Origin: Candidatus Gorgyraea atricola | Lineage (GTDB): Bacteria; Omnitrophota; Gorgyraeia; Gorgyraeales; Gorgyraeaceae | Assembly (NCBI GenBank): GCA_030765235.1 | Contig: JAVCCW010000028.1 | Span: forward strand, 24,744-88,743 | Direction of reading: 5' to 3' | DNA length: 64,000 bases | Shown here: positions 1-64,000 of the stretch, one piece after another | How the letters are laid out: the number at the start of each line of letters is the position of its first letter | Position numbering within the stretch: position 1 is the stretch's first letter | Made by a program: the position numbers and the translations under genes | The notes under the pieces: generated by a model | What the model saw: the letters and a program-made list of their open reading frames with translations, nothing else | Databases searched by the model: none | Told to the model about the DNA's origin: nothing

Positions 1-392
1 ATTGTGGCAGTGGCGCAATAGGCATTGAGGCCTTTTCGCGAGGCGCAAAAAGCATTAGTTTTGTTGAGAACGATGCCAGGTGTATTGCTATATTAAAGAA
101 GAATATATCTTTATTGCAGTTATCTAAAATAAATATATATGCTAGGGACGCGCTAAGGTGGATTAAGGAGAATAAGGAGGCTTTTGACATTGTTTTTCTT
201 GACCCGCCTTACTATAAAGACATGGCCAAAAAGACCTTGATAGCGCTATCTGATTGTGATATACTGGCTCGCAATGCGCTAGTAATAATAGAGGCGTATA
301 AGAAGGATATCCTGCCTGAAGAGGCGGGAACTTTAAAGAAAATACGCACCTGTAAGTACGGCGACACAAAACTGGAGTTCTATAAGACATGA
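1..392 (+). CDS. rsmD: 16S rRNA (guanine966-N2)-methyltransferase RsmD; 5' end lies outside the window
   Basis: Frame-3 translation from nt 3 reads GSGAIGIEAFSRGAKSISFVENDARC...IVFLDPPY (class I MTase glycine motif plus DPPY substrate motif). Stop at 390-392. Classic rsmD-coaD adjacency, with an ATGA overlap to the next gene. Confidence 0.75.
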   Translation, partial: CGSGAIGIEAFSRGAKSISFVENDARCIAILKKNISLLQLSKINIYARDALRWIKENKEAFDIVFLDPPYYKDMAKKTLIALSDCDILARNALVIIEAYKKDILPEEAGTLKKIRTCKYGDTKLEFYKT

Positions 393-868
393 AGAAGATA
401 GTCGTGTATCCTGGCAGTTTTGACCCGATGACCTATGGCCACCTGGACATTATAAAAAGGGCACTGAAGATATCAGATAAGGTAGTGGTGGCAGTCGCGC
501 ATAACTCTGAGAAGATGCCGCTTTTTGATGTAGGCGAAAGGGTCGATCTTTTAAAGAGGGCAGTCAAGGGATTTAAGAGGGTAGAGGTGGATGACTTTGA
601 CGGGCTGATCGTAGACTATGTCAAAAAAAAGAAGGCATCGGTTGTGATCAGAGGACTTCGCATGATCTCGGATTTTGAATATGAATTCCAGATGGCGCTT
701 ACCAATAGAAAGCTTGCCAGTAATATCGAGACCATTTTTATGATGCCCTCAGAGTCTTATTCGTATTTATCAAGCAAATTAATCAAAGAGGCAGCAGCCC
801 TTGGAGCAAATCTAAAAGGTTTTGTCCCTCCCTTTATAGAAAAGGCAATCAAAGAGAAACTAGGATAG
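389..868 (+). CDS. coaD: phosphopantetheine adenylyltransferase
   Basis: 159 aa. MKKIVVYPGSFDPMTYGHLDII carries the T/HxGH nucleotidyltransferase motif. Size and context are typical. Confidence 0.9.
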   Translation: MKKIVVYPGSFDPMTYGHLDIIKRALKISDKVVVAVAHNSEKMPLFDVGERVDLLKRAVKGFKRVEVDDFDGLIVDYVKKKKASVVIRGLRMISDFEYEFQMALTNRKLASNIETIFMMPSESYSYLSSKLIKEAAALGANLKGFVPPFIEKAIKEKLG

Positions 869-1813
869 GTGTATATGGGCTTTGTAGAAAAGATATACAA
901 GCAAGCCAAAAGAGCAAAAAAACGCATACTCCTGCCTGAGGGCAAAGAGCCCCGCGTTTTAAAGGCAGTTGATTTTATATTGAAGCATGATATATGCGTA
1001 CCTGTTCTTATCGCAGGCCCGGATGATTATAAAAATTTAGATAAGTATGTATCGCTTTATTGCGAGATCCGGAAACATAAAAATGTAAAAGAGAGTGACG
1101 CGCGGAGATTGATTTTGGAAAATCCTGTTTTTTATTCCGCGCTCGCAGTACGCGCAGGAGACGCGGATGGTTTTGTGGCAGGCGCATCTACCACTACGCG
1201 CGACGTTGCAAGAGCGGCTATCCATTGCATAGGGCCTGCAGAGGGTACGAAAACTATATCGAGCTCAAGCATTGTTATCCTTTCTGATGAGACCCTTGGA
1301 TCTAACGGGGTCCTTGTATACGCGGACTCAGGTATCATACCTGACCCTACTGCTGAACAGTTATGCGATATCGCGATAGCGTCTGCTAAGATGGCGCAGG
1401 CGCTGCTGGATGATGAGCCAAGGGTGGCAATGCTTAGCTATTCCACAAAAGGAAGCGGTGGTTCTGGAAAGAGCATAGAAAAGGTCCGCCAGGCAACGAA
1501 ACTTGTGATGGAAAAGGAACCGGATATAGTTATAGACGGAGAAATACAGATCGATTGCGCTGTTGTATCTAGTGTGGCTAAAAGAAAAGACCCTGACGGT
1601 AAAATAAAAGGCAAGGCAAACGTCTTTATCTTCCCAAATCTGGATGCGGGGAATATAGCTTATAAATTAACAGAGCGGCTTGCAAAGGCCCATGTGATCG
1701 GGCCTTTACTGCAAGGTCTTAAGAAACCTGCTAGCGATCTGTCCAGGGGCTGCGATTCACAGGATATCGTTGACGCGGTAGCAGTAACCGCGTTGAGGGC
1801 ACAAGAAGTTTAA
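869..1813 (+). CDS. pta: phosphate acetyltransferase (short-form Pta/PTA_PTB family)
   Basis: 314 aa. Collinear with short Pta proteins (RVAMLSYSTKGSG, ANVFIFPNLDAGNIAYKL, DLSRGC). Start is GTG at 869 or ATG at 875. Confidence 0.8.
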   Translation: MYMGFVEKIYKQAKRAKKRILLPEGKEPRVLKAVDFILKHDICVPVLIAGPDDYKNLDKYVSLYCEIRKHKNVKESDARRLILENPVFYSALAVRAGDADGFVAGASTTTRDVARAAIHCIGPAEGTKTISSSSIVILSDETLGSNGVLVYADSGIIPDPTAEQLCDIAIASAKMAQALLDDEPRVAMLSYSTKGSGGSGKSIEKVRQATKLVMEKEPDIVIDGEIQIDCAVVSSVAKRKDPDGKIKGKANVFIFPNLDAGNIAYKLTERLAKAHVIGPLLQGLKKPASDLSRGCDSQDIVDAVAVTALRAQEV

Positions 1814-1905
1814 AGGCAAAGGTCTTTAAATAGAAAGGTAGGCTTTAGCCTGCCTTAATAGAAAAAGACCTTTGCTACATTATGTAGGTCACACTTTAGT
1901 GTGAC
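1813..1905. terminator. nested stem-loops in the pta-ackA intergenic region
   Basis: An outer inverted repeat aggcaaaggtcttt / aaagacctttgct encloses the hairpin aggtaggc-ttta-gcctgcct. A second hairpin, gtcacact-tt-agtgtgac, lies at 1888-1905. There is no clear U-tract, so this could be a terminator or an RNA-processing/regulatory structure. Confidence 0.4.
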
Positions 1906-1930
1906 AAAAGAGTGTGCCAAAAATTAAATT

Positions 1931-2959
1931 ATGAAAATTCTAGTATTAAATAGCGGAAGTTCATCCATAAAATATAAGCTCTTTGACATATCAAAGAATA
2001 AAGAAACGCTTTTAGATAAAGGCATGGCGGAGAGAGTTTCTGATCATAAGGAGGCGTTGAGTTTAATATTGAAAAAAATAGATTCAAAGATAGAGGCCTG
2101 TGGTCACAGGGTCGTGCATGGCGGGGATAGATTTAAAACAGCAGCACTGATCGATGAAACTGTAATGGAGACAATAGAACATTTTAGTGAATTAGCACCT
2201 CTTCATAATCCGCCAGCGCTTCTGACAATAAATGAGTCAAAGAAACTTCTTCCGGATGTGCCGCACGTAGCAGTGTTTGATACAGCCTTTTTTCAGACAA
2301 TGCCGGAATGCGCGTATCTATATGCTATACCGTATGCGCTTTACGAGAAACACAAGATCCGAAAATATGGTTTTCATGGCACATCTCATAAGTATGTAGC
2401 AGGTCAGGCCGCGAGGATCTTGAAAAAGTCCATTGATAAGCTAAAGATCATCACCTGTCATCTGGGGAATGGATGCAGTATAGCTGCTGTTAAAAGCGGC
2501 AAGGCCATTGATACAAGTATGGGATTTACGCCTTTGGAAGGCCTTATCATGGGGACGCGCTCAGGAGATATTGATCCGACAATAGTTTCTTATATTATGA
2601 AGAAACAGGGCGTGGATATTGATAGGGCGATTGAGATTTTGAACAAGGAGAGCGGGCTTTTAGGTATCTCGGGTATAAGCAATGACATGCGCGAGATAGT
2701 AAGAAAAAAAGACGATAAGAGGTCAGCCCTTGCGCTAAAGATGTTTGCGTACAGGATTAAAAAATACATCGGCGCTTATATAGCTTCAATGGGTGGAGTG
2801 GATGCAGTGGTCTTTACAGGTGGTATTGGCGAGAATCACCCAAACCTGGTGAAAGAAATATGCAAAGACGTTGTATCGCCAAAGGTCAGGATATTATCGA
2901 TTCCAACAGATGAGGAATTGATGATCGCGAGAGATACGTATGAAAATATATGTAGATAA
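1931..2959 (+). CDS. ackA: acetate kinase family (acetate/propionate kinase)
   Basis: MKILVLNSGSSSIKYKLFD N-terminus, RKYGFHGTSHKYV, VFTGGIGEN and PTDEELMIARD motifs. 342 aa is about 50 aa shorter than typical AckA. Confidence 0.75.
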   Translation: MKILVLNSGSSSIKYKLFDISKNKETLLDKGMAERVSDHKEALSLILKKIDSKIEACGHRVVHGGDRFKTAALIDETVMETIEHFSELAPLHNPPALLTINESKKLLPDVPHVAVFDTAFFQTMPECAYLYAIPYALYEKHKIRKYGFHGTSHKYVAGQAARILKKSIDKLKIITCHLGNGCSIAAVKSGKAIDTSMGFTPLEGLIMGTRSGDIDPTIVSYIMKKQGVDIDRAIEILNKESGLLGISGISNDMREIVRKKDDKRSALALKMFAYRIKKYIGAYIASMGGVDAVVFTGGIGENHPNLVKEICKDVVSPKVRILSIPTDEELMIARDTYENICR

Positions 2960-3410
2960 GATATTGCCAGAGGGATTAGATCTTGCAGAGAAAATAGACC
3001 CGGGTAAGATCTCGTCGGATCTGGCAAAGCAGGGCACGGCTTTTTTTGATTCAATAGATGTGAAGGCAAGGGTCACAAAGGCAGGGATGGAGGTCTTTGT
3101 CGATATTTCCCTGGAATCACCTGTTGAATATACGTGCAGTCGCTGTCTTGCTAAGATCAAGGATACTTTTAAGAAAAGTTTTAACACCAATTATGAAGTC
3201 CATCCAGGAGATATTCTGGAGATAGATGACGACATAAGACAGGAAATAATGCTGGATAGTCCGATAAAGATCGTTTGCAAACCTGATTGTAAAGGGCTAT
3301 GCCCGAATTGCGGTCAGAATTTCAATGTAGATGAATGTGAGTGCAAAACAGAAAACAGAAAACAGAAGACAGAAGACGGAAGACAGAAAAATCTGTTATC
3401 TGACCTCTGA
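2940..3410 (+). CDS. yceD: YceD/DUF177 family protein (large-subunit rRNA maturation factor)
   Basis: C-terminal Cys cluster CKPDCKGLCPNCGQNFNVDECEC. Lies immediately upstream of rpmF-plsX, as in most bacteria. The 3' end carries a 6x ACAGAAR heptamer repeat. Confidence 0.75.
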   Translation: MKIYVDKILPEGLDLAEKIDPGKISSDLAKQGTAFFDSIDVKARVTKAGMEVFVDISLESPVEYTCSRCLAKIKDTFKKSFNTNYEVHPGDILEIDDDIRQEIMLDSPIKIVCKPDCKGLCPNCGQNFNVDECECKTENRKQKTEDGRQKNLLSDL

Positions 3411-3427
3411 CTTCTGTCATCTGAACG
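3346..3427 (+). repeat. tandem heptamer (ACAGAAR) x6 followed by its inverted complement (tctgtt...tctgtcatctg) at the yceD 3' end and stop
   Basis: acagaaaacagaaaacagaagacagaagacggaagacagaaa, then atctgttatctgacctctgacttctgtcatctg. Read directly from the sequence. Confidence 0.7.
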
Positions 3428-3448
3428 ATTATACAAGGAGGTTGAGAA

Positions 3449-3649
3449 ATGGCTTTACCAAAACGAAGACATTCGAGTTCAAGGCAGGGTAAGCGCAGAG
3501 GCGCGCAGAAGATCCATGTGCCGAGCGTATCAGTATGTCCGGATTGCAAGGCGCCAAAGTTATCACACAGGGTATGTCCTGCCTGTGGCTTTTACAAAGG
3601 CAGACAAGTCGTGCAGATAAAGAAGAAAGAGAAAGAAGAGAAGAAGTAG
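3449..3649 (+). CDS. rpmF: 50S ribosomal protein L32
   Basis: MALPKRRHSSSRQGKRRG...CPDCKAPKLSHRVCPACGFYKGRQV is a zinc-ribbon L32. The Lys/Glu-rich tail is encoded by a purine repeat. Confidence 0.9.
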   Translation: MALPKRRHSSSRQGKRRGAQKIHVPSVSVCPDCKAPKLSHRVCPACGFYKGRQVVQIKKKEKEEKK

Positions 3650-3654
3650 TAGTG

Positions 3655-3765
3655 AGGGACAAGGGACATGGGACCCCATACGAGAATCAAAGATTTCGTA
3701 CGGGGCAGGCAAGAGACAAGGGGGTTTAGATACTCCTTGTCCCTTGTTGCTTGTCACTTGTCCCC
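3655..3765. repeat. palindromic mini-repeat, intergenic copy (GGGACAA heptamers + core hairpin + inverted CCTTGTC arm)
   Basis: gggacaagggacatgggaccccatacgagaatcaaagatttcgtacggggcaggcaagagacaaggg...ccttgtcccttgttgcttgtcacttgtcccc. The core ccccatacga...tcgtacgggg is an inverted repeat. Near-identical cores occur at 6091-6157 and 30067-30138. Confidence 0.8.
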
Positions 3766-3782
3766 AAAGATGAGGTTTTGTC

Positions 3783-4769
3783 ATGATAAAGATAGCTTTA
3801 GACGCAATGGGATCGGATAATGCGCCGGGTGTGGATATTGAGGGTGCTGTGCTGGCGGCCCGTGAATATGACCACCAGATAATCCTGGTGGGTCAAAAAG
3901 ACCTCATTGAAAAGGAACTTGAAAATCACGGATCTATTCCAAAAAATATCTCCATAGAGCATGCCCCAGAGGTCATAGGCATGCACGAGCAGCCCGTTCT
4001 TAGCGTCAGAAGAAAAAAACATTCCTCTATTGTGACCCTGGCGAATCTTGCAAAAGAAAAAAAGGTAGACGCTATTGTCAGCGCGGGCAATACAGGCGCA
4101 ATGGTGTGCGCTGCCACGCTTAAATGCAGGCTTCTTCCTGGAATAGAAAGGGCAGGCATAGGTATTGTCATGCCTACCTTAAGAGATACGGCCTTGATGA
4201 TAGATGTAGGAGCTAATATAGGCGCTAAGCCCAAGCATCTCCTGCAGTATGCGATAATGGGAAGCGCCTATTCAGAATGTATATTAAATAAAAAATCCCC
4301 AAAGGTAGGGCTTCTGAATATCGGAGAGGAAGAATCAAAAGGCACGGGTTTTTTGAAAGAGGCATATGGACTTTTAGAGCTCTCGGGCCTGAATTTTATA
4401 GGCAATATCGAGGGCAGGGATCTTTTTATGGGAGATTGCGATGTTATCGTGTGCGATGGCCTGGTCGGGAATGTGGCGCTCAAGGTTTCAGAGAGCACTG
4501 CGCACGCCCTTACAGAGATGCTTAAGCAATACCTGAACAGCAGTTTTATTACAAGGCTTTCTGCTGTACTGGGCAGAAGCGCCTTTCGTTTATATAAGAA
4601 AAAGATGGATTCTGCCGAGTATGGCGGCGCGCCGCTTTTGGGTATAAATGGGATCTCTATAATATGCCATGGTTCTTCGAGCGCCAAGGCGATCAAGAAC
4701 GCTATTCGGGTAGCAGGCGAAGAATTCAATAAGAATGTAAATCAACATATAGTTGAGAAGATTTCATAG
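3783..4769 (+). CDS. plsX: phosphate acyltransferase PlsX
   Basis: 328 aa. MIKIALDAMGSDNAP N-terminus. Sits in the canonical rpmF-plsX-fabH position. Confidence 0.85.
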   Translation: MIKIALDAMGSDNAPGVDIEGAVLAAREYDHQIILVGQKDLIEKELENHGSIPKNISIEHAPEVIGMHEQPVLSVRRKKHSSIVTLANLAKEKKVDAIVSAGNTGAMVCAATLKCRLLPGIERAGIGIVMPTLRDTALMIDVGANIGAKPKHLLQYAIMGSAYSECILNKKSPKVGLLNIGEEESKGTGFLKEAYGLLELSGLNFIGNIEGRDLFMGDCDVIVCDGLVGNVALKVSESTAHALTEMLKQYLNSSFITRLSAVLGRSAFRLYKKKMDSAEYGGAPLLGINGISIICHGSSSAKAIKNAIRVAGEEFNKNVNQHIVEKIS

Positions 4770-4781
4770 AGAGGAGATGCG

Positions 4782-5759
4782 ATGCAGGAAGCTGGGATAT
4801 TAGGGTTAGGCTGTTATCTACCTCCAAAGAAATTAACGAACAGTGATATCGAAAAAATGGTAGATACAACGAATGAGTGGATAATTACTCGAACAGGCAT
4901 TAAAGAAAGAAGGATCGCGCCTAAAGAAGTTGCTGCGAGTGATCTTGGCGTCGAGGCGTCCAAGGCTGCTATTGAAAATGCCGGATTAAAACCAGAGGAT
5001 ATTGATTTAATTATTACAGCTACAATAACCCCTGACATGGCATTTCCTGCTACGGCGTGCATTATACAGGATAAGATCGGCGCAAAAAATGCTGCTGCAT
5101 TTGACATAAACGCTGCATGTACTGGTTTTGTTTATGGTATAGTCCTGGCCAAACAGTTTATTAATACAGGTACATATAATAATGTTTTAGTAGTGGGTAC
5201 AGAAAAGCTGACGAGCATTGTTGACTGGACAGATAGATCGACCTGTGTATTATTTGGAGATGGCGCAGGCGCGTGTGTAGTGGGAAAGAGTAAAGAAAAG
5301 AGGATAGTTTCTAGCTTCCTGGGCGCAGACGGCTCAGGCGGTCATCTTTTAAGTATGCCTGCGGGCGGCTCAAGATTACCTGCTACAGAGGATACAGTTA
5401 AAAATAAGCTGCATTTTCTTAAGATGGAAGGAAATGAGGTATTCAAGATCGCAGTCAGGATAATGGTGCAGGCTGCTGACAAGGCGATCAAGAAAGTAGG
5501 ACTTAAGCCCAGTGATATAAATCTAGTTATCCCTCATCAGGCAAATATCAGGATACTTATGGCAGTTGCAAAGAGATTGGGCCTGCCTGAAGAAAAGATT
5601 TTTTTGAATATAGAGAAATACGGAAATATGTCAGCAGCCTCTACAGCAGTTGCGCTGGCAGAAGCAGGCCAGCAGGGTAAGTTAAAGAAGGGCGATAATG
5701 TGGTGCTGGTTGCGTTTGGCGGAGGACTTACTTACGGAGCAGCTGTTATAAAATGGTAA
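4782..5759 (+). CDS. fabH: 3-oxoacyl-ACP synthase III
   Basis: 325 aa. LGLGCYLPPKKLTNSDIEKMVDTTNEWIITRTGIKERR, AACTGF active-site Cys region, and a C-terminal GGGLTYGAA. Confidence 0.9.
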   Translation: MQEAGILGLGCYLPPKKLTNSDIEKMVDTTNEWIITRTGIKERRIAPKEVAASDLGVEASKAAIENAGLKPEDIDLIITATITPDMAFPATACIIQDKIGAKNAAAFDINAACTGFVYGIVLAKQFINTGTYNNVLVVGTEKLTSIVDWTDRSTCVLFGDGAGACVVGKSKEKRIVSSFLGADGSGGHLLSMPAGGSRLPATEDTVKNKLHFLKMEGNEVFKIAVRIMVQAADKAIKKVGLKPSDINLVIPHQANIRILMAVAKRLGLPEEKIFLNIEKYGNMSAASTAVALAEAGQQGKLKKGDNVVLVAFGGGLTYGAAVIKW

Positions 5760-5760
5760 T

Positions 5761-5848
5761 AAATCGCGGAACCAGCGCAGAAGCTAAAGTAGACAAATCT
5801 GTCAGTGACTGATTTGTCTACTTTAGACGCGGAACTTACGCAGAAGCG
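5761..5848. repeat. intergenic element with aatcgcggaac terminus: 16-bp perfect stem-loop flanked by about 22-nt direct repeats
   Basis: atcgcggaaccagcgcagaagc | ctaaagtagacaaatc-tgtcagtgactg-gatttgtctactttag | acgcggaacttacgcagaagcg. The left terminus is shared with the elements at 21103 and 62511. Confidence 0.7.
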
Positions 5849-5854
5849 AAAAAT

Positions 5855-6826
5855 ATGAAAAATGTAAGTTATATTTTTCCAGGGCAGAGCGCGCAGCATG
5901 TTGGCATGGGCAAGGATCTGTATGAAAATTGCCCTGAGGCAAAAGACGCGTTTGATGAGGCAGAAAAGATTTTACCAGAGGCAGGCATTAAGAAACTCTG
6001 CTTTGAGGGACCTCTTGAAGAACTAACTCAGACAGCGAATAGTCAGGTGTGTATTCTTGTGGCTAGTGTGGCGGCGTTGAAGGCATTAGTGACAAGTGAC
6101 AAGGGACCCCATACGAAAATCGGAGATTTCGTACGGGGCAGGCAAGGGACAAGGGTTGTTGCTTGCGCAGGGCTTAGTTTGGGAGAACTCACGTCGCTTG
6201 TGGCTGCAGGAAGTATTGAATTTGCTGATGCTGTGCGCCTCGTTAGACGGCGTGGCGAATTAATGGAAGAGTCGTCCAGGAAGAATCCAGGCAGCATGGC
6301 CTCTATAATCGGCCTGGCGCTCGAGGATCTAAAAAAAGTTTGTGCTGAGACAGGCGCTGAGATAGCAAATCTAAATTGCCCTGGCCAGATAGTCATATCC
6401 GGGAGAAAAGAATCTGTTGAAAAGGCAATGCCCCTTGCGTTAGAAAAAGGCGCTAAAAAGGCAATAGCCTTAAAAGTGAGCGGAGGATTTCATTCTTCTT
6501 TAATGAAGGAGGCAGCAGATCTTTTTAAAATAGAACTGGACAAGGTAAAATTTTCAGCGCCTCAGATAGGTGTTGTCAGTAATGTAACCGCGGATTATGA
6601 AAAAACGCCTGACGAGATCAAAGATAATCTCGTTAAACAGCTATTTAGTCCAGTGCGCTGGGAAGAATCTATAAAGAGAATTGCCTCCTCAGATGGGGGC
6701 GTTGATATATTTTTTGAAATCGGCCCAGGGAAAGTGCTAAAAGGATTATTGCGTAGAATAGATGGTAATCTAAAGGTCCATAACATAGAAAAAGTACAAG
6801 ATATAGAAAATATAAAAAAGATGTAG
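5855..6826 (+). CDS. fabD: malonyl-CoA:ACP transacylase (carries an in-frame repeat insertion at 6091-6157)
   Basis: 323 aa. FPGQSAQHVGMG and the nucleophile elbow AGLSLGELTSL. The ORF is uninterrupted through the repeat. Confidence 0.85.
   Translation: MKNVSYIFPGQSAQHVGMGKDLYENCPEAKDAFDEAEKILPEAGIKKLCFEGPLEELTQTANSQVCILVASVAALKALVTSDKGPHTKIGDFVRGRQGTRVVACAGLSLGELTSLVAAGSIEFADAVRLVRRRGELMEESSRKNPGSMASIIGLALEDLKKVCAETGAEIANLNCPGQIVISGRKESVEKAMPLALEKGAKKAIALKVSGGFHSSLMKEAADLFKIELDKVKFSAPQIGVVSNVTADYEKTPDEIKDNLVKQLFSPVRWEESIKRIASSDGGVDIFFEIGPGKVLKGLLRRIDGNLKVHNIEKVQDIENIKKM
6091..6157. repeat. palindromic mini-repeat copy inside the fabD coding sequence, in-frame
   Basis: gacaagtgacaagggaccccatacgaaaatcggagatttcgtacggggcaggcaagggacaaggg, translated SDKGPHTKIGDFVRGRQGTR within FabD. 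Confidence 0.8.
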
Positions 6827-6945
6827 GGGTGAGGATGAGTTGTGGGTCGAGTTGTGAGTTGTGAGGGTGAGTTTAAAAACCCACAACCCACCCACACAAC
6901 CCGACACACAACTCATAACACACCCCCATAACTCACAACAAGAGT
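6827..6945. repeat. about 115-nt imperfect palindrome (GT-rich arm / AC-rich arm) between fabD and fabF
   Basis: gagttgtgggtcgagttgtgagttgtgagggtgagttt aaaa acccacaacccacccacacaacccgacacacaactc. Confidence 0.6.
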
Positions 6946-6952
6946 CATTATC

Positions 6953-8191
6953 ATGAAACGTCGCGTAGTAATAACAGGTCTGGGCGTAATAGCGCCGAAT
7001 GGCGTGGGTAAGCGGGCGTACTGGGATGCCTTGAAGCAGGGGCGTTCTGGCATTCGCCGAATTACGCGTTTTGACCCGAGCCCTTTTCCCACACAGTTTG
7101 CTGGTGAGGCGGATTTTGACCCTGCCAAATTTATTTCCTTTAAACAGCTAAAGCGAATGGACAGGACTTCGCATCTTGCGGTTTCAGCAGCAAAGATGGC
7201 AGTAGAAGATGCAGGCCTTAATATTAAAGACGAAGATCCTGAGCGCATAGGTGTTGTCGTAGGCACTGCAATGGCTGGCCATGGCAGGATACTTGAACAG
7301 CATGATGTATTTATAAAAAAAGGGCCGATGAAAATAGATACATTTACTGCGATAGCGTCTTTTCCAGATGCGCCGTCGAGTCAGATTTCCATAGAGCTTG
7401 GCATTAATGGCCCGAGCTTTTCTATTGCCACTGCATGTTCTTCTGCCTCAGATGCGATCGGCTATGCCTTTAATGCGATCAGAAACAAAGATCTTGATAT
7501 AGTCATTATGGGAGGTGCTGATACTCCTATATTTCCACCTATACTTGGCGCATTTTGTGTCTTAAGGGCATTGTCAAAGAGAAACGATGCGCCTGAGAGG
7601 GCCTCAAGGCCGTTTGATAAGGAAAGGGATGGTTTTGTGCTTGGCGAAGGCGCAGGGATTTTAATACTGGAAGACCTGGAACATGCCTTAAAGCGCAATG
7701 CCCATGTCTATGGCGAGATCTCAGGTTTTGGCATGACATGCGATGCCTATCATATGACAAAACCAGAGCCTTCGGGAACTCAAGCAATAAGGGCATTGAA
7801 GCAGGCATTGCAGGACGCAAAGGTGAAACCAGCCGAGATACAATATATCAATGCGCACGGCACATCAACTCTACTGAATGACAAAAACGAAACGTTTATC
7901 ATAAAAGAGGTTTTTGGAAAATACGCGACTAAGCTTCCAATAAGTTCAATAAAATCCATGATAGGACATTTAATAGGCGCTGCTGGCAGCGTGGAATTAA
8001 TAGGCGCCTTGATGGCCATTGAAGAAGGTGTCATTCCGCCTACGATAAACTATGAAGCGCCTGATCCGGAATGTGATCTTGATTTTGTACCTAATAAGGC
8101 AAGAGAGGCAAAGGTAGACGTGCTCTTAAAGAATTCGTTTGGATTCGGAGGCAAAAACTCAGCGCTTGTGGTTAAGAGTTTTAAAGGATAA
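6953..8191 (+). CDS. fabF: 3-oxoacyl-ACP synthase II (KAS II family), copy 1
   Basis: 412 aa. MKRRVVITGLGVIAP, the ATACSS active-site Cys, and HxxH...GHLxGAAG C-terminal motifs. Confidence 0.85.
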   Translation: MKRRVVITGLGVIAPNGVGKRAYWDALKQGRSGIRRITRFDPSPFPTQFAGEADFDPAKFISFKQLKRMDRTSHLAVSAAKMAVEDAGLNIKDEDPERIGVVVGTAMAGHGRILEQHDVFIKKGPMKIDTFTAIASFPDAPSSQISIELGINGPSFSIATACSSASDAIGYAFNAIRNKDLDIVIMGGADTPIFPPILGAFCVLRALSKRNDAPERASRPFDKERDGFVLGEGAGILILEDLEHALKRNAHVYGEISGFGMTCDAYHMTKPEPSGTQAIRALKQALQDAKVKPAEIQYINAHGTSTLLNDKNETFIIKEVFGKYATKLPISSIKSMIGHLIGAAGSVELIGALMAIEEGVIPPTINYEAPDPECDLDFVPNKAREAKVDVLLKNSFGFGGKNSALVVKSFKG

Positions 8192-8206
8192 CGAAGCTTT
8201 TCTGTA

Positions 8207-8246
8207 GGCCAGGTTTAAACCTGGCCTACAGAAAAGCGGAGTTATC
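8207..8246. repeat. 40-nt perfect palindrome cttttctgtaggccaggttt|aaacctggcctacagaaaag (core shared with 24753-24778)
   Basis: Perfect 20-bp arms centred on GTTTAAAC. Lies immediately after the fabF stop. A second copy of the 26-nt core occurs after gspM. Confidence 0.75.
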
Positions 8247-8267
8247 CAATGGATAACGGAGGATATT

Positions 8268-9017
8268 ATGTGCGAGTTATCATTAGAAGGTAAAGTAGCA
8301 CTAGTAACAGGCGGCGCAAGAGGCATTGGCAAGGAGATCGCGCTCTCTTTTGCAAGGGAAGGCGCGAATATAGCCCTGTGTGATGTGAATCTTGAGGAAA
8401 CAGAGAAGACTGCTAAGGAAATCCGTGATTTAGGCAGGGATTGTCTTGCCTTGAAGACAGATGTCACCAGCCTAAAGGATGTGCAGGATATGATGGATAA
8501 AATTCTTGACAAACTTAGCAAATTAGATATACTTATAAACAACGCTGGCATAACAAAAGACGGCCTTGTCCTTAGGATGTCTGAACAGGACTGGGACAAA
8601 GTCATAGCAGTTAATCTAAAAGGCTGCTTTATCTGCACAAAAGTAGCGTCAAAGGTTATGCTGAAGCAGAGATTTGGCAAGATAGTTAATCTTGCTTCGA
8701 TCATTGGTATAATGGGTAACATTGGTCAGGCTAATTATGCAGCCTCCAAGGCAGGTATAATAGGGCTTACGAAGAGCGTGGCAAAAGAGCTGGCACCCCG
8801 CGGCGTATGTGTGAATGCAATAGCGCCCGGATTCATAAAGACAGAGATGACAGCCAAATTGCCAGAGGATATACAGAAGAAGATGCTTTCGTTTATACCG
8901 CTTGGACGTTTTGGAGAGCCAAAGGACGTAGCGAATCTCGCGCTGTTCCTTTCGAGCGAAAACTCTTCATATATAACTGGCCAGGTAATACAAATCGACG
9001 GCGGAATGTTGATGTAA
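8268..9017 (+). CDS. fabG: 3-oxoacyl-ACP reductase
   Basis: 249 aa [47 protein letters not shown]. Confidence 0.9.
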
Positions 9018-9034
9018 TAAAAGGAGGGCGGACA

Positions 9035-9274
9035 ATGGCAGTAGCAGAGAAAGTAAAATCAATAATAGCAGAGCAGTTAGGCGTGAAGCCGGAAGAGGTA
9101 GTTCCTGAGGCATCTTTTATCGATGATCTTGGCGCGGATTCTCTTGATACAGTAGAGCTGGTAATGGCGCTCGAAGAGGAATTTGGCACAGAGATCCCTG
9201 ATGAGGATGCTGAAAAGATCACTACTGTGGGCGACGCTGTTAAATACATAGAAGAGAAGTCAGCAAAGAAATAA
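9035..9274 (+). CDS. acpP: acyl carrier protein
   Basis: 79 aa from the ATG at 9035 with a [30 protein letters not shown] is the phosphopantetheine-attachment motif. The ORF track's upstream extension, which overlaps fabG, is rejected. Confidence 0.85.
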
Positions 9275-9300
9275 TATCTTTGCTTGGATCTGAGATGAAC

Positions 9301-9350
9301 GGGTTAGAAGAGTAAATCTGTATCTAATTCTCTTCTAACCCTTTACTTTT
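9301..9350 (+). terminator. rho-independent terminator after acpP
   Basis: gggttagaagag (12-bp perfect stem), a 17-nt loop, ctcttctaaccc, then a T-rich tttactttt. Confidence 0.6.
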
Positions 9351-9365
9351 AAGAGGATTTTAGAG

Positions 9366-10601
9366 ATGAAACGTAGAGTTGTCGTTACAGGATTAGGAAT
9401 AATCTCACCCGTAGGCAATAATAAGGAAGCATTCTGGACGTCTCTAGTGAATGGCAAGGGCGGTATTGGCCCGCTCACTTCCTATGATTGCAAGGATTAT
9501 ACTTCGCGTATAGCAGGTGAGGTCAAGAATTTCGTGCCAGCCCCATTTATCCCAAAGAAAGAATTGCGCCGCATGGAGAAGTTTGTCCAGTTTGCTGTAA
9601 CAGCAGCTAAAGAGGCGGTAGATGATTCAGGCCTTGATATACCAAATGAAGACCCGTTCAGAATAGGTGTTTTGGTGGGTTCAGGCATAGGCAGCTTAAG
9701 GATAATAGAGGAGCAGCATAAGGTGATTCTTGATAGGGGTCCTTCAAGAATAACTCCGTTTCTGATACCCATGCTTATTGTGAATATGGCGTCAGGCCAT
9801 ATATCAATAATGTTTAAGGTGAAGGGTCCGAACTCTTGCACAACGACTGCCTGCGCTGCAGGTACCCACGCGCTCGGCAGTGCATTTAAGATAATTCAGA
9901 GAGGCGATGCTGATGCGATGATCGCAGGCGGCACAGAGAGCTGTCTCACGGCTCTTGGCGTAGGAGGCTTTTGCGCATTAAAAGCGCTTTCCACTAGAAA
10001 CAATGAGCCAGAAAGGGCGAGCCGGCCTTTTGATAAAGAAAGAGACGGATTTGTAATAGCAGAAGGTTCTGGAATGGTTATCTTAGAAGAGTATGAGCAT
10101 GCAAAGAAAAGAAATGCCAAGATATACGCAGAGGTGATCGGTTTTGGAATGAGCGGAGACGGCTATCACATGACAGCGCCTGATCCTACAGCAGAGAGTC
10201 CAGCTGAATGTATGAGAAGCGCATTAAAGGATGCGGGGATAAAGCCAGAAGACGTCTCCTATATAAATGCGCATGGTACATCTACAAACCTCAATGATAA
10301 AGTAGAAACACTTGCTATAAAAAAGGTTTTTGGCGATTACGCGAAGAAAGTACCGATTTCCTCAACAAAATCCATGACAGGCCATCTACTAGGCGCGGCA
10401 GGGGGCGTTGAATTTATCGCATGCTGCCTTGCTATTAAAGATGGAATAATCCCACCCACCATTAACTACGAAAATCCAGACCCGGACTGCGACCTCGACT
10501 ATGTGCCAAACAAGGCGCGTAAGGCAAAGGTCGATATCTGCATATCCAATTCCCTAGGTTTCGGCGGTCATAACGCCACCATTTGCCTCAAAAAACTCTA
10601 A
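9366..10601 (+). CDS. fabF: 3-oxoacyl-ACP synthase II (KAS family), copy 2
   Basis: 411 aa. MKRRVVVTGLGIISP. A paralog of copy 1 over its full length, with the same active-site architecture. Confidence 0.85.
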   Translation: MKRRVVVTGLGIISPVGNNKEAFWTSLVNGKGGIGPLTSYDCKDYTSRIAGEVKNFVPAPFIPKKELRRMEKFVQFAVTAAKEAVDDSGLDIPNEDPFRIGVLVGSGIGSLRIIEEQHKVILDRGPSRITPFLIPMLIVNMASGHISIMFKVKGPNSCTTTACAAGTHALGSAFKIIQRGDADAMIAGGTESCLTALGVGGFCALKALSTRNNEPERASRPFDKERDGFVIAEGSGMVILEEYEHAKKRNAKIYAEVIGFGMSGDGYHMTAPDPTAESPAECMRSALKDAGIKPEDVSYINAHGTSTNLNDKVETLAIKKVFGDYAKKVPISSTKSMTGHLLGAAGGVEFIACCLAIKDGIIPPTINYENPDPDCDLDYVPNKARKAKVDICISNSLGFGGHNATICLKKL

Positions 10602-10634
10602 ATTGTACGGTTTTATACTGTTTTTATTGATTTG

Positions 10635-10663
10635 TTGACAATAGGTGGCAATTATAGTATAAT
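10635..10663 (+). promoter_or_regulatory. consensus sigma70-type promoter for the giant subtilase gene
   Basis: TTGACA (10635-10640), a 17-nt spacer, then TATAAT (10658-10663). An AAGGAG RBS lies 5 nt before the TTG start at 10702. Confidence 0.6.
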
Positions 10664-10701
10664 ATAATGAACCAAATATCTTTACAAAAAAAGGAGTTTT
10701 T

Positions 10702-13700
10702 TTGTTTACTTCCCGCAAAATTTTATTATCTTTTTCATTACTAGCAGTATTTGTTTTTCTCGCCTGTGCCAGCCCTTCTGTAGCATATAGCATTCCTACT
10801 GCTGAAATTTCTTCAATCGAGTTTGACAGTCCTACTAGACATCTTGTTGTTAATGGTTCTGCCTATGGTTCAGATTTCAAGAGCTATAAAATAGAATATG
10901 GCACAGGTGAGTCACCTACATATTGGACGAGTCTTAAGGTTTCAGAAGACGAGGTTCCAGACGGTGTTTTGGCAACAGGCACAGTATTCTGTATCAAAGA
11001 AGGATATTATACAGTCAAGCTCACTGTAGAAGATACTAATGGAGATATTGCAGAAGATAGAGATAGATTTTATTACTCACCTTATTTTATTTTAAAGTGG
11101 AGTAAAAACAGTTGGTCTGTTTCAATGTTTTCTTTAATGATAGGTCTATTGACTGTAACTGACGATGAGGGCGAGACAGCTACAGCTCCACTGAAAATTC
11201 TTGTCAATGCTGTAGATGAGGATGAAGATGAGGAGGAAGACGAAGATAAAGATGATGTTAAGGGTGAGAAAAAGCCAATAAAAGATCTGCAGTATGTCCC
11301 AGGTGAGTTTATAGTAAAGTTTAAGCCTGAGGCGATTCAAAAGGCTGCATCTATAGATTCAGCAAAGCCTCTCTTCAAAAAGAAAAAAGGTAAGATGCCT
11401 GATACTTATATTCTTAAGATAGATCCGTCAGAGGATGTATTGGCTGCATGTAGCAGGTATAAGGCAAGGGATGATGTTGTATATGCTGAGCCAAATTATA
11501 TTTACACCATAGATGGTGAGCCAGATCCTATGCTCTCACAGCAGTGGTCTCATAAAAAGACACAGGCAGATCTTGGCTGGGATATTGAAACAGGCAACAA
11601 GGATATTGTAATAGCTATTATAGATACAGGTGTAGAGTATACTCACCCAGACCTAGCAGAAAACATCTGGACAAATGAAGGCGAAATCCCTAATAACGGA
11701 GAAGATGATGATAGGAATGGGTATGTAGATGATTACTATGGCTATGATTTTGCTAACCTTAATAATGACCCTAAAGATGAGAATAACCATGGCACGCACT
11801 GTGCAGGTATTGCGGGTGCAGTAGGGAATAATGGCATAGGCGTGGCAGGCGTGTGTCATTCTTGCTCAATAATGTCTTTAAGGGTAAGCTTAAAGCCCCC
11901 TAATGGCAATGTAGTGCGCACTATTTCACAAAGTGATCTTTTAGCGGAAGCACTTAAATATGCTGCTGATAATGGCGCTCGTATTATCTCTATAAGTCTC
12001 AGAGGAGCCAACTCTCAGACAGTAAAAGACGCGATAACATATGCCTATCAAAAGGGATGTGTGATTGTAGCAGGCGCAGGCAACGGAAATTCCAGTAATA
12101 AATGTTATCCTGCGGCATTTGACAATGTAATCGCAGTAGCTGCTACTAATTTTAAAGATCAAAAAACAGAGATTTCAAACTATGGCAGCTGGATAGATGT
12201 TGCAGCCCCAGGCGAGAATATTTTATCAACTGTTCGTTCAGGTTATGGATCTTCTTCAGGTACCTCAATGGCTGCTCCATACGTAGCAGGTCTAGCAGGA
12301 CTTATACTTTCAAAAGATAGTTCACTTAGCAATAGTGAAGTTAAAAAGGTGATAGTAAGTAGCGTAGATGGCTGTGATTCTGATAAATATATAGGTACAG
12401 GCAGGGTCAATGTCTATGAGGCATTAAAGGATGAAGATGTCCCTTGCACAACAGAGATAACCTCGCCAGAGCATGATGATATAATAATTGAAGATGTGGA
12501 AGTTATAGGTACTGCTACAGGGGATTACACGCTTTATTATGGAAAGGGCACATATCCCTCCAGGTGGGAAGAATTTGACTTAGGCGAGAGTACCACAGAG
12601 GATGTTTTAGGTACATGGAATATATCAAATTTAACTGAAGGGACATATTCAATTAGACTAGCAGTTGAGGATGATGGCTCAGTAGTATGCGAGGATAAGG
12701 TGGTTGTAGAGGTAAGGGTAAGGGTGAATGATCGCGTGATTTACGTTGATAATTCTGCTAGCGGTGCAAATGATGGTACGTCCTGGCAGGATGCATATAC
12801 AACGATTAGCGCTGCCTTTGATGACTTATACTATGAATCAGGCGTTACTATAAAGGTAGCACAGGGTAGCAGTGCTTATGAAGAGGATTTCACCAATATC
12901 ACTAATGGGACAGATTCAGGAGTAAAGGATAATCATAATTCCTTAGTAGCAAAAGATGAGCATGCCCCAATAATAGCTTCTACTTTTACACTCAAGGATG
13001 TCAAATACTTTAAGATAAAAGGATTCAAATTTATCAACGCAGGCCTTGATATTATAGACGCTTCAAATATAAAGGTGGTAAACAATACAATAGACTCCAA
13101 TAGAGATTTTGGTATCTATTTACTGGATAGTGCTAATAATACTGTAAAGAATACCATTGTTATAAATGGTGAGGACGCAGGTATATGCGCAGAAGGGATC
13201 TCCTCAGTCTCGTCTTCGTATAATAATCTCTGGAATAATGGTGTGAATTACAAAGGCTGTTCAAAAGGTGAAGGAGATATCTCTAGCGACCCATTATTCG
13301 TAGATCTTGCATCAGGTGATTATCATCTCAGGTCTGATTCTCTATGTATAGATGCAGGGGATCCTAACGATCCGCTTGATAGTGCGGGTTCGCGAGTGGA
13401 TATAGGATGTTATACAGGGTATACACATCCAAGGGATCTCAAGAAACCTGTACTAGATGATGCGCAGCCTAAAGGCGCAACTGGCCTTGAGGTATATGAA
13501 GGTCAGGAGGTATTATTTAAGGTATATTCTTTTGATCCTAAAGGAAGGGCTATTACTTATTCGCTTCCCTATTCTTCAGATCCTGGCTTTATAGAAAATT
13601 CACAAGAAGAGCCAAAGAGTGGTATTTACACATGGCAGACAGATTATAATGATGCTGATGATGGCGGCGAGTACTATGTAACCATTAGGGCTACTGCAGA

Positions 13701-16700
13701 TGATGGCCGTTATGCAGAGGATATATTCAAGATAGTCGTAAATAATTTTGATCCAGAGAGGGAGCGCGTAATTTATGTTGATAATTCTGCTACTGGTGCA
13801 AATGATGGCACCTCATGGGAAAATGCATATACAACGATCACTGCAGCATTGAATGACTTGCACTATGAATCAGGTGTTACTATAAAAATTGCCAAAGGTA
13901 ATGGAGCTTATAAGGAGGATTTCAGCAGTGCCATAGATGATTCAGATTCTGGCACATATGAACAGCCAAATTATTTAGTAGCTAAACAAGGAGGCATGCC
14001 AACAATCGTTTCTTTAGTTGATGGCTTTAGCATTGATAATGCTAGATACATTACTATAGATGGATTGGGATTTATGGCTATTCCAGGTCATACAGGTTTG
14101 CCTGAAGTTGTAAGCATTAATGATTCTTCCAGGATTATATTTAAAAATAATGCAGTCGAGGCATTTGCAATAGATCTTAATGGTCTGGTTCTGGAGAATT
14201 GTTCAGATATAAGAGTAGAAGATAATAAGATGCTTGCGCTAGAAACCTCAATTTTGGCAAAAGATATTAAGAATAGCTTTATCAAGAGTAATCGTATAGA
14301 TTGCAGCAAGATTGGAATTTCTCTTGAGGGAGGTCTTGGTAATTCAGTCAATTATAACTTAGTTGTAAACAGTAGTAATGAAGGCATATCTATATCTTAT
14401 GGCGGCTTTTGTTCTATAGTAAATAACACCATAGACTCTTCAAGCTCTCCTTCTAGCCGTGATGGGATTATAGCCCGCGGCACGCTTAAGACCATTGTAA
14501 AAAATAACATAATAACCAATAATCAAGGAGCGGGAATAAGATTAGACGATGGCGCATCAATTAGATCTTCATATAACAATGTCTGGAATAATGGTGCGGA
14601 CTATAAGGGTTGTTCGCCAGGTACGGGAGCCATCTCTAGTGATCCATTGTTTGTTAATGTTTCGTCAAGGGATTATCATCTTCAGCCTAATTCTCCGTGT
14701 ATAGATGCAGGAGATCCTAATGACCCTCTTGATAGTGAACTTTCCAGAATAGATATAGGGTGTCACACAGGATATAGAGCTACAATAGTAAACCATGATC
14801 CTCAAGTCACAATAACTTCAATTTCTCCAAACCCAGCTTTGGTAGGCCAGCCTGTTAAGTTTAAGGCAGCAATAAGCGACCCTGATGGAGCTGGCGACTT
14901 GTTATACGACACATGGGACTATGGGAATGGTATAACTTCAATGTCGCAAGGAGGTTGTTCAGGAATCGGGGCAATGACCTATTTAAAGTCCGGGGATTAC
15001 ACAGTGACAGTCAAGGTGTATGATAAATCTGGTGGTACAGCAGAAGCCACAGATACTATAACTGTAAATACACCTCCTACGCGGCCGCCTGAGATTGAAT
15101 CCATACCTGATCAGGAGATGAGCGAGGGTGAAGAGCTTACAGTTAACATTAATACACTAGATATTCCTGACTACGAATTGTATGCTATGCATGTTGAAAA
15201 ACTGCCAGAATTTGCAGATGATATTATTTTAGATTATCATAATGGACCTAGGATAGTTACTGCTATTGTATTCAGGCCTGGCTTTGAGGACAGCGGCATA
15301 TACCCTGACATAACAGTAGTCTTGTCTATGGGAAAGTATCGCATAGAGGAGAAGTTTACATTAAAGGTACAAAACACTAACCGTAAGCCCAGAGTCACAA
15401 TAACCTCTATCTCTCCAAATCCAGCCTTGGTAGGCGAACTTGTTGAGTTTACAGCCCAGATAAGCGATCCAGACGGAGATAGTGACTTACTATGCGACGC
15501 ATGGGATTATGGAAATGACATAGCTTCAATGACGCAAGGGGGATGTAATGGGTCCGGAAGAATGACCTATTTAAAATCAGGAGACTACACAGTAACAGTG
15601 ACTGTGCGTGATAAATCTGGTGCTGCAGCAACAGATTCAGCAGTAGTTACTGTAAATAAAAGGCCTGACCGAGAACCCTCTAAGCCCATCCTCAAGAACG
15701 ATATAGCTAGTCTAACTGTAAATGAAGGAGAGAAGATGCAATTTAGACTCGCTTCAGCTGACCCGGACGGAGACAAAATAACCTACATAAAGGTAGAAGG
15801 ACCAGGCTCAATAGATGGCCTTACAGGTGTATTCACCTGGCAGACCGTCTATGCTGACAGCGGTACATACCCTCTAAGAGTGAAGGCCACATCCACCAGC
15901 CTGGAATCAGCGGAGGCAGAGTTTACTCTCACTGTCGAAAATACTAACCGTCCACCTGCTGCTGAAATCACTTTTGTTTCTGCAAGGAAGATTACTGTAG
16001 GAGAATCTGTTAACTTCGAGGCTAAGATCTATGATCCTGATGGTGACTCTGATATAAGCTATGTTATATGGAGATTCGGAGATGGTAAATCTTCAACAGG
16101 AGGCCTAAGTCAAAAAGACATTGCACATCGCTTTGATAAGCCAGGCAGTTATGAGGTAACTGTAGAAGTAGTTGATAAACAAGGTGTATCTGTAAAGGCC
16201 GGCGGTGTTACCATAACGGTAGAGGAACGGCTGCCCATAATTGGCGACGTGGATTCTGATGGTAAGGTACTGATGTATGATGCTTCTTTGGTTGCTCAGT
16301 ATGTTGAGGGTCTGATCAATTTTAACCCTACACAGATATACGCTGCTGATGTAACTCGCAATGGCCAGGTAACACACCTGGATGCTAATTTTATTGCAAT
16401 GTATGTAGTGGGAAAGATAGCTAAATTACCCGTAGAAAACCATGCCCCTATCTTTGCACAAATAGGCAATAAGACCGTCTTAAAAGGCTCTACCCTTAAC
16501 TTCACCATCGAAGCAACTGACCCTGATGGAAATAATCTCACTTACTCACTCAAGAATCCGCCAGATGGTGCAGCCTTAAAGGGTAATACCTTCTCATGGA
16601 CACCTGCTAGTACCCAGAAAGTCACCTTTGAAGTCACTGACGGTGAACTCTCTAGCTCGAAGACCATCATCATAACTGTACAAGATAAAAAACAGCCTCC

Positions 16701-16713
16701 TGCAATTGACTAA
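10702..16713 (+). CDS. giant secreted multidomain subtilisin-like (S8) serine protease with beta-helix, PKD/Ig-like and dockerin modules (2003 aa)
   Basis: TTG start with RBS. The signal peptide MFTSRKILLSFSLLAVFVFLACAS may be a lipobox. An acidic DEDEDEEEDEDKDD linker follows. An I9-like propeptide precedes the S8 catalytic triad (IAIIDTGV, NHGTHCAG, GTSMAAPYVAG). Two roughly 340-aa right-handed beta-helix modules are present (VIYVDNSA[ST]GANDGTSW...NNT repeats...DPLFV..DYHL..CIDAGDPNDPLDS). Three PKD-like domains carry DPDGD motifs. The dockerin repeats are GDVDSDGKV...DVTRNGQV. Ig-like domains lie at the C-terminus. Confidence 0.8.
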   Translation: MFTSRKILLSFSLLAVFVFLACASPSVAYSIPTAEISSIEFDSPTRHLVVNGSAYGSDFKSYKIEYGTGESPTYWTSLKVSEDEVPDGVLATGTVFCIKEGYYTVKLTVEDTNGDIAEDRDRFYYSPYFILKWSKNSWSVSMFSLMIGLLTVTDDEGETATAPLKILVNAVDEDEDEEEDEDKDDVKGEKKPIKDLQYVPGEFIVKFKPEAIQKAASIDSAKPLFKKKKGKMPDTYILKIDPSEDVLAACSRYKARDDVVYAEPNYIYTIDGEPDPMLSQQWSHKKTQADLGWDIETGNKDIVIAIIDTGVEYTHPDLAENIWTNEGEIPNNGEDDDRNGYVDDYYGYDFANLNNDPKDENNHGTHCAGIAGAVGNNGIGVAGVCHSCSIMSLRVSLKPPNGNVVRTISQSDLLAEALKYAADNGARIISISLRGANSQTVKDAITYAYQKGCVIVAGAGNGNSSNKCYPAAFDNVIAVAATNFKDQKTEISNYGSWIDVAAPGENILSTVRSGYGSSSGTSMAAPYVAGLAGLILSKDSSLSNSEVKKVIVSSVDGCDSDKYIGTGRVNVYEALKDEDVPCTTEITSPEHDDIIIEDVEVIGTATGDYTLYYGKGTYPSRWEEFDLGESTTEDVLGTWNISNLTEGTYSIRLAVEDDGSVVCEDKVVVEVRVRVNDRVIYVDNSASGANDGTSWQDAYTTISAAFDDLYYESGVTIKVAQGSSAYEEDFTNITNGTDSGVKDNHNSLVAKDEHAPIIASTFTLKDVKYFKIKGFKFINAGLDIIDASNIKVVNNTIDSNRDFGIYLLDSANNTVKNTIVINGEDAGICAEGISSVSSSYNNLWNNGVNYKGCSKGEGDISSDPLFVDLASGDYHLRSDSLCIDAGDPNDPLDSAGSRVDIGCYTGYTHPRDLKKPVLDDAQPKGATGLEVYEGQEVLFKVYSFDPKGRAITYSLPYSSDPGFIENSQEEPKSGIYTWQTDYNDADDGGEYYVTIRATADDGRYAEDIFKIVVNNFDPERERVIYVDNSATGANDGTSWENAYTTITAALNDLHYESGVTIKIAKGNGAYKEDFSSAIDDSDSGTYEQPNYLVAKQGGMPTIVSLVDGFSIDNARYITIDGLGFMAIPGHTGLPEVVSINDSSRIIFKNNAVEAFAIDLNGLVLENCSDIRVEDNKMLALETSILAKDIKNSFIKSNRIDCSKIGISLEGGLGNSVNYNLVVNSSNEGISISYGGFCSIVNNTIDSSSSPSSRDGIIARGTLKTIVKNNIITNNQGAGIRLDDGASIRSSYNNVWNNGADYKGCSPGTGAISSDPLFVNVSSRDYHLQPNSPCIDAGDPNDPLDSELSRIDIGCHTGYRATIVNHDPQVTITSISPNPALVGQPVKFKAAISDPDGAGDLLYDTWDYGNGITSMSQGGCSGIGAMTYLKSGDYTVTVKVYDKSGGTAEATDTITVNTPPTRPPEIESIPDQEMSEGEELTVNINTLDIPDYELYAMHVEKLPEFADDIILDYHNGPRIVTAIVFRPGFEDSGIYPDITVVLSMGKYRIEEKFTLKVQNTNRKPRVTITSISPNPALVGELVEFTAQISDPDGDSDLLCDAWDYGNDIASMTQGGCNGSGRMTYLKSGDYTVTVTVRDKSGAAATDSAVVTVNKRPDREPSKPILKNDIASLTVNEGEKMQFRLASADPDGDKITYIKVEGPGSIDGLTGVFTWQTVYADSGTYPLRVKATSTSLESAEAEFTLTVENTNRPPAAEITFVSARKITVGESVNFEAKIYDPDGDSDISYVIWRFGDGKSSTGGLSQKDIAHRFDKPGSYEVTVEVVDKQGVSVKAGGVTITVEERLPIIGDVDSDGKVLMYDASLVAQYVEGLINFNPTQIYAADVTRNGQVTHLDANFIAMYVVGKIAKLPVENHAPIFAQIGNKTVLKGSTLNFTIEATDPDGNNLTYSLKNPPDGAALKGNTFSWTPASTQKVTFEVTDGELSSSKTIIITVQDKKQPPAID
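12736..14775 (+). repeat. internal tandem duplication of an about 1-kb beta-helix module within the giant gene
   Basis: gtgatttacgttgataattctgctagcggtgcaaatgatggtacg at 12736 matches gtaatttatgttgataattctgctactggtgcaaatgatggcacc at 13768. Both modules end with ...CIDAGDPNDPLDS..R[IV]DIGC[YH]TGY. Confidence 0.75.
14803..15658 (+). repeat. two roughly 80%-identical PKD-domain repeats (14803-15070 and 15391-15658) within the giant gene
   Basis: [QR]VTITSISPNPALVG...ISDPDG..DLL[YC]D.WDYGN.I.SM[ST]QGGC.G.G.MTYLKSGDYTVTV.V.DKSG repeated. Confidence 0.75.
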
Positions 16714-16939
16714 TTAGCCTTTCGTGAATCAAACCTCAACTAAGATTAGCACACCTTCGTTACAATCCACCTTTTGTATTGATAGTGCAAAAATACCTTG
16801 ATTTTTTTAACATCTTTGGTGTAAACTTAGATTATAATGCGGATAGAATTAAATCTTGTTGACAACTTTTGTTTTATGCTGTGCGCTAAAGTTGTAAACT
16901 AGTCATGTTCGACTATTTTAAACATATACTTAAAATAGC

Positions 16940-16968
16940 TTGACTATTTTAAAGGCATAGTGTATATT
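16940..16968 (+). promoter_or_regulatory. candidate promoter for the AAA/DUF4143 ATPase gene
   Basis: TTGACT (16940-16945), a 17-nt spacer, then TATATT (16963-16968). This implies a very short leader before the ATG at 16980. Confidence 0.35.
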
Positions 16969-16979
16969 TATATTAGATC

Positions 16980-18194
16980 ATGATAGATAGAATATTGTAT
17001 AATATAGCGTTCTCAGACGAATGGGGCAGGCAGATGAGGTTTATAACCGGGCCTCGTCAATCAGGTAAGACTACCCTTGCGAAGTTGAAATTAGAACAAG
17101 AGAACACCAAAGGGTTGTATTATCTATGGGATCTTAGGTCGATCAGAAATAGATATAAAGACAATGAACTTTTTTTTACGCAGGATGCAGCATCATCAGC
17201 GCATAAATTATGGATATGCTTTGATGAAATCCATAAGATGCCCAAGTGGAAAAATATTTTAAAGGGCATATATGATTCCTCTTTTGATAATTATAATTTT
17301 ATCGTTACTGGATCAGCGAAGTTTGATATAAAAAGACGCGCGGGAGACAGCCTATCAGGAAGATATTTCACCTTCCATCTTTTTCCTTTATGTCTTTGTG
17401 AGCTGATCGGCGCCAAATCTTTCTTGATCCCGTCCTCTTCCAACGCGTCGGATTTTATTAAACAGAAAATAGAACGTAATATCAAGGCCCATGACCAATT
17501 AAATTCCTTAATAGAATATAGCGGTTTTCCCGAACCTTTTACAAGGCAGTCTAAAAAATTTCAGGCTAAATGGTCACAGGATTATTTAGACACGGTTATT
17601 AAAGAAGACATAGGAGCGCTTACAAGAATAATAGACAGGGAATATTTATATGATCTATATAAATTACTGCCAGAGATGGCCGGCAGCCCCATATCTGAGT
17701 CATCCTTAGCCTCTCATTTGGAAGTAAGTCCGCCGACTATAAAGAATTATCTTAAAAGGTTAGAAGATTTTTATTTAGCTTTTAGAATATACCCTTACTC
17801 GAAAAATATAAAGCGCTCCTTACTAAGGGCATCAAAGTGCTATCTTTACGATTGGTCGCGCGTTAAAGAACCTGGAAATAGATTTGAAAATTATGTAGCG
17901 GTTGAGTTAAAGACGCAGATTACTTTATGGAATGATGCCCTGGGCGGGGATTATCGGCTTTTTTATATTAGAAATAAAGATAAAAAAGAAATAGATTTTT
18001 TAATAACGGTACAAGACAAACCATGGCTTTTAATCGAAGCTAAATCTTCCGATAGCCCTGTTTCAAGGCATTGTTTTGACATTCAAAGGATGCTGGGCAA
18101 TATTCCTTTGGTGCAGCTTTGCATGGAAAAGGATGTTTGTTTGCTGGAGAAGAAGAATGTATATAGAATATCCGCAGATCGTTTTTTAAGTTGA
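16980..18194 (+). CDS. AAA+ ATPase with C-terminal DUF4143-like domain
   Basis: 404 aa. Walker A GPRQSGKTT and Walker B ICFDEIH. The architecture matches the widespread AAA_14/DUF4143 ATP-binding proteins. Preceded by a 266-nt AT-rich intergenic region. Confidence 0.7.
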   Translation: MIDRILYNIAFSDEWGRQMRFITGPRQSGKTTLAKLKLEQENTKGLYYLWDLRSIRNRYKDNELFFTQDAASSAHKLWICFDEIHKMPKWKNILKGIYDSSFDNYNFIVTGSAKFDIKRRAGDSLSGRYFTFHLFPLCLCELIGAKSFLIPSSSNASDFIKQKIERNIKAHDQLNSLIEYSGFPEPFTRQSKKFQAKWSQDYLDTVIKEDIGALTRIIDREYLYDLYKLLPEMAGSPISESSLASHLEVSPPTIKNYLKRLEDFYLAFRIYPYSKNIKRSLLRASKCYLYDWSRVKEPGNRFENYVAVELKTQITLWNDALGGDYRLFYIRNKDKKEIDFLITVQDKPWLLIEAKSSDSPVSRHCFDIQRMLGNIPLVQLCMEKDVCLLEKKNVYRISADRFLS

Positions 18195-18215
18195 GATCCT
18201 GCATGCACACACAAG

Positions 18216-19916
18216 ATGCTGATTAAAAAAACTATACTCTTAGGTGAAAGGCTTATCCAGAAAGGCCTGATTTCTCGTCGGGAACTAGATAAGGGTTTGA
18301 AGGAGCACGAGAAAACAGGCCTTTTTCTTGGGACTACTCTGGTAAGGCTTGGTTTTATCAGTGAAGAAGAACTGTATCCTATTCTTGCCGAGCAGTTGAA
18401 GATGGAGTATGTTAAGATAAAAGAACTTACTATTGATTCCGTGATTTTTGAAAAAGTCCCTGCCAGATATGCCTGCCATTACAGGCTCATGCCAGTAAAA
18501 TTTGATAAAGACATTTTGAGTGTTGCGGTCTCAGATCCTCTGGATATTAGGTCACTGGATGACCTGAGACTTCTTCTGGGTTGTGATGTGATCGGGTTAT
18601 TGGCAACTGAGTCAGACATAACCGAGGCCATCAGGAAATATTATGGCATTGGCGCAGAGACCATAGAAGAGATAGTGGATACGGGCGATATGGCCAAAGA
18701 TATAGAGCTGTCAGCAAAGACAACAGAGGATATAGAGGATCTTGCAGAGGACGCGTCGATTATAAAATTTGTAAATCAGGTCCTGGTGCAGGCAGTTAAA
18801 GACAGGGTCACGGATATTCATATTGAGCCGTATGAGGATGAGCTTAAGGTACGATACAGGGTGGATGGTGTTTTGTACGATATCCCAATCCCGCAGAATA
18901 TAAAATATTTTCAGGCTGCTATTGTTTCCAGGATAAAAATTATGGCGAGCCTGGATATTGCTGAGCGCAGGCTCCCGCAGGATGGGAGGATAAAGATCAA
19001 GGTAGGAGGGGAAGAACTGGATCTAAGGATATCCATACTTCCCACGCAGTTTGGAGAAAGCGTTGATATCAGGCTTTTAAGCGGCACAATGCTGTATAGC
19101 CTGAAGAATCTTGGACTTTCTTCTTCTGATCAAAAGATCATGGAAGTCCTTATCAAAAAGCCGCACGGGATCATATTTGTAACAGGACCTACAGGCAGCG
19201 GAAAGACTACTACGCTTTACGCGTGTTTATCCAAGATAAACAACAAAGACAAAAAGATCATTACCATAGAAGACCCCATAGAATATCAATTAAAGGGCGT
19301 GACGCAGATCCAGATCCACCCTCGCATTGGGCTTAGTTTCGCAGCAGGTCTGCGCTCAATGCTTCGTCATGACCCAGATATCATGATGGTGGGCGAGGTA
19401 AGGGATTTTGAAACAGCAGAGATAACTATTCGCGTTGCATTGACAGGGCATCTCGTGTTCAGTACTTTGCATACAAATGATGCTGCAGGAGGCATGGCGC
19501 GTTTGTTGGATATGGGTGTGGAGCCATATCTTGCTGCGAGTTCTGTTGAATGTTTTGCTGCGCAGCGCCTTGTAAGGCTGATCTGTCCGAAGTGTAAGAT
19601 TGAGAAAAGACCTGATAAAAAGGTCTTGAAGGAATTTGGAATAAAAGAGAAAAATATAAGTAAGGTAATTATTTTTGAGGGAAAAGGATGTGAGTCATGC
19701 AAGTTTACAGGCTACAGGGGCCGCACAGGCATATATGAGTTTTTACTTATGCATGAAGAGATCCGAGAACTAGTTCTTCACCGCTCATCAGCTGACCAGA
19801 TAAAGAAAAAGGCATTGGAGTTAGGCATGCACACGCTCCGCATGGATGGATGGGAAAAAGTGAAAAAGGGCCTGACAACGATAGACGAGGTGATCAGGGT
19901 TACAAAGGAAGACTAA
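18216..19916 (+). CDS. gspE: type II secretion/type IV pilus assembly ATPase (GspE/PilB family)
   Basis: 566 aa. N-terminal T2SSE_N domain with two MshEN-like motifs (LGERLIQKGLISRRELDKGL and LGTTLVRLGFISEEELYPILAEQL). Walker A VTGPTGSGKTTTLYA, and a C-terminal tetracysteine CPKC...CESC. Confidence 0.85.
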   Translation: MLIKKTILLGERLIQKGLISRRELDKGLKEHEKTGLFLGTTLVRLGFISEEELYPILAEQLKMEYVKIKELTIDSVIFEKVPARYACHYRLMPVKFDKDILSVAVSDPLDIRSLDDLRLLLGCDVIGLLATESDITEAIRKYYGIGAETIEEIVDTGDMAKDIELSAKTTEDIEDLAEDASIIKFVNQVLVQAVKDRVTDIHIEPYEDELKVRYRVDGVLYDIPIPQNIKYFQAAIVSRIKIMASLDIAERRLPQDGRIKIKVGGEELDLRISILPTQFGESVDIRLLSGTMLYSLKNLGLSSSDQKIMEVLIKKPHGIIFVTGPTGSGKTTTLYACLSKINNKDKKIITIEDPIEYQLKGVTQIQIHPRIGLSFAAGLRSMLRHDPDIMMVGEVRDFETAEITIRVALTGHLVFSTLHTNDAAGGMARLLDMGVEPYLAASSVECFAAQRLVRLICPKCKIEKRPDKKVLKEFGIKEKNISKVIIFEGKGCESCKFTGYRGRTGIYEFLLMHEEIRELVLHRSSADQIKKKALELGMHTLRMDGWEKVKKGLTTIDEVIRVTKED

Positions 19917-21101
19917 ATGCCTAAATTTATTTACAAAGCGAAAAAAGGGCCGAAAGAGATTATAGAGGGAAAGATCGAGGCTGAATCAGAGGCCCAGGCT
20001 GTAAAGCAGCTCATGCAGCAGGGCTATTATCCTATATGGGTTAAAGAGACCTCGACCTTAGCCTCACAAAAAAGAAGACCTGTAAAAACAAAGGACCTTG
20101 CGATTTTTACAAGGCAGCTCTCAGAGCTCTTGGATTCAGGCCTGGCCCTGTACGAGGCATTAAATATAATTGAAAATCAAATAGAGCTGCCGGGGTTAAA
20201 AGAGATCATAAGAGGTATTAGGGAAAAGGTAAGGGATGGCAATACCTTTTCTGAATCTTTGAAAGACTACCCAGGTGTTTTTTCAGAATTATATGTAAAT
20301 CTGGTTCGCTCAGGTGAGGCAGGGAGCATGCTTAGGGACGTGCTCAATAATATCGCGGATTTTCTGGAAAAAGAAGAGGATGTAAAGTCCAGGGTATTGG
20401 CTGCACTGGCATATCCAATGCTGATGCTGATCGTAGGTGCTGGTACAATATTTATTCTAACAGGATTTGTTATTCCAAAATTGGCCAATATGTTTATTGA
20501 GATGGGCGAGGTCTTACCTCTTCCCACAAGGATGCTTATTGGATTTAGTGATTTTATAAGGAGTTACTGGATATTATTAGCCATTTTTATAGGTGGCGCG
20601 ATATTTTTTGTTGCAAGGAGTAAATCCAAGGGGGCTATAGACAGGTTCAAATTAAAATTGCCTATTATTGGAGCGCTAGTAAGGGATAGTGAGCTTGCTA
20701 GATTCTCACGCACGCTTTCAATGCTTCTTAAAAATGGCGTGGCGATTCTTTCTGCATTAAAGATTACCTCTGATGTAATCGAAAATGAGGTTGTAAAAGC
20801 CGAGGCGCTTAGGATCTATAATGATGTTAGAGAAGGTTCATCGCTTGCAGCTGCGATAAAAAAGAATACCAGCTTTCCCCAGTTTATCGTAAATATGGCA
20901 ACGATAGGAGAAGAGGGTGGGATGCTGGATAAGACCTTACTTAAGGCTGCAAAGAGTTACGAGCTCGAGAGCGACAGAAAGATCAAGATACTCTCATCTC
21001 TTTTAGAGCCAGCTATAATATTGATCATGGGTGTGGTAGTAGGTTTTATCGTAATATCAATGCTTTTGCCAGTATTTCAGATATCGTTGACTGCACATTG
21101 A
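19917..21101 (+). CDS. gspF: type II secretion inner-membrane platform protein (GspF/PilC family)
   Basis: 394 aa. Duplicated T2SSF domains and three TM segments. The start codon abuts the gspE stop. Confidence 0.85.
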   Translation: MPKFIYKAKKGPKEIIEGKIEAESEAQAVKQLMQQGYYPIWVKETSTLASQKRRPVKTKDLAIFTRQLSELLDSGLALYEALNIIENQIELPGLKEIIRGIREKVRDGNTFSESLKDYPGVFSELYVNLVRSGEAGSMLRDVLNNIADFLEKEEDVKSRVLAALAYPMLMLIVGAGTIFILTGFVIPKLANMFIEMGEVLPLPTRMLIGFSDFIRSYWILLAIFIGGAIFFVARSKSKGAIDRFKLKLPIIGALVRDSELARFSRTLSMLLKNGVAILSALKITSDVIENEVVKAEALRIYNDVREGSSLAAAIKKNTSFPQFIVNMATIGEEGGMLDKTLLKAAKSYELESDRKIKILSSLLEPAIILIMGVVVGFIVISMLLPVFQISLTAH

Positions 21102-21102
21102 C

Positions 21103-21134
21103 AAATCGCGGAACTTCCGCGTAGTTCAGCGATT
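21103..21134. repeat. minimal copy of the aatcgcggaac...gttcagcgatt palindromic element, directly after the gspF stop
   Basis: aaatcgcggaacttccgcgtagttcagcgatt. The termini are shared with the element at 62511-62628, and the left terminus with 5761-5848. Confidence 0.65.
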
Positions 21135-21150
21135 ACTATAGGAGGTAATT

Positions 21151-21549
21151 ATGAGTAGTCAAAAAGGTTTTACATTGATAGAACTGATGCTTGTCGTAAT
21201 AATCATAGGGGTGCTTGCGTCATTAGTAGTGCCCAGGCTTGTGGGCCGTTCAGAAGAGGCAAGGATTGCCGCTGCAAAGGCAGATATAAATGCCAATATT
21301 TCAGTGGCGCTTGATCTATATGAGCTGGACAATGGAAAATACCCGTCTGACCTGAATGCCTTAAAGGCAAAATCAGGCTCGGACGCAAACTGGAAAGGCC
21401 CATATCTTAAAAGAAGCGTAAAAGATCCATGGGGAAATTCTTATGTATACAGAAGCCCAGGGGATCATGACACTGATTACGATCTTTATTCTTATGGCCC
21501 TGACGCTGCAGAGGGCGGAGGCGATGATATTACGAACTGGGAAGAATAA
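21151..21549 (+). CDS. gspG: type II secretion major pseudopilin GspG
   Basis: 132 aa. Prepilin leader MSSQKG|FTLIELMLVVIIIGVLASLVVPRL. The GspG-specific motif DPWGNSYVY is present. Confidence 0.85.
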   Translation: MSSQKGFTLIELMLVVIIIGVLASLVVPRLVGRSEEARIAAAKADINANISVALDLYELDNGKYPSDLNALKAKSGSDANWKGPYLKRSVKDPWGNSYVYRSPGDHDTDYDLYSYGPDAAEGGGDDITNWEE

Positions 21550-21784
21550 AAAAGGGATTTTATTGCTGGAAGTATTAGTCAGCACTACGATTCTTTCAGT
21601 TTGTTTTATATTTATAATAAGTTCTTTTACGAGATCTATAAGGGCGATAGACCTCTCAGGGGATTATTTCAGGCTAGGCCTGGTTCTTGAGCAGGAATTA
21701 TACGAGGCCCTTGATTGCGAATTAAAACAAGGTCTTCCGGATTTTGACAAAATTTATGAAGAAAAAAGGGTTTACCCTGATTGA
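21524..21784 (+). CDS. minor pseudopilin (GspH/GspI-like)
   Basis: Start chosen at MILRTGKNKKG|ILLLEVLVSTTIL, a prepilin-like leader plus hydrophobic helix. Overlaps the gspG 3' end by 26 nt. The ORF track's upstream extension is rejected. Confidence 0.5.
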   Translation: MILRTGKNKKGILLLEVLVSTTILSVCFIFIISSFTRSIRAIDLSGDYFRLGLVLEQELYEALDCELKQGLPDFDKIYEEKRVYPD

Positions 21785-22325
21785 GCTTATAATTAGTGTA
21801 ACAATATTTAGCATAGTAATCGTTTCAGTTTATGGCGTGTTTTATATGGGTTTAAAGACATGGAGGCGCGCTCAAGGAGAAAAATCCCTGCAAGAGATAC
21901 GCATGGCATTTTTAAAGATGGAAAAGGAACTGAAAAATACATTCTTCTTTTCTGACACCAAATTTAAAGGCACGTCAAAAGACATGTCTTTTCCTTTAGT
22001 TGTCTCAGATAAAGTTTATACAATTACCTATAGCGTGAACGAAAATGAAGATAGCGGACTAAGTCAAATTCTGAGAACAAAAGACGAAGAAGAAAAAGAG
22101 ATATCGCCTCCAATGAAGTCTATTAAATTTCAATATGCTGCTATGGCCGAAGATATCGAATGGAAGGATAATTGGAATGAAGATGACCTTCCTTCTGGCA
22201 TAAGGATTTCTTTAGAGGATGAGGAGACTTGCCCCGTGCCTTTTGCAGATAGAGCAAAAAGCAAAAGGCATGGGGTTTACAGCAAGACCATTTTTCTTAA
22301 ACAGCCGGATTTTAAGATACAATGA
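21756..22325 (+). CDS. minor pseudopilin (GspJ-like)
   Basis: MKKKG|FTLIELIISVTIFSIVIVSVYGVF prepilin N-terminus. An in-frame TTG at 21744 is an alternative start. About 190 aa, consistent with GspJ. Confidence 0.55.
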   Translation: MKKKGFTLIELIISVTIFSIVIVSVYGVFYMGLKTWRRAQGEKSLQEIRMAFLKMEKELKNTFFFSDTKFKGTSKDMSFPLVVSDKVYTITYSVNENEDSGLSQILRTKDEEEKEISPPMKSIKFQYAAMAEDIEWKDNWNEDDLPSGIRISLEDEETCPVPFADRAKSKRHGVYSKTIFLKQPDFKIQ

Positions 22326-23110
22326 AGAAAAAAGGAAGCATCTTGATATTTACATTGTGGGTGTTAATTATTTTAGCCATCCTTAGTGTGATTATTTCTC
22401 GTCGGGCATCTACTGATGTAAGGCTGGCAAAATACGAGGCTGATAGCATAAAAGGCACTTATTTTGCAAAGGCAGGTGTCATGAAGATGCTTGTAGAACT
22501 TACTAAAGATAAAAATGGGTACGACAGCTTAGATGAGGACTGGAATAGAGGTAAGGATAATCCAAAGGAATTGACATTGAAAAATGATACAGTACTCTAT
22601 GGCGCATCTGATGAAGCAGCCAGATTAAATCTGAATCATTGCACAATAGATAACCTTAAGAACCTGGGACTTGAAGATGATATTGCTAATAATATATTAA
22701 AGTATAGGACGGATCATAATAAGGACTTTGAGTTTATGGAAGAGTTGTTTCTGGTAGAGGCTATGACGCGAGAGGTGTATAATACAATTAAGGATCTAGT
22801 TACGATTTATAGAGGAGATGAGGTCAAGGTAAACATAAATACTGCATCTTCAGATGTACTGATGGCAGTTGTGGGCGATCCAGTTTTAGTACAGGCGATA
22901 GTAGATTATAGAAATAACGATGATATGTTTACAAATACTAGTGATATCAGCATGATACAAGGATTGGATCCAGCTATGTTTAACTGGGAGTCTAATATCT
23001 TTCGCATATGGGCAGAGGCTGTTCTGGCAGATGATACTGATGCAACAAAAACTGCTGAAGCTATAGTCGATAGGACATCAGGAAAGATCTATCATTGGAG
23101 GGAAGATTGA
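22322..23110 (+). CDS. gspK: GspK-like minor pseudopilin
   Basis: 262 aa. MKKKGSILIFTLWVLIILAILSV N-terminal TM helix without the processing Gly/Phe, as in GspK. Gene order is G-H/I-J-K. Confidence 0.6.
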   Translation: MKKKGSILIFTLWVLIILAILSVIISRRASTDVRLAKYEADSIKGTYFAKAGVMKMLVELTKDKNGYDSLDEDWNRGKDNPKELTLKNDTVLYGASDEAARLNLNHCTIDNLKNLGLEDDIANNILKYRTDHNKDFEFMEELFLVEAMTREVYNTIKDLVTIYRGDEVKVNINTASSDVLMAVVGDPVLVQAIVDYRNNDDMFTNTSDISMIQGLDPAMFNWESNIFRIWAEAVLADDTDATKTAEAIVDRTSGKIYHWRED

Positions 23111-24225
23111 TAATCATACCGCGGCATCAAGTCTTTGTTAAGTTCGTGGACGTACCATCTCTAGACGAATCTGAGATAGCGAAGATGGCAGAATTTCAGA
23201 TCGTGAAGGAGATCCCGCATCCAAAAGAAGATTTGATAATCAGCTATAGAAATCTTGACTCCCATAGAGAAGGTTTCTCATCACTCATGCTAACAGTTGT
23301 TACCAGAGATGTGATAGAGGAAAAGATTGACGAGGCTGCTCATGTAGATAGCATAAGACTATATAGTGAGCTATTATATCTATTCCTGTTAAAAGAGAAT
23401 GTGGTAAGCCAGGATAAGGTAAGTCTTATTATTCATGTTAGAGAAGAAGACTCAGAGATAATGATAATAGATCGCTCACGGCTGATATTTTCCAGAGGTT
23501 TTAAGGATAGGCACGCATTTTTAGGTGAGATAGAGCGTTCAATTTTAGCCTATAAAAGAGAAAAGGCAAATCCTGAGATAGAAGATATAATTATAGTACG
23601 CCATTCAGGTGTGAATATCGACGATAAAATAGAAAAGATAAAGGCACAGTTTACGATTCCTGTAAGGTTTCATGAATATAGCCAGGATTTGAGTCTGCTT
23701 GATCTGGGGCCTCAGATCGACCTTATGCCAAAGGAGATCAGTCATAAAAGACGTGGTTTAGTAAAGAGGCGCGAGTCCATAGTTACATATTCTCTTGTAG
23801 GAGTGGTTATTGTATTATTTTCTATTTTACTTTATTCAAAGATTCACCAGAAAAATAAAATTATAGGCGCGATTTCTACAAAGGTAGAAGAAGTGGACGC
23901 AAGGATAGAAGGTTTGGACGAGATCCTTAAAAAGACCGAGGCTGTAAAGGATCATTTAGAAAAGGGTAGTTTTATTATAAAGGTTTTAGAGGATTTTTAT
24001 CTAACAGTCCCCCAAGATATATCAATTTCAGGCTTAGATTATGATGGAAAGGATAATATTTTCTATAAAGGCAATTCAAAGGCCATGGCTACTCTCCTAA
24101 ATTACGTAAAAAGACTGGAGAATTCCAAGTATTTCAGCAAGGTGGAAGTTAAATATGCTACAAAGAAAAAGGTAAAGGGAGAAGAGATAGTAGATTTTAA
24201 TCTAAGGTGTCAATTAAAGCCATGA
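23095..24225 (+). CDS. GspL-like (cytoplasmic actin-like domain + TM + periplasmic domain) assembly protein
   Basis: 376 aa. A single central TM helix (VTYSLVGVVIVLFSILLYSKI) separates an about 240-aa N-terminal domain from an about 115-aa C-terminal domain, the GspL/PilM-PilN topology. The TTG start is uncertain. Confidence 0.5.
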   Translation: MEGRLIIIPRHQVFVKFVDVPSLDESEIAKMAEFQIVKEIPHPKEDLIISYRNLDSHREGFSSLMLTVVTRDVIEEKIDEAAHVDSIRLYSELLYLFLLKENVVSQDKVSLIIHVREEDSEIMIIDRSRLIFSRGFKDRHAFLGEIERSILAYKREKANPEIEDIIIVRHSGVNIDDKIEKIKAQFTIPVRFHEYSQDLSLLDLGPQIDLMPKEISHKRRGLVKRRESIVTYSLVGVVIVLFSILLYSKIHQKNKIIGAISTKVEEVDARIEGLDEILKKTEAVKDHLEKGSFIIKVLEDFYLTVPQDISISGLDYDGKDNIFYKGNSKAMATLLNYVKRLENSKYFSKVEVKYATKKKVKGEEIVDFNLRCQLKP

Positions 24226-24722
24226 ATATTTCCAAGCGAGAAAAATATATATCTATTATTGCTACTGGAGTTGTCGTATTGGCGCTGGCGTATAATTTTT
24301 TAATAGATCCACTTTTCAAAAAATGGCATAATTTTAATAATGATATAATAAAAAATGAAATTGCCTTAAAGAAAGGCTTGAAATTGCTGGAGAATAGAAA
24401 TGATATTATCAAAGAGTATAATAGCTATGCATCCACTACCAGGACGCTTTCAAGGATTTTGAGTTACATAGAAAAACATGCCATTTCAACAGGTGTAAAA
24501 ACAGCCAATATAAAGCCAAGGCCAGTTGTTGAAAAAGGCTATTATAAGGAATATGTCATTGAGCTGCAGGTAGAAGGCACATTTTCCGCTATCAACAAGT
24601 TCGCATCTAAGATCATAGAACCCCCTTTGCTAATCACCATAAAAAAATTCGACCTAAGAACCCCCACAGACACTCCATCCACCCTAAAAGGTACCCTAAT
24701 TCTCTCCAAACCCCTAATTTAA
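24222..24722 (+). CDS. GspM/PilO-like bitopic membrane protein
   Basis: ATGA overlap with the gspL-like stop. N-terminal TM helix ISIIATGVVVLALAYNFLI, then a periplasmic domain. Assigned from its position after gspL. Confidence 0.45.
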   Translation: MNISKREKYISIIATGVVVLALAYNFLIDPLFKKWHNFNNDIIKNEIALKKGLKLLENRNDIIKEYNSYASTTRTLSRILSYIEKHAISTGVKTANIKPRPVVEKGYYKEYVIELQVEGTFSAINKFASKIIEPPLLITIKKFDLRTPTDTPSTLKGTLILSKPLI

Positions 24723-24778
24723 CTTTACACTTAACCAAGGCTTAAGTGTAAAGTAGGCCAGGTTTAAACCTGGCCTAC
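24722..24778. repeat. two adjacent perfect palindromes after gspM: actttacacttaa-ccaaggc-ttaagtgtaaagt and gtaggccaggtttaaacctggcctac
   Basis: The second is the 26-nt core of the 8207-8246 palindrome. Confidence 0.75.
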
Positions 24779-24798
24779 AGAGAAGTTAGGAGTTGACC

Positions 24799-24872
24799 TT
24801 GACAATAAGGAAATCGTGGGGCATACTTACTCTCTATATGGAGAGTGAACTCTCACTCTCTACTTGGAGAGC
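24799..24872 (+). promoter_or_regulatory. candidate promoter (TTGACA-17-CATACT) plus two tandem CTCTC-N6-GAGAG inverted-repeat boxes upstream of the MerR-like gene
   Basis: ttgaca at 24799-24804. Box 1 is tctctatatggagag, and box 2 is tctctacttggagag, 10 nt further. Both precede the ATG at 24874. Confidence 0.4.
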
Positions 24873-24873
24873 T

Positions 24874-25110
24874 ATGAATAAGATATATTTGATTAAAGAT
24901 CTGGCAAGGCTAAGTGGACACACAGTGCACACTGTGAAGTATTACCTTAATATAGGTGTCATAAAGGAGATTGGCAGGAGTCCAGAGACTAACTTTAGAT
25001 ACTTTGATGATGTAGTGCTTGAGAGATTGAAAAAGGTGAGGGATTTGCGCAGACAGAATAAAGGCCTTGCAGAGATAAAGGAGTTACTCGGGTCAGATGT
25101 CGTATTATAA
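24874..25110 (+). CDS. small MerR-family HTH transcriptional regulator embedded in the T2SS locus
   Basis: 78 aa. IKDLARLSGHTVHTVKYYLNIGVI...FRYFDDVVLERLKKVRDLRRQNKGLAEIKELL has the MerR HTH and coiled-coil pattern. There is no effector domain. Confidence 0.6.
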   Translation: MNKIYLIKDLARLSGHTVHTVKYYLNIGVIKEIGRSPETNFRYFDDVVLERLKKVRDLRRQNKGLAEIKELLGSDVVL

Positions 25111-25924
25111 TATTCTCAATCTCAATAAAGAGCCATTTTCAACAAGTCCAGATCCTTATTTTTTATATCCATCCACGTCTCATCAGCAGGCACTGCAGAG
25201 GCTTGAGATCGCGATCAGGCTTAAGAGAGGGCTGAGCGTGATTTTAGGAGACGTGGGGATCGGGAAGACCACGCTTGCCCGCGCGCTTGTCCAGAATCTA
25301 AATCAGGATCACACTATAGTTACTCACATGATCTTTGATCCTACCTATGATTCAGAGTTTCAGTTTGTTGTTTACCTGGCAAAACTTTTTGGCATAAGAC
25401 CAAATTTTCGTTCAGCCCTTGATTATAAAGAGGCCATAGAGAGGTTTTTATTTAAAAAATGCGTGGATGAGGAAAATATTGTCGTGCTTATTATTGACGA
25501 GGCTCAGAAATTGAGCGCATCCAGCCTGGAGATATTGCGCACGCTCCTGAACTACGAAACTAATGAATACAAACTTCTCCAGCTCGTGATTATAGGTCAA
25601 ACAGAGCTTCTGCCTAAATTAAAAAGGATAAGAAATTTTTCAGACAGGGTTTCGCTGAAGTATATGATCAACCCGTTTGATATAAATGAGACCAGGGCCA
25701 TGATACAGTTTAGACTGAAGCAGGCTGGTTATAATTCAGGAAAAGGTCTTTTTAGTAATAATGCAATGGATATGATCTACCAGTATACACAGGGCTATCC
25801 GCGGCAGATAGCAAATATCTGTCATCTCGCATTAGAAGAATTTTTAATGCAAGAGAGGTCCGTGGTGGATACTGATTTAATAGACGAGGTAATAGAACGC
25901 GATAGAAAGGTGGATCTGGATTAA
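25097..25924 (+). CDS. gspA: GspA/ExeA-like AAA ATPase (secretin-assembly factor), cytoplasmic ATPase part only
   Basis: 275 aa. ...QQALQRLEIAIRLKRGLSVILGDVGIGKTTLARAL carries Walker A, and VLIIDEAQ is Walker B. The ExeA family signature is present. Confidence 0.7.
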   Translation: MSYYNILNLNKEPFSTSPDPYFLYPSTSHQQALQRLEIAIRLKRGLSVILGDVGIGKTTLARALVQNLNQDHTIVTHMIFDPTYDSEFQFVVYLAKLFGIRPNFRSALDYKEAIERFLFKKCVDEENIVVLIIDEAQKLSASSLEILRTLLNYETNEYKLLQLVIIGQTELLPKLKRIRNFSDRVSLKYMINPFDINETRAMIQFRLKQAGYNSGKGLFSNNAMDMIYQYTQGYPRQIANICHLALEEFLMQERSVVDTDLIDEVIERDRKVDLD

Positions 25925-26409
25925 TGGCTGGTATGACTTCAGAAGGGAAACTTCTTAATCTCATAAAAGATGCGCAGAAAAAACGTAAGCTCAGGAAGGA
26001 TTTAAAGGTGTTTACGAAAATAAACATTGTCTTGATCGTTCTTATATTGGTTATACTTATTGTGTTTTTAGTGGATTTTCTCACCCCTGACCAAGAGAGG
26101 TCTAAGCTCATGGTAGAGCTGCCAAAGGAAGATGGAGCAGTTTTGCCTCTAGTAGAGGACGTGGATATAGAGGAAGAGATAGTGATTGAAGAAAAATCTC
26201 TTGCCTCAAAAGAGGAATTAGTAAAGGACTTGGCTGTGCTGGGCATCATCACAGGTGATAGCGACCAGGTTATAATAGAAGACAAGAGTGCAGGAAAGAC
26301 CTTTTTTCTTTACAAAGACGATAGTTTCGGAGATTTTAAGATTATCGAAATAAAAGATAATGGCGTGACCTTAGATTATAAAGGTGAAAAAATAGAATTG
26401 AATATGTAA
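25924..26409 (+). CDS. bitopic membrane protein, GspB/GspC-like partner of GspA
   Basis: 161 aa. Basic cytoplasmic N-terminus, then a TM helix (INIVLIVLILVILIVFLV), an acidic periplasmic linker and a small beta-rich C-domain. TAATG overlap with gspA. Homology is not firmly established. Confidence 0.4.
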   Translation: MAGMTSEGKLLNLIKDAQKKRKLRKDLKVFTKINIVLIVLILVILIVFLVDFLTPDQERSKLMVELPKEDGAVLPLVEDVDIEEEIVIEEKSLASKEELVKDLAVLGIITGDSDQVIIEDKSAGKTFFLYKDDSFGDFKIIEIKDNGVTLDYKGEKIELNM

Positions 26410-26424
26410 AAGGGGAGGTTTCCG

Positions 26425-28386
26425 ATGATAAAAAGAGTTATTGTATCTATAGTTATATTTTCGATATCTATTTTTTCTGCAGTGCCGATGGTCTTGCCGC
26501 AGTATGAAGATCCAGAATTAATATCGCTGGATCTTAAAGGTATGGAGATACGCGATGTTCTTAAGATCCTTTCGCAGAAGAGTGGGCTTAACATGGTAGC
26601 TGATAAGGATGTGAAAGGAACAGTATCGGTTTACGTGAAGGATGTGGATGTAATGGATGCCCTGGATATAGTAGTTTCCACAAATGACCTTGCTTATGAA
26701 GAGAAAGGCAGCCTTATCAGGGTCATGACTGCCAGGAAATACGAAAAGATGAATGGCGCCAGGTTTAAAGACAGGACCAAGACAGAAATAGTTAAGCTTA
26801 ATTATGCCAAGGCCTCCACTGTCGCAGTGACCTTGACAAAGATGAAAACAAAGCTAGGCAAGGTCATTGCGGATGATGCCTCGAACACATTAGTCTTAAT
26901 AGACAATTCTAAAAACATTGAAAGAATGAAGCAGGCTATTTTAGAAATAGATATCCTGCTGGTTACTGAGATTTTCTCTCTTGATTATGCAAAGGCAGAT
27001 TCCATAAAAGAGAAGTTAGAAAAGATGCTTTCCAAGGATATGGGGACTATACGATTTGATGAAAGGACAAACAAGGTAGTGGTTAAAGACACCCAGGAAA
27101 AGATCAATGAGATAAAGAAGGTGGTAGAGGCATTTGATGAGAAGACGCGAGAAGTGCTCATAGATGCAAAGATAATACAGGTGACACTCTCGGATAAACA
27201 TAGCTATGGAATAGATTGGGATAGCATTGCTACGCTGGGAAACATAACAATAGAGGCGACTACACATCTTACTACCAGCTTGGCAGGCACTACTCCGAAT
27301 GTATTGACTATAGCCAAGAAAGGTGGCACTCATTTAAATGTGTTAAGACTTCTTGAGACATTTGGCAAGACTAATGTCCTGTCGCGCCCGAGAATTACTG
27401 TTGCTGACAGGGAAGAGGCAAAAATCCTGGTTGGCGCCAAAGAGGTGTATGTGACGAGTGAAGTGACAACCACATCAGGAGGTACGTATCATACGACAGA
27501 TAATGTCCAGTTCGTTGATGTTGGTGTGACATTAGGCGTGACACCTGAGATAAATAGCGACGGTTATGTTAGAATGAAGATAAAGCCAGAAGTGTCTAAC
27601 ACTGATGCTACAAAGACAGTCATGCTGACAAATCCCGATGGATCAACCAGGACAGTTGTCCCTTATGTTACTACGTCAGAGGCAGAGACAACAGTGCTGA
27701 TCAAAGACAATACCACACTTATATTGGGTGGCCTGATGAAGGACACAGTTACAGAATATAATGACAAAGTGCCTATTCTTGGAGACATTCCTATTTTGGG
27801 GAAACTGTTTTCCACAAAAGGAAAGAGCAAAGAAAAAACAGAACTCGTAATATTTATCACACCTCATATCATAGACCCTGGTAAATCAACAAAAGAAGCA
27901 GAGTTTTATGCTAAAGAGTGGAAAAAGAAGACAGAAGACGCGAAGATAGGGAAATCAGAAAAGCCAGTTAAGAAAGAGAAAAAATCTGCCAAAGTTAAAG
28001 CAAAACGAAAACCAGAACCTAAGAAGAAAAAAGAATGGACACCTGTTTTTAGCAACAAAAAACCTGAAAAGGAAAAGGTGGTAAAACAGGAAAAGAAGGA
28101 AGTGGTTAAAACACCCTATGAGTCATACTACCTTGCTATAAGAAAAGAGATAATTGGTGCAGCCCAGAGGCAGGATATGGAAGGGTTTACAGGAGATGTT
28201 GAACTGCAATTCACGCTGGACAGAGATGGCTTTTTAACAAAAGGCCCTATTGTCCTGAATAAGCCTGATTTGAAACTTGTGCGAGCAGCTGTAAATTGCG
28301 TAAAGCTTACTTCGCCATTTTTTCCTTTTCCAAAGAGCTTAGACAAGGAAGAGGCAGAATTTTATATAATAGTACGGTATGAATGA
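26425..28386 (+). CDS. gspD: T2SS secretin GspD with C-terminal Lys-rich linker and TonB-C-like domain
   Basis: 653 aa. Signal peptide, N0/N1 domains, and the secretin signature VPILGDIPILGKLFSTKGKSKEKTELVIFITPHII. Then a KKEKKSAKVKAKRKPEPKKKKEW low-complexity linker and a YESYYLAIRKEIIGAAQRQDMEGFTGDVELQFTLDRDGFL... domain resembling TonB_C. Confidence 0.85.
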   Translation: MIKRVIVSIVIFSISIFSAVPMVLPQYEDPELISLDLKGMEIRDVLKILSQKSGLNMVADKDVKGTVSVYVKDVDVMDALDIVVSTNDLAYEEKGSLIRVMTARKYEKMNGARFKDRTKTEIVKLNYAKASTVAVTLTKMKTKLGKVIADDASNTLVLIDNSKNIERMKQAILEIDILLVTEIFSLDYAKADSIKEKLEKMLSKDMGTIRFDERTNKVVVKDTQEKINEIKKVVEAFDEKTREVLIDAKIIQVTLSDKHSYGIDWDSIATLGNITIEATTHLTTSLAGTTPNVLTIAKKGGTHLNVLRLLETFGKTNVLSRPRITVADREEAKILVGAKEVYVTSEVTTTSGGTYHTTDNVQFVDVGVTLGVTPEINSDGYVRMKIKPEVSNTDATKTVMLTNPDGSTRTVVPYVTTSEAETTVLIKDNTTLILGGLMKDTVTEYNDKVPILGDIPILGKLFSTKGKSKEKTELVIFITPHIIDPGKSTKEAEFYAKEWKKKTEDAKIGKSEKPVKKEKKSAKVKAKRKPEPKKKKEWTPVFSNKKPEKEKVVKQEKKEVVKTPYESYYLAIRKEIIGAAQRQDMEGFTGDVELQFTLDRDGFLTKGPIVLNKPDLKLVRAAVNCVKLTSPFFPFPKSLDKEEAEFYIIVRYE

Positions 28387-28394
28387 GATTATCC

Positions 28395-28422
28395 TTGACG
28401 CATAGGAAATAATATATAGAAT
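28395..28422 (+). promoter_or_regulatory. candidate promoter for the acd-etfBA operon
   Basis: TTGACG (28395-28400), a 16-nt spacer, then TAGAAT (28417-28422). An AGGAGG RBS precedes the ATG at 28455. Confidence 0.4.
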
Positions 28423-28454
28423 ATAAGAAATATGTCTAAAATAAGGAGGAGATA

Positions 28455-29606
28455 ATGGATTATTTGTTGACTGAAGAACAGATAATGATTCGCGATTTGG
28501 CAAGGCAGATAGCCAAAGAAAAGATCAAACCTGTTGCGGCAAAGTATGACGAAGAGGGCATATTCCCGTGGGATATCGTGAAGATCCTGGCGGATAGCGA
28601 TCTCTGCGGCATATACATCGAGGAAAAATACGGCGGCATAGGAGGCGGTTCCATGGAGCTCGTGCTCGCGACAGAGGAGCTGTCCAAGGCATGCGGCGGT
28701 ATTTCACTTGCGCTGGCAGCTACGGCGCTCGGGACATACCCTATTATTTTGTTTGGCACAGACGCTCAGAAGGAAAAATATCTTCCTGATATCGCTAAGG
28801 GCAAGAAGCTCGCTGCATTTGCTCTTACAGAGGCAGGCGCTGGGAGTGACGCAGCAGCAGTCGCGACCACTGCGGAGAAAAAAGGCGATCATTATATATT
28901 GAATGGCACAAAACAATGGATTACAAATGGCGGCGAGGCCGAGGTCTATACTGTAGTTGCCTCAGTTGACAGAAGAAAAGGCGCGCGCGGCGCAGCGACA
29001 TTTATTGTTGAAAAGGGTACGCCGGGTTTTGAATTTGGAAAAAAAGAAGATAAGATGGGTATACGCGCGTCTGCTACAAGAGAGCTTGTTTTTACAGATT
29101 GTAAGATCCCCAAAGAGAATCTGCTTGGCAAAGAGGGCGGTGGATTTATCGTTGCGATGAAGACATTCGATCAGTCCAGGCCAGGCGTGGCAGCACAGGC
29201 ACTTGGCATTGCGCAGGGAGCATTGGATCTTACTGTTGAATATGTAAAAGGGAGAAAGCAATTTGGTAAATCAGTATCTTCTTTTCAGGGCGTGCAGTTT
29301 ATGCTCGCTGACATAGCGACACAGATAGAGGCAGCCAGGGCATTGATATACGCGACAGCAAGGATGCTGGATAGCGGAGCCAAGAAGGTTGCCAAGGATT
29401 CCGCGATAGCAAAGCTCTTTGCCTCAGACATGGCCATGAAGGTCACGGTTGACTGCGTGCAGCTATTCGGCGGCTACGGATATATGCGCGATTACCCGAT
29501 AGAAAAATACATGCGCGACGCAAAGATCACGCAGATATACGAGGGTACAAACCAGATACAGCGCAGCGTCATCGCATTAAATCTACTAAAGGAGCGCACC
29601 ACCTAA
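28455..29606 (+). CDS. acyl-CoA dehydrogenase (short-chain/butyryl-CoA dehydrogenase family)
   Basis: 383 aa. LTEEQIMIRDLARQIAKEKIKP, FALTEAGAGSDAAA, and a C-terminal YEGTNQIQR. Confidence 0.85.
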   Translation: MDYLLTEEQIMIRDLARQIAKEKIKPVAAKYDEEGIFPWDIVKILADSDLCGIYIEEKYGGIGGGSMELVLATEELSKACGGISLALAATALGTYPIILFGTDAQKEKYLPDIAKGKKLAAFALTEAGAGSDAAAVATTAEKKGDHYILNGTKQWITNGGEAEVYTVVASVDRRKGARGAATFIVEKGTPGFEFGKKEDKMGIRASATRELVFTDCKIPKENLLGKEGGGFIVAMKTFDQSRPGVAAQALGIAQGALDLTVEYVKGRKQFGKSVSSFQGVQFMLADIATQIEAARALIYATARMLDSGAKKVAKDSAIAKLFASDMAMKVTVDCVQLFGGYGYMRDYPIEKYMRDAKITQIYEGTNQIQRSVIALNLLKERTT

Positions 29607-29610
29607 AGAT

Positions 29611-30462
29611 ATGAATATTATCGTCTGCATAAAACAGGTCCCGGATACAACAGATATTAGAATAGATCCTGAGACGAATACGCTTATCAGGAGCGGAGTG
29701 GCAAGTATTATAAATCCATTCGATATGTACGCGATTGAAGAAGGGATCCGTCTTAAGGAGAAGTTTGGCGGTAAAGTCACGATTCTGACAATGGGACCGC
29801 CGCAGGCAGAAGATGCGTTGCGCGAGGCGATCTCGCTTGGCGCAGATGAGGCGATCCTTGTTTCAGATCGCGCATTTGCGGGGAGCGACACTTGGGCAAC
29901 GAGTTACACCCTATCAAAGGCGATCCATAAGATAGGCGACTGCGATCTTATAATCTGCGGAAAGCAGGCAATCGACGGTGATACTGCTCAGGTCGGGCCT
30001 GGCATTTCAGCGCACCTCGATATACCACAGGTCGCGTATGTTAAAAAGATAGAAGAGGTAAATTTAGGGACAAGGGACCCCATACGAGAATCAAAGATTT
30101 CGTACGGGGCAGGCAAGGGACAAGGGACAAGTAGTGGCTATATGCGTACCGAGAGGATGACAGAGGAAGGCTATGAGATCATTGAATCGCCTCTGCCGTG
30201 CCTGATTACTGTTGTAAAAGAGATAAATGAGCCAAGGCTCCCTTCTTTAAAGGGGAAGATGAAGGCCAAAAAGATTGAAATAAAAAAGTGGGGCGCAAAA
30301 GATCTCGATGTGGATCCTGATCTGATCGGACTCAATGGCTCACCAACAAAGGTGGTAAGGATATTCACGCCGCCCCCCAGAGAAAAAGGTCAGATGCTAG
30401 AAGGAGACGCAAAAGAGGTAAGCGAGAAATTAGTCGAGTTGTTAAAGAAGGATATTTTATAA
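29611..30462 (+). CDS. etfB: electron transfer flavoprotein beta subunit (carries an in-frame repeat insertion at 30067-30138)
   Basis: 283 aa. MNIIVCIKQVPDT, and AILVSDRAFAGSDTWATSYTLSKAI. The ORF is uninterrupted through the repeat. Confidence 0.85.
   Translation: MNIIVCIKQVPDTTDIRIDPETNTLIRSGVASIINPFDMYAIEEGIRLKEKFGGKVTILTMGPPQAEDALREAISLGADEAILVSDRAFAGSDTWATSYTLSKAIHKIGDCDLIICGKQAIDGDTAQVGPGISAHLDIPQVAYVKKIEEVNLGTRDPIRESKISYGAGKGQGTSSGYMRTERMTEEGYEIIESPLPCLITVVKEINEPRLPSLKGKMKAKKIEIKKWGAKDLDVDPDLIGLNGSPTKVVRIFTPPPREKGQMLEGDAKEVSEKLVELLKKDIL
30067..30138. repeat. palindromic mini-repeat copy inside the etfB coding sequence, in-frame (different frame from the fabD copy)
   Basis: gggacaagggaccccatacgagaatcaaagatttcgtacggggcaggcaagggacaagggacaagtag, translated RDPIRESKISYGAGKGQGTSS. 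Confidence 0.8.
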
Positions 30463-30463
30463 A

Positions 30464-31672
30464 ATGTCTATCAGGGTTATCAATGAAAAATGTACGGGTT
30501 GTAAGCTTTGCATAAAGGCGTGTCCTTTTGCAGCAATTGAAGTGAAGGATAAAAAGGCTGTAATAGATCTGGACAAATGCAATCTGTGCGGTGCGTGCAT
30601 AGAATCATGCAAGTTTGACGCGATCGTACTTACCAAGATAAGCCCATCAGATATAGATTTTCCAAAAAAGATAGAACAGCATAAAAACGTGTGGGTGTTT
30701 TGTGAACAGAAGAATAGCGTTATCCAGAGCGTGGCATACGAGCTTTTAGGAAAAGGCCGGGAGCTTGCTGACGCGCTTGGCGTAGAGCTTTGCGGGGTTT
30801 TGCTGGGCGAGGCCATGAAAGAACAGGCGCAGGACATTATTCACAGGGGAGCTAATAAGGTGTATCTTGTAGATTCGCCAAAACTCAAACATTACCAGAG
30901 TGAGCCCTACTCAAAGACGCTTATCAAATTAATAAAGGAATACAAGCCAGAGATAGTGCTTTGCGGTGCGACCTCCATAGGCCGTTCATTGATATCGCGC
31001 GTGGCAATAGGGATCCATGCAGGACTTACTGCAGATTGTACAGGACTGGATATAGATAAAAAAGAAAAATTGCTTTTACAGACAAGGCCTGCGTTTGGCG
31101 GTAATATTATGGCCACGATCATCTGCCCGAATCACAGGCCTCAGATGGCGACTGTGCGGCATAAGGTGATGAAGGAGGCTGAGCCTGATAATCGACATAA
31201 AGGAAAGATCATAGAAAATAGTTATGACGATGATACCTATTTTTCACGTACAAAACTGCTAGATGTGGTGGAGGAAATAGAAGAGACCGTAAACCTCACA
31301 GAGGCAGACATCATTGTCTCAGGTGGCAGGGGCCTGCAGAAGCCAGAGAATTTCAGTATCATAGAGGATCTGGCCAAGGTCCTGGGCGGCGCAGTTGGTG
31401 CTTCCCGCGCGTCAGTAGACGCAGGATGGAAAAGTTACTCGCATCAGGTGGGACAGACAGGAAAGACTGTGTGTCCAAAGATCTATATTGCATGTGGCAT
31501 CTCAGGCCAGATACAGCATCTTGTAGGCATGCAATCGTCAGATGTAATAGTGGCGATAAACAAAGATCCACACGCGCCTATTTTCAGCGTAGCTACTTAC
31601 AGCATAGTAGGCGATTTATTTGAGGTCGTGCCAGAGCTGACAAAGAAGTTTAAAGAAGTTTTAAAGAAATAA
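30464..31672 (+). CDS. etfA: electron transfer flavoprotein alpha subunit with N-terminal 2x[4Fe-4S] ferredoxin domain
   Basis: 402 aa. CTGCKLCIKACP and CNLCGACIESC cysteine motifs sit in the first about 60 aa. An EtfA FAD-binding domain follows, ending SDVIVAINKDPHAPIF. Confidence 0.85.
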   Translation: MSIRVINEKCTGCKLCIKACPFAAIEVKDKKAVIDLDKCNLCGACIESCKFDAIVLTKISPSDIDFPKKIEQHKNVWVFCEQKNSVIQSVAYELLGKGRELADALGVELCGVLLGEAMKEQAQDIIHRGANKVYLVDSPKLKHYQSEPYSKTLIKLIKEYKPEIVLCGATSIGRSLISRVAIGIHAGLTADCTGLDIDKKEKLLLQTRPAFGGNIMATIICPNHRPQMATVRHKVMKEAEPDNRHKGKIIENSYDDDTYFSRTKLLDVVEEIEETVNLTEADIIVSGGRGLQKPENFSIIEDLAKVLGGAVGASRASVDAGWKSYSHQVGQTGKTVCPKIYIACGISGQIQHLVGMQSSDVIVAINKDPHAPIFSVATYSIVGDLFEVVPELTKKFKEVLKK

Positions 31673-31687
31673 TATCTACGTTTGTGT

Positions 31688-31750
31688 AAAGTGTCAGGTG
31701 TCAAGTGTCAGGGGCGTTCCTTGACACTTGACACTTTGAACCTGACACCA
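31688..31750. repeat. imperfect palindrome built from GTGTCAR units in the smc 5' leader
   Basis: aaagtgtcaggtgtcaagtgtcagg ggcgttcc ttgacacttgacactttgaacctgacac. Confidence 0.6.
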
Positions 31751-31774
31751 GCAAAGGAATATAAGGAAGCAAGT

Positions 31775-34700
31775 ATGTATTTCAAACGATTAGAATTATT
31801 TGGTTTTAAATCATTTGCCGAAAGGACAAAGCTGGACTTTGAGCCGGGCATAACCGCTATCGTGGGGCCAAATGGCTGCGGCAAATCAAATATTGCCGAT
31901 TCTATAAAGTGGGTGCTTGGTGAGCAGTCTGCGAAGATGCTGCGCGGCGGCAAAATGGAAGATGTGATCTTCAATGGCACTGACGGCAGAGAGCCAGTCA
32001 ATTACGCTGAGGTCTCGCTCACCCTCTCCAATCAGGACCGTATACTCCCTATCGAATATGACGAAGTCACTGTTGCGCGCCGGCTCTACCGCTCAGGCGA
32101 AAGCGAATATCTGATCAACAAAACCACCGTAAGACTTAAAGACGTGAGTGAGCTTTTCATGGGCACTGGCATTGGCACAAGCGCCTACTCGCTTATTGAA
32201 CAGGGGAAAATAGATCAGGTCTTAAGTTCGAGACCAGAAGACAGGCGCGAGGTCTTTGAGGAGGCAAGCGGCATCACAAAATATAAATCAAAGAGAAAAG
32301 AAGCTATGCGGCGGCTCGACGGCACAGAACAGAATCTCGTTAGGATCAATGATATTATCATAGAGGTCAAGCGCCAGATAAATTCTATAGAGAGACAGGC
32401 CAGAAAGGCAGAGCGTTATAAGGAAAGATACGAAGAACTAAAGGCCCTGGAATTGAAACTGACAAGGATAGAGTTGGAGTTATTAAACCAAAAAATAAAA
32501 GAATCCAGCACGAATCTGGAAGGCCTTAAGACAAGAGAATCAGAGCTAAATTCAGGATTGCAAAAAATGATAGGCGAGCTTTCAGAATTGAATACCCAGC
32601 GTTCTGAGATCGAGTCAAAGAGGATGGATTTTAAGTCCACCATCATAGAGACTGATTCTGAAGTGTCTAAGTCAAAAGATAAACTTTCCATGAACAGGGA
32701 AAGGATAGAGGAACTAAAGAAAAGGCGCATCGATCTCGAGAGCGAGATAGAAAAAAGCGCGGATAGTATAAAATCCCAGCGAAAAGAAGTAGAGGGCTTA
32801 AGAGAAAAGGTCTCGACGCTACAGACTGAGGACATGGAACGTTCCTCCGCTCTTTCAGTCAAGGAAAAGAGGCTCGACGAGACCTCAAAGACTATTTCTG
32901 AAAACGAGACGACCATTTCCACATCCAAGGCAAACCTGATAGACCTTGCCTCAAAGGAGTCTAAATTAAGAAATCAATCCGCAAAGATCTCTACGACCCT
33001 CGCATCAGATGACGCGAGACTCAAGAGACTCACAGTAGAAAAAGATACTATTTTGGAAGAAAAAAATAGTCTGGATGTAAAGCTGAGCGATGTGTTGAAA
33101 GAGGTCGAGCAGGTAGAAACAGAAGTCCTATCCTTGAAGGACGAAAAAGAAAGTGTTTCTCAAAAAGTATCCGCTTTGACTAGCCGCATAGAAAGCCTGA
33201 CAAGTCAATCAACGCAGATCCATCAGACTCTTGCCACTAATAAATCCAGGTTCGATGTCCTGAATGAGGCAAAGGCAAAGTATGAGGGTTTTTCTTCAGG
33301 CGTAAAGGCCATAATGGGCAAAGGCGTTTTTAAGAAAAAGCCAATAGAAGGCGTGCAAGACGCCCTTGCGAACCTCTTTAGTGTAAATAAAGGATACGAG
33401 ATCGCCATAGAGTCAGCACTCGGAGAAAACCTGGAGTCTATTCTCGTCGATGATCTTGAATCTGCGGAAAAGGCAATAGAGTTTCTGAAAGAGAATTCAC
33501 TCGGCAAGGCATTATTCGCGCACCCAGATTCTTTCCGGGCGATGCAAAGTGAGACCTCGCTTAGCGACAGCCGTATACTAGGCAGGGCAATAGACTTCGC
33601 GCGCATAAATAATAAGTGCAGAAACATCTTAGAGTATCTTTTGAAAGATACCTTTATTGTAAAAGACTTGAAAGATGCGGCCAGCATTCTAAAAGAGAAC
33701 CCGGATCTAAAAGAATCCACATTTGTTACGCTGCTTGGCGAAAAGATCGGCAGGGGATTTGTCTCTGGTGGAGATATCAGAGATGCGGGCCTTACGCTTA
33801 TAAATAGAGAAGAGAACATAAAGGAGCTTTTTGAGATAATAGCTGCGTCAGAGGCCAGATTTAAAATAATAGAAGAGGAAAAATTAACCGGCGAACAGGA
33901 AAAAGAAGAGTTAGAAAAAAGATCAGAAGTCGTCACCTCGAGCCTTAATGAAAAAGAGATCATGCTTGCCAATGCCAGGACCAGGCGCAGCAATATAGAG
34001 GAGAACATGAAAGGGGTGGCGGATGAGATCTCACTTGTCTCTCTTGAAGTAGACGAGGTGACTTCCGAGGCAGAGAGATTAAAAGAAGAAGAGCTTAGTG
34101 TTGTAAAGGCCCTGAAGCAGTCAGAAAACGATACGCATCTAAACCAGGAAAGGATCAAGAGAAGCGAGATCCTCATAAGTGATTATGCAAAGGAAAAAGA
34201 ACAGCTTATCATAGAGGTGGCAGAGCAGAGGACTGAATTAGGTTCTCTCGAGAGCAAAAAAGAAGGCCTTTCAAATACATTGAATCTCCTGGATAGCTCC
34301 TTAAAGGATGTAGAGAATAGCCGCCAGGCCCGTAAGGCAGAGATAGAGGATTCTATTAAAAAGGTAAAGGAATTAAGTGATGGACTCATGACCCTTGAAA
34401 AAAATATAGAGTCTTTATCTGAGAAAAGTGGCGAAAAAGGCGTGGAGCTGGAGGGCGTAGAGAGTGTTTATTCAGCGGTAATGCAAAAAATAAAAGAGCA
34501 AGAAGTCATCTTTAAGCAATCAGAAAAAGAGATAAACAGTCTTCGTTCGAATGTACATGAGATAGACCTTAAAAGGGCTGAGACAAATTATGGACTCGAG
34601 AATCTGACCCAGCGAATAAAGGATGTGTATAAGCTGGACCTGAATGAGGTCGAGATAGTCGAGAACTGGCAGGATATAGAAAGGGATGCGCTTCGTTCTG

Positions 34701-35356
34701 AGGTCGAGGAAAAGCGTGAAAAGCTGGATTCTATGGGCACAGTGAATCTGGTGGCCATCGAAGAACACACAGAACTCCAGGATAGATTCGCGTTTTTAAC
34801 ACACCAGCGGGATGATTTACTAAAGGCAAAGGACACGCTCTTAAAGGCCATAGCCAAGATAAACAAGATCACAAAAGAGCTTTTTATGGAGACATTTAAG
34901 AGTATACAGGTCGAGTTCAGGAATTTCTTTAAGATGCTGTTCGGCGGCGGCGACGGCGAGCTGATACTTCTGGATGAAAATAATGTGCTTGAGTCTGGCA
35001 TCGAGATAGTGGCAAGACCTCCAGGAAAAAGGCTTCAGAATGTGTCGCTGCTTTCAGGGGGAGAAAAGGCCCTCACCGCGATCTCACTCATCTTTGCCAT
35101 ATTCAAGGTAAAGCCCAGCCCGTTCTGCGTGCTGGATGAGATAGACGCGCCCCTTGACGAGTCAAACGTTGACAGGTTTTCAAGAAGCCTTGATATGTTT
35201 ACAAACACCTCACAGTTCATCGTAATAACCCACAACAAAAAGACCATTGATAAGGCCGACGTGATGTATGGCATCACCATGCAGCAGTCAGGCGTCTCTA
35301 AAGTTGTCTCAGTGAAATTTTCTGACTCTAGGAAACAAGAGGCAGCGACTAAATAA
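31775..35356 (+). CDS. smc: chromosome partition protein SMC
   Basis: Start chosen at MYFKRLELFGFKSFAERTKLDF with Walker A GPNGCGKSN. Long coiled coils, a hinge, and a C-terminal LSGGEKALTAISLIFAIF...VLDEIDAPLD ABC signature and D-loop. The ORF track's upstream extension covers the palindrome. Confidence 0.85.
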   Translation: MYFKRLELFGFKSFAERTKLDFEPGITAIVGPNGCGKSNIADSIKWVLGEQSAKMLRGGKMEDVIFNGTDGREPVNYAEVSLTLSNQDRILPIEYDEVTVARRLYRSGESEYLINKTTVRLKDVSELFMGTGIGTSAYSLIEQGKIDQVLSSRPEDRREVFEEASGITKYKSKRKEAMRRLDGTEQNLVRINDIIIEVKRQINSIERQARKAERYKERYEELKALELKLTRIELELLNQKIKESSTNLEGLKTRESELNSGLQKMIGELSELNTQRSEIESKRMDFKSTIIETDSEVSKSKDKLSMNRERIEELKKRRIDLESEIEKSADSIKSQRKEVEGLREKVSTLQTEDMERSSALSVKEKRLDETSKTISENETTISTSKANLIDLASKESKLRNQSAKISTTLASDDARLKRLTVEKDTILEEKNSLDVKLSDVLKEVEQVETEVLSLKDEKESVSQKVSALTSRIESLTSQSTQIHQTLATNKSRFDVLNEAKAKYEGFSSGVKAIMGKGVFKKKPIEGVQDALANLFSVNKGYEIAIESALGENLESILVDDLESAEKAIEFLKENSLGKALFAHPDSFRAMQSETSLSDSRILGRAIDFARINNKCRNILEYLLKDTFIVKDLKDAASILKENPDLKESTFVTLLGEKIGRGFVSGGDIRDAGLTLINREENIKELFEIIAASEARFKIIEEEKLTGEQEKEELEKRSEVVTSSLNEKEIMLANARTRRSNIEENMKGVADEISLVSLEVDEVTSEAERLKEEELSVVKALKQSENDTHLNQERIKRSEILISDYAKEKEQLIIEVAEQRTELGSLESKKEGLSNTLNLLDSSLKDVENSRQARKAEIEDSIKKVKELSDGLMTLEKNIESLSEKSGEKGVELEGVESVYSAVMQKIKEQEVIFKQSEKEINSLRSNVHEIDLKRAETNYGLENLTQRIKDVYKLDLNEVEIVENWQDIERDALRSEVEEKREKLDSMGTVNLVAIEEHTELQDRFAFLTHQRDDLLKAKDTLLKAIAKINKITKELFMETFKSIQVEFRNFFKMLFGGGDGELILLDENNVLESGIEIVARPPGKRLQNVSLLSGGEKALTAISLIFAIFKVKPSPFCVLDEIDAPLDESNVDRFSRSLDMFTNTSQFIVITHNKKTIDKADVMYGITMQQSGVSKVVSVKFSDSRKQEAATK

Positions 35357-35530
35357 TAAATCCCAAATCCAAATACTACCAAATCCCAAATAAATCCAAT
35401 CCTTTGACTACGCTCAGGATTGGCCCTGAGCAAAGTCGAAGGGCCAAAATCCCAAATCCAAAACCATGTTTGGGATTTGGAAATTGGGATTTATTTGGTA
35501 GTATTGGTATTTATTGGGATTTGGGATTTT
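35357..35530. repeat. about 170-nt composite palindrome of AAATCCCAAATCC units between the convergent smc and GGDEF genes (probable bidirectional terminator)
   Basis: aaatcccaaatccaaatactaccaaatcccaaataaatcc ... ggatttatttggtagtattggtatttattgggatttgggattt, with internal hairpins ggccctgagcaaagtcgaagggcc and ccaaatccaaaaccatgtttgggatttgg. Confidence 0.65.
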
Positions 35531-35531
35531 A

Positions 35532-36653
35532 CTACGTACACACCTTGTTCTTCCCCGTGCGTTTTGCTTTGTAGAGTGCCTTGTCAGCCAGGGAAATAAG
35601 TTGCTCTTTTTCTTTTGCATCCTCAGGGAAGGATGCAGCGCCTATGCTGATGGTTATGCCTTTCAGGTCCTTGCTTTCCTTGACAGTTTTCCTCAGGCGT
35701 TCAGCCAGGACAAGCGCTTCTTGTTTATTTGTTCCAGGAAGGAGCATTACAAATTCTTCGCCTCCATAGCGGGCAACGATATCTATCCTTTTCGATGTCT
35801 TCTTGAATATATCAGAGATAGTTCTTAGTATTGCGTCGCCAGCCTGGTGCCCATGTGTATCATTAAATTTTTTAAAATCATCTATGTCGATCATAAGAAT
35901 GGTGAATGACTGTTTTCTAGACGAGGAATACTTGATCTCCTCTCCCAGCAGATATTGAAAGTAACCGTGGTTCCACAGCCTTGTCAAAGAATCAGAATTA
36001 GAGAGAACCAGCGCCCTTTCGTAGAGCCTGGAGTTTTGTATTGCCAGGCCTGCCTGGTTGGCAAATGTCGTAAGCATGCGCACGTCGTTGCTGGTTATAG
36101 GTTTTTTATTAAAGAAATTATCTGTAACTATGACGCCTATTACCTTATCCCTGGCCTTTAGGGGCACTGTTACGAATTCTTCCAGATTTAGGACCTTGGC
36201 ATATTCTGATTTTACTTTTTTCTTTATCTCAAAGGTCTTACCTTTAATAACTGTTAATGCTATGACGCCTGATTTTTCAGTTATAGGGATCTTTAGGGCC
36301 TTCACGGTTTTATTCAATTTGGACTTTTTCAGGTGTTCGAACTGGCTGCGCGTCTCTATGAGCTCGTCGAATCCTAATTGATGCTTTTCTATATGCGTCC
36401 ACACCGCGCTCGCATCCTCCTGGCTGTCAGGTCCTATACCCATTTTTCCCTCGAGCTGCGCCTCTTTTTCATTCACCAGAAATAACATGGCCCTGTTAAA
36501 ACTCAGGCCTACATGAGAAGTCACAGCTGTGAGGATTATATAGAGCATCTCTTCGAGATTGAGCGTTGTGTGCATGGCATTGCCTATCTCGTAAAGCCTC
36601 TCCAACTCTGCCTGCGCTTTCATGTACTTTTCCTTAAAGTCCTTTTTCATCAT
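35532..36653 (-). CDS. GAF-domain diguanylate cyclase (GGDEF)
   Basis: 373 aa. An N-terminal GAF-like region, then the GGDEF domain with the active-site RYGGEEFVMLLPG. The only confident minus-strand gene. Confidence 0.8.
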   Translation of the reverse strand: MMKKDFKEKYMKAQAELERLYEIGNAMHTTLNLEEMLYIILTAVTSHVGLSFNRAMLFLVNEKEAQLEGKMGIGPDSQEDASAVWTHIEKHQLGFDELIETRSQFEHLKKSKLNKTVKALKIPITEKSGVIALTVIKGKTFEIKKKVKSEYAKVLNLEEFVTVPLKARDKVIGVIVTDNFFNKKPITSNDVRMLTTFANQAGLAIQNSRLYERALVLSNSDSLTRLWNHGYFQYLLGEEIKYSSSRKQSFTILMIDIDDFKKFNDTHGHQAGDAILRTISDIFKKTSKRIDIVARYGGEEFVMLLPGTNKQEALVLAERLRKTVKESKDLKGITISIGAASFPEDAKEKEQLISLADKALYKAKRTGKNKVCT

Positions 36654-36710
36654 AGTAAAGTAGTATAGCAGATAAGCCTTACGCTTTCAATAGGGAATGA
36701 AAAATTGGTC

Positions 36711-36739
36711 TTTACAAGGCCTGGGATATCTGGTTAAAT
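36711..36739 (+). promoter_or_regulatory. candidate promoter for the glycan-locus first gene
   Basis: TTTACA (36711-36716), a 17-nt spacer, then TTAAAT (36734-36739). A purine-rich RBS precedes the ATG at 36768. Confidence 0.35.
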
Positions 36740-36767
36740 ATAGGCATATTTATAGAGAGGAGAGGCT

Positions 36768-37895
36768 ATGTTTTCGCTTAGAAAAGTTATAAAAAGACAC
36801 AAAGGCTGGGTTATATTTTTTGGCATTGCCCTGACATTGGTGGCTATAAATAAGGGGATAAAGTATTATGATAGATATAAGTACAATATCCGCGCCACAA
36901 ATGACGTCCCCTTGTATGCGCTTCGCCGCGCGTCGATCAGCCCTGAGCAGATGACCGAATATAGCGCTTGCGGCGAACTCGAGCTATATCCGTATATAAT
37001 GTTTAAGGGCCCTTCCAATGTAAAAAATAAAACAGTAAGCACAAACTCTTTTGGGTTCAGGGGCGGAGAGATCGGCCCAAAGCTCCCAGACACATACAGG
37101 ATAATCCTTGTTGGCGCCTCAACTGTTTTTGGAGGTCATGTTACCTCTGATGAAAAGACATTTGCCGCCCAGCTTGAAAGACAATTAAATTTAAAATCCG
37201 CAGAATTGGACACCTCATTCGAGGTTATCAATGCCTCTTTCCCAGCCTTTAATTCAATGCAGGAACTTATATTAATACAATGGAGGCTTTTAGAGCACTC
37301 TCCGAATATGATAATTATCTGCGATGGTTTTAATGACGCCATGACTTATCTGACGCGCGACAACAGGCCTGGATTTCCTTATCTATTCAAAAAGATAGAA
37401 AAGATCACCTCCACCAGTGCCTTGGTCAAGAATAGGCTGCGGCATATCCGTATATTCAGAAAGATAATGGAGATGATGGAGAAACGTGAGACTCAGAGGC
37501 AGACGACCTTTGATCCAGAGGTCGTGGAGTTTTACAGAAATAATTTAGACGTCATGTGCCATTTGCTGAACAGTTATAATATTAAGCCATTTGTTGTGTT
37601 TCAGCCAGTCTTAGATTATAAAGATCCATTGTCTAAGTTGGAGAGAGATTATTTAGAAGACGAGACCTCGATGAACCGTAAAATATTCGTGGAGCTTTGC
37701 AATGGCTTAGAGGTTGCTGCCAGCGAGGTAGCCAGGCAGAATAACGCGATCTATCTTGATTCGCGCAATGTCTTTGACGGCGTAAACGATACACTGTTTA
37801 CAGATGATTGCCATTTTAATGACAGGGGTCATAAAATAGTAGCTGATAATTTGTATAAGCGTATATATGATTATCTCCTTGGGGCAGGGTTATGA
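36768..37895 (+). CDS. membrane-anchored SGNH/GDSL-family hydrolase (probable glycan O-acyl esterase/transferase)
   Basis: 375 aa. N-terminal TM helix. The catalytic-type pattern is ILVGASTVFG...ICDGFND...TDDCHFNDRGHK (the DxxH of SGNH hydrolases). Confidence 0.5.
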   Translation: MFSLRKVIKRHKGWVIFFGIALTLVAINKGIKYYDRYKYNIRATNDVPLYALRRASISPEQMTEYSACGELELYPYIMFKGPSNVKNKTVSTNSFGFRGGEIGPKLPDTYRIILVGASTVFGGHVTSDEKTFAAQLERQLNLKSAELDTSFEVINASFPAFNSMQELILIQWRLLEHSPNMIIICDGFNDAMTYLTRDNRPGFPYLFKKIEKITSTSALVKNRLRHIRIFRKIMEMMEKRETQRQTTFDPEVVEFYRNNLDVMCHLLNSYNIKPFVVFQPVLDYKDPLSKLERDYLEDETSMNRKIFVELCNGLEVAASEVARQNNAIYLDSRNVFDGVNDTLFTDDCHFNDRGHKIVADNLYKRIYDYLLGAGL

Positions 37896-38299
37896 GAGAA
37901 CGCATAGAATATAACGGAGAACTTCTGGCAATAATAATCAAAGAGGATTATATGCCGGCCAAAACAGAGTTTATTACGCCGGATACATTCAAACAGCAAG
38001 TGGGTTTTGTTGTCTATGATAAAGATAATGAGATACAGCCTCACATTCATCGCGAGATGCCGCGTAGTCTCAAGGGTACATCAGAGGTCTTGATTCTCAA
38101 AAAGGGGCATGTTCGCGTTGATTTTTATTCTCAGAAAAAGCAATATACAGAGAGTCGTGAGCTTATGCCAGGAGATGTGCTTATCTTGGTTTCAGGCGGT
38201 CATGGCTTTCACTTCCACGAATACAGTGTTTTTTTAGAGGTAAAACAAGGCCCTTATATCGGACCCCAGGAAAAAGAAAGATTCTCGAGGCCAGCATGA
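37892..38299 (+). CDS. cupin-fold protein (WxcM/FdtA-like sugar 3,4-ketoisomerase-like)
   Basis: 135 aa. Cupin His motifs PHIHREM...GHGFHFHE. Adjacent to the DegT aminotransferase, as for FdtA-FdtB pairs. Confidence 0.45.
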   Translation: MRERIEYNGELLAIIIKEDYMPAKTEFITPDTFKQQVGFVVYDKDNEIQPHIHREMPRSLKGTSEVLILKKGHVRVDFYSQKKQYTESRELMPGDVLILVSGGHGFHFHEYSVFLEVKQGPYIGPQEKERFSRPA

Positions 38300-39447
38300 T
38301 CCCTGTAAACGAGCCCTTAATGTCTGGTAACGAACTCAAGTATGTTTCGGATTGCATAAAGACAAACTGGATCTCATCTGCAGGCAGCTACCTTGAGCGT
38401 TTTGAAACAGCATGGGCAAAATACTGCGGTCAGAAATACGGAGTCGCAGTCTGTAACGGCACTGTGGCTCTGGAGCTCGCAGTCGAAGTCTGTAATTTCC
38501 CAAAAGGGAGTGAGATAATCCTTCCCAGCTTTACCATTATTTCGTGTGCTCAGGCCATAACAAAGAATGACTGTGTACCTGTTTTAGTAGACTGCGACCC
38601 AGAGGCTTACTGCATGGATGTCAGCCAGATAGAAAAAAAGATTACCAAGCGCACTGTAGCGATTATGCCAGTGCATATCTATGGCCATCCCTGTGACATG
38701 GATCCCATAATGGACATTGCTAAAAAGCATGATCTTGTTGTCATAGAAGATGCAGCTGAGGTCCACGGCGCAGAATACCAGAGTGTCAAAGATAATACCT
38801 GGCATAAATGTGGCAGCTTTGGCCATCTTTCATGTTTTTCCTTTTACGCCAATAAACTAGTCACTACTGGCGAAGGCGGCATGGTCATTACATCCGACGA
38901 TAAACTCGCAGAGAGGCTACAGAGACACAGAAACCTCTGCTTTTTAAAATCACCGCGATTCCTGCACCATCATATAGGAAATAATTTTAGGATGACAAAT
39001 ATACAGGCAGCGCTTGGCCTTGCGCAGCTCGAGAATATAGATAAGACGATTAAAAGAAAAAGAGAAATGGCGAAAAAATACTCTGATCTCTTAAATGACC
39101 TACCTCTAAAGCTCCCAACAGAACATAAATGGGCCAGGGGAGTAGTATGGATGTATGGAGTCGTGTTGCAGGAAGAAAAAGGCCAGGGAAATTTGAGCGT
39201 ACAAGACTATATGAAGTGGCCTAATTATAAGATCATGAAAAAATTAGCTAAGCTCGAGATTCAAACGCGGCCATTTTTCATAGGAATGCACGAACAACCG
39301 ATCTTTCAGAGCTTAGAATATTTTAAAAATGAGTCTTATCCTGTAACAGAGGGAATTGCAAGGACAGGATTTTATCTCCCGAGTGGCCAGGTAATAAAAG
39401 ACGCGCAGATAAAAGAAGTGGCTCGCGCCCTGAAAGGGTTATTTTAA
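38296..39447 (+). CDS. DegT/DnrJ/EryC1/StrS-family PLP-dependent sugar aminotransferase (ArnB-like)
   Basis: 383 aa. NGTVALELAV, a catalytic-Lys region FSFYANKLVTTGEGGMV, and SGQVIKDAQIKEVARAL. Confidence 0.8.
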   Translation: MIPVNEPLMSGNELKYVSDCIKTNWISSAGSYLERFETAWAKYCGQKYGVAVCNGTVALELAVEVCNFPKGSEIILPSFTIISCAQAITKNDCVPVLVDCDPEAYCMDVSQIEKKITKRTVAIMPVHIYGHPCDMDPIMDIAKKHDLVVIEDAAEVHGAEYQSVKDNTWHKCGSFGHLSCFSFYANKLVTTGEGGMVITSDDKLAERLQRHRNLCFLKSPRFLHHHIGNNFRMTNIQAALGLAQLENIDKTIKRKREMAKKYSDLLNDLPLKLPTEHKWARGVVWMYGVVLQEEKGQGNLSVQDYMKWPNYKIMKKLAKLEIQTRPFFIGMHEQPIFQSLEYFKNESYPVTEGIARTGFYLPSGQVIKDAQIKEVARALKGLF

Positions 39448-40193
39448 TGAAAAATCGCTTATCAGTAATATTGCCCACTTACAATGAGGCAGAAAACATA
39501 AAACCCCTGATAGATGCCATAAGAGATGCGCTGGAAGAGGTTTATGAGGTAATAGTCGTTGATGATAATTCTCCTGATGGTACGAGTGAAATCGTTGAGA
39601 AGATGATCAGGGGAGGGGGATACCAGTTTTTAAAATTAGAGAAGAGGACTAGCGACAGGGGTTTGACTAAGAGTATAGCCAGAGGCATAGAACTTGCCAC
39701 AGGTGATGTGGTAGGCTGGATGGACTGCGATTTTTCAATGCCCCCGAAATACCTGCCAGTACTTTTGTCACTTATTAATGCGGATTACGATATTGCAGTA
39801 GGTTCTCGCTTTCTTCTGGGCGGCAGATGGAAGGGAGAAAAGAAAAATCCGGAAGATACTTTTCTTGGAGTCATATTGAGCCGCATTATGAATTTATTTA
39901 TACAGGTCTGTCTTGATCATAGATTCAGGGATTATACCAGCGGTTTTGTCGTGGCGCGCAGAGAAATTTTTGAAAAGATCGAGCTGAGGGGGGACTACGG
40001 TGAGTATTTTATAGATTTTATCTATCGTGCCCTGAAGTCAAATTATCATGTGGTCGAGGTCCCGTATGTATGGCGCCCCAGAAAAGCAGGTTGCTCTAAA
40101 ACAGGGATCAATCTAGCTGATTATTGCAGGCGCGGCTGGAAATATATTATTACTACGTTGAGGTTGCTGTTCTCATGCCGAAAGTCTTATTAA
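39447..40193 (+). CDS. GT2 polyprenol-phosphate sugar transferase (DPM1/ArnC-like)
   Basis: 248 aa. LSVILPTYNEAENI...VIVVDDNSPDGT and a DxD-type WMDCD. Confidence 0.75.
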   Translation: MKNRLSVILPTYNEAENIKPLIDAIRDALEEVYEVIVVDDNSPDGTSEIVEKMIRGGGYQFLKLEKRTSDRGLTKSIARGIELATGDVVGWMDCDFSMPPKYLPVLLSLINADYDIAVGSRFLLGGRWKGEKKNPEDTFLGVILSRIMNLFIQVCLDHRFRDYTSGFVVARREIFEKIELRGDYGEYFIDFIYRALKSNYHVVEVPYVWRPRKAGCSKTGINLADYCRRGWKYIITTLRLLFSCRKSY

Positions 40194-41596
40194 TAAATCC
40201 GCCTTTTGAGCAGGAAGAAGAGTCTGTTGGGCGGTCCAGGAGTATCAAGAAGGTACTTAATATAGTGCCGCCTCTTGGTATTGCGTACATTGCCGCGATC
40301 CTGGAAGAGATGGACATAGAGACAAAGATAATAGACTGTGCCATAGGTATTTCATTCGATGATCTTTACAAGAGAATACTTGAGGAATCCCCAGACGTAA
40401 TCGGTATCACTTCTACTACACCCGCCTTTGTAAAGGCCAAAAAGTTAGCTTCTTTTATTCGCGAACAATTCCCTTTAACAAAGATCCTGATAGGCGGCGC
40501 CCAGCTAACAGCACTTCCCTGCGAAACCATGGAGACCGGGCTTTTTGATATAGGGGTGATCGGCGAGGGGGAATTAACAGCCAAAGAGTTGTTTAAAAAT
40601 TATAGAAACAAAAGATTCGAGGCCCTTGATCAGATACGAGGCATTATCTATAAAGACCAAACAGGTATACATCAGAATCCAGATCAGGATTTTATCAATG
40701 ATCTTGATTTGATCCCTATGCCTGCAAGACATCTATTGCCTCATCCTAAATTTTACCGGCCGACACCTGCATCGTGTCGTCGTGTGCCATACGTCGTTAT
40801 CATGACGAGCCGCGGCTGCCCATCGCAGTGCACCTTTTGTGACAGAAAGATCTTTGGTATGCGATGCAGGATGCGAAGCGGACCTAATATTTTCCAGGAG
40901 ATAGAAGAGGTTATTGCGAAGTATGACGTGAAAGAAATCAGATTTTTTGACGATACATTTACTTTGAATAAAAAAAGGGTTTATGAGATCTGTGATGAGT
41001 TTGAAAAGAGAAGGCTTAAGCTGTCGTGGACGTGTCTGACAAAAGTAGCTTGTGTGGATGGGCCGCTTCTAAAGCGTATGAAAAAGGCCGGGTGCTGGCA
41101 GGTGTTGTATGGTTTTGAATCAGGCGATGACCGCATGCTCAAGCTTCTTAAAAAAGGAAATACTGTTGAGATGAATAAGAAGGCAGCACGCCTTACAAAA
41201 GAGGCAGGACTGGAGGTGCGCGGAGATTTTATTGTAGGTACGCCTGGCGAAACATGGGAGAGCCTTGAAAGGACCGTGCGATTCGCGATCGATATGGATT
41301 TGGACTACGCGCATTTTAATAAATTCACACCTTTTCCAGGGACGGAGCTTTATAGGAAACTTACAGACGAAGGCCATGTGTTTGATTTTTCAAAGAGTAC
41401 AATACTGGACCACAAACAGGTTCATTACAATAATCCTGACATGGACACAACTGAATTCTCAAGGTTTTTAGACAGGGCCAGTAAGCGTTTTTATCTCAGG
41501 CCCAGATATATCTTGAAAAGACTATTTTCAATAAGGACCCTGCACCAGTTAAAAGGGCAGATAGATGGATTTTTTGCGATATTTGAGTTGCAATAA
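40175..41596 (+). CDS. B12-binding-domain radical SAM protein (class B)
   Basis: 474 aa from the ATG at 40175. An N-terminal cobalamin-binding-like Rossmann region (PPLGIAYIAAILEE), then a radical SAM domain with the CPSQCTFCD CxxxCxxC motif. Confidence 0.75.
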   Translation: MPKVLLINPPFEQEEESVGRSRSIKKVLNIVPPLGIAYIAAILEEMDIETKIIDCAIGISFDDLYKRILEESPDVIGITSTTPAFVKAKKLASFIREQFPLTKILIGGAQLTALPCETMETGLFDIGVIGEGELTAKELFKNYRNKRFEALDQIRGIIYKDQTGIHQNPDQDFINDLDLIPMPARHLLPHPKFYRPTPASCRRVPYVVIMTSRGCPSQCTFCDRKIFGMRCRMRSGPNIFQEIEEVIAKYDVKEIRFFDDTFTLNKKRVYEICDEFEKRRLKLSWTCLTKVACVDGPLLKRMKKAGCWQVLYGFESGDDRMLKLLKKGNTVEMNKKAARLTKEAGLEVRGDFIVGTPGETWESLERTVRFAIDMDLDYAHFNKFTPFPGTELYRKLTDEGHVFDFSKSTILDHKQVHYNNPDMDTTEFSRFLDRASKRFYLRPRYILKRLFSIRTLHQLKGQIDGFFAIFELQ

Positions 41597-41645
41597 AATA
41601 TAGAGGCCGAGTCACCACTTTTGTGGTATAATAAATAACCTTAAT

Positions 41646-42725
41646 ATGACAAAAAGGATACTGATAATAAATCCATTCGGAATAGGGGATGTTTTGTTTT
41701 CAACCCCTTTGATCGCTACTATTAAAGAAAAATACTCTGGGTGCTATATAGGGTATATATGTAATATAAGGACAGAGGAGATACTGGCTGCAAATCCCGG
41801 GATAGACGAAGTTTTTATATTTGAGAGAGATGAATATAGAGAGCTCTGGAAGAAGTCAAAACTGGAATGTCTTAAGAAGCTTTGCGATTTCTGGAAAGAG
41901 ATAAAAAAAAGAAGATTCGATCTATTGTTTGACCTTTCCCTGGGCAGGGAATATGCGTTTTTATGCTGGTTGATAGGCATAAGAGAGCGCAGGGGTTTTA
42001 ATTATAAAGGCCGCGGGAGATTTTTGACGCATAAGATTCAGTTTGATGGGTTTAGTGGCAGGCCTGTCGCGGAATATTACTTGGATGCTATTAGGGACAA
42101 GGGACAAGGGACAAGGGACAAGGGGTTGATTTTAGCAACAACAGATAAGGATAAAGAATATATTGATGCCTTTTTGAAAAAGGCAGGGATTAAAGAACAG
42201 GATACGCTGGTCGGCATTGCGCCTGGAGGAGGCGCTTCTTATGGCAAAGAAAAATCCCATTACAAAAGATGGGGCTGTGAGAAGTTTGCTGTGCTTGCTG
42301 ACAGGATAGCATCGTGCGGGGCTAAGCCTATCTTACTGGGAGGACCTAAAGAAAAAGACTTGATCAGGGATGTTAAACTAAAAATGCAAGGCAAGCCCCT
42401 CATGGGGCCAGACGCAAAAATAAGAGAGATGGCTTGTTTGATCAAAAGATGTAACGTACTTGTGTGTAACGACGGGGGACTCTTACATATAGCCGTGAGT
42501 CAGGATACGCCTACAGTTTCCATTTTCGGACCCACTGATGAAAAGGTCTATGGCCCGTATCCGGCATCTAAAAAACATATTGTTGTAACAAACAATGCGG
42601 ATTGCAGGCCTTGCTACAGGCGTTTCAGGCTGCCAGAATGTACTGACAGGAAGTGCATGGAAGACCTTTCTGTAGACTCTGTTTTTAACGCGCTTTCAAA
42701 ATTTATCCAAGAGGTAGGGACATGA
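41646..42725 (+). CDS. GT9-family glycosyltransferase (LPS heptosyltransferase-like); contains GGGACAA x4 repeat
   Basis: 359 aa. [24 protein letters not shown]-terminus, and LGGPKEKDL...[16 protein letters not shown]-terminal GT-B motifs. Confidence 0.75.
42094..42125 (+). repeat. tandem heptanucleotide GGGACAA x4 (+GGGG) inside the GT9 ORF
   Basis: gggacaagggacaagggacaagggacaagggg, translated [11 protein letters not shown]. The same heptamer flanks the palindromic mini-repeats. Confidence 0.8.
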
Positions 42726-43828
42726 AAGTCGATATATTGAGCCTGAAAAAACAGCATGAAGGCATAAAGGATGAGATAAAAAAATCCATGGAAAGAGTCA
42801 TAAGTTCAGGAGGATTCATTCTTGGAGAAGATGTGAAGCTTTTTGAACAGGAATTCGCGGATTATTGTGGCGTAGCGCATGGCGTAGGCGTAAATTCCGG
42901 CACAGACGCGCTGTTTCTCGCCTCTCTTGCCTGTGGAATAGGAAAGGGCGACGAGGTAATCACGATACCTTATACTTACATTGCTACGATTCTTGCCATA
43001 TCTATGACAGGCGCAAGGCCAGTGTTTGTCGATATAGACGAAAAGACCTATAACATCGATGTTTCAAAAATAGAAAAGGCAATTACCAAAAAGACAAAGG
43101 CTATTCTGCCAGTGCATCTTTACGGCCATCCTGTGGATATGGACCCTTTGATGGGGATAGCGGAAAAGCACGGTCTTAAAGTCATTGAGGACTGTGCCCA
43201 GGCTCACGGCGCGCTTTATAAAAATAAGAAAATAGGCAGTTTCGGAGATGCGGCGTGTTTTTCATTTTACCCTACCAAAAACCTCGGTGCATTTGGCGAC
43301 GCTGGCATGGTCATAACAGATTCTAAGGAGACAAGAGAAAAGCTCCTGCTCCTGCGTGATTGTGGAAGAAAGGGTAGGTATGAACATATCTTAAAAGGTT
43401 TTAATTCAAGGCTCGATACCCTGCAGGCAGCGATACTCAGAGTTAAATTAAGGCATCTGGACAAATACAACGAGAACAGAAGGAAAAACGCGAGTCTCTA
43501 TACAAAGTTATTCAAAGAAAACAAACTAGATATAGGATGTCCTTTTGAGGCTGATTACGCAAAACACGTATACCACCTCTATCCTGCAGGGGTAAAGGAT
43601 AGAGAAAGCGTGAAGGATAGGCTCGTGGAAAAAGGCGTGCGCACGCTTATACATTACTCGATACCAATACACCTGCAAGAGGCCTATAAAGACCTTGGCT
43701 ATAAAAAGGGTGACTTTCCGATTTCAGAAAAGTACTGCGAAAAGATCCTGAGCCTTCCTATGTATCCTGAATTATCAGAAGGGGAGATCAGGTTTGTTGT
43801 AGAGTCGCTCAAGGAGATCTTGTTATGA
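42722..43828 (+). CDS. DegT/DnrJ/EryC1/StrS-family sugar aminotransferase, second copy
   Basis: 368 aa. [27 protein letters not shown], and [18 protein letters not shown]. Confidence 0.8.
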
Positions 43829-44478
43829 GAAAGATAAGAGAAAAGATAAAAAAGAACTATAGCCAGATGAAGCGCAGATTGACCTGGATATTGTATAGGA
43901 AAAAGAGAATCCTTGCCATGGATTGCAGAGAATTGATAGAGAAGAAGAGGAAAGACGGCCCGATAAAATTACATCTTTGCTGCGGAGGCAATAAGTACCA
44001 GGGCTATATCAATGTGGACATTGTCCCGCTGGAAGGCACAGACGCCCTGATGAATATCCCCCAGGACCTGTTTTTAGTGTCGCCAAACTCAGCTTCAGAG
44101 ATACTGATAGAAAGTGGTTTTGAGCATTTTTACAGATACCAGCAGGATGATTTTTTAAAGGAGTGTTACAGGATCCTTGTGGATAAAGGCAGGCTTGCGA
44201 TGAAAAACATACCTGATTTTGACTTGATTGCGGACGCGTACCTGGGCAAAAAGCAGGGAAACATCAGTCCTATATTTGATCTCTACGAGGTCTATAGGCT
44301 TACGCATGGGGCGCCAGAGCCCAGAAACTCACCGCATCAATTACATAAAGACATCTTTACTAAAGGATCTGTCAGGGAATTGTTAGAGCGAAATAAATTT
44401 AAGATACAAGAGATGCGTGACACTATATTCCGCGGAGAAAACACTGCTGCGAGCTTCGATGTAGTCGCAGTTAAATAA
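43825..44478 (+). CDS. putative class I SAM-dependent methyltransferase-like protein
   Basis: 217 aa. [20 protein letters not shown] resembles a methyltransferase motif I (xLxLGCG..GWINID). Weak. Confidence 0.4.
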
Positions 44479-44491
44479 CAAGGTTTAAATT

Positions 44492-44830
44492 ATGGATAAA
44501 AAATATATACTTGTCTGTGAAAAGGGGTGGCGCAAGATAAGAGAGTTATCGCTGGATCTGGCAGAAAAAGGCATCTCTTCCACTGTTTTAATAAGGGGGT
44601 TGGTCAGACCAGATGTAGAGAGGATGATAACAGCACATAAAGAGATAAGTAACGTATTTGTCCCGGAGAAGCTTTTCACATTAATCCTTTTCATGCGCAT
44701 GGCCACCAGCTTAATTTTGTGTCCACGAAGGAGATTGTTAATAGCCCTTAGCAAAGAAAAGACCTATAAGAGATTAGAGATACTTAAGAAAATTTTTCGC
44801 AGGATCGAATTGGCAAAGGTTTTTGATTAG
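44492..44830 (+). CDS. hypothetical protein
   Basis: 112-aa ORF with no recognisable motifs. It competes with an antisense 89-aa ORF. Kept only because of its co-orientation and tight spacing. Confidence 0.25.
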   Translation: MDKKYILVCEKGWRKIRELSLDLAEKGISSTVLIRGLVRPDVERMITAHKEISNVFVPEKLFTLILFMRMATSLILCPRRRLLIALSKEKTYKRLEILKKIFRRIELAKVFD

Positions 44831-44832
44831 AC

Positions 44833-45687
44833 ATGAAAATAGCTATTATATTTGGCAAGGAACGTCTGGATACAGTAGGCATATATTTTGAACGAGCGTT
44901 AAAGGCCCTGGGCCACGAGGTCAGGCATTTTTGGCCTAAAGATATAGAAAATATCAGGCCTGAATATGATTTTTATTTTCGAGTGGATGACGGGCACTAT
45001 GATCATTGTATCCCTGAGAGGCTTAAGCCAAGGGTCTATTTTGCCTCGGATACGCATTTAAAAAATCCGTTCAAAAAAATAAAAAAACACATATTGAGAG
45101 AAGCGTACGAACTGGTATTTTGTCCTATGCTGAAGGAAGTAGAGATATTAAAAAAGGTCTCTCCTGTAGAAATAATCTGGATGAATTTCGCATGCGATCC
45201 TGAGGTGCATAAGAGGTTGGATATAGAGAGAAATTACGATATAGGTTTTGTGGGAAACGACGGCGGGGTGCCCAGAAAGTTCTATCTTCAGGAGCTAAGA
45301 GAACGGTATCCGAAAAGTTTCATAGACCGAGCTGATTATTCACAGATGAGCCAGATCTACAGCTCTTCAAAGATAGGCTTTAACTTTGCTATTCGCGGAG
45401 AATCCCTTACTATGAGGAGCTATGAGATAATGGCCTGCAAGGCAATGCTTCTTATGCAGAGATTAAGGGACAATAGCGCTGAAAAGGCCGGTTTTATCGA
45501 CGGGAAACATCTTGTGTTTTTTGACAAGCCAGAGGATCTGTTCAAACTTATCGAGCATTATCTGAAAAACAAGAAAGAAAGGGAAGAGATAGCGGAAAAC
45601 GGCTATCGTCTCACACTCGAGAGACATACTTACACTCATAGGATCAACGAGATGCTCGATATAATTAAAGATAGGTTTAAGATATGA
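44833..45687 (+). CDS. CgeB-like glycosyltransferase-family protein (GT1-like C-terminal domain)
   Basis: 284 aa. The C-terminal ...MACKAMLLMQR...GKHLVFFDKPEDLFKLIEHYLKNKKEREEIAENGYRLTLERHTYTHRI resembles the CgeB/Glyco_trans_1_2 family. Confidence 0.45.
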   Translation: MKIAIIFGKERLDTVGIYFERALKALGHEVRHFWPKDIENIRPEYDFYFRVDDGHYDHCIPERLKPRVYFASDTHLKNPFKKIKKHILREAYELVFCPMLKEVEILKKVSPVEIIWMNFACDPEVHKRLDIERNYDIGFVGNDGGVPRKFYLQELRERYPKSFIDRADYSQMSQIYSSSKIGFNFAIRGESLTMRSYEIMACKAMLLMQRLRDNSAEKAGFIDGKHLVFFDKPEDLFKLIEHYLKNKKEREEIAENGYRLTLERHTYTHRINEMLDIIKDRFKI

Positions 45688-47189
45688 GACAGAAAGCAAA
45701 AAAGGATATTGTATTAATAATATTTTGTCTTTTGGCAGGGGTAATATTATTTACCAATCTGGGGAACATCTATCTCTGGCAGGATGAGGCAACAACCGCA
45801 GTTTTAGCTAAAAACACACTTGAGTTTGGGATCCCCAGGACCTTTGACGGGACTAATCTTATTACGACTATTTACTCTGACCCTTGCAAATATAGTGGAT
45901 GGAAATACGCCCCGTGGTTTCAATTTTATCTTGCGGCATTATCCTTTTACTTGTTTGGAGTCAGTACTTTTGCTGCGAGACTCCCTTTCGCTGTGTTTGG
46001 TATGGGTAGCTTGATATTGTGTTATTTACTCGCGCAGAGGCTTTTCCAGAATAGGCTCCTCTCCAGGCTATCGACCGCATTTATGCTTTTTTCCGCGCCA
46101 TTCTTTTTATATATGCGTCAGTGCAGATGGTATGGTCTTTCAGTATTTTTTACACTCTGGATTTTGATCTCGTATTTGGACATGATAAAGAAGAAGCGAT
46201 TTTCTGCATGGGGATTTGTCCTGGCAAGCAGCCTTCTCTTTCACTCAAATTATGCAATCTTTTTCCCTGTCTTGGGAGCCATGTGTTTTCACTATCTTGT
46301 GTTTCACAAAAAAGATATTGAATTAAAGAGGATATTAGGCTATCTCTCTATTATTGCTATACTCACTGTACCTTTTTTCCTCTATTCTGTAAACATGGAG
46401 TGTAGCGGGCAGATGACGTTTCTGCGTACAAAAGGTCATTTAGAATTCTATGTCCGCGTCTTAAATAAATACCTATTTCCTCTTGTATTTTTGTTTTTGA
46501 GTCTAGCTGTATTTTCCTTTTTCAAGAAAAAGGTCTTTCCTGTACTGGATAAGGCGCTGGATAGATCTCGACTCTGGTTTTTTCCGCTCGTATTTATTTT
46601 TACTATCTGTTTTCTGCTTTTAGCAGAGGAAAGACAGCTGAGGTATCTTATTCATCTTTTACCTTTATCCTGTATCCTTATGAGTTTTTTAATGATCGGG
46701 TGGCTAAAGCTGAATATTATAGTCGCTGGTCTAGTATTTGTTGTCGCATGTTTTACAAATTCATTTCACACAGGCAGCCCTTTTGCAAAGAAACTATGGA
46801 TACCCATAGTGGATATCGCTTATGAGTTGACCCATGATTATGACGGGCCAGTAGAAGGAATAATAAAGTTTTTAAATAAGAATGCGAGGCCAGGAGATAC
46901 AGTTAAATTGATCATGGGTGATTGCGCGGTTATGTTTTATACAGATTTCAAGGTAGACAATGAAGATTTTACGCAGGAATCATTCCCTGAGTGGATTATA
47001 GTGAGAAATGACTGGGTCTCGTTCAAGAGTTTAAGTGCCAGGTATCGTAGACAAATAGAATCGCAATATCAAAGAATTGAATTAAATTATCCTGATATAA
47101 TGTGGGAAAACCGGCCAGACCCTGGTTATCATAAATTCAAGACAGTAACTGACTGGCCTACTAAAGTGACGGTGTATAAGAAAAGATGA
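45684..47189 (+). CDS. ArnT/PMT-like (GT83/GT39) polytopic membrane glycosyltransferase
   Basis: 501 aa with about 11 TM helices. An N-terminal loop carries WQDEATTAVLAKN (the D-E motif of the first periplasmic loop of PMT_2 transferases). Confidence 0.6.
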   Translation: MRQKAKKDIVLIIFCLLAGVILFTNLGNIYLWQDEATTAVLAKNTLEFGIPRTFDGTNLITTIYSDPCKYSGWKYAPWFQFYLAALSFYLFGVSTFAARLPFAVFGMGSLILCYLLAQRLFQNRLLSRLSTAFMLFSAPFFLYMRQCRWYGLSVFFTLWILISYLDMIKKKRFSAWGFVLASSLLFHSNYAIFFPVLGAMCFHYLVFHKKDIELKRILGYLSIIAILTVPFFLYSVNMECSGQMTFLRTKGHLEFYVRVLNKYLFPLVFLFLSLAVFSFFKKKVFPVLDKALDRSRLWFFPLVFIFTICFLLLAEERQLRYLIHLLPLSCILMSFLMIGWLKLNIIVAGLVFVVACFTNSFHTGSPFAKKLWIPIVDIAYELTHDYDGPVEGIIKFLNKNARPGDTVKLIMGDCAVMFYTDFKVDNEDFTQESFPEWIIVRNDWVSFKSLSARYRRQIESQYQRIELNYPDIMWENRPDPGYHKFKTVTDWPTKVTVYKKR

Positions 47190-48208
47190 AGTGCGATATA
47201 ATTATTCCAGTTTGGAATCAACTCGAGTTTACCAAAAAATGCATAGAGAGTGTTTTTAGAAATACGAATTATGCGTTTCGTTTAGTTGTTATTGATAATG
47301 GAAGCGCTAAGGCTACGAGGGCCTATCTGGATGAATTGGCACGCGATAAAAAAACAGGCGTTACTGTACTTAGAAATAATGAGAATCTGGGATTCATTAA
47401 GGCCACCAACCAAGGGATAAGAGAGTCAGACGCACCTTATGTCTGCCTTTTAAATAATGATACAGAGGTCACAAAAGGCTGGCTTAAAGAAATGGTCAAT
47501 GTAGCTGAGAAGAAAAAGGATATAGGTATAGTTAATGCTAACAGTAATACCCTGGGCTGCAAGGCCAAGTTTGGCCAGTCTGTAGAATCGCTTGCAGAGG
47601 AACTGAGGTCTCACTCTGGAGAGTATAGCATGCTGGCCCAGGCTACAGGGTTTTGCATGTTGATCAAGCGAGAGATCATTGATAAGGTGGGCATTTTTGA
47701 CGAGACCTACGGAATGGGAAATTTCGAAGACGCTGACTTTAGTAAAAGGGCGCAGAGATCAGGTTATTCCTGTGTATGCGCCAGGGCATCCTACGTATAT
47801 CACAGAGAACGACGCTCATTCGTAAGATTTAGGAAGTTTGATCAGGATTTTGATCGTAATCGGGAAATATTTTACTCTAAATGGGGCAGACAAGAGAGGA
47901 TCCTTTATGTGCTTAGTCACAGTGATTCTGCATACAGGAAAGAAATAGGCAGGAGATCTCTTAAATTGGCCCGCGATGGCAATATTGTCTGGATTTTTTC
48001 AAAAGGATGTCCTGGGCAGGATATCGAAAGGCATTCCAATATTTATAGTTATAGCCTGCCAAAGAGGTTTTTTGGTATGATCAGTTTATGGAGGATACTG
48101 AAGCGCAAAAAAAAGTTTGACAAGATATACGTAGATGACGAGAATTATGGGAAGCGCTTAGGGGGTTTTAAATTTTTTCATAAAGCAGAGGTGATTCGTG
48201 GATGCTAA
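47186..48208 (+). CDS. GT2-family glycosyltransferase
   Basis: 340 aa. IIIPVWNQLEFTKKCIESV...VVIDNGSAKAT, and the DxD-region LLNNDTEV. Confidence 0.7.
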   Translation: MKCDIIIPVWNQLEFTKKCIESVFRNTNYAFRLVVIDNGSAKATRAYLDELARDKKTGVTVLRNNENLGFIKATNQGIRESDAPYVCLLNNDTEVTKGWLKEMVNVAEKKKDIGIVNANSNTLGCKAKFGQSVESLAEELRSHSGEYSMLAQATGFCMLIKREIIDKVGIFDETYGMGNFEDADFSKRAQRSGYSCVCARASYVYHRERRSFVRFRKFDQDFDRNREIFYSKWGRQERILYVLSHSDSAYRKEIGRRSLKLARDGNIVWIFSKGCPGQDIERHSNIYSYSLPKRFFGMISLWRILKRKKKFDKIYVDDENYGKRLGGFKFFHKAEVIRGC

Positions 48209-48974
48209 AATTCCTTTATCCGCAGTAATTATTACCAGAAACGAAGAGACCAATATTAAAGAGTGCCTTGAGTCAGTCAGATGGGCGGACGAGATCGTCG
48301 TGGTCGACGACGACAGTACTGACAGGACAGTGGAAATCGCCCAGGGTTATACAGATAGGATTTTTCACAGGAAAATGGATATTGAGGGCAGGCACAGGAA
48401 CTGGGCCTATAGCCAGGCGCGTAATACCTGGGTCTTGAGTCTGGATGCTGATGAGAGGGTGACTCCTGAACTGAGAAAAGAAATACAGGAAACCATATCC
48501 AATGCCGGAAACTTCGAAGGCTTTATTATCCCGCGCAGAAATTATATCGGGAATTACTGGGTCAAATACGGCGGATGGTATCCAAGCGGCCAGTTGAAGA
48601 TGTTTAGAAAAGATAAATTTTACTGGGAAGAGGCCGAGGTCCACCCCCGAGCGTTCTTGGGGACTCCTGCGGGAAGGTTAAAGAATGACATAATCCATTA
48701 TTCGTACAAGAACTTCGAGGATTTTGTCAATAAGATGAACAAGCAGACTACGCTGGAGGCGGCTAAATGGGTCAGGGATAAAAGGGGAATGAGTCTTGGC
48801 AGGGCCCTTCGCCGCACATGCGACCGTTTCCTGCGCACATTCTTTCGCAAAAAGGCGTACAAAGACGGGTTGATTGGTTTTATGGTATCGATCTTTGCCG
48901 GGCTTTATCAGATATTGAGTTATGCTAAATACTATGAACTGAAATTCGCACATAAGTTACGCGATTGCCGATGA
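48198..48974 (+). CDS. GT2-family glycosyltransferase (LPS-core KdtX/WaaE-like)
   Basis: 258 aa. GTG start. LSAVIITRNEETNIKECLESVRWADEIVVVDDDSTDRT, and LSLDADE. A paralog of 54386-55438. Confidence 0.7.
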   Translation: MDAKIPLSAVIITRNEETNIKECLESVRWADEIVVVDDDSTDRTVEIAQGYTDRIFHRKMDIEGRHRNWAYSQARNTWVLSLDADERVTPELRKEIQETISNAGNFEGFIIPRRNYIGNYWVKYGGWYPSGQLKMFRKDKFYWEEAEVHPRAFLGTPAGRLKNDIIHYSYKNFEDFVNKMNKQTTLEAAKWVRDKRGMSLGRALRRTCDRFLRTFFRKKAYKDGLIGFMVSIFAGLYQILSYAKYYELKFAHKLRDCR

Positions 48975-50005
48975 AAAAGGATTTATTGGAAATTTTAAAC
49001 TGTCCAAGCTGCACAAGTACTTTATTTTCATTGCAACAGTGTAAAGTCGATCAGATAGAGGTTAGATCCGGTAGTATAGTTTGTCAGAGTTGTGGGGCTT
49101 CTTACGGGATCGAGAGCGGTATAGTAAATTTTATCAAGGACCCCTCGCAGGGAGTGAAGCAGGAAAGAGAGGCAATGGATGCGGAGGAGTATATTACTGA
49201 CGATAAGGGCAAAAGATATAAGATTAATGAAGAGACAATAGAAAGATTTAAAGATAAATTTCTTTCTATGCCAGAAGGTGATGGCTCACATTTTTTTAGA
49301 AATAGAGGCAGTTTTCAAGCTATTGCAAATATATCTTCCAGAGTCTATTCTACCCTTGATGGTTTGAAGCTCACAGGCAAGGAACACATACTTGAAATAG
49401 GGGCGTGTTTTTCCTATGCCTCTTTTAAGTTCGCCAAAAAAGGGTGTCGTGTCGTGGCTATAGACATAAGCAATTATCTCAAGGTTGCGGATCTTTTTGT
49501 TAAAGAAGCATATTTTGACAGGATGTTTTGCGACATGCATAAGACACCATTTGGAGACGAAACATTTGATATTATATTTGGTTCGGCAGTCCTTCATCAC
49601 AGTAAGGAGTTGTCCCTGGTTTTCAAAGAGATGCGCCGTATTTTAAAACCAGACGGGCGCCTAGTATTGATCAACGAAGTAGCAAGAGGTCTTTTTGAAA
49701 AGGTGCACCCTATATTTGAAAAAATGCAGAAACAAGGCTACGGAGATACTTCTTATACTTTAACAGAATGGCAAAAGGCAGCATACAAAGGCGGCTTTAA
49801 GAATGTGAGGATTGATTTTTTATCGCTTGCAGACGATTATATAACAAGGCACAAGAATAAGGATTTGCAGGATCAGGATAGTGTTAAGCTTAGACTTGCA
49901 AAGTTTTTTAAAACGCATATAATACTAGAAAAATGCCTGTCTTTTCTTTTGATTCCGCCGAGGCTTTTTTTTAGGCCAAAAAGCTGGAAGATTACATGTT
50001 ATTAG
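48971..50005 (+). CDS. class I SAM methyltransferase with N-terminal Trm112-like zinc ribbon
   Basis: ATGA overlap. LEILNCPSCTS...CQSCGASYGIESGIVNF, then ILEIGACFSYASFKFAKKGCRVVAIDIS, DIIFGSAVLHH and LKPDGRLVL. Confidence 0.6.
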   Translation: MKKDLLEILNCPSCTSTLFSLQQCKVDQIEVRSGSIVCQSCGASYGIESGIVNFIKDPSQGVKQEREAMDAEEYITDDKGKRYKINEETIERFKDKFLSMPEGDGSHFFRNRGSFQAIANISSRVYSTLDGLKLTGKEHILEIGACFSYASFKFAKKGCRVVAIDISNYLKVADLFVKEAYFDRMFCDMHKTPFGDETFDIIFGSAVLHHSKELSLVFKEMRRILKPDGRLVLINEVARGLFEKVHPIFEKMQKQGYGDTSYTLTEWQKAAYKGGFKNVRIDFLSLADDYITRHKNKDLQDQDSVKLRLAKFFKTHIILEKCLSFLLIPPRLFFRPKSWKITCY

Positions 50006-50015
50006 GAGGTAAGAT

Positions 50016-50609
50016 ATGGGAATGCGATTAGCAGATAAAGTTCAGTCAATTTTTTATATTAATAGATTAAAGAAGCTTGACAAGGTCAAGGGATATCTTG
50101 GTTTAAACGAGGGTTTTCTGCTATTTAAGATCGCGAGATCGCTCAGGGAAAATTCGGTGATCGTGGAGATAGGTAGTTTTAAAGGAAAGTCCACTTGTTT
50201 TATAGCAGAAGGCATAGGTGACAAAAAAATGCAGTTTTTTTGTATCGATCCCTGGAGGGACGACCTGATGCAGGAAAAAGGAGATGCGATATTTAACGAA
50301 TTCCTGCAAAATACAAAAGAATATAAGGACAGGTTCAGTGTATTGCGGGGATTTTCCCATGAAGTGATCATGGAGTGGCCCGTACACAGAAAGATAGATT
50401 TTCTGTGGGTCGACGGAGATCATTCTTACGAAGGAGTTAAGGAGGATATTCTTAATTGGATGCCTCTGGTTAAAAAGAACAGTTTTATTTGTTTTCATGA
50501 CTATAGGGACGCGCCTGGAGTTAAAAAAGCAGTGGATGAATTGGCGAGAGACAATAAGATCAAATTTATTAAGAGAGTAGGATGTACCTATGTTTCAAAA
50601 TTACTTTAG
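50016..50609 (+). CDS. class I SAM-dependent O-methyltransferase-like protein (TylF/CmcI-type fold)
   Basis: 197 aa. IVEIGSFKGKST...FLWVDGDHSYEGVKEDILNW...FHDY. AGGAGG RBS. Confidence 0.6.
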   Translation: MGMRLADKVQSIFYINRLKKLDKVKGYLGLNEGFLLFKIARSLRENSVIVEIGSFKGKSTCFIAEGIGDKKMQFFCIDPWRDDLMQEKGDAIFNEFLQNTKEYKDRFSVLRGFSHEVIMEWPVHRKIDFLWVDGDHSYEGVKEDILNWMPLVKKNSFICFHDYRDAPGVKKAVDELARDNKIKFIKRVGCTYVSKLL

Positions 50610-51705
50610 AGGCATAAAGAAGAAAGATAGAAAAAAAAGGATCCTTTTTGCGGGGATCTCTCCTACTAATTTTGTTCAGTTTGCGCCAATCTATGAAGTT
50701 CTTAAACAAGATTCCAGAATTGAGGTTTTTTTATCAGGGATGTCTCATGGTAAAGATCGGCCGCAGGATATCTACAGGTATTTTGACGTGGACAAAAAAT
50801 TTATAATAAAAGAAAAAGTGGCAAAGCGCTTTTATTTCGATATATACGTAAGTCCTGATTTCCATTTAGTAGGTAAAAGACACGGTGTAAGCGTGCAGAT
50901 GTTCCATGGTAACTCATTCAGAAATTTTTCCATAAACGAAGAGGCAAAGAATTTTGATCACCTTTTCCTGATGGGCTCATATATGAAGCGCAAATTTTTA
51001 GAATTGGGAATTTTTAAAGAGGGAGAAAGTAGGTTTGAAGAAATAGGGATGCCTCAGACAGATGCTCTTTTGAACAATACAGATACGGGATTGCGTGAAA
51101 AACTTAATTTGAATAAAAAGTTTGCTACCGTACTCTATGCCCCGGTCTGGGCCCATATGGAAAGTTTCCTGGAAGATGTACGGAGAACCTTACAGGAGTT
51201 GACCTCGCTTGAGGTAAATCTACTCGTGAAGATGCACCATGGTTTTTATTCTAAGGAATTAAATAAGATTAAATGGCAAGAATATCTAGATGAGCTTTTA
51301 AAGAAAAATATAAATATGCACTTGATAAAAGATTTTGATATTGTGCCGTATATGCGCATTAGTGATTTACTTGTAAGCGATGCAAGCGGAGTCGTGCATC
51401 AATTTTCCATATTAGATAGGCCGATCGTATGTATAAAGATAGACATCGATGAATTCAGAAAAGGTTATCCAAACCTTGATCAGGCGGCGTATGCGAATCG
51501 TGCAGTCGTAGAGGTCTCTACAGGAGAATCCCTGAAGGAAGCTGTACTGAAAGAGCTTGCTGATCCCGGTAGGTTAAGCCGACAAAGATTGGCTATGGCC
51601 AAGGAGTATTTTTATAATATTGGTTTTTCTACTAAATATGCTATCTCAAGACTTTATCGTTTTCTTAATAAGGAGCCTTTACAATACAGAGAGAAGGAGA
51701 TATGA
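50590..51705 (+). CDS. CDP-glycerol glycerophosphotransferase-family protein (TagB/TagF-like)
   Basis: 371 aa. VLYAPVWAH matches the YAPTWR region, and HLIKDFDIVPYMRISDLLVSDASGVVHQFSILDRPIVCIKID matches the C-terminal catalytic region of Glyphos_transf. Confidence 0.6.
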   Translation: MFQNYFRGIKKKDRKKRILFAGISPTNFVQFAPIYEVLKQDSRIEVFLSGMSHGKDRPQDIYRYFDVDKKFIIKEKVAKRFYFDIYVSPDFHLVGKRHGVSVQMFHGNSFRNFSINEEAKNFDHLFLMGSYMKRKFLELGIFKEGESRFEEIGMPQTDALLNNTDTGLREKLNLNKKFATVLYAPVWAHMESFLEDVRRTLQELTSLEVNLLVKMHHGFYSKELNKIKWQEYLDELLKKNINMHLIKDFDIVPYMRISDLLVSDASGVVHQFSILDRPIVCIKIDIDEFRKGYPNLDQAAYANRAVVEVSTGESLKEAVLKELADPGRLSRQRLAMAKEYFYNIGFSTKYAISRLYRFLNKEPLQYREKEI

Positions 51706-52454
51706 AAGCCATTATTATTGCTGCTGGGATAGGGTCACGTTTAAACCCTTTAACCAGCAACAAACCTAAATGTATGTTAGAAATAAACGACAGGACCTTA
51801 TTGCAGCATCAGATTGAGGCGCTGAGGGGTGCTGGGATAGATAGAATAGTTTTAATTAAAGGATATAAGAAAGAGATGATAAATTATCCTGATTTAGTTT
51901 ATTACATCAATGACGATTACAAGAACAATAACATCCTCCACTCTTTATTTTATGCTGAAAAAGAAATGAATAATGCATTTATAGCAGCTTATTCAGATAT
52001 TTTTTACACTAAAGATATAGTGGAAAGGTTGCTTGAGAGCAAAGAGGATATATCGATAGTAGTGGATATAGATTGGAAAGGTTATTATGAAGGCAGGACA
52101 GACCATCCTATCAGTGAGGCGGAAAATGTTATCTTTGACGCGGATAATAATGTAGTCAAGATCGGCAAGATCCTGCCGGATGAAGATGCTGTCCATGGTG
52201 AATTTATCGGCATGATGAAATGTTCAAAAAAAGGTGCGCTTATTTTTAGGAAATATTTTAATAGGTTAAAAGAGATTTACAAAGGAAGGCCGTTCCAGAG
52301 GGCCGGCGTATTTGAAAAGTCATATCTGACAGATATATTTCAGGACATGGCTGATTGCGGCGTGAAGATCAACTGTGTGATTATAGAAAAGGGCTGGGCT
52401 GAGATAGATACGGTCCAGGATTATAAGCGTATATTAAAGGATAAGGAGACGTAA
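51702..52454 (+). CDS. LicC-like nucleotidyltransferase (CTP:phospho-alcohol cytidylyltransferase family)
   Basis: 250 aa. MKAIIIAAGIGSRLNPLTSNKPKCMLEIN is the G-x-G-x-R NTP-transferase motif. Collinear with LicC/sugar-phosphate nucleotidyltransferases. The substrate is inferred from neighbours only. Confidence 0.65.
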   Translation: MKAIIIAAGIGSRLNPLTSNKPKCMLEINDRTLLQHQIEALRGAGIDRIVLIKGYKKEMINYPDLVYYINDDYKNNNILHSLFYAEKEMNNAFIAAYSDIFYTKDIVERLLESKEDISIVVDIDWKGYYEGRTDHPISEAENVIFDADNNVVKIGKILPDEDAVHGEFIGMMKCSKKGALIFRKYFNRLKEIYKGRPFQRAGVFEKSYLTDIFQDMADCGVKINCVIIEKGWAEIDTVQDYKRILKDKET

Positions 52455-53101
52455 TGAAGTTGGTCAAGTTTTGGTTATTATTTACAGCAGCATTTTTTTG
52501 CTGCGCTTCACTTGTGCATGCAAGTGATGATACTGAGTACTGGAGCATGCATACCTTTAGCGCAAAGATAAACGAAAGGGTAAAATTGAATCTGCTCGAG
52601 GAATTTCGTATGAAAAGTGACATGGGTAATTTCTATACCTATGTCCAGTATGTCGGCGCAAGTTATAAGGTAAGCGACTATTTTGATGTGGCAGGATGGT
52701 ATAAGCTGGTTTCATCAAAGGCAAATCAGAATTGGACCGAGACTCACCGGTATGACATAGACGGGACATTAAAGATAGACCTGGATGGCTTTAAACTCTC
52801 TAATAGGTCAAGGTTTGAGCGGAATACAAATGCCTCATCATGGCTATATAGAGACAGGATAAAGGTGACAAAGAAGGTAAAACTATTCGACAGAGATTAC
52901 ACACCTTTTCTTTCCAATGAATTCTTTTTGGATATAGAGCCCAATGATGGCTATCACGAAAACAGAGCCAGCGGAGGCATTAGCACAGATTTTATATGGG
53001 GCACAAAACTGACTCTATATTATATGTCACTCGCCAAAAAGAGCAGTGGAGAGTGGAATAGCGCGAATGTAATCGGGACTACTGTAGGGGTTAGTTTTTA
53101 A
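52454..53101 (+). CDS. secreted putative outer-membrane beta-barrel protein (DUF2490-like)
   Basis: 215 aa. Signal peptide MKLVKFWLLFTAAFFCCASLVHA. Alternating hydrophobic/aromatic beta-strand pattern, and a C-terminal aromatic ...VGVSF. Confidence 0.4.
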   Translation: MKLVKFWLLFTAAFFCCASLVHASDDTEYWSMHTFSAKINERVKLNLLEEFRMKSDMGNFYTYVQYVGASYKVSDYFDVAGWYKLVSSKANQNWTETHRYDIDGTLKIDLDGFKLSNRSRFERNTNASSWLYRDRIKVTKKVKLFDRDYTPFLSNEFFLDIEPNDGYHENRASGGISTDFIWGTKLTLYYMSLAKKSSGEWNSANVIGTTVGVSF

Positions 53102-53127
53102 AATTTCTAGAAAAGGAGATTTAAAAA

Positions 53128-54333
53128 GTGAAGAACAATAAGGCAATATTTTGGAACATCTGGACATCTTATGCCACATATTATTTTGGCAAGGTAAATT
53201 TGAGCATAGTAGTGCCGGCGTTATTGGCGACATATAAGAATCTGGATTTATATACTGTTGGTTTAGTTTCGAGTGGTTTTTTCTTTGCGTATGCGCTTGG
53301 TCAATTTTTGCATGGTCAGATTTCAGAGCGGCACAATCCTTTTGTTTATATCGCAATAGGGTTAATTGGTTCTGCCATAATGAACCTGATCCTTGGTTTT
53401 TCCGGAGGTTTTTTTATAATGTTATTTCTTGGAGAGGTCCTTGACGGATTTTTTCAATCAATGGGTTGGTCATCCTGTGTAAGGGCGAATGCCTTGATCC
53501 AAAAGGATAAAGACAGAGAAAGATCCTCTACGATACTAGGGACTTCCTACCAAGTAGGTAATTCAGTGGCATGGCTTATATCTTCTTTTGCTGTCGGCAC
53601 ATGGGGCTGGCAGGCAGGTTTCTGGGTTGCGAGCGGTTTTTTATTCGCTAGGGGGATATTATTGCTATTGACAAAACCAAAGATGGAGATTGCGCCTCCT
53701 CAGAAAGTCAAGGTCCAGATAAAGAATACTTTATCTTTTCCGATCGTGCTGAGTGGCATATCACTTTGTTTATTAAATATGGTGAGATATGGTGTTATTA
53801 CGTGGATACCGTTATATTTCTTTAAGACAGGGAATTTTACAGTGGAGCAGATGGGAAAGGTCGGTCTGAAAGTATTTTTGATTCCTATAGCAGGTGTTCT
53901 GGGCACATTGATATATAATAAGCTCAAGATCAACAGGGATATCCTTACTATTATATGTCTGATAATGCTGGCGATCAGCTTTTTTGTGTTACCCTTTACT
54001 ACAGGTTTGTTGGCGACGTTTGTATTATTGATCGGTAGTTTCTTTCTGTACGGCCCCCATGTTTTTTTAGTAACAACATTTCCGACCCGTTTTGTGGATA
54101 AACAGGTAGTTGCAGCCTCCACAGGATTTATAGATGGAATGGGCTATATCGGAACGGTATTAATAGGCATAATTGTCCCATTTTTGGTTACATCAGCCGC
54201 AGGTAAATGGGAGAATGTATTTATATTCTGGGGGATCCTTTCGATTATGGTGGCTGTCGTTGTTGCTATTGTCTATATTAGGAGTTTTAGAGATAAGACG
54301 ATAGATTTCTTAGCGCTTAAGAATAACAGGTGA
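53128..54333 (+). CDS. MFS transporter, organophosphate:Pi antiporter family (GlpT/UhpT-like)
   Basis: 401 aa. GTG start with AAGGAG RBS. GFFQSMGWSSCVRANALIQKDKDRERSSTILGTSYQVGNSVAWL aligns with the GlpT [25 protein letters not shown] region. 12 TM helices. Confidence 0.7.
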   Translation: MKNNKAIFWNIWTSYATYYFGKVNLSIVVPALLATYKNLDLYTVGLVSSGFFFAYALGQFLHGQISERHNPFVYIAIGLIGSAIMNLILGFSGGFFIMLFLGEVLDGFFQSMGWSSCVRANALIQKDKDRERSSTILGTSYQVGNSVAWLISSFAVGTWGWQAGFWVASGFLFARGILLLLTKPKMEIAPPQKVKVQIKNTLSFPIVLSGISLCLLNMVRYGVITWIPLYFFKTGNFTVEQMGKVGLKVFLIPIAGVLGTLIYNKLKINRDILTIICLIMLAISFFVLPFTTGLLATFVLLIGSFFLYGPHVFLVTTFPTRFVDKQVVAASTGFIDGMGYIGTVLIGIIVPFLVTSAAGKWENVFIFWGILSIMVAVVVAIVYIRSFRDKTIDFLALKNNR

Positions 54334-54385
54334 GAGCCAATGAGTACGAAGACGATTTATCCTTAAAAAATAAAGGGATTCAGGG

Positions 54386-55438
54386 ATGGCGACAGTCTCA
54401 ATAGGAATAATCTGTCAGGACAATGAAAATATTATTCGGGATTGTCTGGAAAGCGCCAAATGGGCTGATGAGATAGTCGTGGTAGATGCCTTCAGCAAGG
54501 ATAGGACCGTGGAAATCGTCAGAGAATACACGAATAAGATATACCAGCATAAAGTAGACAGGCACCTGAATGAACAATGGAACAGGGCTATAGGTTATGC
54601 GACCTGCGATTGGTTCTTTCATCTTTCGACAGACCAGCGATTTACGCCTCAGTTGCGGGACGAGATCAGGAGAGTAGTTCAAAAAAAAGAACGATATGCG
54701 GCTTATTACGTGCCTCTGGAAAATTATTTTCTTGGTAAATGGATACAGTACTGCGGTTGGTCCCCTGATTACAATATAATGTTTCACAAAAGAGACAAGG
54801 GGGTCTGCTCAGATAAAGAAGGCGGCCTTTTAATGGTAGACGGCGAGATAGGGTATCTTAAGAGCAGGTTGATCCATTATTCTCACACAGGGATCTCCAG
54901 TACTATAAGCAAGGAAAACATGCTTTCCACCAGGGAAGCCGAATACTTTTTAGAGACAAAGACGTCTTTTAGAAGAAGGTTTATACTGACTAAGGCACTT
55001 CGGAACTTCAGAAAGACCTATTGGAAACAAGAGGGTTATAAAGACGGGATGTACGGGTTGGTTTTTTGTTTGATTTTTTCTTTTAATAAATTTTTGATTT
55101 ACGCGAAATACTGGAATATGCTTCAAAGACAGAAGAGAAATTCCTGTGTATGTGAAGATATCAGTCTGCTTGTAGAAAGAGAGAATCATGATACATCTTT
55201 ACTAGCAGAAAGATTATTAAAAGAACGCGGGATAACGGGTGAAAAAGAAATGAGATATCAAATGACTGTTGTTCCGTTAAGGCTTTTCTTGAAGACTTAT
55301 ATTGGGAAGACGGAATTCCGCCAGGGTGTCCGTGGCCTCACTCATTGCATCTTTAATGCGTATATTCATGCGATAAAATGGTCTAAGTATTGGGAATTAA
55401 GTTGTGTAAAAAAGATAAAACCGCAGAATAATACATAA
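54386..55438 (+). CDS. GT2-family glycosyltransferase with C-terminal extension (paralog of 48198-48974)
   Basis: 350 aa. VSIGIICQDNENIIRDCLESAKWADEIVVVDAFSKDRT. Confidence 0.65.
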   Translation: MATVSIGIICQDNENIIRDCLESAKWADEIVVVDAFSKDRTVEIVREYTNKIYQHKVDRHLNEQWNRAIGYATCDWFFHLSTDQRFTPQLRDEIRRVVQKKERYAAYYVPLENYFLGKWIQYCGWSPDYNIMFHKRDKGVCSDKEGGLLMVDGEIGYLKSRLIHYSHTGISSTISKENMLSTREAEYFLETKTSFRRRFILTKALRNFRKTYWKQEGYKDGMYGLVFCLIFSFNKFLIYAKYWNMLQRQKRNSCVCEDISLLVERENHDTSLLAERLLKERGITGEKEMRYQMTVVPLRLFLKTYIGKTEFRQGVRGLTHCIFNAYIHAIKWSKYWELSCVKKIKPQNNT

Positions 55439-55452
55439 GGACACTTTTTATT

Positions 55453-56577
55453 ATGGCAAAAAAAATTCTATTTGTTTTTGGCACGCGCCCGGAGGTCATT
55501 AAGATGGCGCCTGTTATCGAGCTTGCGAGAGAGTCAGGGGTTGGGCTGGACCCCGTTGTTTGTGTTACAGGCCAGCATCGACATCTTTTGGATCAGGCAT
55601 TGACTGAATTTGATATCAAGCCAGATATCGACCTTGATCTGATGAGGACTGATCAGAGTTTAGATGGTATCGTATCCGGGGTTTTGCGCGGCATGCAAGA
55701 GGTCTATCATAAGGTCTGTCCTGAGGTTGTCTTAGTGCAGGGAGATACCTCTACGGTGTTTGCTGCAACCCTCGCCTGTTATTATAACGGCATAGATGTC
55801 GGACACATCGAGGCAGGGTTACGCTCCGGAGACAACCAGAATCCTTTTCCTGAGGAGGTAAACAGGCGGTTTGTCTCACTTATCGCGAAATATAATTTTT
55901 GCCCGACCCAGGATGCGAAGAAAAATTTATTAAAAGAGGCTGTGCGTCCTGAAAAGATATTTGTTACAGGCAATACAATAGTCGATGCGCTTGAGAGGAC
56001 CTTAAATATAATTGGTTCAAGACAGATGTCTATTAATGGAGTTGACCGGGAATTCCTGCAAAAGCCATTTGCCCTTATTACAGGACACAGAAGGGAAAAT
56101 TTTGATGGGGGCATGAAGGATATCTGCGAGGCCATCAAGTCTCTGGCAAAAAAACACAGCGCCTTTCACTGGCTGTGGTCAATGCATCTGAATCCAAATG
56201 CCAGGGATGTTGTTTTTAAAATCCTCGATGGTTTAGAAAACGTCAGATTAATAGAGCCTCCTCCGTATAGAGAGTTTGTATACCTGATGAACCGCTCTAG
56301 ATTTATTATCTCAGACTCTGGAGGCGTGCAGGAAGAGGCCCCGTCATTGGGAAAGACTGTGCTTGTAACCAGGGTGTGCACAGAGCGGCCAGAGGCCATT
56401 AAATCCGGCACGTCTATTTTAGTGGGCACAGACCCAGCCAGGATAACAAAAGAAGTAGATAGACTGCTGAAGGATAGAGGGCCTGCAAAGAAAACAAAAA
56501 ATCCTTTTGGCGACGGCCTGGCTGGGACAAGGATCATAGACATTATTACTAAAGGAAGCTATAAGGAATTTCGCTAA
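55453..56577 (+). CDS. wecB: UDP-N-acetylglucosamine 2-epimerase (non-hydrolysing)
   Basis: 374 aa. KILFVFGTRPEVIKMAPVI...VTGQHRHLLDQ...HIEAGLRS...GNTIVDAL...SDSGGVQEEAPSLGK. Confidence 0.85.
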   Translation: MAKKILFVFGTRPEVIKMAPVIELARESGVGLDPVVCVTGQHRHLLDQALTEFDIKPDIDLDLMRTDQSLDGIVSGVLRGMQEVYHKVCPEVVLVQGDTSTVFAATLACYYNGIDVGHIEAGLRSGDNQNPFPEEVNRRFVSLIAKYNFCPTQDAKKNLLKEAVRPEKIFVTGNTIVDALERTLNIIGSRQMSINGVDREFLQKPFALITGHRRENFDGGMKDICEAIKSLAKKHSAFHWLWSMHLNPNARDVVFKILDGLENVRLIEPPPYREFVYLMNRSRFIISDSGGVQEEAPSLGKTVLVTRVCTERPEAIKSGTSILVGTDPARITKEVDRLLKDRGPAKKTKNPFGDGLAGTRIIDIITKGSYKEFR

Positions 56578-57462
56578 ATGAAAACTAAATACGAGACAGT
56601 TTCGCAGTGTAATCTCTGCGAAAGCATTAAAAACAGGGTCGTTGATGAAAGGGGCCACATAGTGCAGTGTGAAAACTGCGGCCTGAGGTTTGTGAATTTG
56701 CGCCTGACCCAGGATGCCATCTCCACGGATTATGATCACAGCTATGTAAATATCCCTGGCTGGGGCAAGGTGGATGCAGAGGCGCAACTGATGTACAAAA
56801 GAAGAGCGGATTTTTTAAACAGGTTTATCCAGAGAGGCAGGATCCTGGACGTGGCTGCGGGTCTGGGAGAATTTTTATCACATGTTAAAAAGACAGGCAG
56901 GTGGGAGTGTCTTGGCACAGAGACATCGCGATACGCGATCGAGTTTATAAAAAAGGAATTTGGTATCGAACTTTCTTTCGGGCAGCTTGAAGGCTTGAGG
57001 TATCCGGATGGTTTTTTTGATGCGGTCTGTTTCTGGCATGCGCTGGAGCATATGCCGGACCCATCGATCGTAATAAAAGAGGCCTGGCGCATTTTAAAGG
57101 ATAATGGTTTTTTGTTCATTGCCGTGCCCAATGATTCATGGCTTGGCAGGAGGCATTTTTTTAAAAATGCGCTCAGAAAGGTCGTCAACCACATGCCATT
57201 AAAAAGAAAATTGAAAATAAAAAAGATGTATCCTGAGATTGACGAAGAAGGCAACAAACACCTTTTTTATTTTACGCCGCGGACCCTGACGAGATTACTG
57301 AAAAAATATGGTTTCAAGGTCAGGGCGCGTTCAGTGGATTATGATTACGGGAAGCCAGATCCTAAATTGGAAAGAAGATACAGATTTGATGTGCTATTTT
57401 GCCGTTTTACAGGGCTTAATATTTCTAACGCCATTTTAATCGCAGCGCAGAAGAAAAGTTAG
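56578..57462 (+). CDS. class I SAM methyltransferase with N-terminal zinc ribbon
   Basis: 294 aa. CNLCES...CENCG, then ILDVAAGLGEF...FDAVCFWHALEHMPDP. Confidence 0.6.
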   Translation: MKTKYETVSQCNLCESIKNRVVDERGHIVQCENCGLRFVNLRLTQDAISTDYDHSYVNIPGWGKVDAEAQLMYKRRADFLNRFIQRGRILDVAAGLGEFLSHVKKTGRWECLGTETSRYAIEFIKKEFGIELSFGQLEGLRYPDGFFDAVCFWHALEHMPDPSIVIKEAWRILKDNGFLFIAVPNDSWLGRRHFFKNALRKVVNHMPLKRKLKIKKMYPEIDEEGNKHLFYFTPRTLTRLLKKYGFKVRARSVDYDYGKPDPKLERRYRFDVLFCRFTGLNISNAILIAAQKKS

Positions 57463-57479
57463 GGAAGATATAAGGAGGA

Positions 57480-58523
57480 ATGATGAAGGTATTAGTGACA
57501 GGTGGGGCAGGGTTAGTCGGATCGCATACAGCAGAGTATTATTCAAAGAAGGGTGATGAGGTGATCGTACTGGATAATCTGATGCGCTCTAATCTATTCG
57601 GATACAATAAGGAGAGCGTGGAGTTTAACTGGAACTATCTGAGCCAGCTCGAAAACGTAAAGAGGATAAAAGGGGACATAAGAGAAGAAAAGGACGTGAT
57701 GAAGGCGCTGGGTGACGGCGTGGATGCAGTGATACATACTGCGGGCCAGCCAGGCGTGCCGCTTTCCATGAAGATCCCGAGAGAAGACTTTAGTATAAAC
57801 GCCTATGGCACGCTTAATGTCCTTGAATGTCTCAGGCAGGTCTCGCCAAAGGCTGCGTTTGTGTATTGCTCCACAAATAAGATCTACGGAGAGAATGTGG
57901 ACAGCATTACACTGGAAGAAGAAGAGACAAGATATAGGTATAAAACTAAAAAAGGTGTTCCTGAGACACTGTCTGTGGACCTGACTGGCCATACGCCTTA
58001 TGGCGCTTCGAAATATACAGGCGATATCTATACGCAGGAATACGGACATATCTACGGCATGAAGACAGCAGTGTTTCGCATGTCATGTATCTATGGCACA
58101 AGGCAGTTTGGTTTTGAGGATCAGGGCTGGGTAGCATGGTTTGTCATAGCGAATCTGACAGGCCAGCCCATCATTGTCTACGGCGACGGAAAACAGGTAA
58201 GGGACTTACTGTACGTGGATGATCTAGTAGAGGCCTATGACAAGTTCATACACGGCGAGGCAATGCATGACGTGTTTAATATTGGCGGCGGGCCAAGGAA
58301 CACTACCTCGCTCCTGGAGTTTATAGCATTGATAGAAAAGAAAACAGGCATCAAGTTCAGGAAAATAGATCACAAGGAGTGGCGGCCAAGTGACCAGAAG
58401 GTATACATCTCTGACATCGGCAAGGTCTCAAAGTCACTCACCTGGAAACCAAAGCATACACCCGAGAAAGGCCTGGAAAAACTGATCGAATGGGTTGGCA
58501 GTAACACAAAATACTTTATTTAA
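57480..58523 (+). CDS. NAD-dependent nucleotide-sugar epimerase/dehydratase (extended SDR)
   Basis: 347 aa. MKVLVTGGAGLVGSH, the catalytic YGASKYTGD, and NIGGGPRNTTSL. Confidence 0.8.
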   Translation: MMKVLVTGGAGLVGSHTAEYYSKKGDEVIVLDNLMRSNLFGYNKESVEFNWNYLSQLENVKRIKGDIREEKDVMKALGDGVDAVIHTAGQPGVPLSMKIPREDFSINAYGTLNVLECLRQVSPKAAFVYCSTNKIYGENVDSITLEEEETRYRYKTKKGVPETLSVDLTGHTPYGASKYTGDIYTQEYGHIYGMKTAVFRMSCIYGTRQFGFEDQGWVAWFVIANLTGQPIIVYGDGKQVRDLLYVDDLVEAYDKFIHGEAMHDVFNIGGGPRNTTSLLEFIALIEKKTGIKFRKIDHKEWRPSDQKVYISDIGKVSKSLTWKPKHTPEKGLEKLIEWVGSNTKYFI

Positions 58524-58526
58524 TAA

Positions 58527-58656
58527 CACGGAGGTTGCGGAATGTTACGGAATGTTAGAGAAGGTTACGGAAGGTTACAAGAGGCGATGGATTTCAGCGC
58601 TTTTAGTGTAACATTCCGCAACCTTCCGAAACATTCCGCAACCTTATGTAACATCC
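58527..58656. repeat. about 130-nt imperfect palindrome built from GGTTGCGGAATGTT/ACGGAA units between the epimerase and gmhB
   Basis: ggaggttgcggaatgttacggaatgttagagaaggttacggaaggttaca ... tgtaacattccgcaaccttccgaaacattccgcaaccttatgtaacat. Confidence 0.6.
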
Positions 58657-58672
58657 AAGGATATTCCATATC

Positions 58673-59227
58673 ATGATTAAAGCTATATTTCTAGATAGGG
58701 ATGGTGTCATAAATAGGGATCCTGGCGGTGGCGATTATATAAAGTCATGGAAGGAGTTTGAGTTCTGGCCAGGCTCTATCGAGGCCATAAAAAAACTAAA
58801 TGAAAAAGGCTATGAGATCTTTGTGATATCCAACCAGGCAGGAGTAGGCAGGGGGATCTATTCGCAGGCTTCGCTTGATGAGATCACAAAAAATATGCTG
58901 AGCGAGATTGAAAAACAGGGAGGCAGAATAAAGTCTGTCAATTATTGCACGCATAAGCCGGATGCTGGCTGCGAATGCAGAAAGCCAAAGACCGGTACGA
59001 TAAAGAAAGCTACGAAAGGACTTGATATAGATTTTAAAAATACATATTTTATAGGCGACTCGCACCCTGATGTGGGCGCTGGGAAAGGCATGGGGTGCAA
59101 GACCATACTTTTATTGACAGGGAAAGAGAATTTAGACGATGTCAAGAATTGGGTGCTTAAGCCTGATCTCATAAAGAGAGATTTAAAGGAGGCAGTTGAA
59201 TGGATATTAAAGCAAGAGCGAGGATAA
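58673..59227 (+). CDS. gmhB: D-glycero-beta-D-manno-heptose-1,7-bisphosphate 7-phosphatase
   Basis: 184 aa HAD-IIIA. IFLDRDGVIN, and the zinc-binding CTHKPDAGCECRKPKTG typical of GmhB. Confidence 0.8.
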   Translation: MIKAIFLDRDGVINRDPGGGDYIKSWKEFEFWPGSIEAIKKLNEKGYEIFVISNQAGVGRGIYSQASLDEITKNMLSEIEKQGGRIKSVNYCTHKPDAGCECRKPKTGTIKKATKGLDIDFKNTYFIGDSHPDVGAGKGMGCKTILLLTGKENLDDVKNWVLKPDLIKRDLKEAVEWILKQERG

Positions 59228-59367
59228 TAGGAGAGCTTTTTAAGTTTTTGTGGGAGAGAAAATTATGGTGGATGATCCCGATAGTGATGGTGCTTTTGCT
59301 ATTTGGGCTTTTGATATTTTTCACACAATCATCAGCTGTAGCCCCGTTTATTTATACACTATTTTGA
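59200..59367 (+). CDS. small single-TM membrane protein (55 aa) below the ORF-track size cutoff; from memory it resembles the DUF5989-type small proteins ending FIYTLF
   Basis: The ATG at 59200 gives MDIKARARIIGELFKFLWERKLWWMIPIVMVLLLFGLLIFFTQSSAVAPFIYTLF: an amphipathic, basic N-terminus, then a W-W-x-I-P-I motif and one hydrophobic helix. Overlaps the gmhB 3' end by 28 nt. The stop lies 1 nt before the next ATG. Confidence 0.4.
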   Translation: MDIKARARIIGELFKFLWERKLWWMIPIVMVLLLFGLLIFFTQSSAVAPFIYTLF

Positions 59368-59368
59368 T

Positions 59369-60490
59369 ATGAAAATATTAGTTGCGCACGCATATGCGGG
59401 AATTGGACACAAGAAGGCAGCAGAGGCAATAGGAAAGGCCTTGCTGGATTCTGGAGCCCATGTCGAGGTCGTAGATACGCTGGACTATACGAATGCATTT
59501 TTCAAGTTTTCGTACCCCAGGGTTTATCTATTTCTTATAAACAGGGCGCCCTTTTTATGGGGGTGCCTGTATTATTTCTTTGATCTCAGATCAGTGGATT
59601 TCTTTTGTGCTCCGGTAAGAAGATTTTTTCATGATCTTCAGGCAGCCAGATTCAAGAGGTTTGTTATTGAAAAAAAACCAGATGTTATAGTCTGCACACA
59701 TTTTCTTCCCGCGGAAGTAGTTTCTGCGTTAAAGAAAAAAAATCTTTTTAACGGCAGGCTTGTAACAGTCATTACGGATTTTTTGCCTCATTCTTTTTGG
59801 TTGGCTAGACGATCAGATTATTTTATAGGCGCGCTAGAAAAGACAAAAAAAGGACTCGTAAGGCGCGGGATAGAGGAGGCCCGTATAAAGATCTTCGGTA
59901 TCCCCACTGACCCTGTATTTAGTATTTCAAAAGGCCGCAAGACCCTGATAGAAAAACTGGGCCTGAAAGAAAATTGTTTTAATCTCCTTATTATGGGCGG
60001 CGGATTTGGAACAGGCCCGGTAAAAGAAATAGTCAATGCTATTTCTGAGCTGGAATCAGGGATAAAGAATGGTTTACAGATAATAATCATATGCGGAAAA
60101 AATAAGGCCTTGCTTGAAGATTTAAATAAGATAGGAACGAGTTCAGGGATTAAGTTGAGCGCCTTTGGCTATATGAATAATGTTGATGAGTTCATGGAGG
60201 CGAGTGATTTGATAATAACAAAGTCAGGCGGACTAACTGTCTCAGAGTCGCTTTCAAAGAAATTACCCATGATTATAATACAGCCAATACCTGGTCAGGA
60301 GACAGGAAACTGTAAAGTCCTTGAGGGCTATGGCGTGGCAGTGCGCGCAAATACAGTAGGTCAGATCGTGGATCATGTAAAGTGTTTCGTAGCTGCTCCT
60401 GAGAAGATAATCGACATGAAGGCCAGGATAAATCTATTGGCATATCCTGATGCTGCAAAGGATATAGCGGATCTGGTGGTGAAAATATGA
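59369..60490 (+). CDS. GT28-family glycosyltransferase (MGDG synthase/UgtP-like diacylglycerol glycosyltransferase)
   Basis: 373 aa. MKILVAHAYAGIGHKKAAEAI and VITDFLPHSFW align with UgtP (ANYGNGHVQVA, MTDFCLHKIWV) regions. C-terminal GT-B motifs. Confidence 0.7.
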   Translation: MKILVAHAYAGIGHKKAAEAIGKALLDSGAHVEVVDTLDYTNAFFKFSYPRVYLFLINRAPFLWGCLYYFFDLRSVDFFCAPVRRFFHDLQAARFKRFVIEKKPDVIVCTHFLPAEVVSALKKKNLFNGRLVTVITDFLPHSFWLARRSDYFIGALEKTKKGLVRRGIEEARIKIFGIPTDPVFSISKGRKTLIEKLGLKENCFNLLIMGGGFGTGPVKEIVNAISELESGIKNGLQIIIICGKNKALLEDLNKIGTSSGIKLSAFGYMNNVDEFMEASDLIITKSGGLTVSESLSKKLPMIIIQPIPGQETGNCKVLEGYGVAVRANTVGQIVDHVKCFVAAPEKIIDMKARINLLAYPDAAKDIADLVVKI

Positions 60491-61191
60491 AAATAGATCT
60501 AGTGAAAAAATTACCAAGAAAGGTTTCAATGCTTGTTGAGACCTTGGGGAAGATCGCTGATGAAGAAGGGGTGCGCGTTTATATGGTTGGCGGCCCTGTA
60601 CGGGATCTATTGCTCAACGTATCGAATTACGACCTGGATTTTGTCGTAGAGACAGATGCCATAAAATTCAGCGAGGTCTTGAATAAGACCTTGAAGGGCG
60701 CACTGACTGTCCATAAGGCCTTTGGTACAGCTACCGTCGCGCGTAAAGATCTCAGGATAGACATAGTGACTGCGAGAAGAGAATCCTATGAACATCCTGC
60801 TGCCTATCCTGATGTAGAGCCAGCTACGATAAAAGAGGATCTATTCAGAAGAGATTTTACTATAAACGCCATGGCTATAATTATCAATAAGAGGAATTTC
60901 GGAGAGCTGGCTGATCTTTATGGCGGCTTGGGAGATCTAAAAAAAGGTATTGTAAGGGTTATGCACGATAAAAGTTTTATGGATGACCCTACGCGCATAT
61001 TCAGGGCTGTCAGATTTTCTACCAGATTAAATTTTAAGATAGAATCACATACAAAAGGCCTGATGAAAGAGGCAGTAGCAGCTGGTTTCTTAGGAGAAGT
61101 GAATCGTGGAAGGATCAAGAAAGAGATGGAATTGTTTCTAAAAGAAAAAAATGCGTTAAAATGCCTGGAGACATTTTCCAGATTGATTTAG
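60487..61191 (+). CDS. CCA-adding enzyme/poly(A) polymerase-family nucleotidyltransferase, head+neck domains only (234 aa)
   Basis: VRVYMVGGPVRDLLLNVSNYDLDFVV (GG.VRD, DxD), RRDFTINAMA, and RIFRAVRFSTRLNF. Collinear with the N-terminal half of class II CCA enzymes. Ends before the body/tail domains. Confidence 0.7.
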   Translation: MKIDLVKKLPRKVSMLVETLGKIADEEGVRVYMVGGPVRDLLLNVSNYDLDFVVETDAIKFSEVLNKTLKGALTVHKAFGTATVARKDLRIDIVTARRESYEHPAAYPDVEPATIKEDLFRRDFTINAMAIIINKRNFGELADLYGGLGDLKKGIVRVMHDKSFMDDPTRIFRAVRFSTRLNFKIESHTKGLMKEAVAAGFLGEVNRGRIKKEMELFLKEKNALKCLETFSRLI

Positions 61192-61203
61192 GGAGGGTAG
61201 GAT

Positions 61204-61557
61204 ATGGGTGTGAGGACGGACAGGGTGCGAAAGCAGTTAATGAAAGAGCTCTCTATGATATTGCAGGAGGAGCTAAAGGATCCGCGCATAGGCTTTGTCA
61301 CGATCACAAGGATCGATCTTACTGGCGACCTGAGATATGCAAAGATCTATTTTAGCGTGCTTGGTGATGAATCAAAAAAAGAAGCCAGTCTCGAGGGGAT
61401 CGAGAGTGCGGCAGGCTATATCCGCAGGCTTATCGGAGAAAAGTTAAAGCTAAAATACGTGCCAGAGCTTTCATTCAGACTCGATAAATCAGCTGAATAC
61501 AGCCTAGAACTTGAAAAAACATTTGAGAGGTTAAGAGATGAACGCAAAATCGATTAA
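61204..61557 (+). CDS. rbfA: ribosome-binding factor A
   Basis: 117 aa. RVRKQLMKELSMILQEELKDPRIGFVTITRIDLTGDLRYAKIYFSV. Confidence 0.85.
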   Translation: MGVRTDRVRKQLMKELSMILQEELKDPRIGFVTITRIDLTGDLRYAKIYFSVLGDESKKEASLEGIESAAGYIRRLIGEKLKLKYVPELSFRLDKSAEYSLELEKTFERLRDERKID

Positions 61558-62497
61558 AAAAATTATAACAAAATTTGACACATTTTTTATTTCAGCCCAC
61601 ATAAATCCTGAAGGCGATTCTGTGGGGAGCCAGATTGCCCTCGCGTCTTTATTGAAGAGGCTAGGGAAAAAGGTCATGATCGTAAACGAAAGCCCTGTAC
61701 CGCATATATTGCGATTCATGAATGGCGTAGATGGCATTTTAAAAGAATTACCTCGCAATGCTGATTTTCAAGCAGCAGTTATTCTGGATTGTCCGGACAT
61801 GAGCCGTCTTGGAAAGGTTGCAGAGTGTGTAACAAAGGACAAGGTAGTCATAAACATAGACCATCACATCTCAAACGAGAATTTTGGCCAGCATAACTGG
61901 GTGGATGCAAAGACATCGAGCGCGGGCGAGATGGTGTTTGAACTATTTAAAGAATTTAAATTAAAGATAGAATATGATGAGGCTGTAGCTATGTATGTGG
62001 CGATTATGACAGATACAGGTTCGTTTAAGTATACCAATACATCTTCAAAGACTCACAGGATAGTAGCGGAACTGATGGATACAGGCGTGGAGCCTTATGA
62101 TATATATAGCAGGATCTACGAGACGAGCAGTCTTCAGAATACGAGTTTATTAGGTTCTGCGCTTCAGACACTGAAGGTGTCAGAGGATGGAAAGATCGCG
62201 TGGCTCTGGGTTACAAAGGAGATGCTCAAGAATACAAAGGCGTCGCTGGAAGGCACAGAAGGCATAATAAATTTTGCGCGTTCCATAGATGGCGTAGAGA
62301 TCGCGGCATTTTTCAGAGAAACAGGCACAGAAAACAGGATAAAAGTAAGCTTCCGCTCCAAAGGCAAGGCAGATGTAAATAAGCTTGCTTCATTTTTCAA
62401 TGGCGGCGGTCACGCCACAGCAAGCGGATGTACTGTCTTTGGTAAGATGGAAGAAGTAGAGAAGAAGGTCTTAGACAAGGCACGTAGCTTGCTTTAG
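61538..62497 (+). CDS. nrnA: DHH-family phosphoesterase NrnA (oligoribonuclease / pAp phosphatase)
   Basis: 319 aa. AHINPEGDSVGS, ILDCPD, and INIDHHISN DHH motifs, plus a DHHA1 C-terminal domain GGGHATASG. Sits in the canonical rbfA-nrnA-truB position. Confidence 0.8.
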   Translation: MNAKSIKKIITKFDTFFISAHINPEGDSVGSQIALASLLKRLGKKVMIVNESPVPHILRFMNGVDGILKELPRNADFQAAVILDCPDMSRLGKVAECVTKDKVVINIDHHISNENFGQHNWVDAKTSSAGEMVFELFKEFKLKIEYDEAVAMYVAIMTDTGSFKYTNTSSKTHRIVAELMDTGVEPYDIYSRIYETSSLQNTSLLGSALQTLKVSEDGKIAWLWVTKEMLKNTKASLEGTEGIINFARSIDGVEIAAFFRETGTENRIKVSFRSKGKADVNKLASFFNGGGHATASGCTVFGKMEEVEKKVLDKARSLL

Positions 62498-62510
62498 TAC
62501 ATATGTGGAT

Positions 62511-62628
62511 AATCGCGGAACTCACTCGGAAGACGCAGAACTACGCTGAAACGAGGTTTTAATCTTCTGTGTAATTCCGCGTCCGTTCCGAGCAAAGCGA
62601 GGAACGGCTTCAGCGTATTTCAGCGATA
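62511..62628. repeat. expanded copy of the aatcgcggaac...ttcagcgat palindromic element in the nrnA-truB spacer
   Basis: aatcgcggaactcactcggaagacgcagaactacgctgaaacg...gtaattccgcg...ccgttccgagcaaagcgaggaacgg...cttcagcgtatttcagcgat. The termini match 21103-21134. Contains several internal hairpins. Confidence 0.65.
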
Positions 62629-62631
62629 TAT

Positions 62632-63282
62632 ATGGATGGTATCTTAGTCGTAGACAAACCCAAGGGTATGACGTCGCATGATGTGGTGGATGTTGTAAGG
62701 CGAAGATTTGGGATGAGGCGTGTTGGTCATGCAGGTACGCTTGATCCAATGGCTACGGGTGTGCTTGTGATGCTGGTAGGTCGCGCCACAAAGTTGGCAG
62801 GTACATTTTTAAGGGATGACAAGGAATATGTCGCCACACTTTTTTTTGGAAGATCTACAGATACGCAGGATAGCACTGGCAAGGTTATCGAAGAAAAAGA
62901 TGTAAATGGTTTGGACATTGATGCTGTAAAAAAGGCGCTGGAGAGTTTCAAAGGAAACATGGAGCAGATACCGCCAATGGTCTCTGCAAAAAAATATAAA
63001 GGCAAGAAATTATATCAGCTCGCGCGTAAAGGCAAGACCGTTCCGAGGAAACCCTGCCCCATAACGATACACGAGATAGAACTTGTGGAATTTAATATGC
63101 CTGAGGCTATTTTTCGCGTGAAGTGTTCAAAAGGCACATACGTAAGGACATTGTGCGAAGATATAGGCAGGTCATTAGGTTATCCTGCGCACATGTCAGC
63201 GCTTAAAAGGACCAGGTCAGGAAAATTTTCCTTGCAAGAGGCTTGCCCCCTGGACCATATCAATGAAAAAGACATCCAATAA
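62632..63282 (+). CDS. truB: tRNA pseudouridine(55) synthase
   Basis: 216 aa. ILVVDKPKGMTSHDVV...GHAGTLDPMATGVLVMLVGRATK carries the catalytic Asp motif. Confidence 0.85.
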   Translation: MDGILVVDKPKGMTSHDVVDVVRRRFGMRRVGHAGTLDPMATGVLVMLVGRATKLAGTFLRDDKEYVATLFFGRSTDTQDSTGKVIEEKDVNGLDIDAVKKALESFKGNMEQIPPMVSAKKYKGKKLYQLARKGKTVPRKPCPITIHEIELVEFNMPEAIFRVKCSKGTYVRTLCEDIGRSLGYPAHMSALKRTRSGKFSLQEACPLDHINEKDIQ

Positions 63283-64000
63283 AAAGTTACGAGGAGCGAA
63301 GCGACGAGCTAACTTTGTAGCTGCCATAGGCATCTTTGACGGTGTTCATCGTGGCCACCAGAAGATCTTAAAAAAGCTTACTAAAGAAGCATCTCGCAAC
63401 AACGCTAGCAGTCTTCTTATAACATTTGACCCGCACCCTCGCAATATCCTTAAATCAAAGATCCCGCTTTTGATCTCGTTAAAACACAGACTTACATTGA
63501 TAAAAGATTTTGGCGTAGATTCTCTTAGAGTTATAAGATTTACAGGAAAGCTCTCGCGACTTTCCGGAGAAGAGTTTATAACTAAAATTTTAATGCGCAG
63601 ATTTAAAATAGATATTCTTGTCGTGGGAGAAAATTTTAGATTTGGCTACAAGGGTAGAGGTACTGCTGGACTCTTAAAAAGATACGGCTTTAAGGTATTC
63701 GAGGTCAAGACCCTTAGATCAAAAGGCCATTCTGTTTCCAGCACAAGGATACGCCAGAAAATTGAAAAAGGAGACTTAAGGAATGCATCGCTTATGTTGG
63801 GCAGGCCTGTCACAGTCCTTGGTACTGTGGTAAGAGGCAGACGCGTTGGAAGAAGGCTTGGATTTCCAACGGCAAATATCGATCCGCATCACGAGGCGAT
63901 TCCGCCGAGCGGAGTTTATAGCGTAGATGCAAAGATCTCCAACAGGATCTACAAAGGTATTTTGAATATTGGCACCAGGCCCACATTTGGTTTACCCCGT
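63263..64000 (+). CDS. ribF: bifunctional riboflavin kinase/FAD synthetase, 3' end outside window
   Basis: Not in the ORF track because it has no stop in the window. The ATG at 63263 gives MKKTSNKKLRGAKRRANFVAAIGIFDGVHRGHQKILKKL...LITFDPHP. Later GRPVTVLGTVVRGRRVGRRLGFPTANID is the riboflavin-kinase motif. Overlaps the truB end by 20 nt. Confidence 0.8.
   Translation, partial: MKKTSNKKLRGAKRRANFVAAIGIFDGVHRGHQKILKKLTKEASRNNASSLLITFDPHPRNILKSKIPLLISLKHRLTLIKDFGVDSLRVIRFTGKLSRLSGEEFITKILMRRFKIDILVVGENFRFGYKGRGTAGLLKRYGFKVFEVKTLRSKGHSVSSTRIRQKIEKGDLRNASLMLGRPVTVLGTVVRGRRVGRRLGFPTANIDPHHEAIPPSGVYSVDAKISNRIYKGILNIGTRPTFGLPR

Follow-up and report, generated by a model that had tools for sequence, protein, structure and literature searches.

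The hairpin between rpmF and plsX of Candidatus Gorgyraea atricola is probably a nest of two miniature mobile elements

The spacer between rpmF and plsX in Candidatus Gorgyraea atricola (Omnitrophota) is occupied by a palindrome of GGGACAA-type heptamers, with a second, smaller hairpin inside it. Is this structure a regulatory signal of the two genes, a single mobile element, or more than one element? We addressed the question in a stretch of 64,000 nucleotides (contig JAVCCW010000028.1, positions 24,744 to 88,743; hereafter the window, to which the positions below refer unless stated otherwise) and in the loci of related genomes. The feature probably represents two nested, non-autonomous mobile (selfish) pieces of DNA, and neither a single element nor a dedicated regulatory signal.

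The upstream gene rpmF, encoding ribosomal protein L32, lies at 3449-3649 on the plus strand (stop codon TAG at 3647-3649) and is conserved in all relatives; the plsX open reading frame (ORF) follows at 3783-4769 on the same strand. Comparison with the sister genome revealed an extra 118 nt between them, flanked by direct repeats TGAGG at 3653-3657 and 3771-3775 (both plus strand), the right copy of which contains the plsX ribosome-binding site GAGG (3772-3775). The left arm starts with 2.7 heptamer units, GGGACAA GGGACAT GGGAC (3656-3674, plus strand; TRF period 7), and this part pairs with 3750-3765 in the RNA fold. It is interrupted at GGGAC^AA by a 36-nt hairpin mini-element, CCCATACGAGAATCAAAGATTTCGTACGGGGCAGGC (3675-3710, plus strand), whose boundary in the spacer is ambiguous by 1 nt, 3674-3709 being equally possible. 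The hairpin proper, the 32-nt core CCCCATACGAGAATCAAAGATTTCGTACGGGG, covers 3674-3705 and is followed by CAGGC. The inner part of the left arm (3711-3724, plus strand) consists of AA, which completes the third unit, then GAGACAA and GGGGG, and pairs with 3735-3748 across the apical loop TTTAGATACT (3725-3734, plus strand). The right arm CCTTGTCCCTTGTTGCTTGTCACTTGTCCCC (3735-3765, plus strand; TRF period 7 and fold) reads CC TTGTCCC TTGTTGC TTGTCAC TTGTCCC C. Its four units form an imperfect reverse complement to the left arm, with minus-strand matches to GGGACAA at 3737 and 3758. The location and sequence of the element, with GGGACAA-type heptamers on the left (3656-3724) and their complement on the right (3735-3765), agree with the first-pass annotation of this DNA. 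The whole window contains 20 copies of GGGACAA, where 6.0 +/- 2.6 are expected.

The RNA of 3645-3785 folds at -55.3 kcal/mol, compared with -39.0 +/- 3.8 kcal/mol for 200 shuffled sequences (z = -4.32; 0/200 as good), so that the whole region does fold into one long hairpin, as had been proposed. The shape is a long branched stem from which the core protrudes as a side branch. When the 36-nt core is taken out, the sequence folds into a single clean hairpin of -46 kcal/mol, and the remaining outer palindrome has about 82 nt, four heptamer units per arm and arms about 80% complementary.

The core hairpin was found three times in the window, at 3674, 6107 and 30078 with 0, 3 and 0 mismatches, where none is expected by chance; two of the three copies are identical across the 32-nt hairpin and the remaining one differs at three positions. 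All three lie on the plus strand inside GGGACAA-type arrays, at the GGGAC^AA position and in the same heptamer phase. Their immediate flanks are the same (GGGAC before the core, AAG[G/A]GACAAGGG after it), and the left flanks diverge beyond 5-12 nt. The folding energy of the core is -14 kcal/mol on the plus strand and -17 kcal/mol on the minus strand, and the hairpin mismatch is A.C on the plus and G.T on the minus strand, in the window as well as in L012, L007 and L129, which carry related cores. This asymmetry fits a hairpin that needs to fold as one particular DNA strand.

Two of the copies reside in genes. The copy in fabD (6089-6155, plus strand; VTSDKGPHTKIGDFVRGRQGTR) is in frame and is arranged as GTGACAA GTGACAA GGGAC, the 36-nt core (6108-6143), then AA GGGACAA GGG. 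The copy in etfB (30067-30130, plus strand; GTRDPIRESKISYGAGKGQGT) is also in frame, with GGGACAA GGGAC, the core (30079-30114) and AA GGGACAA GGGACAA, and its reading frame is unlike that of fabD. All three forward frames are open through the 36 nt (12 codons); the core is translated as PHTKIGDFVRGR in fabD and as PIRESKISYGAG in etfB, and both ORFs are intact. The additional segments fall at gaps relative to solved homologues (1mla for FabD and 6fah_B for EtfB), and in the AlphaFold2 model of EtfB the insert forms a coil with pLDDT below 50 between the strands 140-151 and 177-184. An inverted right arm is present at the spacer copy and at neither genic copy. The bare GGGACAA array reported earlier inside the GT9 glycosyltransferase gene is real and in frame (42093-42124, plus strand, about 4.6 units, with GGGACAA x4 plus GGG at 42094-42124); it has no core and encodes an 11-residue stretch.

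The sister genome, which is the closest relative (about 90-91% nucleotide identity), could be aligned to about 23 kb of the window. Its rpmF-plsX spacer (L045, PlsX 98% identical) consists only of TAAATGTGAGGTATTGTCATG, with a single ATGTGAGGTATTGTCATG. The 118 extra nucleotides of the window, bounded by TGAGG...TGAGG, are a single instance, and the same difference would result if the sister lineage had lost the DNA between two TGAGG repeats. At the same spacer the outgroup L046 has a different 7-periodic sequence. In fabD and etfB of the sister, four uninterrupted heptamers without the core were found (in fabD GGGACAA GAGACAT GGGACAT GGGACAA GGG), exactly 36 nt shorter than in the window; at both loci the filled site differs from the empty one by these 36 nt and no flank is duplicated. 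We thus rejected the idea that the heptamer arrays are accumulated 7-bp target duplications from insertion and excision of the core, which calls for a difference of 43 nt. The core is followed by AA in each of its three copies in the window, and the two empty arrays of the sister have AT or AC at this place. In etfB, the heptamers form a series from no unit in L131 through one in L132 (TTAGGGACAAGT) and four in L125 to four with the core in the window, which suggests in-situ expansion of the genic arrays. Nearly all indels of 30-150 nt between window and sister within the aligned 23 kb are palindromes or parts of palindromes. No hairpin differences were detected within species, in the comparisons of L125 with L126 and L127, L132 with L133, and L129 with L130.

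On this basis, the outer palindrome of about 82 nt would be a member of a class of small palindromic insertions in the spacers of Gorgyraea-like Omnitrophota, and would have been inserted just 5' of the plsX ribosome-binding site, with the duplicated TGAGG as its junctions. The 36-nt hairpin would insert at a fixed point of the heptamer, GGGAC^AA, in one orientation and without target duplication, and the identical unit would also have entered the GGGACAA arrays within fabD and etfB. Its survival there may be due to a length of exactly 12 codons, to the absence of stops in each of the three forward frames and to a position in a loop, as the AlphaFold2 model shows for EtfB and as appears likely for FabD. 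We infer that an enzyme encoded elsewhere mobilises the 36-nt unit as a hairpin of single-stranded DNA. An HUH/Y1 activity (IS200/IS605- or RAYT-like) that cuts 3' of a short motif is a tentative candidate for this enzyme. In a transcript of rpmF and plsX, it is probably no more than a tolerated stable stem; at most it would stabilise the 3' end of the rpmF message, as REP elements may do, or serve as an RNase III site.

Sequences related to both elements were found at other loci. In L049, the recG-rsmD spacer (L049 positions 1100-1185), a non-orthologous site, contains a 4+4-unit GRGACAA palindrome 74-80% identical to the outer palindrome and without the core. The 64-kb window has no second full copy of the outer palindrome. 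Other hairpins of the window have 70-97% relatives at non-orthologous loci; for example, 6822-6950 matches L131 at 79-84% over 120 nt. Since homologous palindromes occur at non-orthologous loci elsewhere, a purely in-situ slippage origin of the heptamer palindromes is weakened. The ACAGAAR hairpin at the 3' end of yceD, whose array had been likened to the GGGACAA arrays, is an element of the same class from another family, of which L049 has a separate relative.

Related cores (CCCCGYACC..GGTACGGGGCAGGY) are located at the same EtfB loop in the distant Omnitrophota L128 and L129, and the metagenome contig L012 carries a related core (CCCCATACGAG..CTCGTACGGGGCAAGC) between GATGGAC heptamers. Through BLAST and regular expressions over about 1.2 Mb of collected loci, no more cores were found beyond those in L128/L129/L130, L012, L006 and L007/L042/L044. 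None of 185,579 species-representative genomes contains an exact match to a 20-mer of the core. Scanning of JGI metagenomes with the hairpin pattern gave mostly chance palindromes and three related variants, and a peptide query with all five open frames returned only a spurious ORF over the same spacer. No core was found in viral contigs; seven viral contigs carry GGGACAA x4 arrays. In L129, a gene for a PF05635 '23S rRNA intervening-sequence protein' lies within the loop of a heptamer hairpin.

The rival that survives best concerns how the core spreads. It could have been copied from array to array by homology-driven gene conversion or by template switching during replication, the unit then being the core with its flanking heptamers. 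We consider this unlikely, although several observations are in its favour: the immediate flanks are identical in all copies, the core keeps one phase and one orientation with respect to the array, and AA after the core in the window against AT or AC in the sister is what co-converted flanks would give. Heptamer homology of 12-20 nt on both sides of the core could also mimic site-specific transposition. In addition, no transposase of any kind, TnpA (Y1/HUH transposase) included, was found nearby, that is in the relatives' loci or in the window ORFs outside about 48-63 kb. Against gene conversion, the homology arms have only about 12-20 nt, distances of 2.4 to 24 kb separate the loci, the three copies soon differ in their left flanks, and the related cores in L128, L006 and L007 have no matching arrays alongside. 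Boundaries that are exact to 36 nt at two loci, together with the strand asymmetry of the hairpin, suit an element-specific mechanism at least as well.

The first-pass annotation had interpreted the core and heptamers as parts of one repeat system, a MITE-like element, and had called the spacer copy master-like. Taken as a single element, it would have terminal inverted repeats made of heptamer arrays and the hairpin core at its centre, the spacer copy being the full-length master and the genic copies truncated. Part of this stands. The core is tied to heptamers in all three window copies, where it is always embedded in GGGACAA units, and in L012 and L129, too, a related core lies next to short tandem units; the outer palindrome behaves like a dispersed, MITE-like family, being absent from the sister spacer, flanked by TGAGG repeats beside its inverted arms, and represented by the 74-80% copy in L049. 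However, the core is a separate 36-nt unit, and there are probably two elements. The arrays in fabD and etfB of the sister exist without it and differ by exactly this length, and the L049 palindrome has both arms and no core. The spacer copy is not supported as a master copy of one element. The core also sits off-centre in the left arm and its removal leaves a clean hairpin, while the genic copies have no right arm. The downstream tail ttgttgcttg, believed to be shared by the spacer and fabD copies, was taken for part of the element in error, because it is native fabD coding sequence: the codons GTT GTT GCT TGC encode VVAC of the motif VVACAGLSLGE, conserved in relatives without the element. 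A single-element origin is already largely refuted and has become improbable.

About equally improbable is that the hairpin is primarily a functional RNA that acts in cis on rpmF and plsX, as a terminator or attenuator, an rpmF 3' stabiliser, an RNase III site or a regulator of plsX translation. The RNA forms a very stable structure, and it lies between a ribosomal-protein gene and lipid-synthesis genes, just 5' of the plsX ribosome-binding site. Some hairpin is present at this spacer in L046, L048, L071, L051 and L053, and REP elements are hypothesised to stabilise mRNA or terminate transcription (PMC3116915; PMC3733652). Yet the closest relative lacks the structure, as do L047, L049, L054 and L055, where the spacers are only 10-25 nt long, and the spacer hairpins of different species are unrelated in sequence. 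The identical core also occurs within coding sequences in two different frames. No terminator-like site and no promoter were predicted in 2900-4000, and the stem is followed by CCCCAAAGAUGAGG without a U-tract. No window match reached the gathering score in Rfam 15, and a scan of 3300-3850 by E-value gave only sub-threshold noise. A terminator and a riboswitch-like RNA were rejected on these grounds. A canonical terminator with a T-run after acpP is conserved in the window and several relatives.

That the feature arose in assembly or binning, through a chimeric join or the collapse of a repeat in the MAG, is hardly credible. Short-read assemblies are often broken or misled by palindromes and repeats, and ENA contigs of the organism end within neighbouring hairpins (L135 at 1872, and L136 with its start at 3363). 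But the ENA metagenome contig L136 spans the spacer without gaps (3363-4961, 99.94% identity, 1 mismatch in 1599 nt) and therefore makes it unlikely, the genic copies leave fabD and etfB in frame, and NCBI protein records of this MAG carry the same inserts (P0001 and P0121, 100% identity).

We return to the reading of two nested mobile elements and compare it with known systems, of which the cyanobacterial SDR and heptamer repeats (Elhai et al. 2008, Genome Res 18:1484; Mazel et al. 1990), the REP elements and REPINs, and the Rickettsia palindromic elements (RPE; Ogata et al. 2000) appear to be the closest analogues. Small dispersed repeats (SDR) are reportedly associated with tandem heptamer repeats, and cyanobacteria have heptamer repeats known as STRR. 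Intergenic tandem heptanucleotide arrays occur in Beggiatoaceae, cyanobacteria and Bacteroidetes (PMC4679880). The cyanobacterial SDR4-6 are likewise very small mobile hairpin modules at a precise position in an iterated short sequence; SDR5 inserts precisely between nucleotides 3 and 4 of HIP1 (PMC4390886). The 36-nt unit resembles them in its precise site, being at GGGAC^AA in three of three copies with two exact empty sites. It differs in length (SDR have 21-27 nt) and in its target, GGGAC^AA of a heptamer array. Moreover, the heptamers here form dispersed palindromes of array plus inverted array, and copies lie in frame in essential genes. The host belongs to Omnitrophota and there is no sequence similarity, so the likeness would be a functional analogy only.

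REP, BIME and REPIN elements are imperfect palindromes of 20-40 nt in many copies, often paired into larger hairpins (PMC3116915; PMC3733652), and the two REP superfamilies are recognised by a conserved head tetranucleotide at one end, GTAG or CGTC (PMC3733652). In size and copy number the core is comparable, as a 32-nt imperfect hairpin with three copies in 64 kb and 0-3 mismatches. It lacks such a head: it reads CCCC(A/G)TAC...GGGGCAGGC, with no GTAG or CGTC on either strand, and two of the three copies are inside the fabD and etfB ORFs rather than extragenic. A different palindrome of the window, GTAGGCCAGGTTTAAACCTGGCCTAC (8204 and 24753), fits a GTAG-type REP better. No RAYT gene was seen in the window ORFs outside about 48-63 kb. 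Recognition of a single-strand hairpin, as in REP/RAYT systems, would explain the exact boundaries, the missing target duplication and the strand asymmetry.

The Rickettsia palindromic elements are selfish, lie in frame in unrelated housekeeping genes and are translated, and the products are predicted to be compatible with protein fold and function (PMC10969869). The core is similar in that it is inserted in frame at tolerated positions of FabD and EtfB. RPE, however, are about 100-150 bp long and have a family-specific conserved peptide, neither of which holds for the 36-nt unit. The core is read in two frames, yields no conserved peptide and is always inside a heptamer array.

The outer palindrome is like bacterial MITEs (Correia/NEMIS, ERIC, RUP and Nezha): it is small and non-coding and has inverted arms, and its presence varies between close relatives. 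The short direct repeat TGAGG on its two sides would be a target-site duplication, and the copy at a non-orthologous site in L049 may reflect dispersal. As terminal inverted repeats, 3656-3724 minus the core pairs with 3735-3765 in 4+4 units. Unlike those of MITEs, the arms are made of tandem 7-nt units and are about 80% complementary. We know of no parent IS whose ends match the outer palindrome. Members of the IS200/IS605 family insert 3' of a fixed motif of 4-5 nt, without target duplication, through one strand and dependent on hairpins. The behaviour of the core is similar (36 nt added without duplication at two loci, one strand, asymmetric mismatch). IS200/IS605 elements and their PATEs have two different subterminal hairpins and at least 100 nt; the unit here has one 32-nt hairpin with a tail of 4-5 nt.

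A wider picture, for which we see only a small chance, is that Gorgyraea-like Omnitrophota possess two tiers of miniature mobile DNA, perhaps with non-classical machinery. The first tier would be palindromes with arms of 7-nt (sometimes 10-11-nt) tandem units, turning over at almost every gene boundary. The second would be the 36-nt hairpin, homing to one position of one heptamer type, essential genes included. A hairpin-templated or HUH-like single-strand mechanism may drive both, and the PF05635 gene in the hairpin loop of L129 is a further lead to such machinery. If so, few site-specific mobile units on record would be as small as the 36-nt hairpin.

Little is settled about the way in which repeats of REP or SDR size, below 40 nt, move and choose their target. 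The rpmF-plsX locus offers clean material for this question, with three near-identical copies, two exact empty sites and a fixed target, GGGAC^AA. The nested case is valuable, as the host palindrome is also known without the insert (L049), and mobility and cut site become directly testable. We found no description of such nested miniature mobile DNA in the Omnitrophota literature. The locus reveals no new regulatory mechanism for rpmF and plsX. For the clade, most length differences between sister genomes come from such elements, including additional loops of the FabD, EtfB and GT9 proteins and of a pilin-like protein, which is relevant to annotation, to the assembly of MAGs, whose contigs break at hairpins, and to alignments of Omnitrophota protein families.

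The window is from an uncultured Omnitrophota bacterium, and its EtfB and GT9 proteins match NCBI records named Candidatus Gorgyraea atricola at 100% identity. The spacer between rpmF (3449-3649) and plsX (3783-4769) contained a heptamer palindrome with a second hairpin nested in its left arm. A first TGAGG (3653-3657), the last two G's of which start the first heptamer, is followed by the outer part of the left arm (GGGACAA GGGACAT GGGAC, 3656-3674), the 36-nt core CCCATACGAGAATCAAAGATTTCGTACGGGGCAGGC (3675-3710), the inner part of the left arm (AA GAGACAA GGGGG, 3711-3724), the loop TTTAGATACT (3725-3734) and the right arm (CC TTGTCCC TTGTTGC TTGTCAC TTGTCCC C, 3735-3765). AAAGA and a second TGAGG (3771-3775) come next, and the plsX ribosome-binding site lies inside this second copy. 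The RNA fold of 3645-3785 reached -55.3 kcal/mol against -39.0 +/- 3.8 in 200 shuffles (z = -4.3, no shuffle equal), with the heptamer arms as long stem and the CCCC...GGGG hairpin as side branch; after in-silico removal of the core, the element became a single clean hairpin (-46 kcal/mol). The window has 20 occurrences of GGGACAA (6 expected) and three of the core (0 expected), and 3363-4961 was matched gap-free by an ENA metagenome contig from a second assembly. The fold, both repeat excesses and this contig therefore confirmed the spacer hairpin with GGGACAA arms that the first-pass annotation had observed. The second assembly, of the same organism (ENA ERZ27315536; L134, L135, L136), has contigs of 1.5-2 kb; two of their ends, at window 1872 and 3363, are within hairpin elements, so the palindromes seem to break short-read assemblies.

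For comparison, plsX loci were fetched from 80 genomes, and etfB loci were located via homologous proteins. CAZWYD01 (L045, L125-L127) was the closest genome, with about 90-91% DNA identity to the window. Its rpmF-plsX spacer consists of TAAATGTGAGGTATTGTCATG and nothing more, so the window spacer has 118 additional bases, with TGAGG at either end. The flanking TGAGG suggests a short target duplication of the outer palindrome; alternatively, the sister lineage may have lost the 118 bases by deletion between the TGAGG copies. A similar palindrome, without the core, was found in the recG-rsmD spacer of the relative L049 (PlsX 80% identical). It runs from the left arm GGACAAG AGACAAG CGACAAG AGACAGG through a loop to the right arm CTTGTTG TTTGTTG CCTGCTG CTTGTTAC, and is 74-80% identical to the core-less window element, with the same 4+4 unit layout and common variant units (fourth left unit GAGACA(A/G), right-arm TTGTTGC). 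We consider that the outer palindrome is probably a dispersed element in its own right. As in a MITE, its arms are inverted; the evidence for a target duplication and for dispersed copies is suggestive, and a parent IS is not known.

The other two core copies are intragenic, in fabD (5855-6826) and etfB (29611-30462), and both ORFs are intact. The frame of translation differs between the two (fabD, ..DKGPHTKIGDFVRGRQGTR..; etfB, ..GTRDPIRESKISYGAGKGQGT..); since the core and the heptamer are open in all three forward frames, copies in genes survive. The extra FabD and EtfB segments correspond to gaps against the solved homologues 1mla and 6fah_B, and the EtfB insert in the AlphaFold2 model is coil with pLDDT<50 that lies between strand 140-151 and strand 177-184. 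The sister genome had the heptamer array and no core at both sites: fabD reads GGGACAA GAGACAT GGGAC^AT GGGACAA GGG, against ..GGGAC[36 nt]AA GGGACAA GGG in the window, and etfB reads TTA GGGACAA GGGAC^AC GGGACAA GGGACAA GT, to which the window adds 36 nt at the marked position. The etfB site has a single unit (TTAGGGACAAGT) in the relative L132 and none in the outgroup L131. Because the sister arrays are uninterrupted and L132 and L131 have one unit and none, the core is a discrete 36-nt unit. Its position is GGGAC^AA in all three copies, on the same strand and without target duplication, the boundary being ambiguous by one base. At the sequence level, these data show two apparent insertions, one nested in the other; the boundaries of the inner insertion are exact and its target is fixed. 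The proposal that the spacer copy is the master of one MITE-like system thus holds for the association of the repeats and for the MITE-like outer palindrome, but not for a single element.

No exact copy of the window core was found in 185,579 species-representative genomes, a sign that the core expanded recently and within this lineage. Related cores were found at the equivalent EtfB loop of L128 and L129/L130 (EtfB 76% identical) as CCCCG(T/C)ACCACAAGGGTACGGGGCAGG(T/C), sharing with the window core the foot and the GGGGCAGG tail, with a shorter stem. A pattern scan of JGI metagenomes revealed three related variants: CCCCATACGAGCAAGCTCGTACGGGGCAAGC in contig L012, flanked by GATGGAC heptamers within about 300 nt of 7-periodic DNA, and two CCCCRTACGAAAGCNAAGCTTCGTACGGGGCAAG variants (L006, L007); the scan pattern demanded both arms, so the basal pairing in these three is not independent evidence.

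The 36-nt unit would be mobilised in trans, as its insertion 3' of a short motif, the lack of duplication, the single orientation and the hairpin as main recognisable feature may indicate. In four lineages, the core hairpin has an A.C mismatch on the + strand, which on the - strand is a G.T wobble. Among known systems, single-strand HUH/Y1 activity (IS200/IS605 TnpA, RAYT) matches the core best, and we propose this enzyme class tentatively, as a possible rather than a probable candidate. The relatives' loci and the window ORFs up to about 48 kb and beyond about 63 kb contained no recognisable transposase. In the main rival explanation, the core was copied between GGGACAA arrays by homology. 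The immediate core flanks are identical, and the two bases just 3' of the core are AA in the window and AT/AC in the sister, as such copying would leave them; however, the flanking homology is short and related cores without matching arrays exist, and we judge this explanation rather improbable.

It is unlikely that the rpmF-plsX hairpin exists as a regulatory signal: the spacer is 10-25 nt and hairpin-free in the closest relative and several others, relatives with a hairpin there have unrelated sequences, promoter/terminator prediction on the spacer was negative with no U-tract 3' of the stem, and Rfam gave 0 matches to the element at gathering score, with sub-threshold noise. The canonical intrinsic terminator 3' of acpP (9290-9345; GGGTTAGAAGAG..CTCTTCTAACCC then T-run) is kept in the window and several relatives (L048, L050, L052-L054), whereas the heptamer hairpins are non-conserved. 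By analogy, the approximately 28-bp stem directly 3' of rpmF could be a REP/BIME-like 3' stabiliser or RNase III site.

Other palindromes also had relatives at non-orthologous positions. The palindrome at 6822-6950 (GAGTTGT arms) is 79-84% identical over about 120 nt to the L131 etfA-smc spacer, and that at 3345-3424 (ACAGAAR arms) has a relative at L049 9299-9409. Those at 58524-58672 and 62498-62631, with tandem units of 10-11 nt (ACGGAAGGTT; CGCAGAACTA-like), have relatives in L132 spacers at 3168-3298 and, in reverse orientation, 4693-4792; GTAGGCCAGGTTTAAACCTGGCCTAC at 8204 and 24753 has one in L048. Nearly all indels of 30-150 nt between window and sister are palindromes or palindrome parts; window-only indels are located at 3648-3765, 5757-5855, 6107-6142, 6822-6962, 8186-8250, 21098-21134, 22228-22275, 24764-24797, 30078-30113 and 31725-31760, and three palindromic ones are sister-only. 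The commonest tandem-repeat period in the clade is 7, and arrays of period 7, 14 or 21 number 15.7 per 100 kb there; the corresponding densities are 5.6 for other Omnitrophota loci and 4.5 for loci outside Omnitrophota. Seven viral contigs (IMG/VR, L137-L143) have runs of at least four GGGACAA, the longest being about 14 units at the L137 start.

A GTAG-headed, REP-like palindrome family, CTGTAGGCCAGGTTTAAACCTGGCCTACAG, is present at 8186-8250, 24753-24785 and L048 3204-3240, and L125 has its CGTAGGTCGGATTTAAATCCGACCTACG at another site, inserted after window-equivalent 22315. At 8186-8250, a 33-nt palindrome lies within a larger stem; the outer arms of this stem repeat, in inverted orientation, the host sequence GGATAACGGAG from the flank, which is found again directly 3' of the insert, as if the palindrome was extended by copying its flank. 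A 99-nt insert at 5757-5855 parts fabH from fabD and is the source of a fabH stop codon and a fabD ATG that are both new; in the sister, the two genes overlap (TGGTGA). The insert contains a perfect hairpin of 41 nt, enclosed by direct repeats CGCGGAACNNNCGCAGAAGC (period about 11), and its motif AATCGCGGAAC appears again at 21104, 62512 and in L132 and L128 spacers. The 48-nt hairpin at 22228-22275 (CTTG CCCCGTGCCTTTTGC..GCAAAAGGCATGGGG), absent from the sister, keeps the frame of the pilin-like gene that it interrupts (N_methyl motif, 21744-22325), and its foot CCCCGTGCC..GGCATGGGG is similar to that of the 36-nt core.

The palindrome at 3345-3424 overlaps the 3' end of yceD and lengthens YceD by about 20 residues; the sister has a different one (TAAACNC) there and the relative L046 none. 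Between the convergent smc and GGDEF genes, an AAATCCC-type heptamer palindrome (35355-35529) encloses a hairpin (CTCAGGATTGGCCCTGAG centre, 35400-35443, once in the window), the same nested architecture as in the rpmF-plsX spacer. In the etfA-smc spacer, the window has an AGTGTCA palindrome, and L129 12179-12597 (= L130 8448-8866) has CTNTAAG arms with a PF05635 '23S rRNA intervening-sequence protein'/bAvd-like four-helix gene in the loop; this single case could be an ORF-bearing version of the heptamer hairpins. The sister smc (L125 12086-17164; window-equivalent after 31886) is interrupted, directly after the Walker A region, by an intein of 1689 nt that includes a LAGLIDADG homing-endonuclease domain; the window smc has no such intein. 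The GT9 loop (42094-42124; homologous proteins P0122-P0240) is an insert hot spot across Omnitrophota, with RDKGHETRDK in P0122, an extra IPRLRSGQAG within the heptamer-coded stretch in P0125, SLEQYSSSGVLSEAKDEVE-type segments in P0192 and P0237, and SLEQYSSS repeated at the P0237 C-terminus; likewise, the heptamer-coded peptides of the FabD and EtfB loops differ from species to species. In L045 (about 4022-4028), L052 and L053, the start of the ketoacyl-synthase gene downstream (fabF) has GAGTTGT, the heptamer of the fabD-fabF palindrome (6849-6873), within native codons AGA GTT GTA (RVV), where the window has CGC GTA GTA; either chance or local seeding/templating could account for this. The 676 nt at 39448-40123, between aminotransferase and radical-SAM genes, have no ORF of at least 80 aa and may be a decayed gene.

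The nearest analogue of the core is the cyanobacterial SDR family, and Elhai in 2008 reportedly associated SDRs with tandem heptamers too. REP/REPIN elements have size and hairpin in common with the core, but the core has no GTAG/CGTC head and is mostly intragenic. For SDR5, the insertion point is exactly between nt 3 and 4 of HIP1 (PMC4390886). RPEs are inserted in frame into housekeeping genes as the core is, but are about 150 bp and code for conserved peptides (PMC10969869). Arrays of heptanucleotides have been described in cyanobacteria, Beggiatoaceae and Bacteroidetes; in many prokaryotes, no other long simple-sequence-repeat unit is as common as the heptamer (PMC4679880). Two main Omnitrophota genomics papers make no mention of heptamers, hairpins, palindromes or tandem repeats. 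The feature is probably nested miniature mobile DNA, which, judging by those papers, was not previously described in Omnitrophota, and it is of interest because its pairs of filled and empty sites are very clean.

Follow-up and report, generated by a model that had tools for sequence, protein, structure and literature searches.

A 36-nucleotide hairpin nested in heptamer arrays occurs in frame within fabD and other genes of Omnitrophota

The DNA considered here, referred to below as the window, is a 64,000-nucleotide stretch from Candidatus Gorgyraea atricola, a member of the bacterial phylum Omnitrophota. One of its genes is fabD, an intact open reading frame of 323 amino acids that carries about 67 nt of repeat DNA. 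The gene and the parts of its insert are as follows.

5855-6826, + strand: fabD open reading frame, the host gene, intact, with Gln11, Ser108, Arg133, His213, and Gln262 all conserved
6089-6106, + strand: left heptamer array in fabD, GTGACAA GTGACAA GGGA
about 6107-6142, + strand: 36-nt hairpin core in fabD, CCCCATACGAAAATCGGAGATTTCGTACGGGGCAGG, encoding PHTKIGDFVRGR (residues 85-96)
6143-6155, + strand: right heptamer array in fabD, CAAGGGACAAGGG

The product is recognized as FabD by a phmmer search against the PDB, in which it matches E. coli FabD (1mla) with E = 1.9e-59. In the E. coli enzyme, which has the Acyl_transf_1 fold, the catalytic residues are Gln11, Ser92, Arg117, His201, and Gln250. 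The five conserved residues of the window protein listed above are invariant among 38 FabD orthologues, as befits a FabD. The nucleophile elbow, GHSLGE in E. coli, reads GLSLGE. Just upstream of the elbow, the alignment of the two proteins has a 13-residue gap at the insert; a preliminary description of this DNA had put E. coli FabD at about 14 residues shorter here. That description had also placed a 67-nt insert at 6091-6157, in frame within an intact gene, with the translation ..VTSDKGPHTKIGDFVRGRQGTRVVACAGLSLGE. The frame, the translation, and the start are correct; the end lies 2 nt too far, since the sequence given occupies 6091-6155.

The 67-mer had been taken as the repeated unit. It is instead a composite of two nested layers: an outer tandem array, (GGGACAA)n, which occurs alone in the closest relatives, and an inner hairpin of exactly 36 nt, CCCCATACGA..TCGTACGGGGCAGG, which sits seamlessly within one heptamer. 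Because 7 and 3 share no factor, the array encodes the same hydrophilic seven-residue repeat, GTRDKGQ, in every sense frame. The 36-mer corresponds to 12 codons and encodes a hydrophilic peptide. It had been described as free of stop codons in the three sense frames, which is correct, and as open in two of the three antisense frames, which fits one variant but not the other: none of the six frames of the fabD variant contains a stop, and a single antisense stop is present in the other. The full 67-mer of fabD does contain TGA in two sense frames, arising from its GTGACAA heptamer variants. Shuffling the 36-mer while keeping its composition gives sequences without stops in the three sense frames in 13% of cases and in all six frames in 3%, so stop-freeness alone is only mildly unusual.

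The hairpin consists of 11 base pairs with one internal mismatch (A.C when the sense strand is folded, G.U for the antisense strand). Its folding energy is -14 kcal/mol (z = -3.6), and it has a short 3' tail, CAGG. The phase of the junction is identical in every copy that lies in a GGGACAA context, and no target duplication is seen. Within genes, the hairpin on the mRNA strand is weak (-14.7 kcal/mol, z about -1 to -2). No Rfam family is matched anywhere in the window at gathering thresholds.

The core occurs three times in the window with at most 3 mismatches, against 0 expected from 100 shuffles; the scan placed the matches at 3671-3706, 6104-6139, and 30075-30110. As had been noticed, the further copies lie in etfB and between genes. 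A heptamer array that lacks the core is found in a fourth place.

29611-30462, + strand: etfB open reading frame, the second host gene, 283 aa
30067-30077, + strand: left heptamer array in etfB, GGGACAA GGGA
about 30078-30113, + strand: 36-nt hairpin core in etfB, PIRESKISYGA, in a phase different from that in fabD
30114-30131, + strand: right heptamer array in etfB, CAAGGGACAAGGGACAAG
3656-3673, + strand: left heptamer array of the intergenic copy (rpmF-plsX spacer)
about 3674-3709, + strand: 36-nt hairpin core of the intergenic copy
3710-3767, + strand: right heptamer array, 13-nt spacer, and inverted (TTGTCCC)-type array of the intergenic copy
42093-42124, + strand: "empty" (GGGACAA)x4.6 array without a core, in frame, encoding 11 aa of a GT9 heptosyltransferase gene (41646-42725)

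The etfB copy is also in frame, but it is read in another phase (..GAC CCC ATA.. compared with ..GGA CCC CAT.. in fabD). The intergenic copy spans 3655-3767, and 3656-3767 as a whole forms one long hairpin (-53 kcal/mol, z = -6.1). A separate palindrome with a GTAG head is also present in the window, at 8186-8247 and 24753-24785. GC and AT skews of the + strand are strongly positive and nearly all genes lie on that strand, so that orientation relative to replication and orientation relative to transcription are inseparable in this window.

Comparison with relatives shows the same sites with and without the core. In the window, fabD reads ..GTGACAAGTGACAAGGGA, then the 36 nt, then CAAGGGACAAGGG.., whereas the syntenic locus L014 (FabD 87% identical) reads ..GGGACAAGGGACAAGGGACAAGGGACAAGGG.., which is shorter by exactly 36 nt. 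Likewise, the etfB site equals the array of loci L019 and L020 (EtfB 91% identical) plus exactly 36 nt. At this spot L021 (EtfB 89% identical) has a single GGGACAAG. At both the fabD and the etfB site, the closest relatives thus have the heptamer array without the core. Among the close EtfB orthologues listed, none of the remaining 119 has the core, which makes the etfB copy a gain. For fabD the change could have gone either way. An orthologue that is further removed (P0003/L016, 78% identical) carries a core at the very same codon position, so a precise loss in the two nearest relatives is an alternative to a gain in the window.

Differences of this kind could in principle be produced by the repeats themselves, through chimeric joining during assembly or binning of a metagenome-assembled genome (MAG), and the exact fabD allele of the window is recorded from one assembly only. 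The homologous arrangement, with the core in fabD, is nevertheless present in two independent sequencing runs (L016 and L017), and the core lies within its arrays and in frame on at least 8 further contigs of another metagenome. Array-only alleles were observed on 6 and 18 contigs respectively, and orthologous protein sequence resumes on both sides of every insert. The probability of an artefact is negligible.

Pattern scans place the core in MAGs and metagenomes of Omnitrophota and in one MAG labelled Planctomycetia. The scan pattern demanded exact stems, so only conserved copies could be found. About 19 distinct copies were obtained, of which 13 (about 70%) lie inside protein-coding genes. 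Besides FabD and EtfB, the proteins that carry the core in frame include RluD, HisH, LeuRS (twice), PyrD (in tandem), Tgt, and LigA. The proposal that a dispersed repeat has entered essential genes in frame without breaking them is thereby upheld. The flanks vary from one MAG to another: CGAACGA heptamers in RluD (L001), GCGACAA in FabD (L016), and non-repeat sequence in L003. One locus, L010, has a direct tandem pair of cores spaced by exactly one heptamer, and in L005 a second hairpin, "core2", adjoins the first.

All 13 in-gene copies, in genes confirmed by Pfam, preserve the reading frame and contain no stops. The frame would be kept by chance in one case out of three, giving p of about 5e-5 for 9 genes. 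The in-gene copies use all three phases, and 12 of the 13 are in the sense orientation (p = 0.003). Peptides from the sense strand are hydrophilic, with GRAVY values of -1.2 to -2.2, compared with +0.3 to +1.2 for the antisense strand. This conservation of frame suggests that the insert is translated.

A different possibility is that the insert never reaches the protein, either because ribosomes skip it by programmed translational bypassing or because it is excised from the mRNA. Translational bypass elements such as those of T4 gene 60 and the mitochondrial byps of Magnusiomyces are likewise short inserts in coding sequence that bear hairpins, and the direct repeats around the hairpin could offer matching take-off and landing codons. 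Such elements are under no constraint on frame or stops, whereas the 36-nt element is constrained in both. Frame preservation and absence of stops in every in-gene copy despite varied array lengths, the bias toward the hydrophilic-coding strand, and the seven-residue steps in the loop lengths of orthologues (see below) are constraints that would not apply to an untranslated segment. Moreover, no candidate take-off codon is followed by a stop codon. Bypassing or excision is accordingly highly improbable.

The element had been described as having colonized essential genes, but at the fabD site this was more than a one-off event. Lengths of the FabD segment that includes the loop cluster at 12, 19, 26, and 33 aa, in steps of +7 aa. 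Identity at a lag of seven residues is 15.5% in FabD, compared with about 6% at other lags, and 14.1% in EtfB, compared with about 5.5%. In another lineage, (TCACGAA)n is found at both the FabD site and the EtfB site. Different heptamers thus occur at the same loci across lineages, and the same heptamer occurs at different loci within one lineage. The FabD and EtfB sites are recurrent phylum-wide hot spots for lineage-specific heptamer arrays, seen in the loops of more than 100 orthologues. Other organisms have a FabD and an EtfB without the element itself. Orthologues that lack the repeat do not share a similar loop of the same length, the shortest FabD loops in Omnitrophota being 17 aa shorter, in agreement with the earlier view of a lineage-specific insertion.

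An AlphaFold2 model of the window FabD has a mean pLDDT of 88.7 and TM-scores of 0.85-0.93 against solved FabD structures; residues 81-100 score only 53-61. In the model, the insert forms the loop that joins helix 60-80 to strand 99-106. It is thus predicted to be a flexible loop, modelled with low confidence, of an otherwise canonical FabD fold. The insert had been said to lie beside the active site. This is true of the primary sequence but not of the model, in which the nucleophile elbow follows one end of a strand and the loop is predicted at the opposite end, well away from the catalytic serine.

Several other copies are located at domain linkers, such as the HhH/BRCT linker of LigA, the boundary between the catalytic and anticodon-binding domains of LeuRS, and the inter-domain region of EtfB. 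One explanation for such locations is a retained host function, in which the RNA hairpin acts as a signal for mRNA processing, stability, or ribosome pausing at domain boundaries, or the peptide acts as a flexible linker. The strong fold of the intergenic copy, the conservation of the core sequence in divergent MAGs, and a stem mismatch that is A.C on one strand and G.U on the other would suit this idea. A selective filter acting on random insertions would also yield linker locations, though, and the closest relatives lack the core at the same sites. The use of three reading phases means that no common peptide is made, the in-gene hairpin is weak on the mRNA strand, and Rfam provides no match. 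Taken together, a host function appears quite improbable.

The explanation that we favour as the probable one is that the two layers are very small repeat DNA, translated and tolerated in a permissive loop, and that they may spread by template switching. Array length within genes would change only in frame-preserving steps, typically of 3 units (21 nt, or 7 aa), and a non-autonomous 36-nt hairpin would enter a single heptamer by seamless copying, without duplicating the target. FabD would need neither array nor core, and the element would be selfish or neutral DNA. The layers would persist because the peptide is hydrophilic, Gly- and Pro-rich, and disordered, and lies in a loop far from the catalytic serine. 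Spread might occur during replication, when arrays and hairpins stall the fork and microhomology-assisted template switching (copy-choice) could take place from one heptamer array of a genome to another. A heptamer-like seed in a tolerant loop could first be converted to an array, which would receive a core later.

Two observations complicate this model. The first is that the core is found between unrelated flanks in other species. Since template switching needs microhomology, at least some moves are homology-independent, and rarer jumps of this type could carry the core to new contexts and new species. The second is that the core is nearly identical between MAGs with more than 20% difference in FabD, suggesting recent horizontal spread, active homogenization, or selection, none of which is predicted by a purely passive model. 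An nhmmer search of the window and all fetched loci with a profile of the core returned intact copies and no degraded relics. In the viral contigs of IMG/VR, strict and degenerate scans gave 0 matches to the core, and hence no sign of a phage vector. A search of concatenated three-frame translations against a set of 5.8 billion proteins gave 17 short, insignificant matches that are uninformative about host proteins.

Alternately, the hairpin may be mobilized in trans by a dedicated enzyme with a preferred position in the heptamer, such as an HUH/Y1 transposase of the IS200/IS605 or RAYT type, or another nuclease or integrase. The hairpin with its CAGG tail, the seamless insertion, the fixed junction phase, and the tandem pair of L010 spaced by one heptamer are hallmarks of Y1 enzymes. 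Cores amid unrelated flanks suggest that homology is dispensable, and the finding of intact copies only suggests recent activity. Against this, a Pfam scan of 30 ORFs in the window up to 47 kb found no transposase or reverse transcriptase domain, and the flanks of different species share no target motif. The core also has neither of the heads that mark REP families, GTAG and CGTC, and the copies are single units, not inverted doublets of the REPIN type. We regard an enzyme of this kind as possible but rather unlikely.

A further idea concerns the arrays. Because of the way heptamers vary by locus and by lineage, neither ordinary slippage nor homologous gene conversion explains them. A more speculative and unlikely proposal is that Omnitrophota possess an unrecognized, possibly enzyme-driven process that writes lineage-specific, frame-neutral heptamer arrays into fixed hot-spot loops of housekeeping proteins and then seamlessly adds to them the 36-nt hairpin and similar ones.

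The closest functional parallel had been seen in the Rickettsia palindromic elements (RPEs), which are given as about 105-146 bp in a paper summarizing Ogata et al. 2000 (PMC3184786). The analogy is apt: both are dispersed palindromic repeats that occur between genes and in frame within housekeeping genes without inactivating them, and in both the inserted peptide falls in a tolerated surface region. Identity with RPEs does not hold. At 36 nt, or ~67 nt with its array, the element is 3-4 times smaller, RPEs are not embedded in heptamer arrays, and the host belongs to Omnitrophota rather than Alphaproteobacteria.

The architecture appears closer to that of the small dispersed repeats (SDRs) of Nostoc than to that of RPEs. 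SDRs are 21-27 nt long and, as reportedly described by Elhai et al. in 2008, lie within arrays of tandem heptanucleotides (STRRs) in Nostoc and its relatives among the Nostocaceae. To our knowledge, no transposase is known for SDRs or for the 36-nt element. In both cases, mini-elements well below 100 nt lie inside tandem heptamer arrays (here GGGACAA, CGAACGA, and GCGACAA), nest with other mini-elements (here core2 beside core1), and are present or absent at orthologous sites. The element described here is longer, and it belongs to a phylum of the PVC group (with the one Planctomycetia-labelled MAG) rather than to cyanobacteria. About 70% of its copies lie in coding genes, at phylum-wide loop hot spots. 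One paper states that SDRs are unknown outside Nostocaceae (PMC5861425). The element behaves like RPEs and is built like SDRs in STRR arrays but, judged by size and host phylum, appears to belong to neither family.

REP and REPIN elements, which are mobilized by RAYT transposases (PMC3116915, PMC3733652), are another point of comparison. They too are imperfect palindromes of about 35 nt that are non-autonomous and occur in many copies, and the 36-mer falls within the 20-40 nt range of such palindromes. REP families have a conserved GTAG or CGTC tetranucleotide head (PMC3733652), and neither motif is present on either strand of the 36-mer. Its copies are single or in direct tandem, not inverted doublets, and are mostly intragenic (13 of about 19). 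Within the window, the Pfam scan of 30 ORFs described above detected no RAYT. Bacterial MITEs and MITE-like repeats that fuse to ORFs include Correia, BOX, RUP, BRE, and ERIC (PMC3184786, PMC10969869). These share with the element their non-autonomy, stem-loops, and occasional in-frame fusions. MITEs are 100-400 bp long and have terminal inverted repeats and target-site duplications, whereas the element is 3-10 times smaller and accounts for the whole difference between filled and empty sites, exactly 36 nt, leaving no duplicated target. The two arms of its hairpin might nevertheless be regarded as inverted repeats. An intein, a CRISPR solo repeat, and an integron attC site were also considered and rejected, as neither size nor motifs fit.

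We found no description of this 36-nt element in Omnitrophota in the literature. In-frame copies in FabD, EtfB, and other housekeeping proteins imply that very small repeat DNA can occupy essential genes of this phylum without breaking them. Two rare phenomena, in-frame repeats in essential genes (as with RPEs) and elements of less than 40 nt in heptamer arrays (as with SDRs and STRRs), are thus extended to a new phylum and combined. The inserts add 5-25 aa to conserved proteins and split domain matches; PyrD, for instance, matched its Pfam model in two stretches. Annotation scores based on HMMs may therefore be lowered in Omnitrophota genomes.

Syntenic relatives provide a clean series at the same codon positions, from empty site to array to array with the 36-nt core. 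This gives a direct handle on the long-open question of how elements that are far too short to code for a conventional transposase, or to bind one, are spread. If the array-writing process is real, it would represent a new way for DNA to move on a small scale and for protein loops to evolve, and would make the unsolved problem of STRRs and SDRs tractable by comparison.

The preliminary description placed a repeat inside an intact fabD gene, and its sequence indeed lies at 6091-6155, in a reading frame of 323 aa (5855-6826) that matches E. coli FabD (1mla, E = 1.9e-59). The E. coli segment, put at about 14 aa shorter in that description, leaves a 13-residue gap in the 1mla alignment just before the nucleophile elbow, which reads GLSLGE in the window protein and GHSLGE in E. 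coli. Near-identical copies elsewhere are also found: a 36-nt centre, the core, occurs at three places with at most three mismatches, and none is expected in the window by chance. GGGACAA heptamer arrays occur at four window loci, namely the rpmF-plsX spacer, fabD, etfB and a GT9 glycosyltransferase gene.

Core copies and the "empty" array in the window
3671-3706: core, intergenic
6104-6139: core inside fabD
30075-30110: core inside intact etfB (29611-30462)
42093-42124: "empty" (GGGACAA)x4.6 array without core, in frame in a GT9 heptosyltransferase ORF (41646-42725)

The core forms a hairpin of 11 bp that contains a single A.C mismatch (-14 kcal/mol, z = -3.6). Read from the other strand, the mismatched pair is G.U, and the hairpin reaches 13 bp and -21 kcal/mol. 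An inverted heptamer arm comes after the intergenic copy, and the structure as a whole reaches -53 kcal/mol (z = -6.1). As described, the core has no stop codon in any sense frame. The complete fabD 67-mer does contain TGA, in two of the sense frames, introduced by two heptamers that mutation has turned into GTGACAA.

The 67 nt had been regarded as one element, a view that comparison with relatives does not bear out. The closest FabD relative compared at the DNA level (L014, FabD 87% identical) is syntenic over pta-ackA-yceD-rpmF-plsX-fabH-fabD-fabF and carries an unbroken heptamer array, ttaGGGACAAGGGACAAGGGACAAGGGACAAGGGtg, at the same codons as the window insert. The window fabD has these four heptamers, the third interrupted by exactly 36 nt. 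L018, the relative with the shortest FabD loop, has neither array nor core. EtfB provides a series at one site: there is one GGGACAAG in L021 (89% identical) and a run of four heptamers in L019 and L020 (91%); the window adds exactly 36 nt to these four, breaking the heptamer at the phase seen in fabD. The exact 36-nt difference at both sites shows that what is gained or lost as a unit is the 36-mer, CCCCATACGA-[6-nt]-..-TCGTACGGGGCAGG. Its insertion is seamless at both, and target duplication is absent.

Among the close EtfB orthologues listed, the other 119 all lack the core, which makes the etfB copy a gain. For fabD the direction is ambiguous, since a 78%-identical orthologue, recovered from two independent runs (L016 and L017), also carries the core, at the matching codon position and flanked by GCGACAA heptamers. 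Assembly artefact, considered as a separate explanation, is opposed by several independent assemblies.

In the AlphaFold2 model of the window FabD (mean pLDDT 88.7, pTM 0.89), which aligns with solved FabD structures at TM-scores of 0.85-0.93, insert residues 81-100 have a pLDDT of 53-61 and form a predicted loop that joins helix 60-80 to strand 99-106. The insert was said to be next to the elbow. It is near Ser108 in sequence, but lies at the opposite end of strand 99-106 in the model, because this strand runs to the elbow. Gln11, Ser108, Arg133, His213 and Gln262, which correspond to E. coli Gln11, Ser92, Arg117, His201 and Gln250, are invariant in the orthologue alignment. In EtfB, about 22 residues at the insert have no counterpart in five solved bifurcating-type structures.

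Both sites are hypervariable in length. The FabD loop, surveyed in 120 orthologues (nearly all metagenomic or Omnitrophota MAG proteins), lies between a helix ending ..AL.AL and the strand VACAGLSLGE. Measured as a fixed segment containing the loop, it is 12 aa at its shortest, most commonly 19 aa among longer classes (n=32), with further classes of 26 and 33 aa. The EtfB segment is 7 aa at its shortest, with classes of 12, 19, 26 and 33 aa. At lag 7, residue identity reaches 15.5% in FabD (about 6% at other lags) and 14.1% in EtfB (about 5.5% elsewhere). Since three heptamers make seven codons, this period is that of a translated heptanucleotide array. DNA from another lineage confirms this origin: TCACGAA arrays occupy the FabD site in L022 (x4.5) and the EtfB site in L023 (x4), the two being from different assemblies. 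In some orthologues a heptamer palindrome is read in frame through both its arms (e.g. VKGEGWRVK..HPTPFTFHP); others have PSTSLGTG, the peptide of a second, different mini-hairpin (core2), which in the orthologue P0024 lies at the FabD hot spot. One locus thus carries different heptamers by lineage, and one lineage the same heptamer at different loci. We cannot explain such a pattern by slippage or homologous conversion alone.

Core2 (TCCCTCGACTTCGCTCGGGAC) has an AGGC tail as in the core.

Other repeats in the window and elsewhere
L005 ~279-303, - strand: core2 adjoining the core in HisH
L001 ~4035-4055 and ~5518-5538: core2
window ~35400-35446: diverged inverted core2 pair, centre of the 35357-35531 hairpin
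6827-6925 (3' of fabD, absent from syntenic L014), 31684-31748, 35357-35531 and 58528-58654: long intergenic hairpins, -41 to -80 kcal/mol
8186-8247 (directly after fabF) and 24753-24785 (after pilO): GTAG-headed REP-like perfect palindrome GTAGGCCAGGTTTAAACCTGGCCTAC
5766-5848: fabH-fabD spacer, 41-nt perfect hairpin between CGCGGAA/CGCAGAA-type flanks
L014 3960-4030: rpmF-plsX spacer, same flanks around a different mini-hairpin, CGGCCTTCGGCCG
21102-21150 and 62498-62631: further CGCGGAAC-like motifs
3345-3390: (AAAACAG)x6.6 array in yceD (2940-3410), encoding the YceD C-terminus (..TENRKQKTEDGRQK..)
L002 7650-7760 (another Omnitrophota MAG): larger palindrome, GTGTCATTGCGAGCGAAC...GCCTCGCAATGACAC, with the core in its loop

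Each long hairpin consists of inverted arrays in which a 7- or 10-nt unit is repeated in tandem, and the unit differs between hairpins (GTGAGTT, GTGTCAG, AAATCCC or ACGGAAGGTT). GTAGGCCAGGTTTAAACCTGGCCTAC is of another repeat family than the core and fits the GTAG-tagged REP class, and the CGCGGAA/CGCAGAA-flanked hairpins look like another nested family. The window has 95 nt between fabH and fabD, genes that overlap in L014; YceD has 156 aa in the window and 140 aa in array-free L014. The L002 palindrome resembles 'cattgcgag..' repeats, common in uncultured bacteria. The + strand is strongly purine-loaded over 1-64000 (GC skew +0.10 to +0.22, AT skew +0.04 to +0.15) and carries nearly all genes, a bias that the purine-rich GGGACAA fits. 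A 2003-aa secreted-type protein (10702-16713) with S8 subtilase, beta-helix, PKD, dockerin and Ig-like domains adjoins a type II secretion / type IV pilus-like gene cluster (18216-28386).

When 185,579 species-representative genomes were scanned for the core pattern, four MAGs matched, three of Omnitrophota and one labelled Planctomycetia, and the flanks differ from one to the next. The L001 copy has CGAACGA heptamers on both sides and is in frame within the gene of an RluD-type pseudouridine synthase. This position between unrelated flanks in other species supports a serious rival model, in which a hairpin-recognising HUH-type enzyme would move the core. So does the core's striking conservation, which is overestimated because the pattern demanded exact stems and so missed diverged relatives. 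The favoured model is that the core would be copied by microhomology-assisted template switching among heptamer arrays. Such copying would explain why junctions are seamless and the phase is fixed, why arrays serve as targets, why L021 has a single-heptamer seed and why the 30 window ORFs scanned yielded no transposase.

In JGI metagenomes the core occurs on nine contigs, seven of them from sample Ga0075122; these seven hold eight copies, all with GGGACAA flanks. The window FabD and EtfB are each 100% identical to a protein of a Candidatus Gorgyraea atricola MAG (phylum Omnitrophota), and this genus was described from Ace Lake, Antarctica (PMC8542988). Viral contigs gave 0 matches, Rfam no family, and a search of the window and syntenic relatives yielded no degraded copies. 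The reading frames surrounding MAG and metagenome copies were checked against Pfam.

Pfam-checked host genes
HisH: core
LeuRS: two copies
SPOR protein: core
PyrD: two cores in direct tandem, L010 626-704
Tgt: core
4Fe-4S protein: core
LigA: core
YfhO: core, antisense (L004, one of four MAG loci)

The core lies inside confirmed genes 13 times, with 4-5 copies intergenic or uncertain. With a share so near the coding density, genes are hardly depleted of the core. Despite unequal array lengths, the frame is preserved in each of the 13 genic copies, and all three phases are used. The fabD reading, PHTKIGDFVRGR, and the etfB reading, PIRESKISYGA, represent two different phases; the PyrD cores, exactly one heptamer apart (43-nt period), are therefore read in different phases within one protein. 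Twelve of the 13 are in sense orientation (p = 0.003), a bias attributable to the peptides: sense readings are very hydrophilic (GRAVY -1.2 to -2.2), antisense readings hydrophobic and Cys/Pro-rich (+0.3 to +1.2). Bypassing or excision of the insert is strongly opposed by frame conservation, 7-aa length steps and orientation bias.

Elhai reportedly described mini-elements nested in heptamer arrays of Nostocaceae in 2008, and we know of no other group with this arrangement. The core lies outside the size and taxonomic range of these elements and of RPE. It lacks the GTAG/CGTC head and doublet organisation of REP/REPIN, and the target duplication of MITEs. In-frame intragenic repeats are known for RPE, BOX, RUP and BRE (PMC3184786), and SDR mini-elements from Nostocaceae alone (PMC5861425). 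Two Omnitrophota genome papers (PMC8542988 and a 2026 preprint) do not mention such repeats, and a full-text search on Omnitrophota and heptamer found nothing.

The best-supported reading is that the insert is selfish or neutral repeat DNA, probably translated as a disordered hydrophilic loop. Such DNA can survive in reading frames because the core is 12 codons long and open in each sense frame, the array yields one and the same 7-aa repeat whichever frame is read, and the sense peptides are hydrophilic.

Follow-up and report, generated by a model that had tools for sequence, protein, structure and literature searches.

The window, a stretch of DNA of 64 kb, contains a gene of an uncultured Omnitrophota bacterium whose product is probably an exported, modular S8 protease made as a zymogen, with a binding tail of beta-helix, Ig-like and PKD domains and a dockerin that would serve as a tether. 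Taken one by one, its parts belong to known types; what is rare is to find all of them together. All coordinates given below are on the + strand.

The reading frame and its neighbourhood

The ORF (10702..16713) has a TTG start and encodes a protein of 2003 aa (216.6 kDa, pI 4.5), identical to the NCBI record MDP8230501.1, which was deposited as 'S8 family serine peptidase' from Candidatus Gorgyraea atricola (Omnitrophota). The mechanical ORF listing and the translation, which contains no stops, agree on a single 2003-aa ORF, as the earlier note had reported, and the ORF is real and intact. The TTG start is supported by the GGAG ribosome-binding site read from the sequence 5 nt before it (10693..10696). 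In the linker at aa 137-194, the oddest stretch of the ORF, stops fill the other reading frames. A putative sigma-70-type promoter (TTGACA-17 nt-TATAAT, 10635..10663) matches the consensus at 12/12 positions. No other site in the 64-kb window does so, and 0.03 such matches would be expected by chance; the description of a textbook promoter just upstream appears justified, judging by the sequence.

A complete T2SS gene cluster (18216..28386, gspE start at 18216) is located 1.5 kb downstream of the protease gene and represents a possible export route, the link being one of adjacency only. Its products are GspE, GspF, GspG, minor pseudopilins, a GspK-like protein, PilN- and PilO-domain proteins, an AAA_22 (ExeA-like) ATPase and a secretin. 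The cluster had been placed immediately downstream; it is indeed nearby, but an AAA_14/DUF4143 ATPase gene (16980..18194), which ends 21 nt before gspE, lies in between. A promoter-like site with 10/12 matches is found ahead of the AAA_14 gene, at 16940-16968, and an intervening gene with its own promoter-like site counts against a link between the T2SS and the protease. On the contig of the ortholog the upstream neighbourhood is unlike that of the S8 gene here, and on the downstream side the contig breaks off. Large surface proteins of Omnitrophota, some of them dockerin-bearing, have been described beside T2SS-like loci (bioRxiv 10.1101/2023.11.21.568195; 10.64898/2026.06.07.730766).

Domain architecture

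The protein begins with a signal peptide (aa 1-28, 10702..10785), in which R5 and K6 precede a 15-residue hydrophobic core and which is likely cleaved by signal peptidase I between SVA and YS. This is the only hydrophobic segment of the 2003-aa protein, which therefore has no membrane anchor elsewhere. It is followed by an Ig-like beta-sandwich (aa 33-134, 10798..11103), a paralog of the Ig-like domain located after the S8 domain (34% identity to aa 583-666), with beta-strands in the AF2 model (pLDDT 63-88). The linker (aa 137-194, 11110..11283) is predicted to be disordered (pLDDT <50), is not conserved in the ortholog and contains a PKD-like remnant, LLTVTDDEGETATAPLKILV, and an acidic run, DEDEDEEEDEDKDD. 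Both the signal peptide and the acidic linker had been called correctly.

Pfam matches on the ORF product were counted when above the curated cut-offs. The propeptide had been assigned to I9, a label that names the correct kind of domain but not the correct family, because Pfam I9 (PF05922) had no match in the scan of the 2003-aa protein. The segment at aa 198-270 (11293..11511) is a subtilase prodomain of the fervidolysin N-pro type (PF22148, E 2e-11; Fervidolysin_NPro-like match at residues 187-265), whose fold is confident in the AF2 model. An autoprocessing site is predicted near Y268-D275, where D275 aligns with the mature N-terminus of thermitase. The S8 catalytic domain (aa 291-582, 11572..12447; PF00082, E 1.5e-52 for residues 300-555) contains the complete D/H/S triad that had been read from it: D308 (nt 11623-11625), H363 (nt 11788-11790) and S522 (nt 12265-12267), together with the oxyanion residue N461 (nt 12082-12084), occupy invariant columns in an alignment of 43 sequences and match the catalytic motifs of MCP-01 and thermitase. 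The domain is confidently folded in the AF2 model; it matched PDB 3vv3 with E 8.5e-58 and thermitase with E 2e-55 (36-40% identity), and the Foldseek fold matches had TM scores of 0.87-0.95 relative to the target. The Ig-like domain that follows (aa 583-670, 12448..12711; weak Big_7 match, AF2 pLDDT about 96) is conserved in the S8 subfamily, and its motif was seen in the consensus of 43 homologs.

Two beta-helix modules are located further downstream, at aa 678-908 (12733..13425) and aa 1022-1358 (13765..14775), and the right-handed beta-helix fold was confirmed. They had been described as two modules of about 340 aa sharing a signature. Their number and the signature stand, with VIYVDNSA at residues 679 and 1023, DPLFV at 863 and 1314 and CIDAGDPNDPLDS at 882 and 1333, but the modules are 231 and 337 aa long, and ~340 aa is the repeat period of the beta-helix units with the Ig-like domain included. 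The modules are 52-64% identical at both ends. The short one matches Beta_helix, NosD, DUF5123 and Disaggr_assoc; Beta_helix, NosD and Disaggr_assoc were above the curated cut-offs in the full-protein scan.

Ig-like domain A (aa 911-1010, 13432..13731) lies between the beta-helix modules and resembles He_PIG only through its similarity to another part of the protein (33% identity to aa 1657-1747). The second module is followed by PKD domain 1 (aa 1364-1455, 14791..15066; PF00801, E 1.3e-11), Ig-like domain B (aa 1459-1558, 15076..15375), with weak internal similarity to the He_PIG units, PKD domain 2 (aa 1560-1651, 15379..15654), which is 75% identical to PKD domain 1, the He_PIG/Big_9 Ig domain C (aa 1657-1747, 15670..15942; PF05345, E 3.9e-8) and PKD domain 3 (aa 1749-1843, 15946..16230), whose best stretches match PF00801 and PF18911. 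Ig-like domains A and B had no Pfam match when each was scanned alone. PKD, PKD_4, He_PIG and Big_9 were above the curated cut-offs, in agreement with the three PKD and the Ig-like domains noticed before.

A type-I dockerin (aa 1848-1902, 16243..16407) was recognized by PF00404 (37.8 bits vs a cut-off of 22.9) and contains the two calcium-loop repeats DVDSDGKVLMYD and DVTRNGQVTHLD; among solved dockerins, 8x39 (E 6e-11) and 4uyq (E 7e-9) matched it. The paired calcium loops had been recognized from the sequence, and in the Pfam scan, which had been named beforehand as a check, the S8 domain and the dockerin were both above the cut-offs. The dockerin had been listed as the last domain, but it is internal, since a further He_PIG/Big_9 Ig domain, D (aa 1909-1995, 16426..16686), comes after it. 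Together the two form a portable tail, which also ends a different, 2172-aa protein encoded on the contig of the ortholog (62% identity over a 251-column alignment in which the tail is contained). By our own count the last ~165 aa are about 80% identical to that protein, above the rest of the alignment.

Proposed function and alternative explanations

The reading as a large secreted or surface protease, with its domains in the order given in the earlier note and with a strong promoter and a T2SS cluster nearby, is supported. The Sec signal peptide would direct the protein across the inner membrane and would most likely be removed by signal peptidase I; for the outer membrane, the neighbouring T2SS would be the most plausible passage. 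The fervidolysin-type prodomain would act as intramolecular chaperone and inhibitor, and an autocatalytic cut near residue 270 would split off about 27 kDa, namely the N-terminal Ig domain with the disordered linker and the prodomain itself. What remains would be a mature enzyme of about 186 kDa, in which the S8 domain and its Ig partner precede a tail of ~1,330 residues. This tail includes two CASH-type right-handed beta-helix modules, along with three PKD domains and four He_PIG-like Ig beads. These modules may bind polymeric, probably glycan-bearing, substrates or surfaces, and the Ca-dependent dockerin in the portable tail might link the enzyme to a cohesin-type partner, located on either the cell or a target; no cohesin domain was found in the ORFs of at least 120 aa of the window. 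The net role would be extracellular proteolysis of complex or glycosylated protein, for nutrient acquisition or in an attack on the envelope of a partner cell.

A bifunctional protein, as suggested by the earlier note, appears unlikely; one or both beta-helices would then be active lyases, hydrolases or epimerases and would work on matrices of glycoprotein or exopolysaccharide together with the S8 domain. Polysaccharide lyases and hydrolases are the closest among the fold matches of the beta-helices, profile matches reach BcAlyPL6 (E 5e-18) and AlgE4, and the Disaggr_assoc and DUF5123 matches also speak for such an activity. However, the 63-sequence alignment of the beta-helix family revealed no conserved Asp/Lys/Arg/His cluster in the coils, its conserved positions being structural (an Asn ladder, Gly-Ile repeat positions and N- and C-terminal caps); module 1 is about 100 aa shorter than module 2; a single-sequence PDB search gave no significant match; and the fold is shared by the non-catalytic PfbA adhesin, NosD and Vag8, which are also among the matches. 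Tandem beta-helices of the same kind are found on an Omnitrophota C25 protease, which indicates an accessory role alongside proteases, and we infer that the beta-helices bind rather than catalyse. The PfbA-type match, and the fact that non-protease beads and the dockerin make up two thirds of the protein, would also suit mainly an adhesin or surface fibre, whose Ig/PKD/beta-helix/dockerin array attaches to a host or prey cell or to a matrix and whose S8 domain chiefly matures the protein itself or processes partner surface proteins. Self-cleavage has been suggested for S8 domains near the N-termini of Omnitrophota giants, and attachment for the dockerin-rich ones. We consider this quite unlikely, as the S8 domain, whose active site is fully conserved, falls in a broad subfamily of secreted subtilases that look degradative, a core of prodomain, S8 and Ig is what free-acting proteases like MCP-01 and thermitase typically have, and the protein has a single dockerin and neither the TSP3 repeats nor the transmembrane anchors of the dockerin-type giants.

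An inner- or outer-membrane lipoprotein attached via Cys22, instead of a released T2SS substrate, is very unlikely: FLAC is placed after a typical n- and h-region and agrees with the permissive PROSITE-style lipobox pattern PS51257, but F at -3 and L at -2 are non-canonical, and the only ortholog, whose signal peptide is otherwise well conserved, reads FLAY, with Tyr in place of the cysteine of the possible lipobox. From what is known of subtilase biology, autoprocessing of the prodomain would in any case cut the mature enzyme off any such anchor. A pseudogene, or a chimeric or collapsed repeat region mimicking one long gene, might be suspected in a sequence that comes from a MAG and in a gene with internal repeats, but is extremely improbable. 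These repeats are only 74-75% identical at the DNA level, which makes assembly collapse unlikely, the alternative frames are closed, a 6-kb open frame would arise by chance with a probability of ~1e-55 (our own estimate from base composition), and an independent ENA contig encodes a 2039-aa ortholog of the same architecture.

Comparison with known systems

By both sequence and fold, the catalytic domain is closest to the secreted S8A subtilases deseasin MCP-01 (Pseudoalteromonas sp. SM9913, 3VV3) and thermitase (1THM), and MCP-01 shares with the window protein the NGxDDDxNGYxDD insertion after the catalytic Asp. MCP-01 has a C-terminal PKD domain that aids substrate binding. Both enzymes are small, and unlike the window protein they have no beta-helix modules, dockerin, Ig domain before the prodomain or 1,300-residue tail. 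The beta-helix modules are 13-17% identical to PL9 Pel9A (PDB 1RU4) and PL6 of the pectate-lyase-like right-handed beta-helix superfamily; in the family alignment no catalytic or Ca-binding residues could be recognized as conserved, and membership in a PL family is unsupported.

Among the 120 best homologs, S8 is combined with a beta-helix in 22 and with a dockerin in 9, pairings that were both catalogued by 2008 (PMC2605481), and with both in two, the window protein and one ortholog. The combination had been called unusual, which applies to the triple but not to either pairing alone, each being common. The order of prodomain, S8, at least one beta-helix and Ig/PKD was found in 6/6 homologs checked. 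Metagenomic proteins such as P0020, P0035, P0037, P0043, P0047 and P0051 have the same domain order, with a fervidolysin-type prodomain and NosD/Beta_helix modules, and the same S8 subfamily, with 37-44% identity over the protease part, but none of the six carried a dockerin when rescanned; no experimental study of these metagenomic S8/beta-helix proteins was found in the literature. A same-order architecture is that of 'Subt-NosD' of Methanosarcina acetivorans (NP_616940.1), a pairing listed in 2008 (PMC2605481).

Outside cellulosomes, serine proteases, including S8, fused to one or more dockerins are known from Ca. Stygibacter (Cloacimonadota), from the same lake, whose genome contains a cohesin-rich scaffoldin (PMC8542988), and from Halobacterium (NP_280653.1; PMC2605481), and the best solved match to the window dockerin, 8X39, is a tandem-dockerin 'serine protease'. 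All three lack beta-helix modules. The dockerin of the window protein is single and internal. Within the same phylum, the 'dockerin-type' giants of Omnitrophota are large extracellular proteins encoded next to T2SS/T4P-like loci, some with an N-terminal S8 domain (West-Roberts et al. 2023, 10.1101/2023.11.21.568195; a 2026 preprint on complete genomes, 10.64898/2026.06.07.730766). These giants have at least 30,000 aa, compared to 2003 aa here, and contain many dockerin/TSP3 repeats, transmembrane anchors and SecA-like domains, whereas the window protein has one dockerin and no transmembrane segment beyond its signal peptide, and the T2SS lies downstream of its gene but upstream in the giants.

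The protease gene, its product and the domain map

The protease gene (10702..16713, + strand) is a single reading frame of 2003 codons that starts with TTG, with a GGAG located 5 nt upstream of the start, and its translation is intact, in agreement with the single giant ORF described in the earlier note. The textbook promoter proposed just upstream was likewise recovered, as a perfect TTGACA-17-TATAAT at 10635-10663, which is the sole perfect site in the 64 kb window compared to 0.03 expected by chance. The product (217 kDa, acidic, pI 4.5) is identical to NCBI MDP8230501.1, from a contig of 119 kb, whose record reads 'MAG: S8 family serine peptidase [Candidatus Gorgyraea atricola]'; it is already deposited, under an automatic one-domain name only. 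Ca. Gorgyraea atricola was named from a MAG of the phylum Omnitrophota from Ace Lake, Antarctica (PMC8542988).

The domain map combines Pfam and NCBIfam scans, run on the complete protein and on its pieces, with internal similarity searches and two AlphaFold models. The signal peptide (aa 1-28) is the only hydrophobic segment, no transmembrane segment being found elsewhere in the protein. It is followed by an N-terminal Ig-like beta-sandwich (aa 33-134) and by a linker predicted to be disordered (aa 137-194), which contains a PKD-like remnant and an acidic run, the latter accounting for the acidic linker seen earlier. The subtilase prodomain of the fervidolysin type (aa 198-270) and the S8 catalytic domain (aa 291-582) precede a post-S8 Ig-like domain (aa 583-670), which shares 34% identity with the N-terminal Ig domain and is kept in the S8 subfamily. 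Two beta-helix modules (module 1, aa 678-908; module 2, aa 1022-1358) are separated by another Ig-like domain (aa 911-1010). The remainder consists of PKD 1 (aa 1364-1455), an Ig-like domain (aa 1459-1558), PKD 2 (aa 1560-1651, 75% identical to PKD 1), a He_PIG domain (aa 1657-1747), PKD 3 (aa 1749-1843), a type-I dockerin (aa 1848-1902) and a C-terminal He_PIG domain (aa 1909-1995), the dockerin being therefore internal. The three PKD domains previously proposed are all full copies matching PF00801 and PF18911; each is a beta-sandwich of ~90 aa with a WDFGDG-like core (WDYGNG, WDYGND and WRFGDG).

Protease, beta-helix modules and dockerin-containing tail

The catalytic domain matched PF00082 with 179 bits (cut-off 21.8) and contains Asp, His and Ser in this order in the DTG, HGTH and GTSMA motifs. 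D308, H363 and S522, as well as the oxyanion Asn461, occupy invariant columns in an alignment of 43 homologs and align with MCP-01 and thermitase, so that the triad was rightly called complete. Among solved structures, deseasin MCP-01 (3VV3) comes closest, with E 8.5e-58, followed by thermitase at E 2e-55, and the model of the domain has the subtilisin fold, with Foldseek TM values of 0.87-0.95 relative to the target against 3vv3 and 1thm. A prodomain is present, as had been noted, but the Pfam I9 label (PF05922) given to it was rejected, since I9 gave no match and PF22148 was matched instead (38.8 bits against 21), with a fold that is confident in the AlphaFold model. In the alignment, the first residue of mature thermitase falls on D275. 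By analogy with other subtilases, whose prodomain serves as an intramolecular chaperone and is removed autocatalytically, the autoprocessing site is predicted at approximately residues 268-275. Such a cut would part the N-terminal Ig domain, the linker and the prodomain (~27 kDa together) from a mature enzyme of ~186 kDa.

Both beta-helix modules are right-handed three-sheet beta-helices with PbH1-type coils, of the Pectate-lyase-like/CASH type. Two modules of about 340 aa had been described; their number was correct, whereas their size was that of the 344-residue repeat period, the beta-helix proper measuring 231 aa in module 1 and 337 aa in module 2, which contains ~100 extra coil residues. 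A sequence search of the PDB with module 2 alone gave no match below E 0.4, so the module was placed with a family profile and by fold search instead. The family profile reaches BcAlyPL6, 9rx2 and AlgE4, and the C-terminal DPLFV..GDYHL..SPCIDAGD is a general cap motif common to these three proteins. Among the module homologs, stand-alone proteins of 450-600 aa annotated as 'right-handed parallel beta-helix repeat' proteins predominate, and many of the homologs carry T9SS sorting domains and come from uncultured lineages. A 'disaggregatase' reading was set aside, as the Disaggr_assoc match lies mainly over the C-terminal beta-helix cap and does not of itself point to such an activity.

The dockerin call was borne out by a Dockerin_1 (PF00404) match of 37.8 bits, above the cut-off of 22.9, and by full-length alignment with solved dockerins, the best being 8X39 (tandem dockerin, 'serine protease', E 6e-11), followed by ScaB of A. 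cellulolyticus (4UYQ, E 7e-9). It consists of two tandem repeats of ~22 residues, each with a helix and an EF-hand-like Ca loop of the type with D/N at positions 1, 3, 5 and 12. Both loops, DVDSDGKVLMYD and DVTRNGQVTHLD, are recognisable, the second having Thr at position 3. No cohesin (PF00963) was matched in the window ORFs of at least 120 aa, nor in the neighbour protein of P0002, the 2039-aa ortholog. This neighbour, encoded upstream of P0002 on the same ENA contig (ERZ24794671 NODE_27478, 171-6689), is a different protein of 2172 aa with CARDB, PKD, Big_7 and He_PIG domains, but it ends in the same dockerin and He_PIG tail. In an alignment of 251 columns that takes in the tail, it is 62% identical to the window protein, and over the last ~165 residues the identity is ~80% by manual count. 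From these sequences, the tail looks like a portable module of several large exoproteins in the lineage, in keeping with a docking function that they would have in common. Used alone as a query, it returned merely 7 small He_PIG proteins. If a cohesin partner exists, non-cellulosomal cohesin-dockerin assemblies would extend to Omnitrophota.

Relatives and genomic neighbourhood

Besides the window protein, P0002, encoded on a 13 kb ENA contig, is the sole protein with the whole architecture. The two share 67% identity in the N-terminal part (788 columns of the alignment, covering the prodomain, S8 and the beta-helix start) and 49% over the rest, and P0002 has two dockerins, whereas the window protein has one. 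The 120 best whole-protein homologs include 22 with S8 and Beta_helix and 9 with S8 and a dockerin, and both combinations occur together only in P0001, the window protein's own entry, and in P0002. The domain order prodomain, S8, beta-helices and Ig/PKD was found in all six S8 and beta-helix homologs that were rescanned. The Subt-Dockerin and Subt-NosD pairs already appear in a 2008 survey (PMC2605481), and dockerin-bearing S8 peptidases have been described in Cloacimonadota, in Ace Lake too (PMC8542988). The combination that the earlier note considered unusual is thus not so for the pairs, whereas the triple of S8, beta-helix and dockerin is rare. The GTDB representative genomes scanned contained no close ortholog, only distant beta-helix relatives with 31-49% identity. 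Two short contigs of 1.5-2 kb (L021 and L022, ENA ERZ27315536) encode proteins identical to those of the first and last complete genes of the window, which indicates that this organism, or one almost identical to it, has been sampled again elsewhere.

A contig of the Omnitrophota SAG AM-311-J20 (JBHPFN010000038.1, 91-10404) contains three consecutive genes with related beta-helix modules and HINT/PT-HINT ends. One product, of 1550 aa, combines Propeptide_C25, a gingipain-like Peptidase_C25, two beta-helices and a HINT end; its tandem beta-helices are like those of the window protein, whereas the protease class and the tail differ. Tandem beta-helices are thus joined to proteases of two different classes (S8 here, C25 in this other Omnitrophota genome), and this recurrence points to a putative functional pairing.

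The protease gene is preceded by a fatty-acid synthesis cluster (plsX, fabH, fabD, fabF, fabG, an ACP gene and a second fabF), in which two FabF-type ketoacyl synthase paralogs (6953-8191 and 9366-10601) flank fabG and the ACP gene immediately upstream of the protease gene. A simple scan detected no intrinsic terminator 3' of the protease gene, and only weak AT-rich inverted repeats in the intergenic region. An AAA_14/DUF4143 ATPase gene (16980-18194) follows, 266 nt 3' of the protease gene and 21 nt 5' of gspE, with its own promoter-like site (TTGACT-17-TATATT, 16940-16968). In view of this site and of the short gap to gspE, it may be the first gene of the type II secretion system (T2SS) operon, for which it would be an unusual companion. 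The G+C content is 0.38-0.41 in the protease and AAA_14 genes, compared to 0.43-0.46 in the flanking fab and gspE regions (window 10001-18000), which could reflect either amino-acid composition or later acquisition.

The T2SS set (18216-28386) is complete and comprises GspE, GspF, GspG, minor pseudopilins, a GspK-like protein, PilN- and PilO-domain proteins, an AAA_22 ExeA-like ATPase and the secretin. As it begins 1.5 kb 3' of the protease gene, the proximity noted earlier is real, although 'immediately downstream' slightly overstated it, given the intervening AAA_14 gene. The secretin (26425-28386) contains Secretin, two Secretin_N and N0/STN domains plus a C-terminal TonB_C-like domain (residues 584-652, E 1.6e-5). 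Upstream of it lie the AAA_22 ATPase gene (25097-25924) and a 161-aa ORF without Pfam match (25924-26409), a pair reminiscent of GspA/GspB. T2SS substrates have no known sequence motif and are defined by a Sec/Tat signal peptide together with experimentally shown dependence on the T2SS; the window protein has a signal peptide and, by adjacency, is a possible substrate of this system. According to two preprints, T2SS/T4P-like loci typically flank the genes of large surface proteins of Omnitrophota, some of them dockerin-bearing (10.1101/2023.11.21.568195; 10.64898/2026.06.07.730766), although the proteins of this precedent are far larger than the window protein.

Nearly all genes of the window are on the + strand, the only sizeable minus-strand gene being that of a GAF-GGDEF diguanylate cyclase (35532-36653), and each 2 kb bin shows a positive GC skew, so that the cumulative curve is monotonic. 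The window thus seems to lie within one replichore, with strongly co-oriented genes. A long glycan/envelope biosynthesis cluster (38296-60490) encodes two DegT-type aminotransferases, several GT2, GT9 and GT28-type transferases, a B12-binding radical SAM enzyme, methyltransferases, a UDP-GlcNAc 2-epimerase, and PMT_2-like, CDP-glycerol glycerophosphotransferase-like and MGDG-synthase-like proteins. tRNA and Rfam scans of the window gave no matches.

Proposed mode of action and comparison with known systems

We propose that the protein would be exported by Sec through an SPase I-type signal, would probably cross the outer membrane via the T2SS, and would fold with the help of its prodomain before autoprocessing. 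Outside the cell it would then act as a protease, its long tail binding to targets that are polymeric or glycan-bearing and its dockerin tethering the enzyme. As a whole, this mechanism is held with moderate confidence.

Several alternatives were weighed against it. That the gene is an assembly artefact is extremely improbable, as a frameshift at the odd N-terminal stretch (aa 126-165) was rejected, both other frames being full of stops and the stretch being non-conserved and predicted to be disordered, and as the internal DNA repeats are merely 74-75% identical, contrary to a misassembly or repeat collapse. Lipid anchoring was suggested by a possible lipobox, FLAC, in the signal peptide. The signal peptide itself is confirmed. 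A lipoprotein, however, is recognised by a canonical lipobox at the end of the h-region that is kept among orthologs, whereas FLAC departs from [LVI][ASTVI][GAS]C at positions -3 and -2, and P0002 keeps the signal peptide but has Tyr in place of the lipobox Cys (FLAY), which argues against a conserved lipoprotein anchor and makes a lipoprotein very unlikely.

The two beta-helix modules might instead make the protein a bifunctional protease-glycanase. PL9 and PL6 enzymes are recognised by a conserved Ca-binding Asp cluster and a Lys/Arg Bronsted base on the PB1 face, but the coils show no conserved acid/base (acidic or basic) cluster in an alignment of 63 family members, in which the Asn ladder, the Gly-Ile repeat positions and both caps are kept. 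A bifunctional enzyme is considered unlikely, and binding or scaffolding, judged from this pattern of conservation, is the more likely role of the modules. A mainly adhesive function, to which the long tail might be suited, is quite unlikely next to a protease with a complete triad. A more elaborate proposal, which we regard as very unlikely, would place the protein at the surface of a host-dependent Omnitrophota cell, as an enzyme of a non-cellulosomal cohesin-dockerin 'attack/degradation complex'. After export through the adjacent T2SS, autoprocessing would free it from its N-terminal part, and the lineage-specific portable tail, present in other large exoproteins too, would re-capture it; the protease and active glycan-cleaving beta-helices would then breach the glycoprotein envelopes (S-layers, sheaths) of partner or prey cells.

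The favoured reading remains that of a secreted modular subtilase, which partly supports the multi-functional enzyme of the earlier note; multi-functionality itself is putative, and the pairwise domain combinations are not unusual. Omnitrophota are uncultured, ultra-small and suspected to be host-dependent or predatory. With its intact protease, its strong promoter and a tail module common to another large exoprotein, the window protein is a candidate for the extracellular machinery tied by recent work to T2SS-like loci and dockerin-bearing proteins, and a tractable one (2 kaa versus 30-140 kaa). The dockerin-type giants described in 2023 have at least ~30,000 aa, many dockerin/TSP3 repeats, C-terminal transmembrane anchors and a SecA-like domain (10.1101/2023.11.21.568195). 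By this description the window protein, with 2003 aa, one dockerin, no TSP3 or SecA match and no transmembrane segment, falls outside their class. As it stands, it is one more modular secreted subtilase, possibly relevant to the extracellular machinery of Omnitrophota, and it belongs to the well-known class of modular secreted S8 peptidases, with a rare combination of domains.
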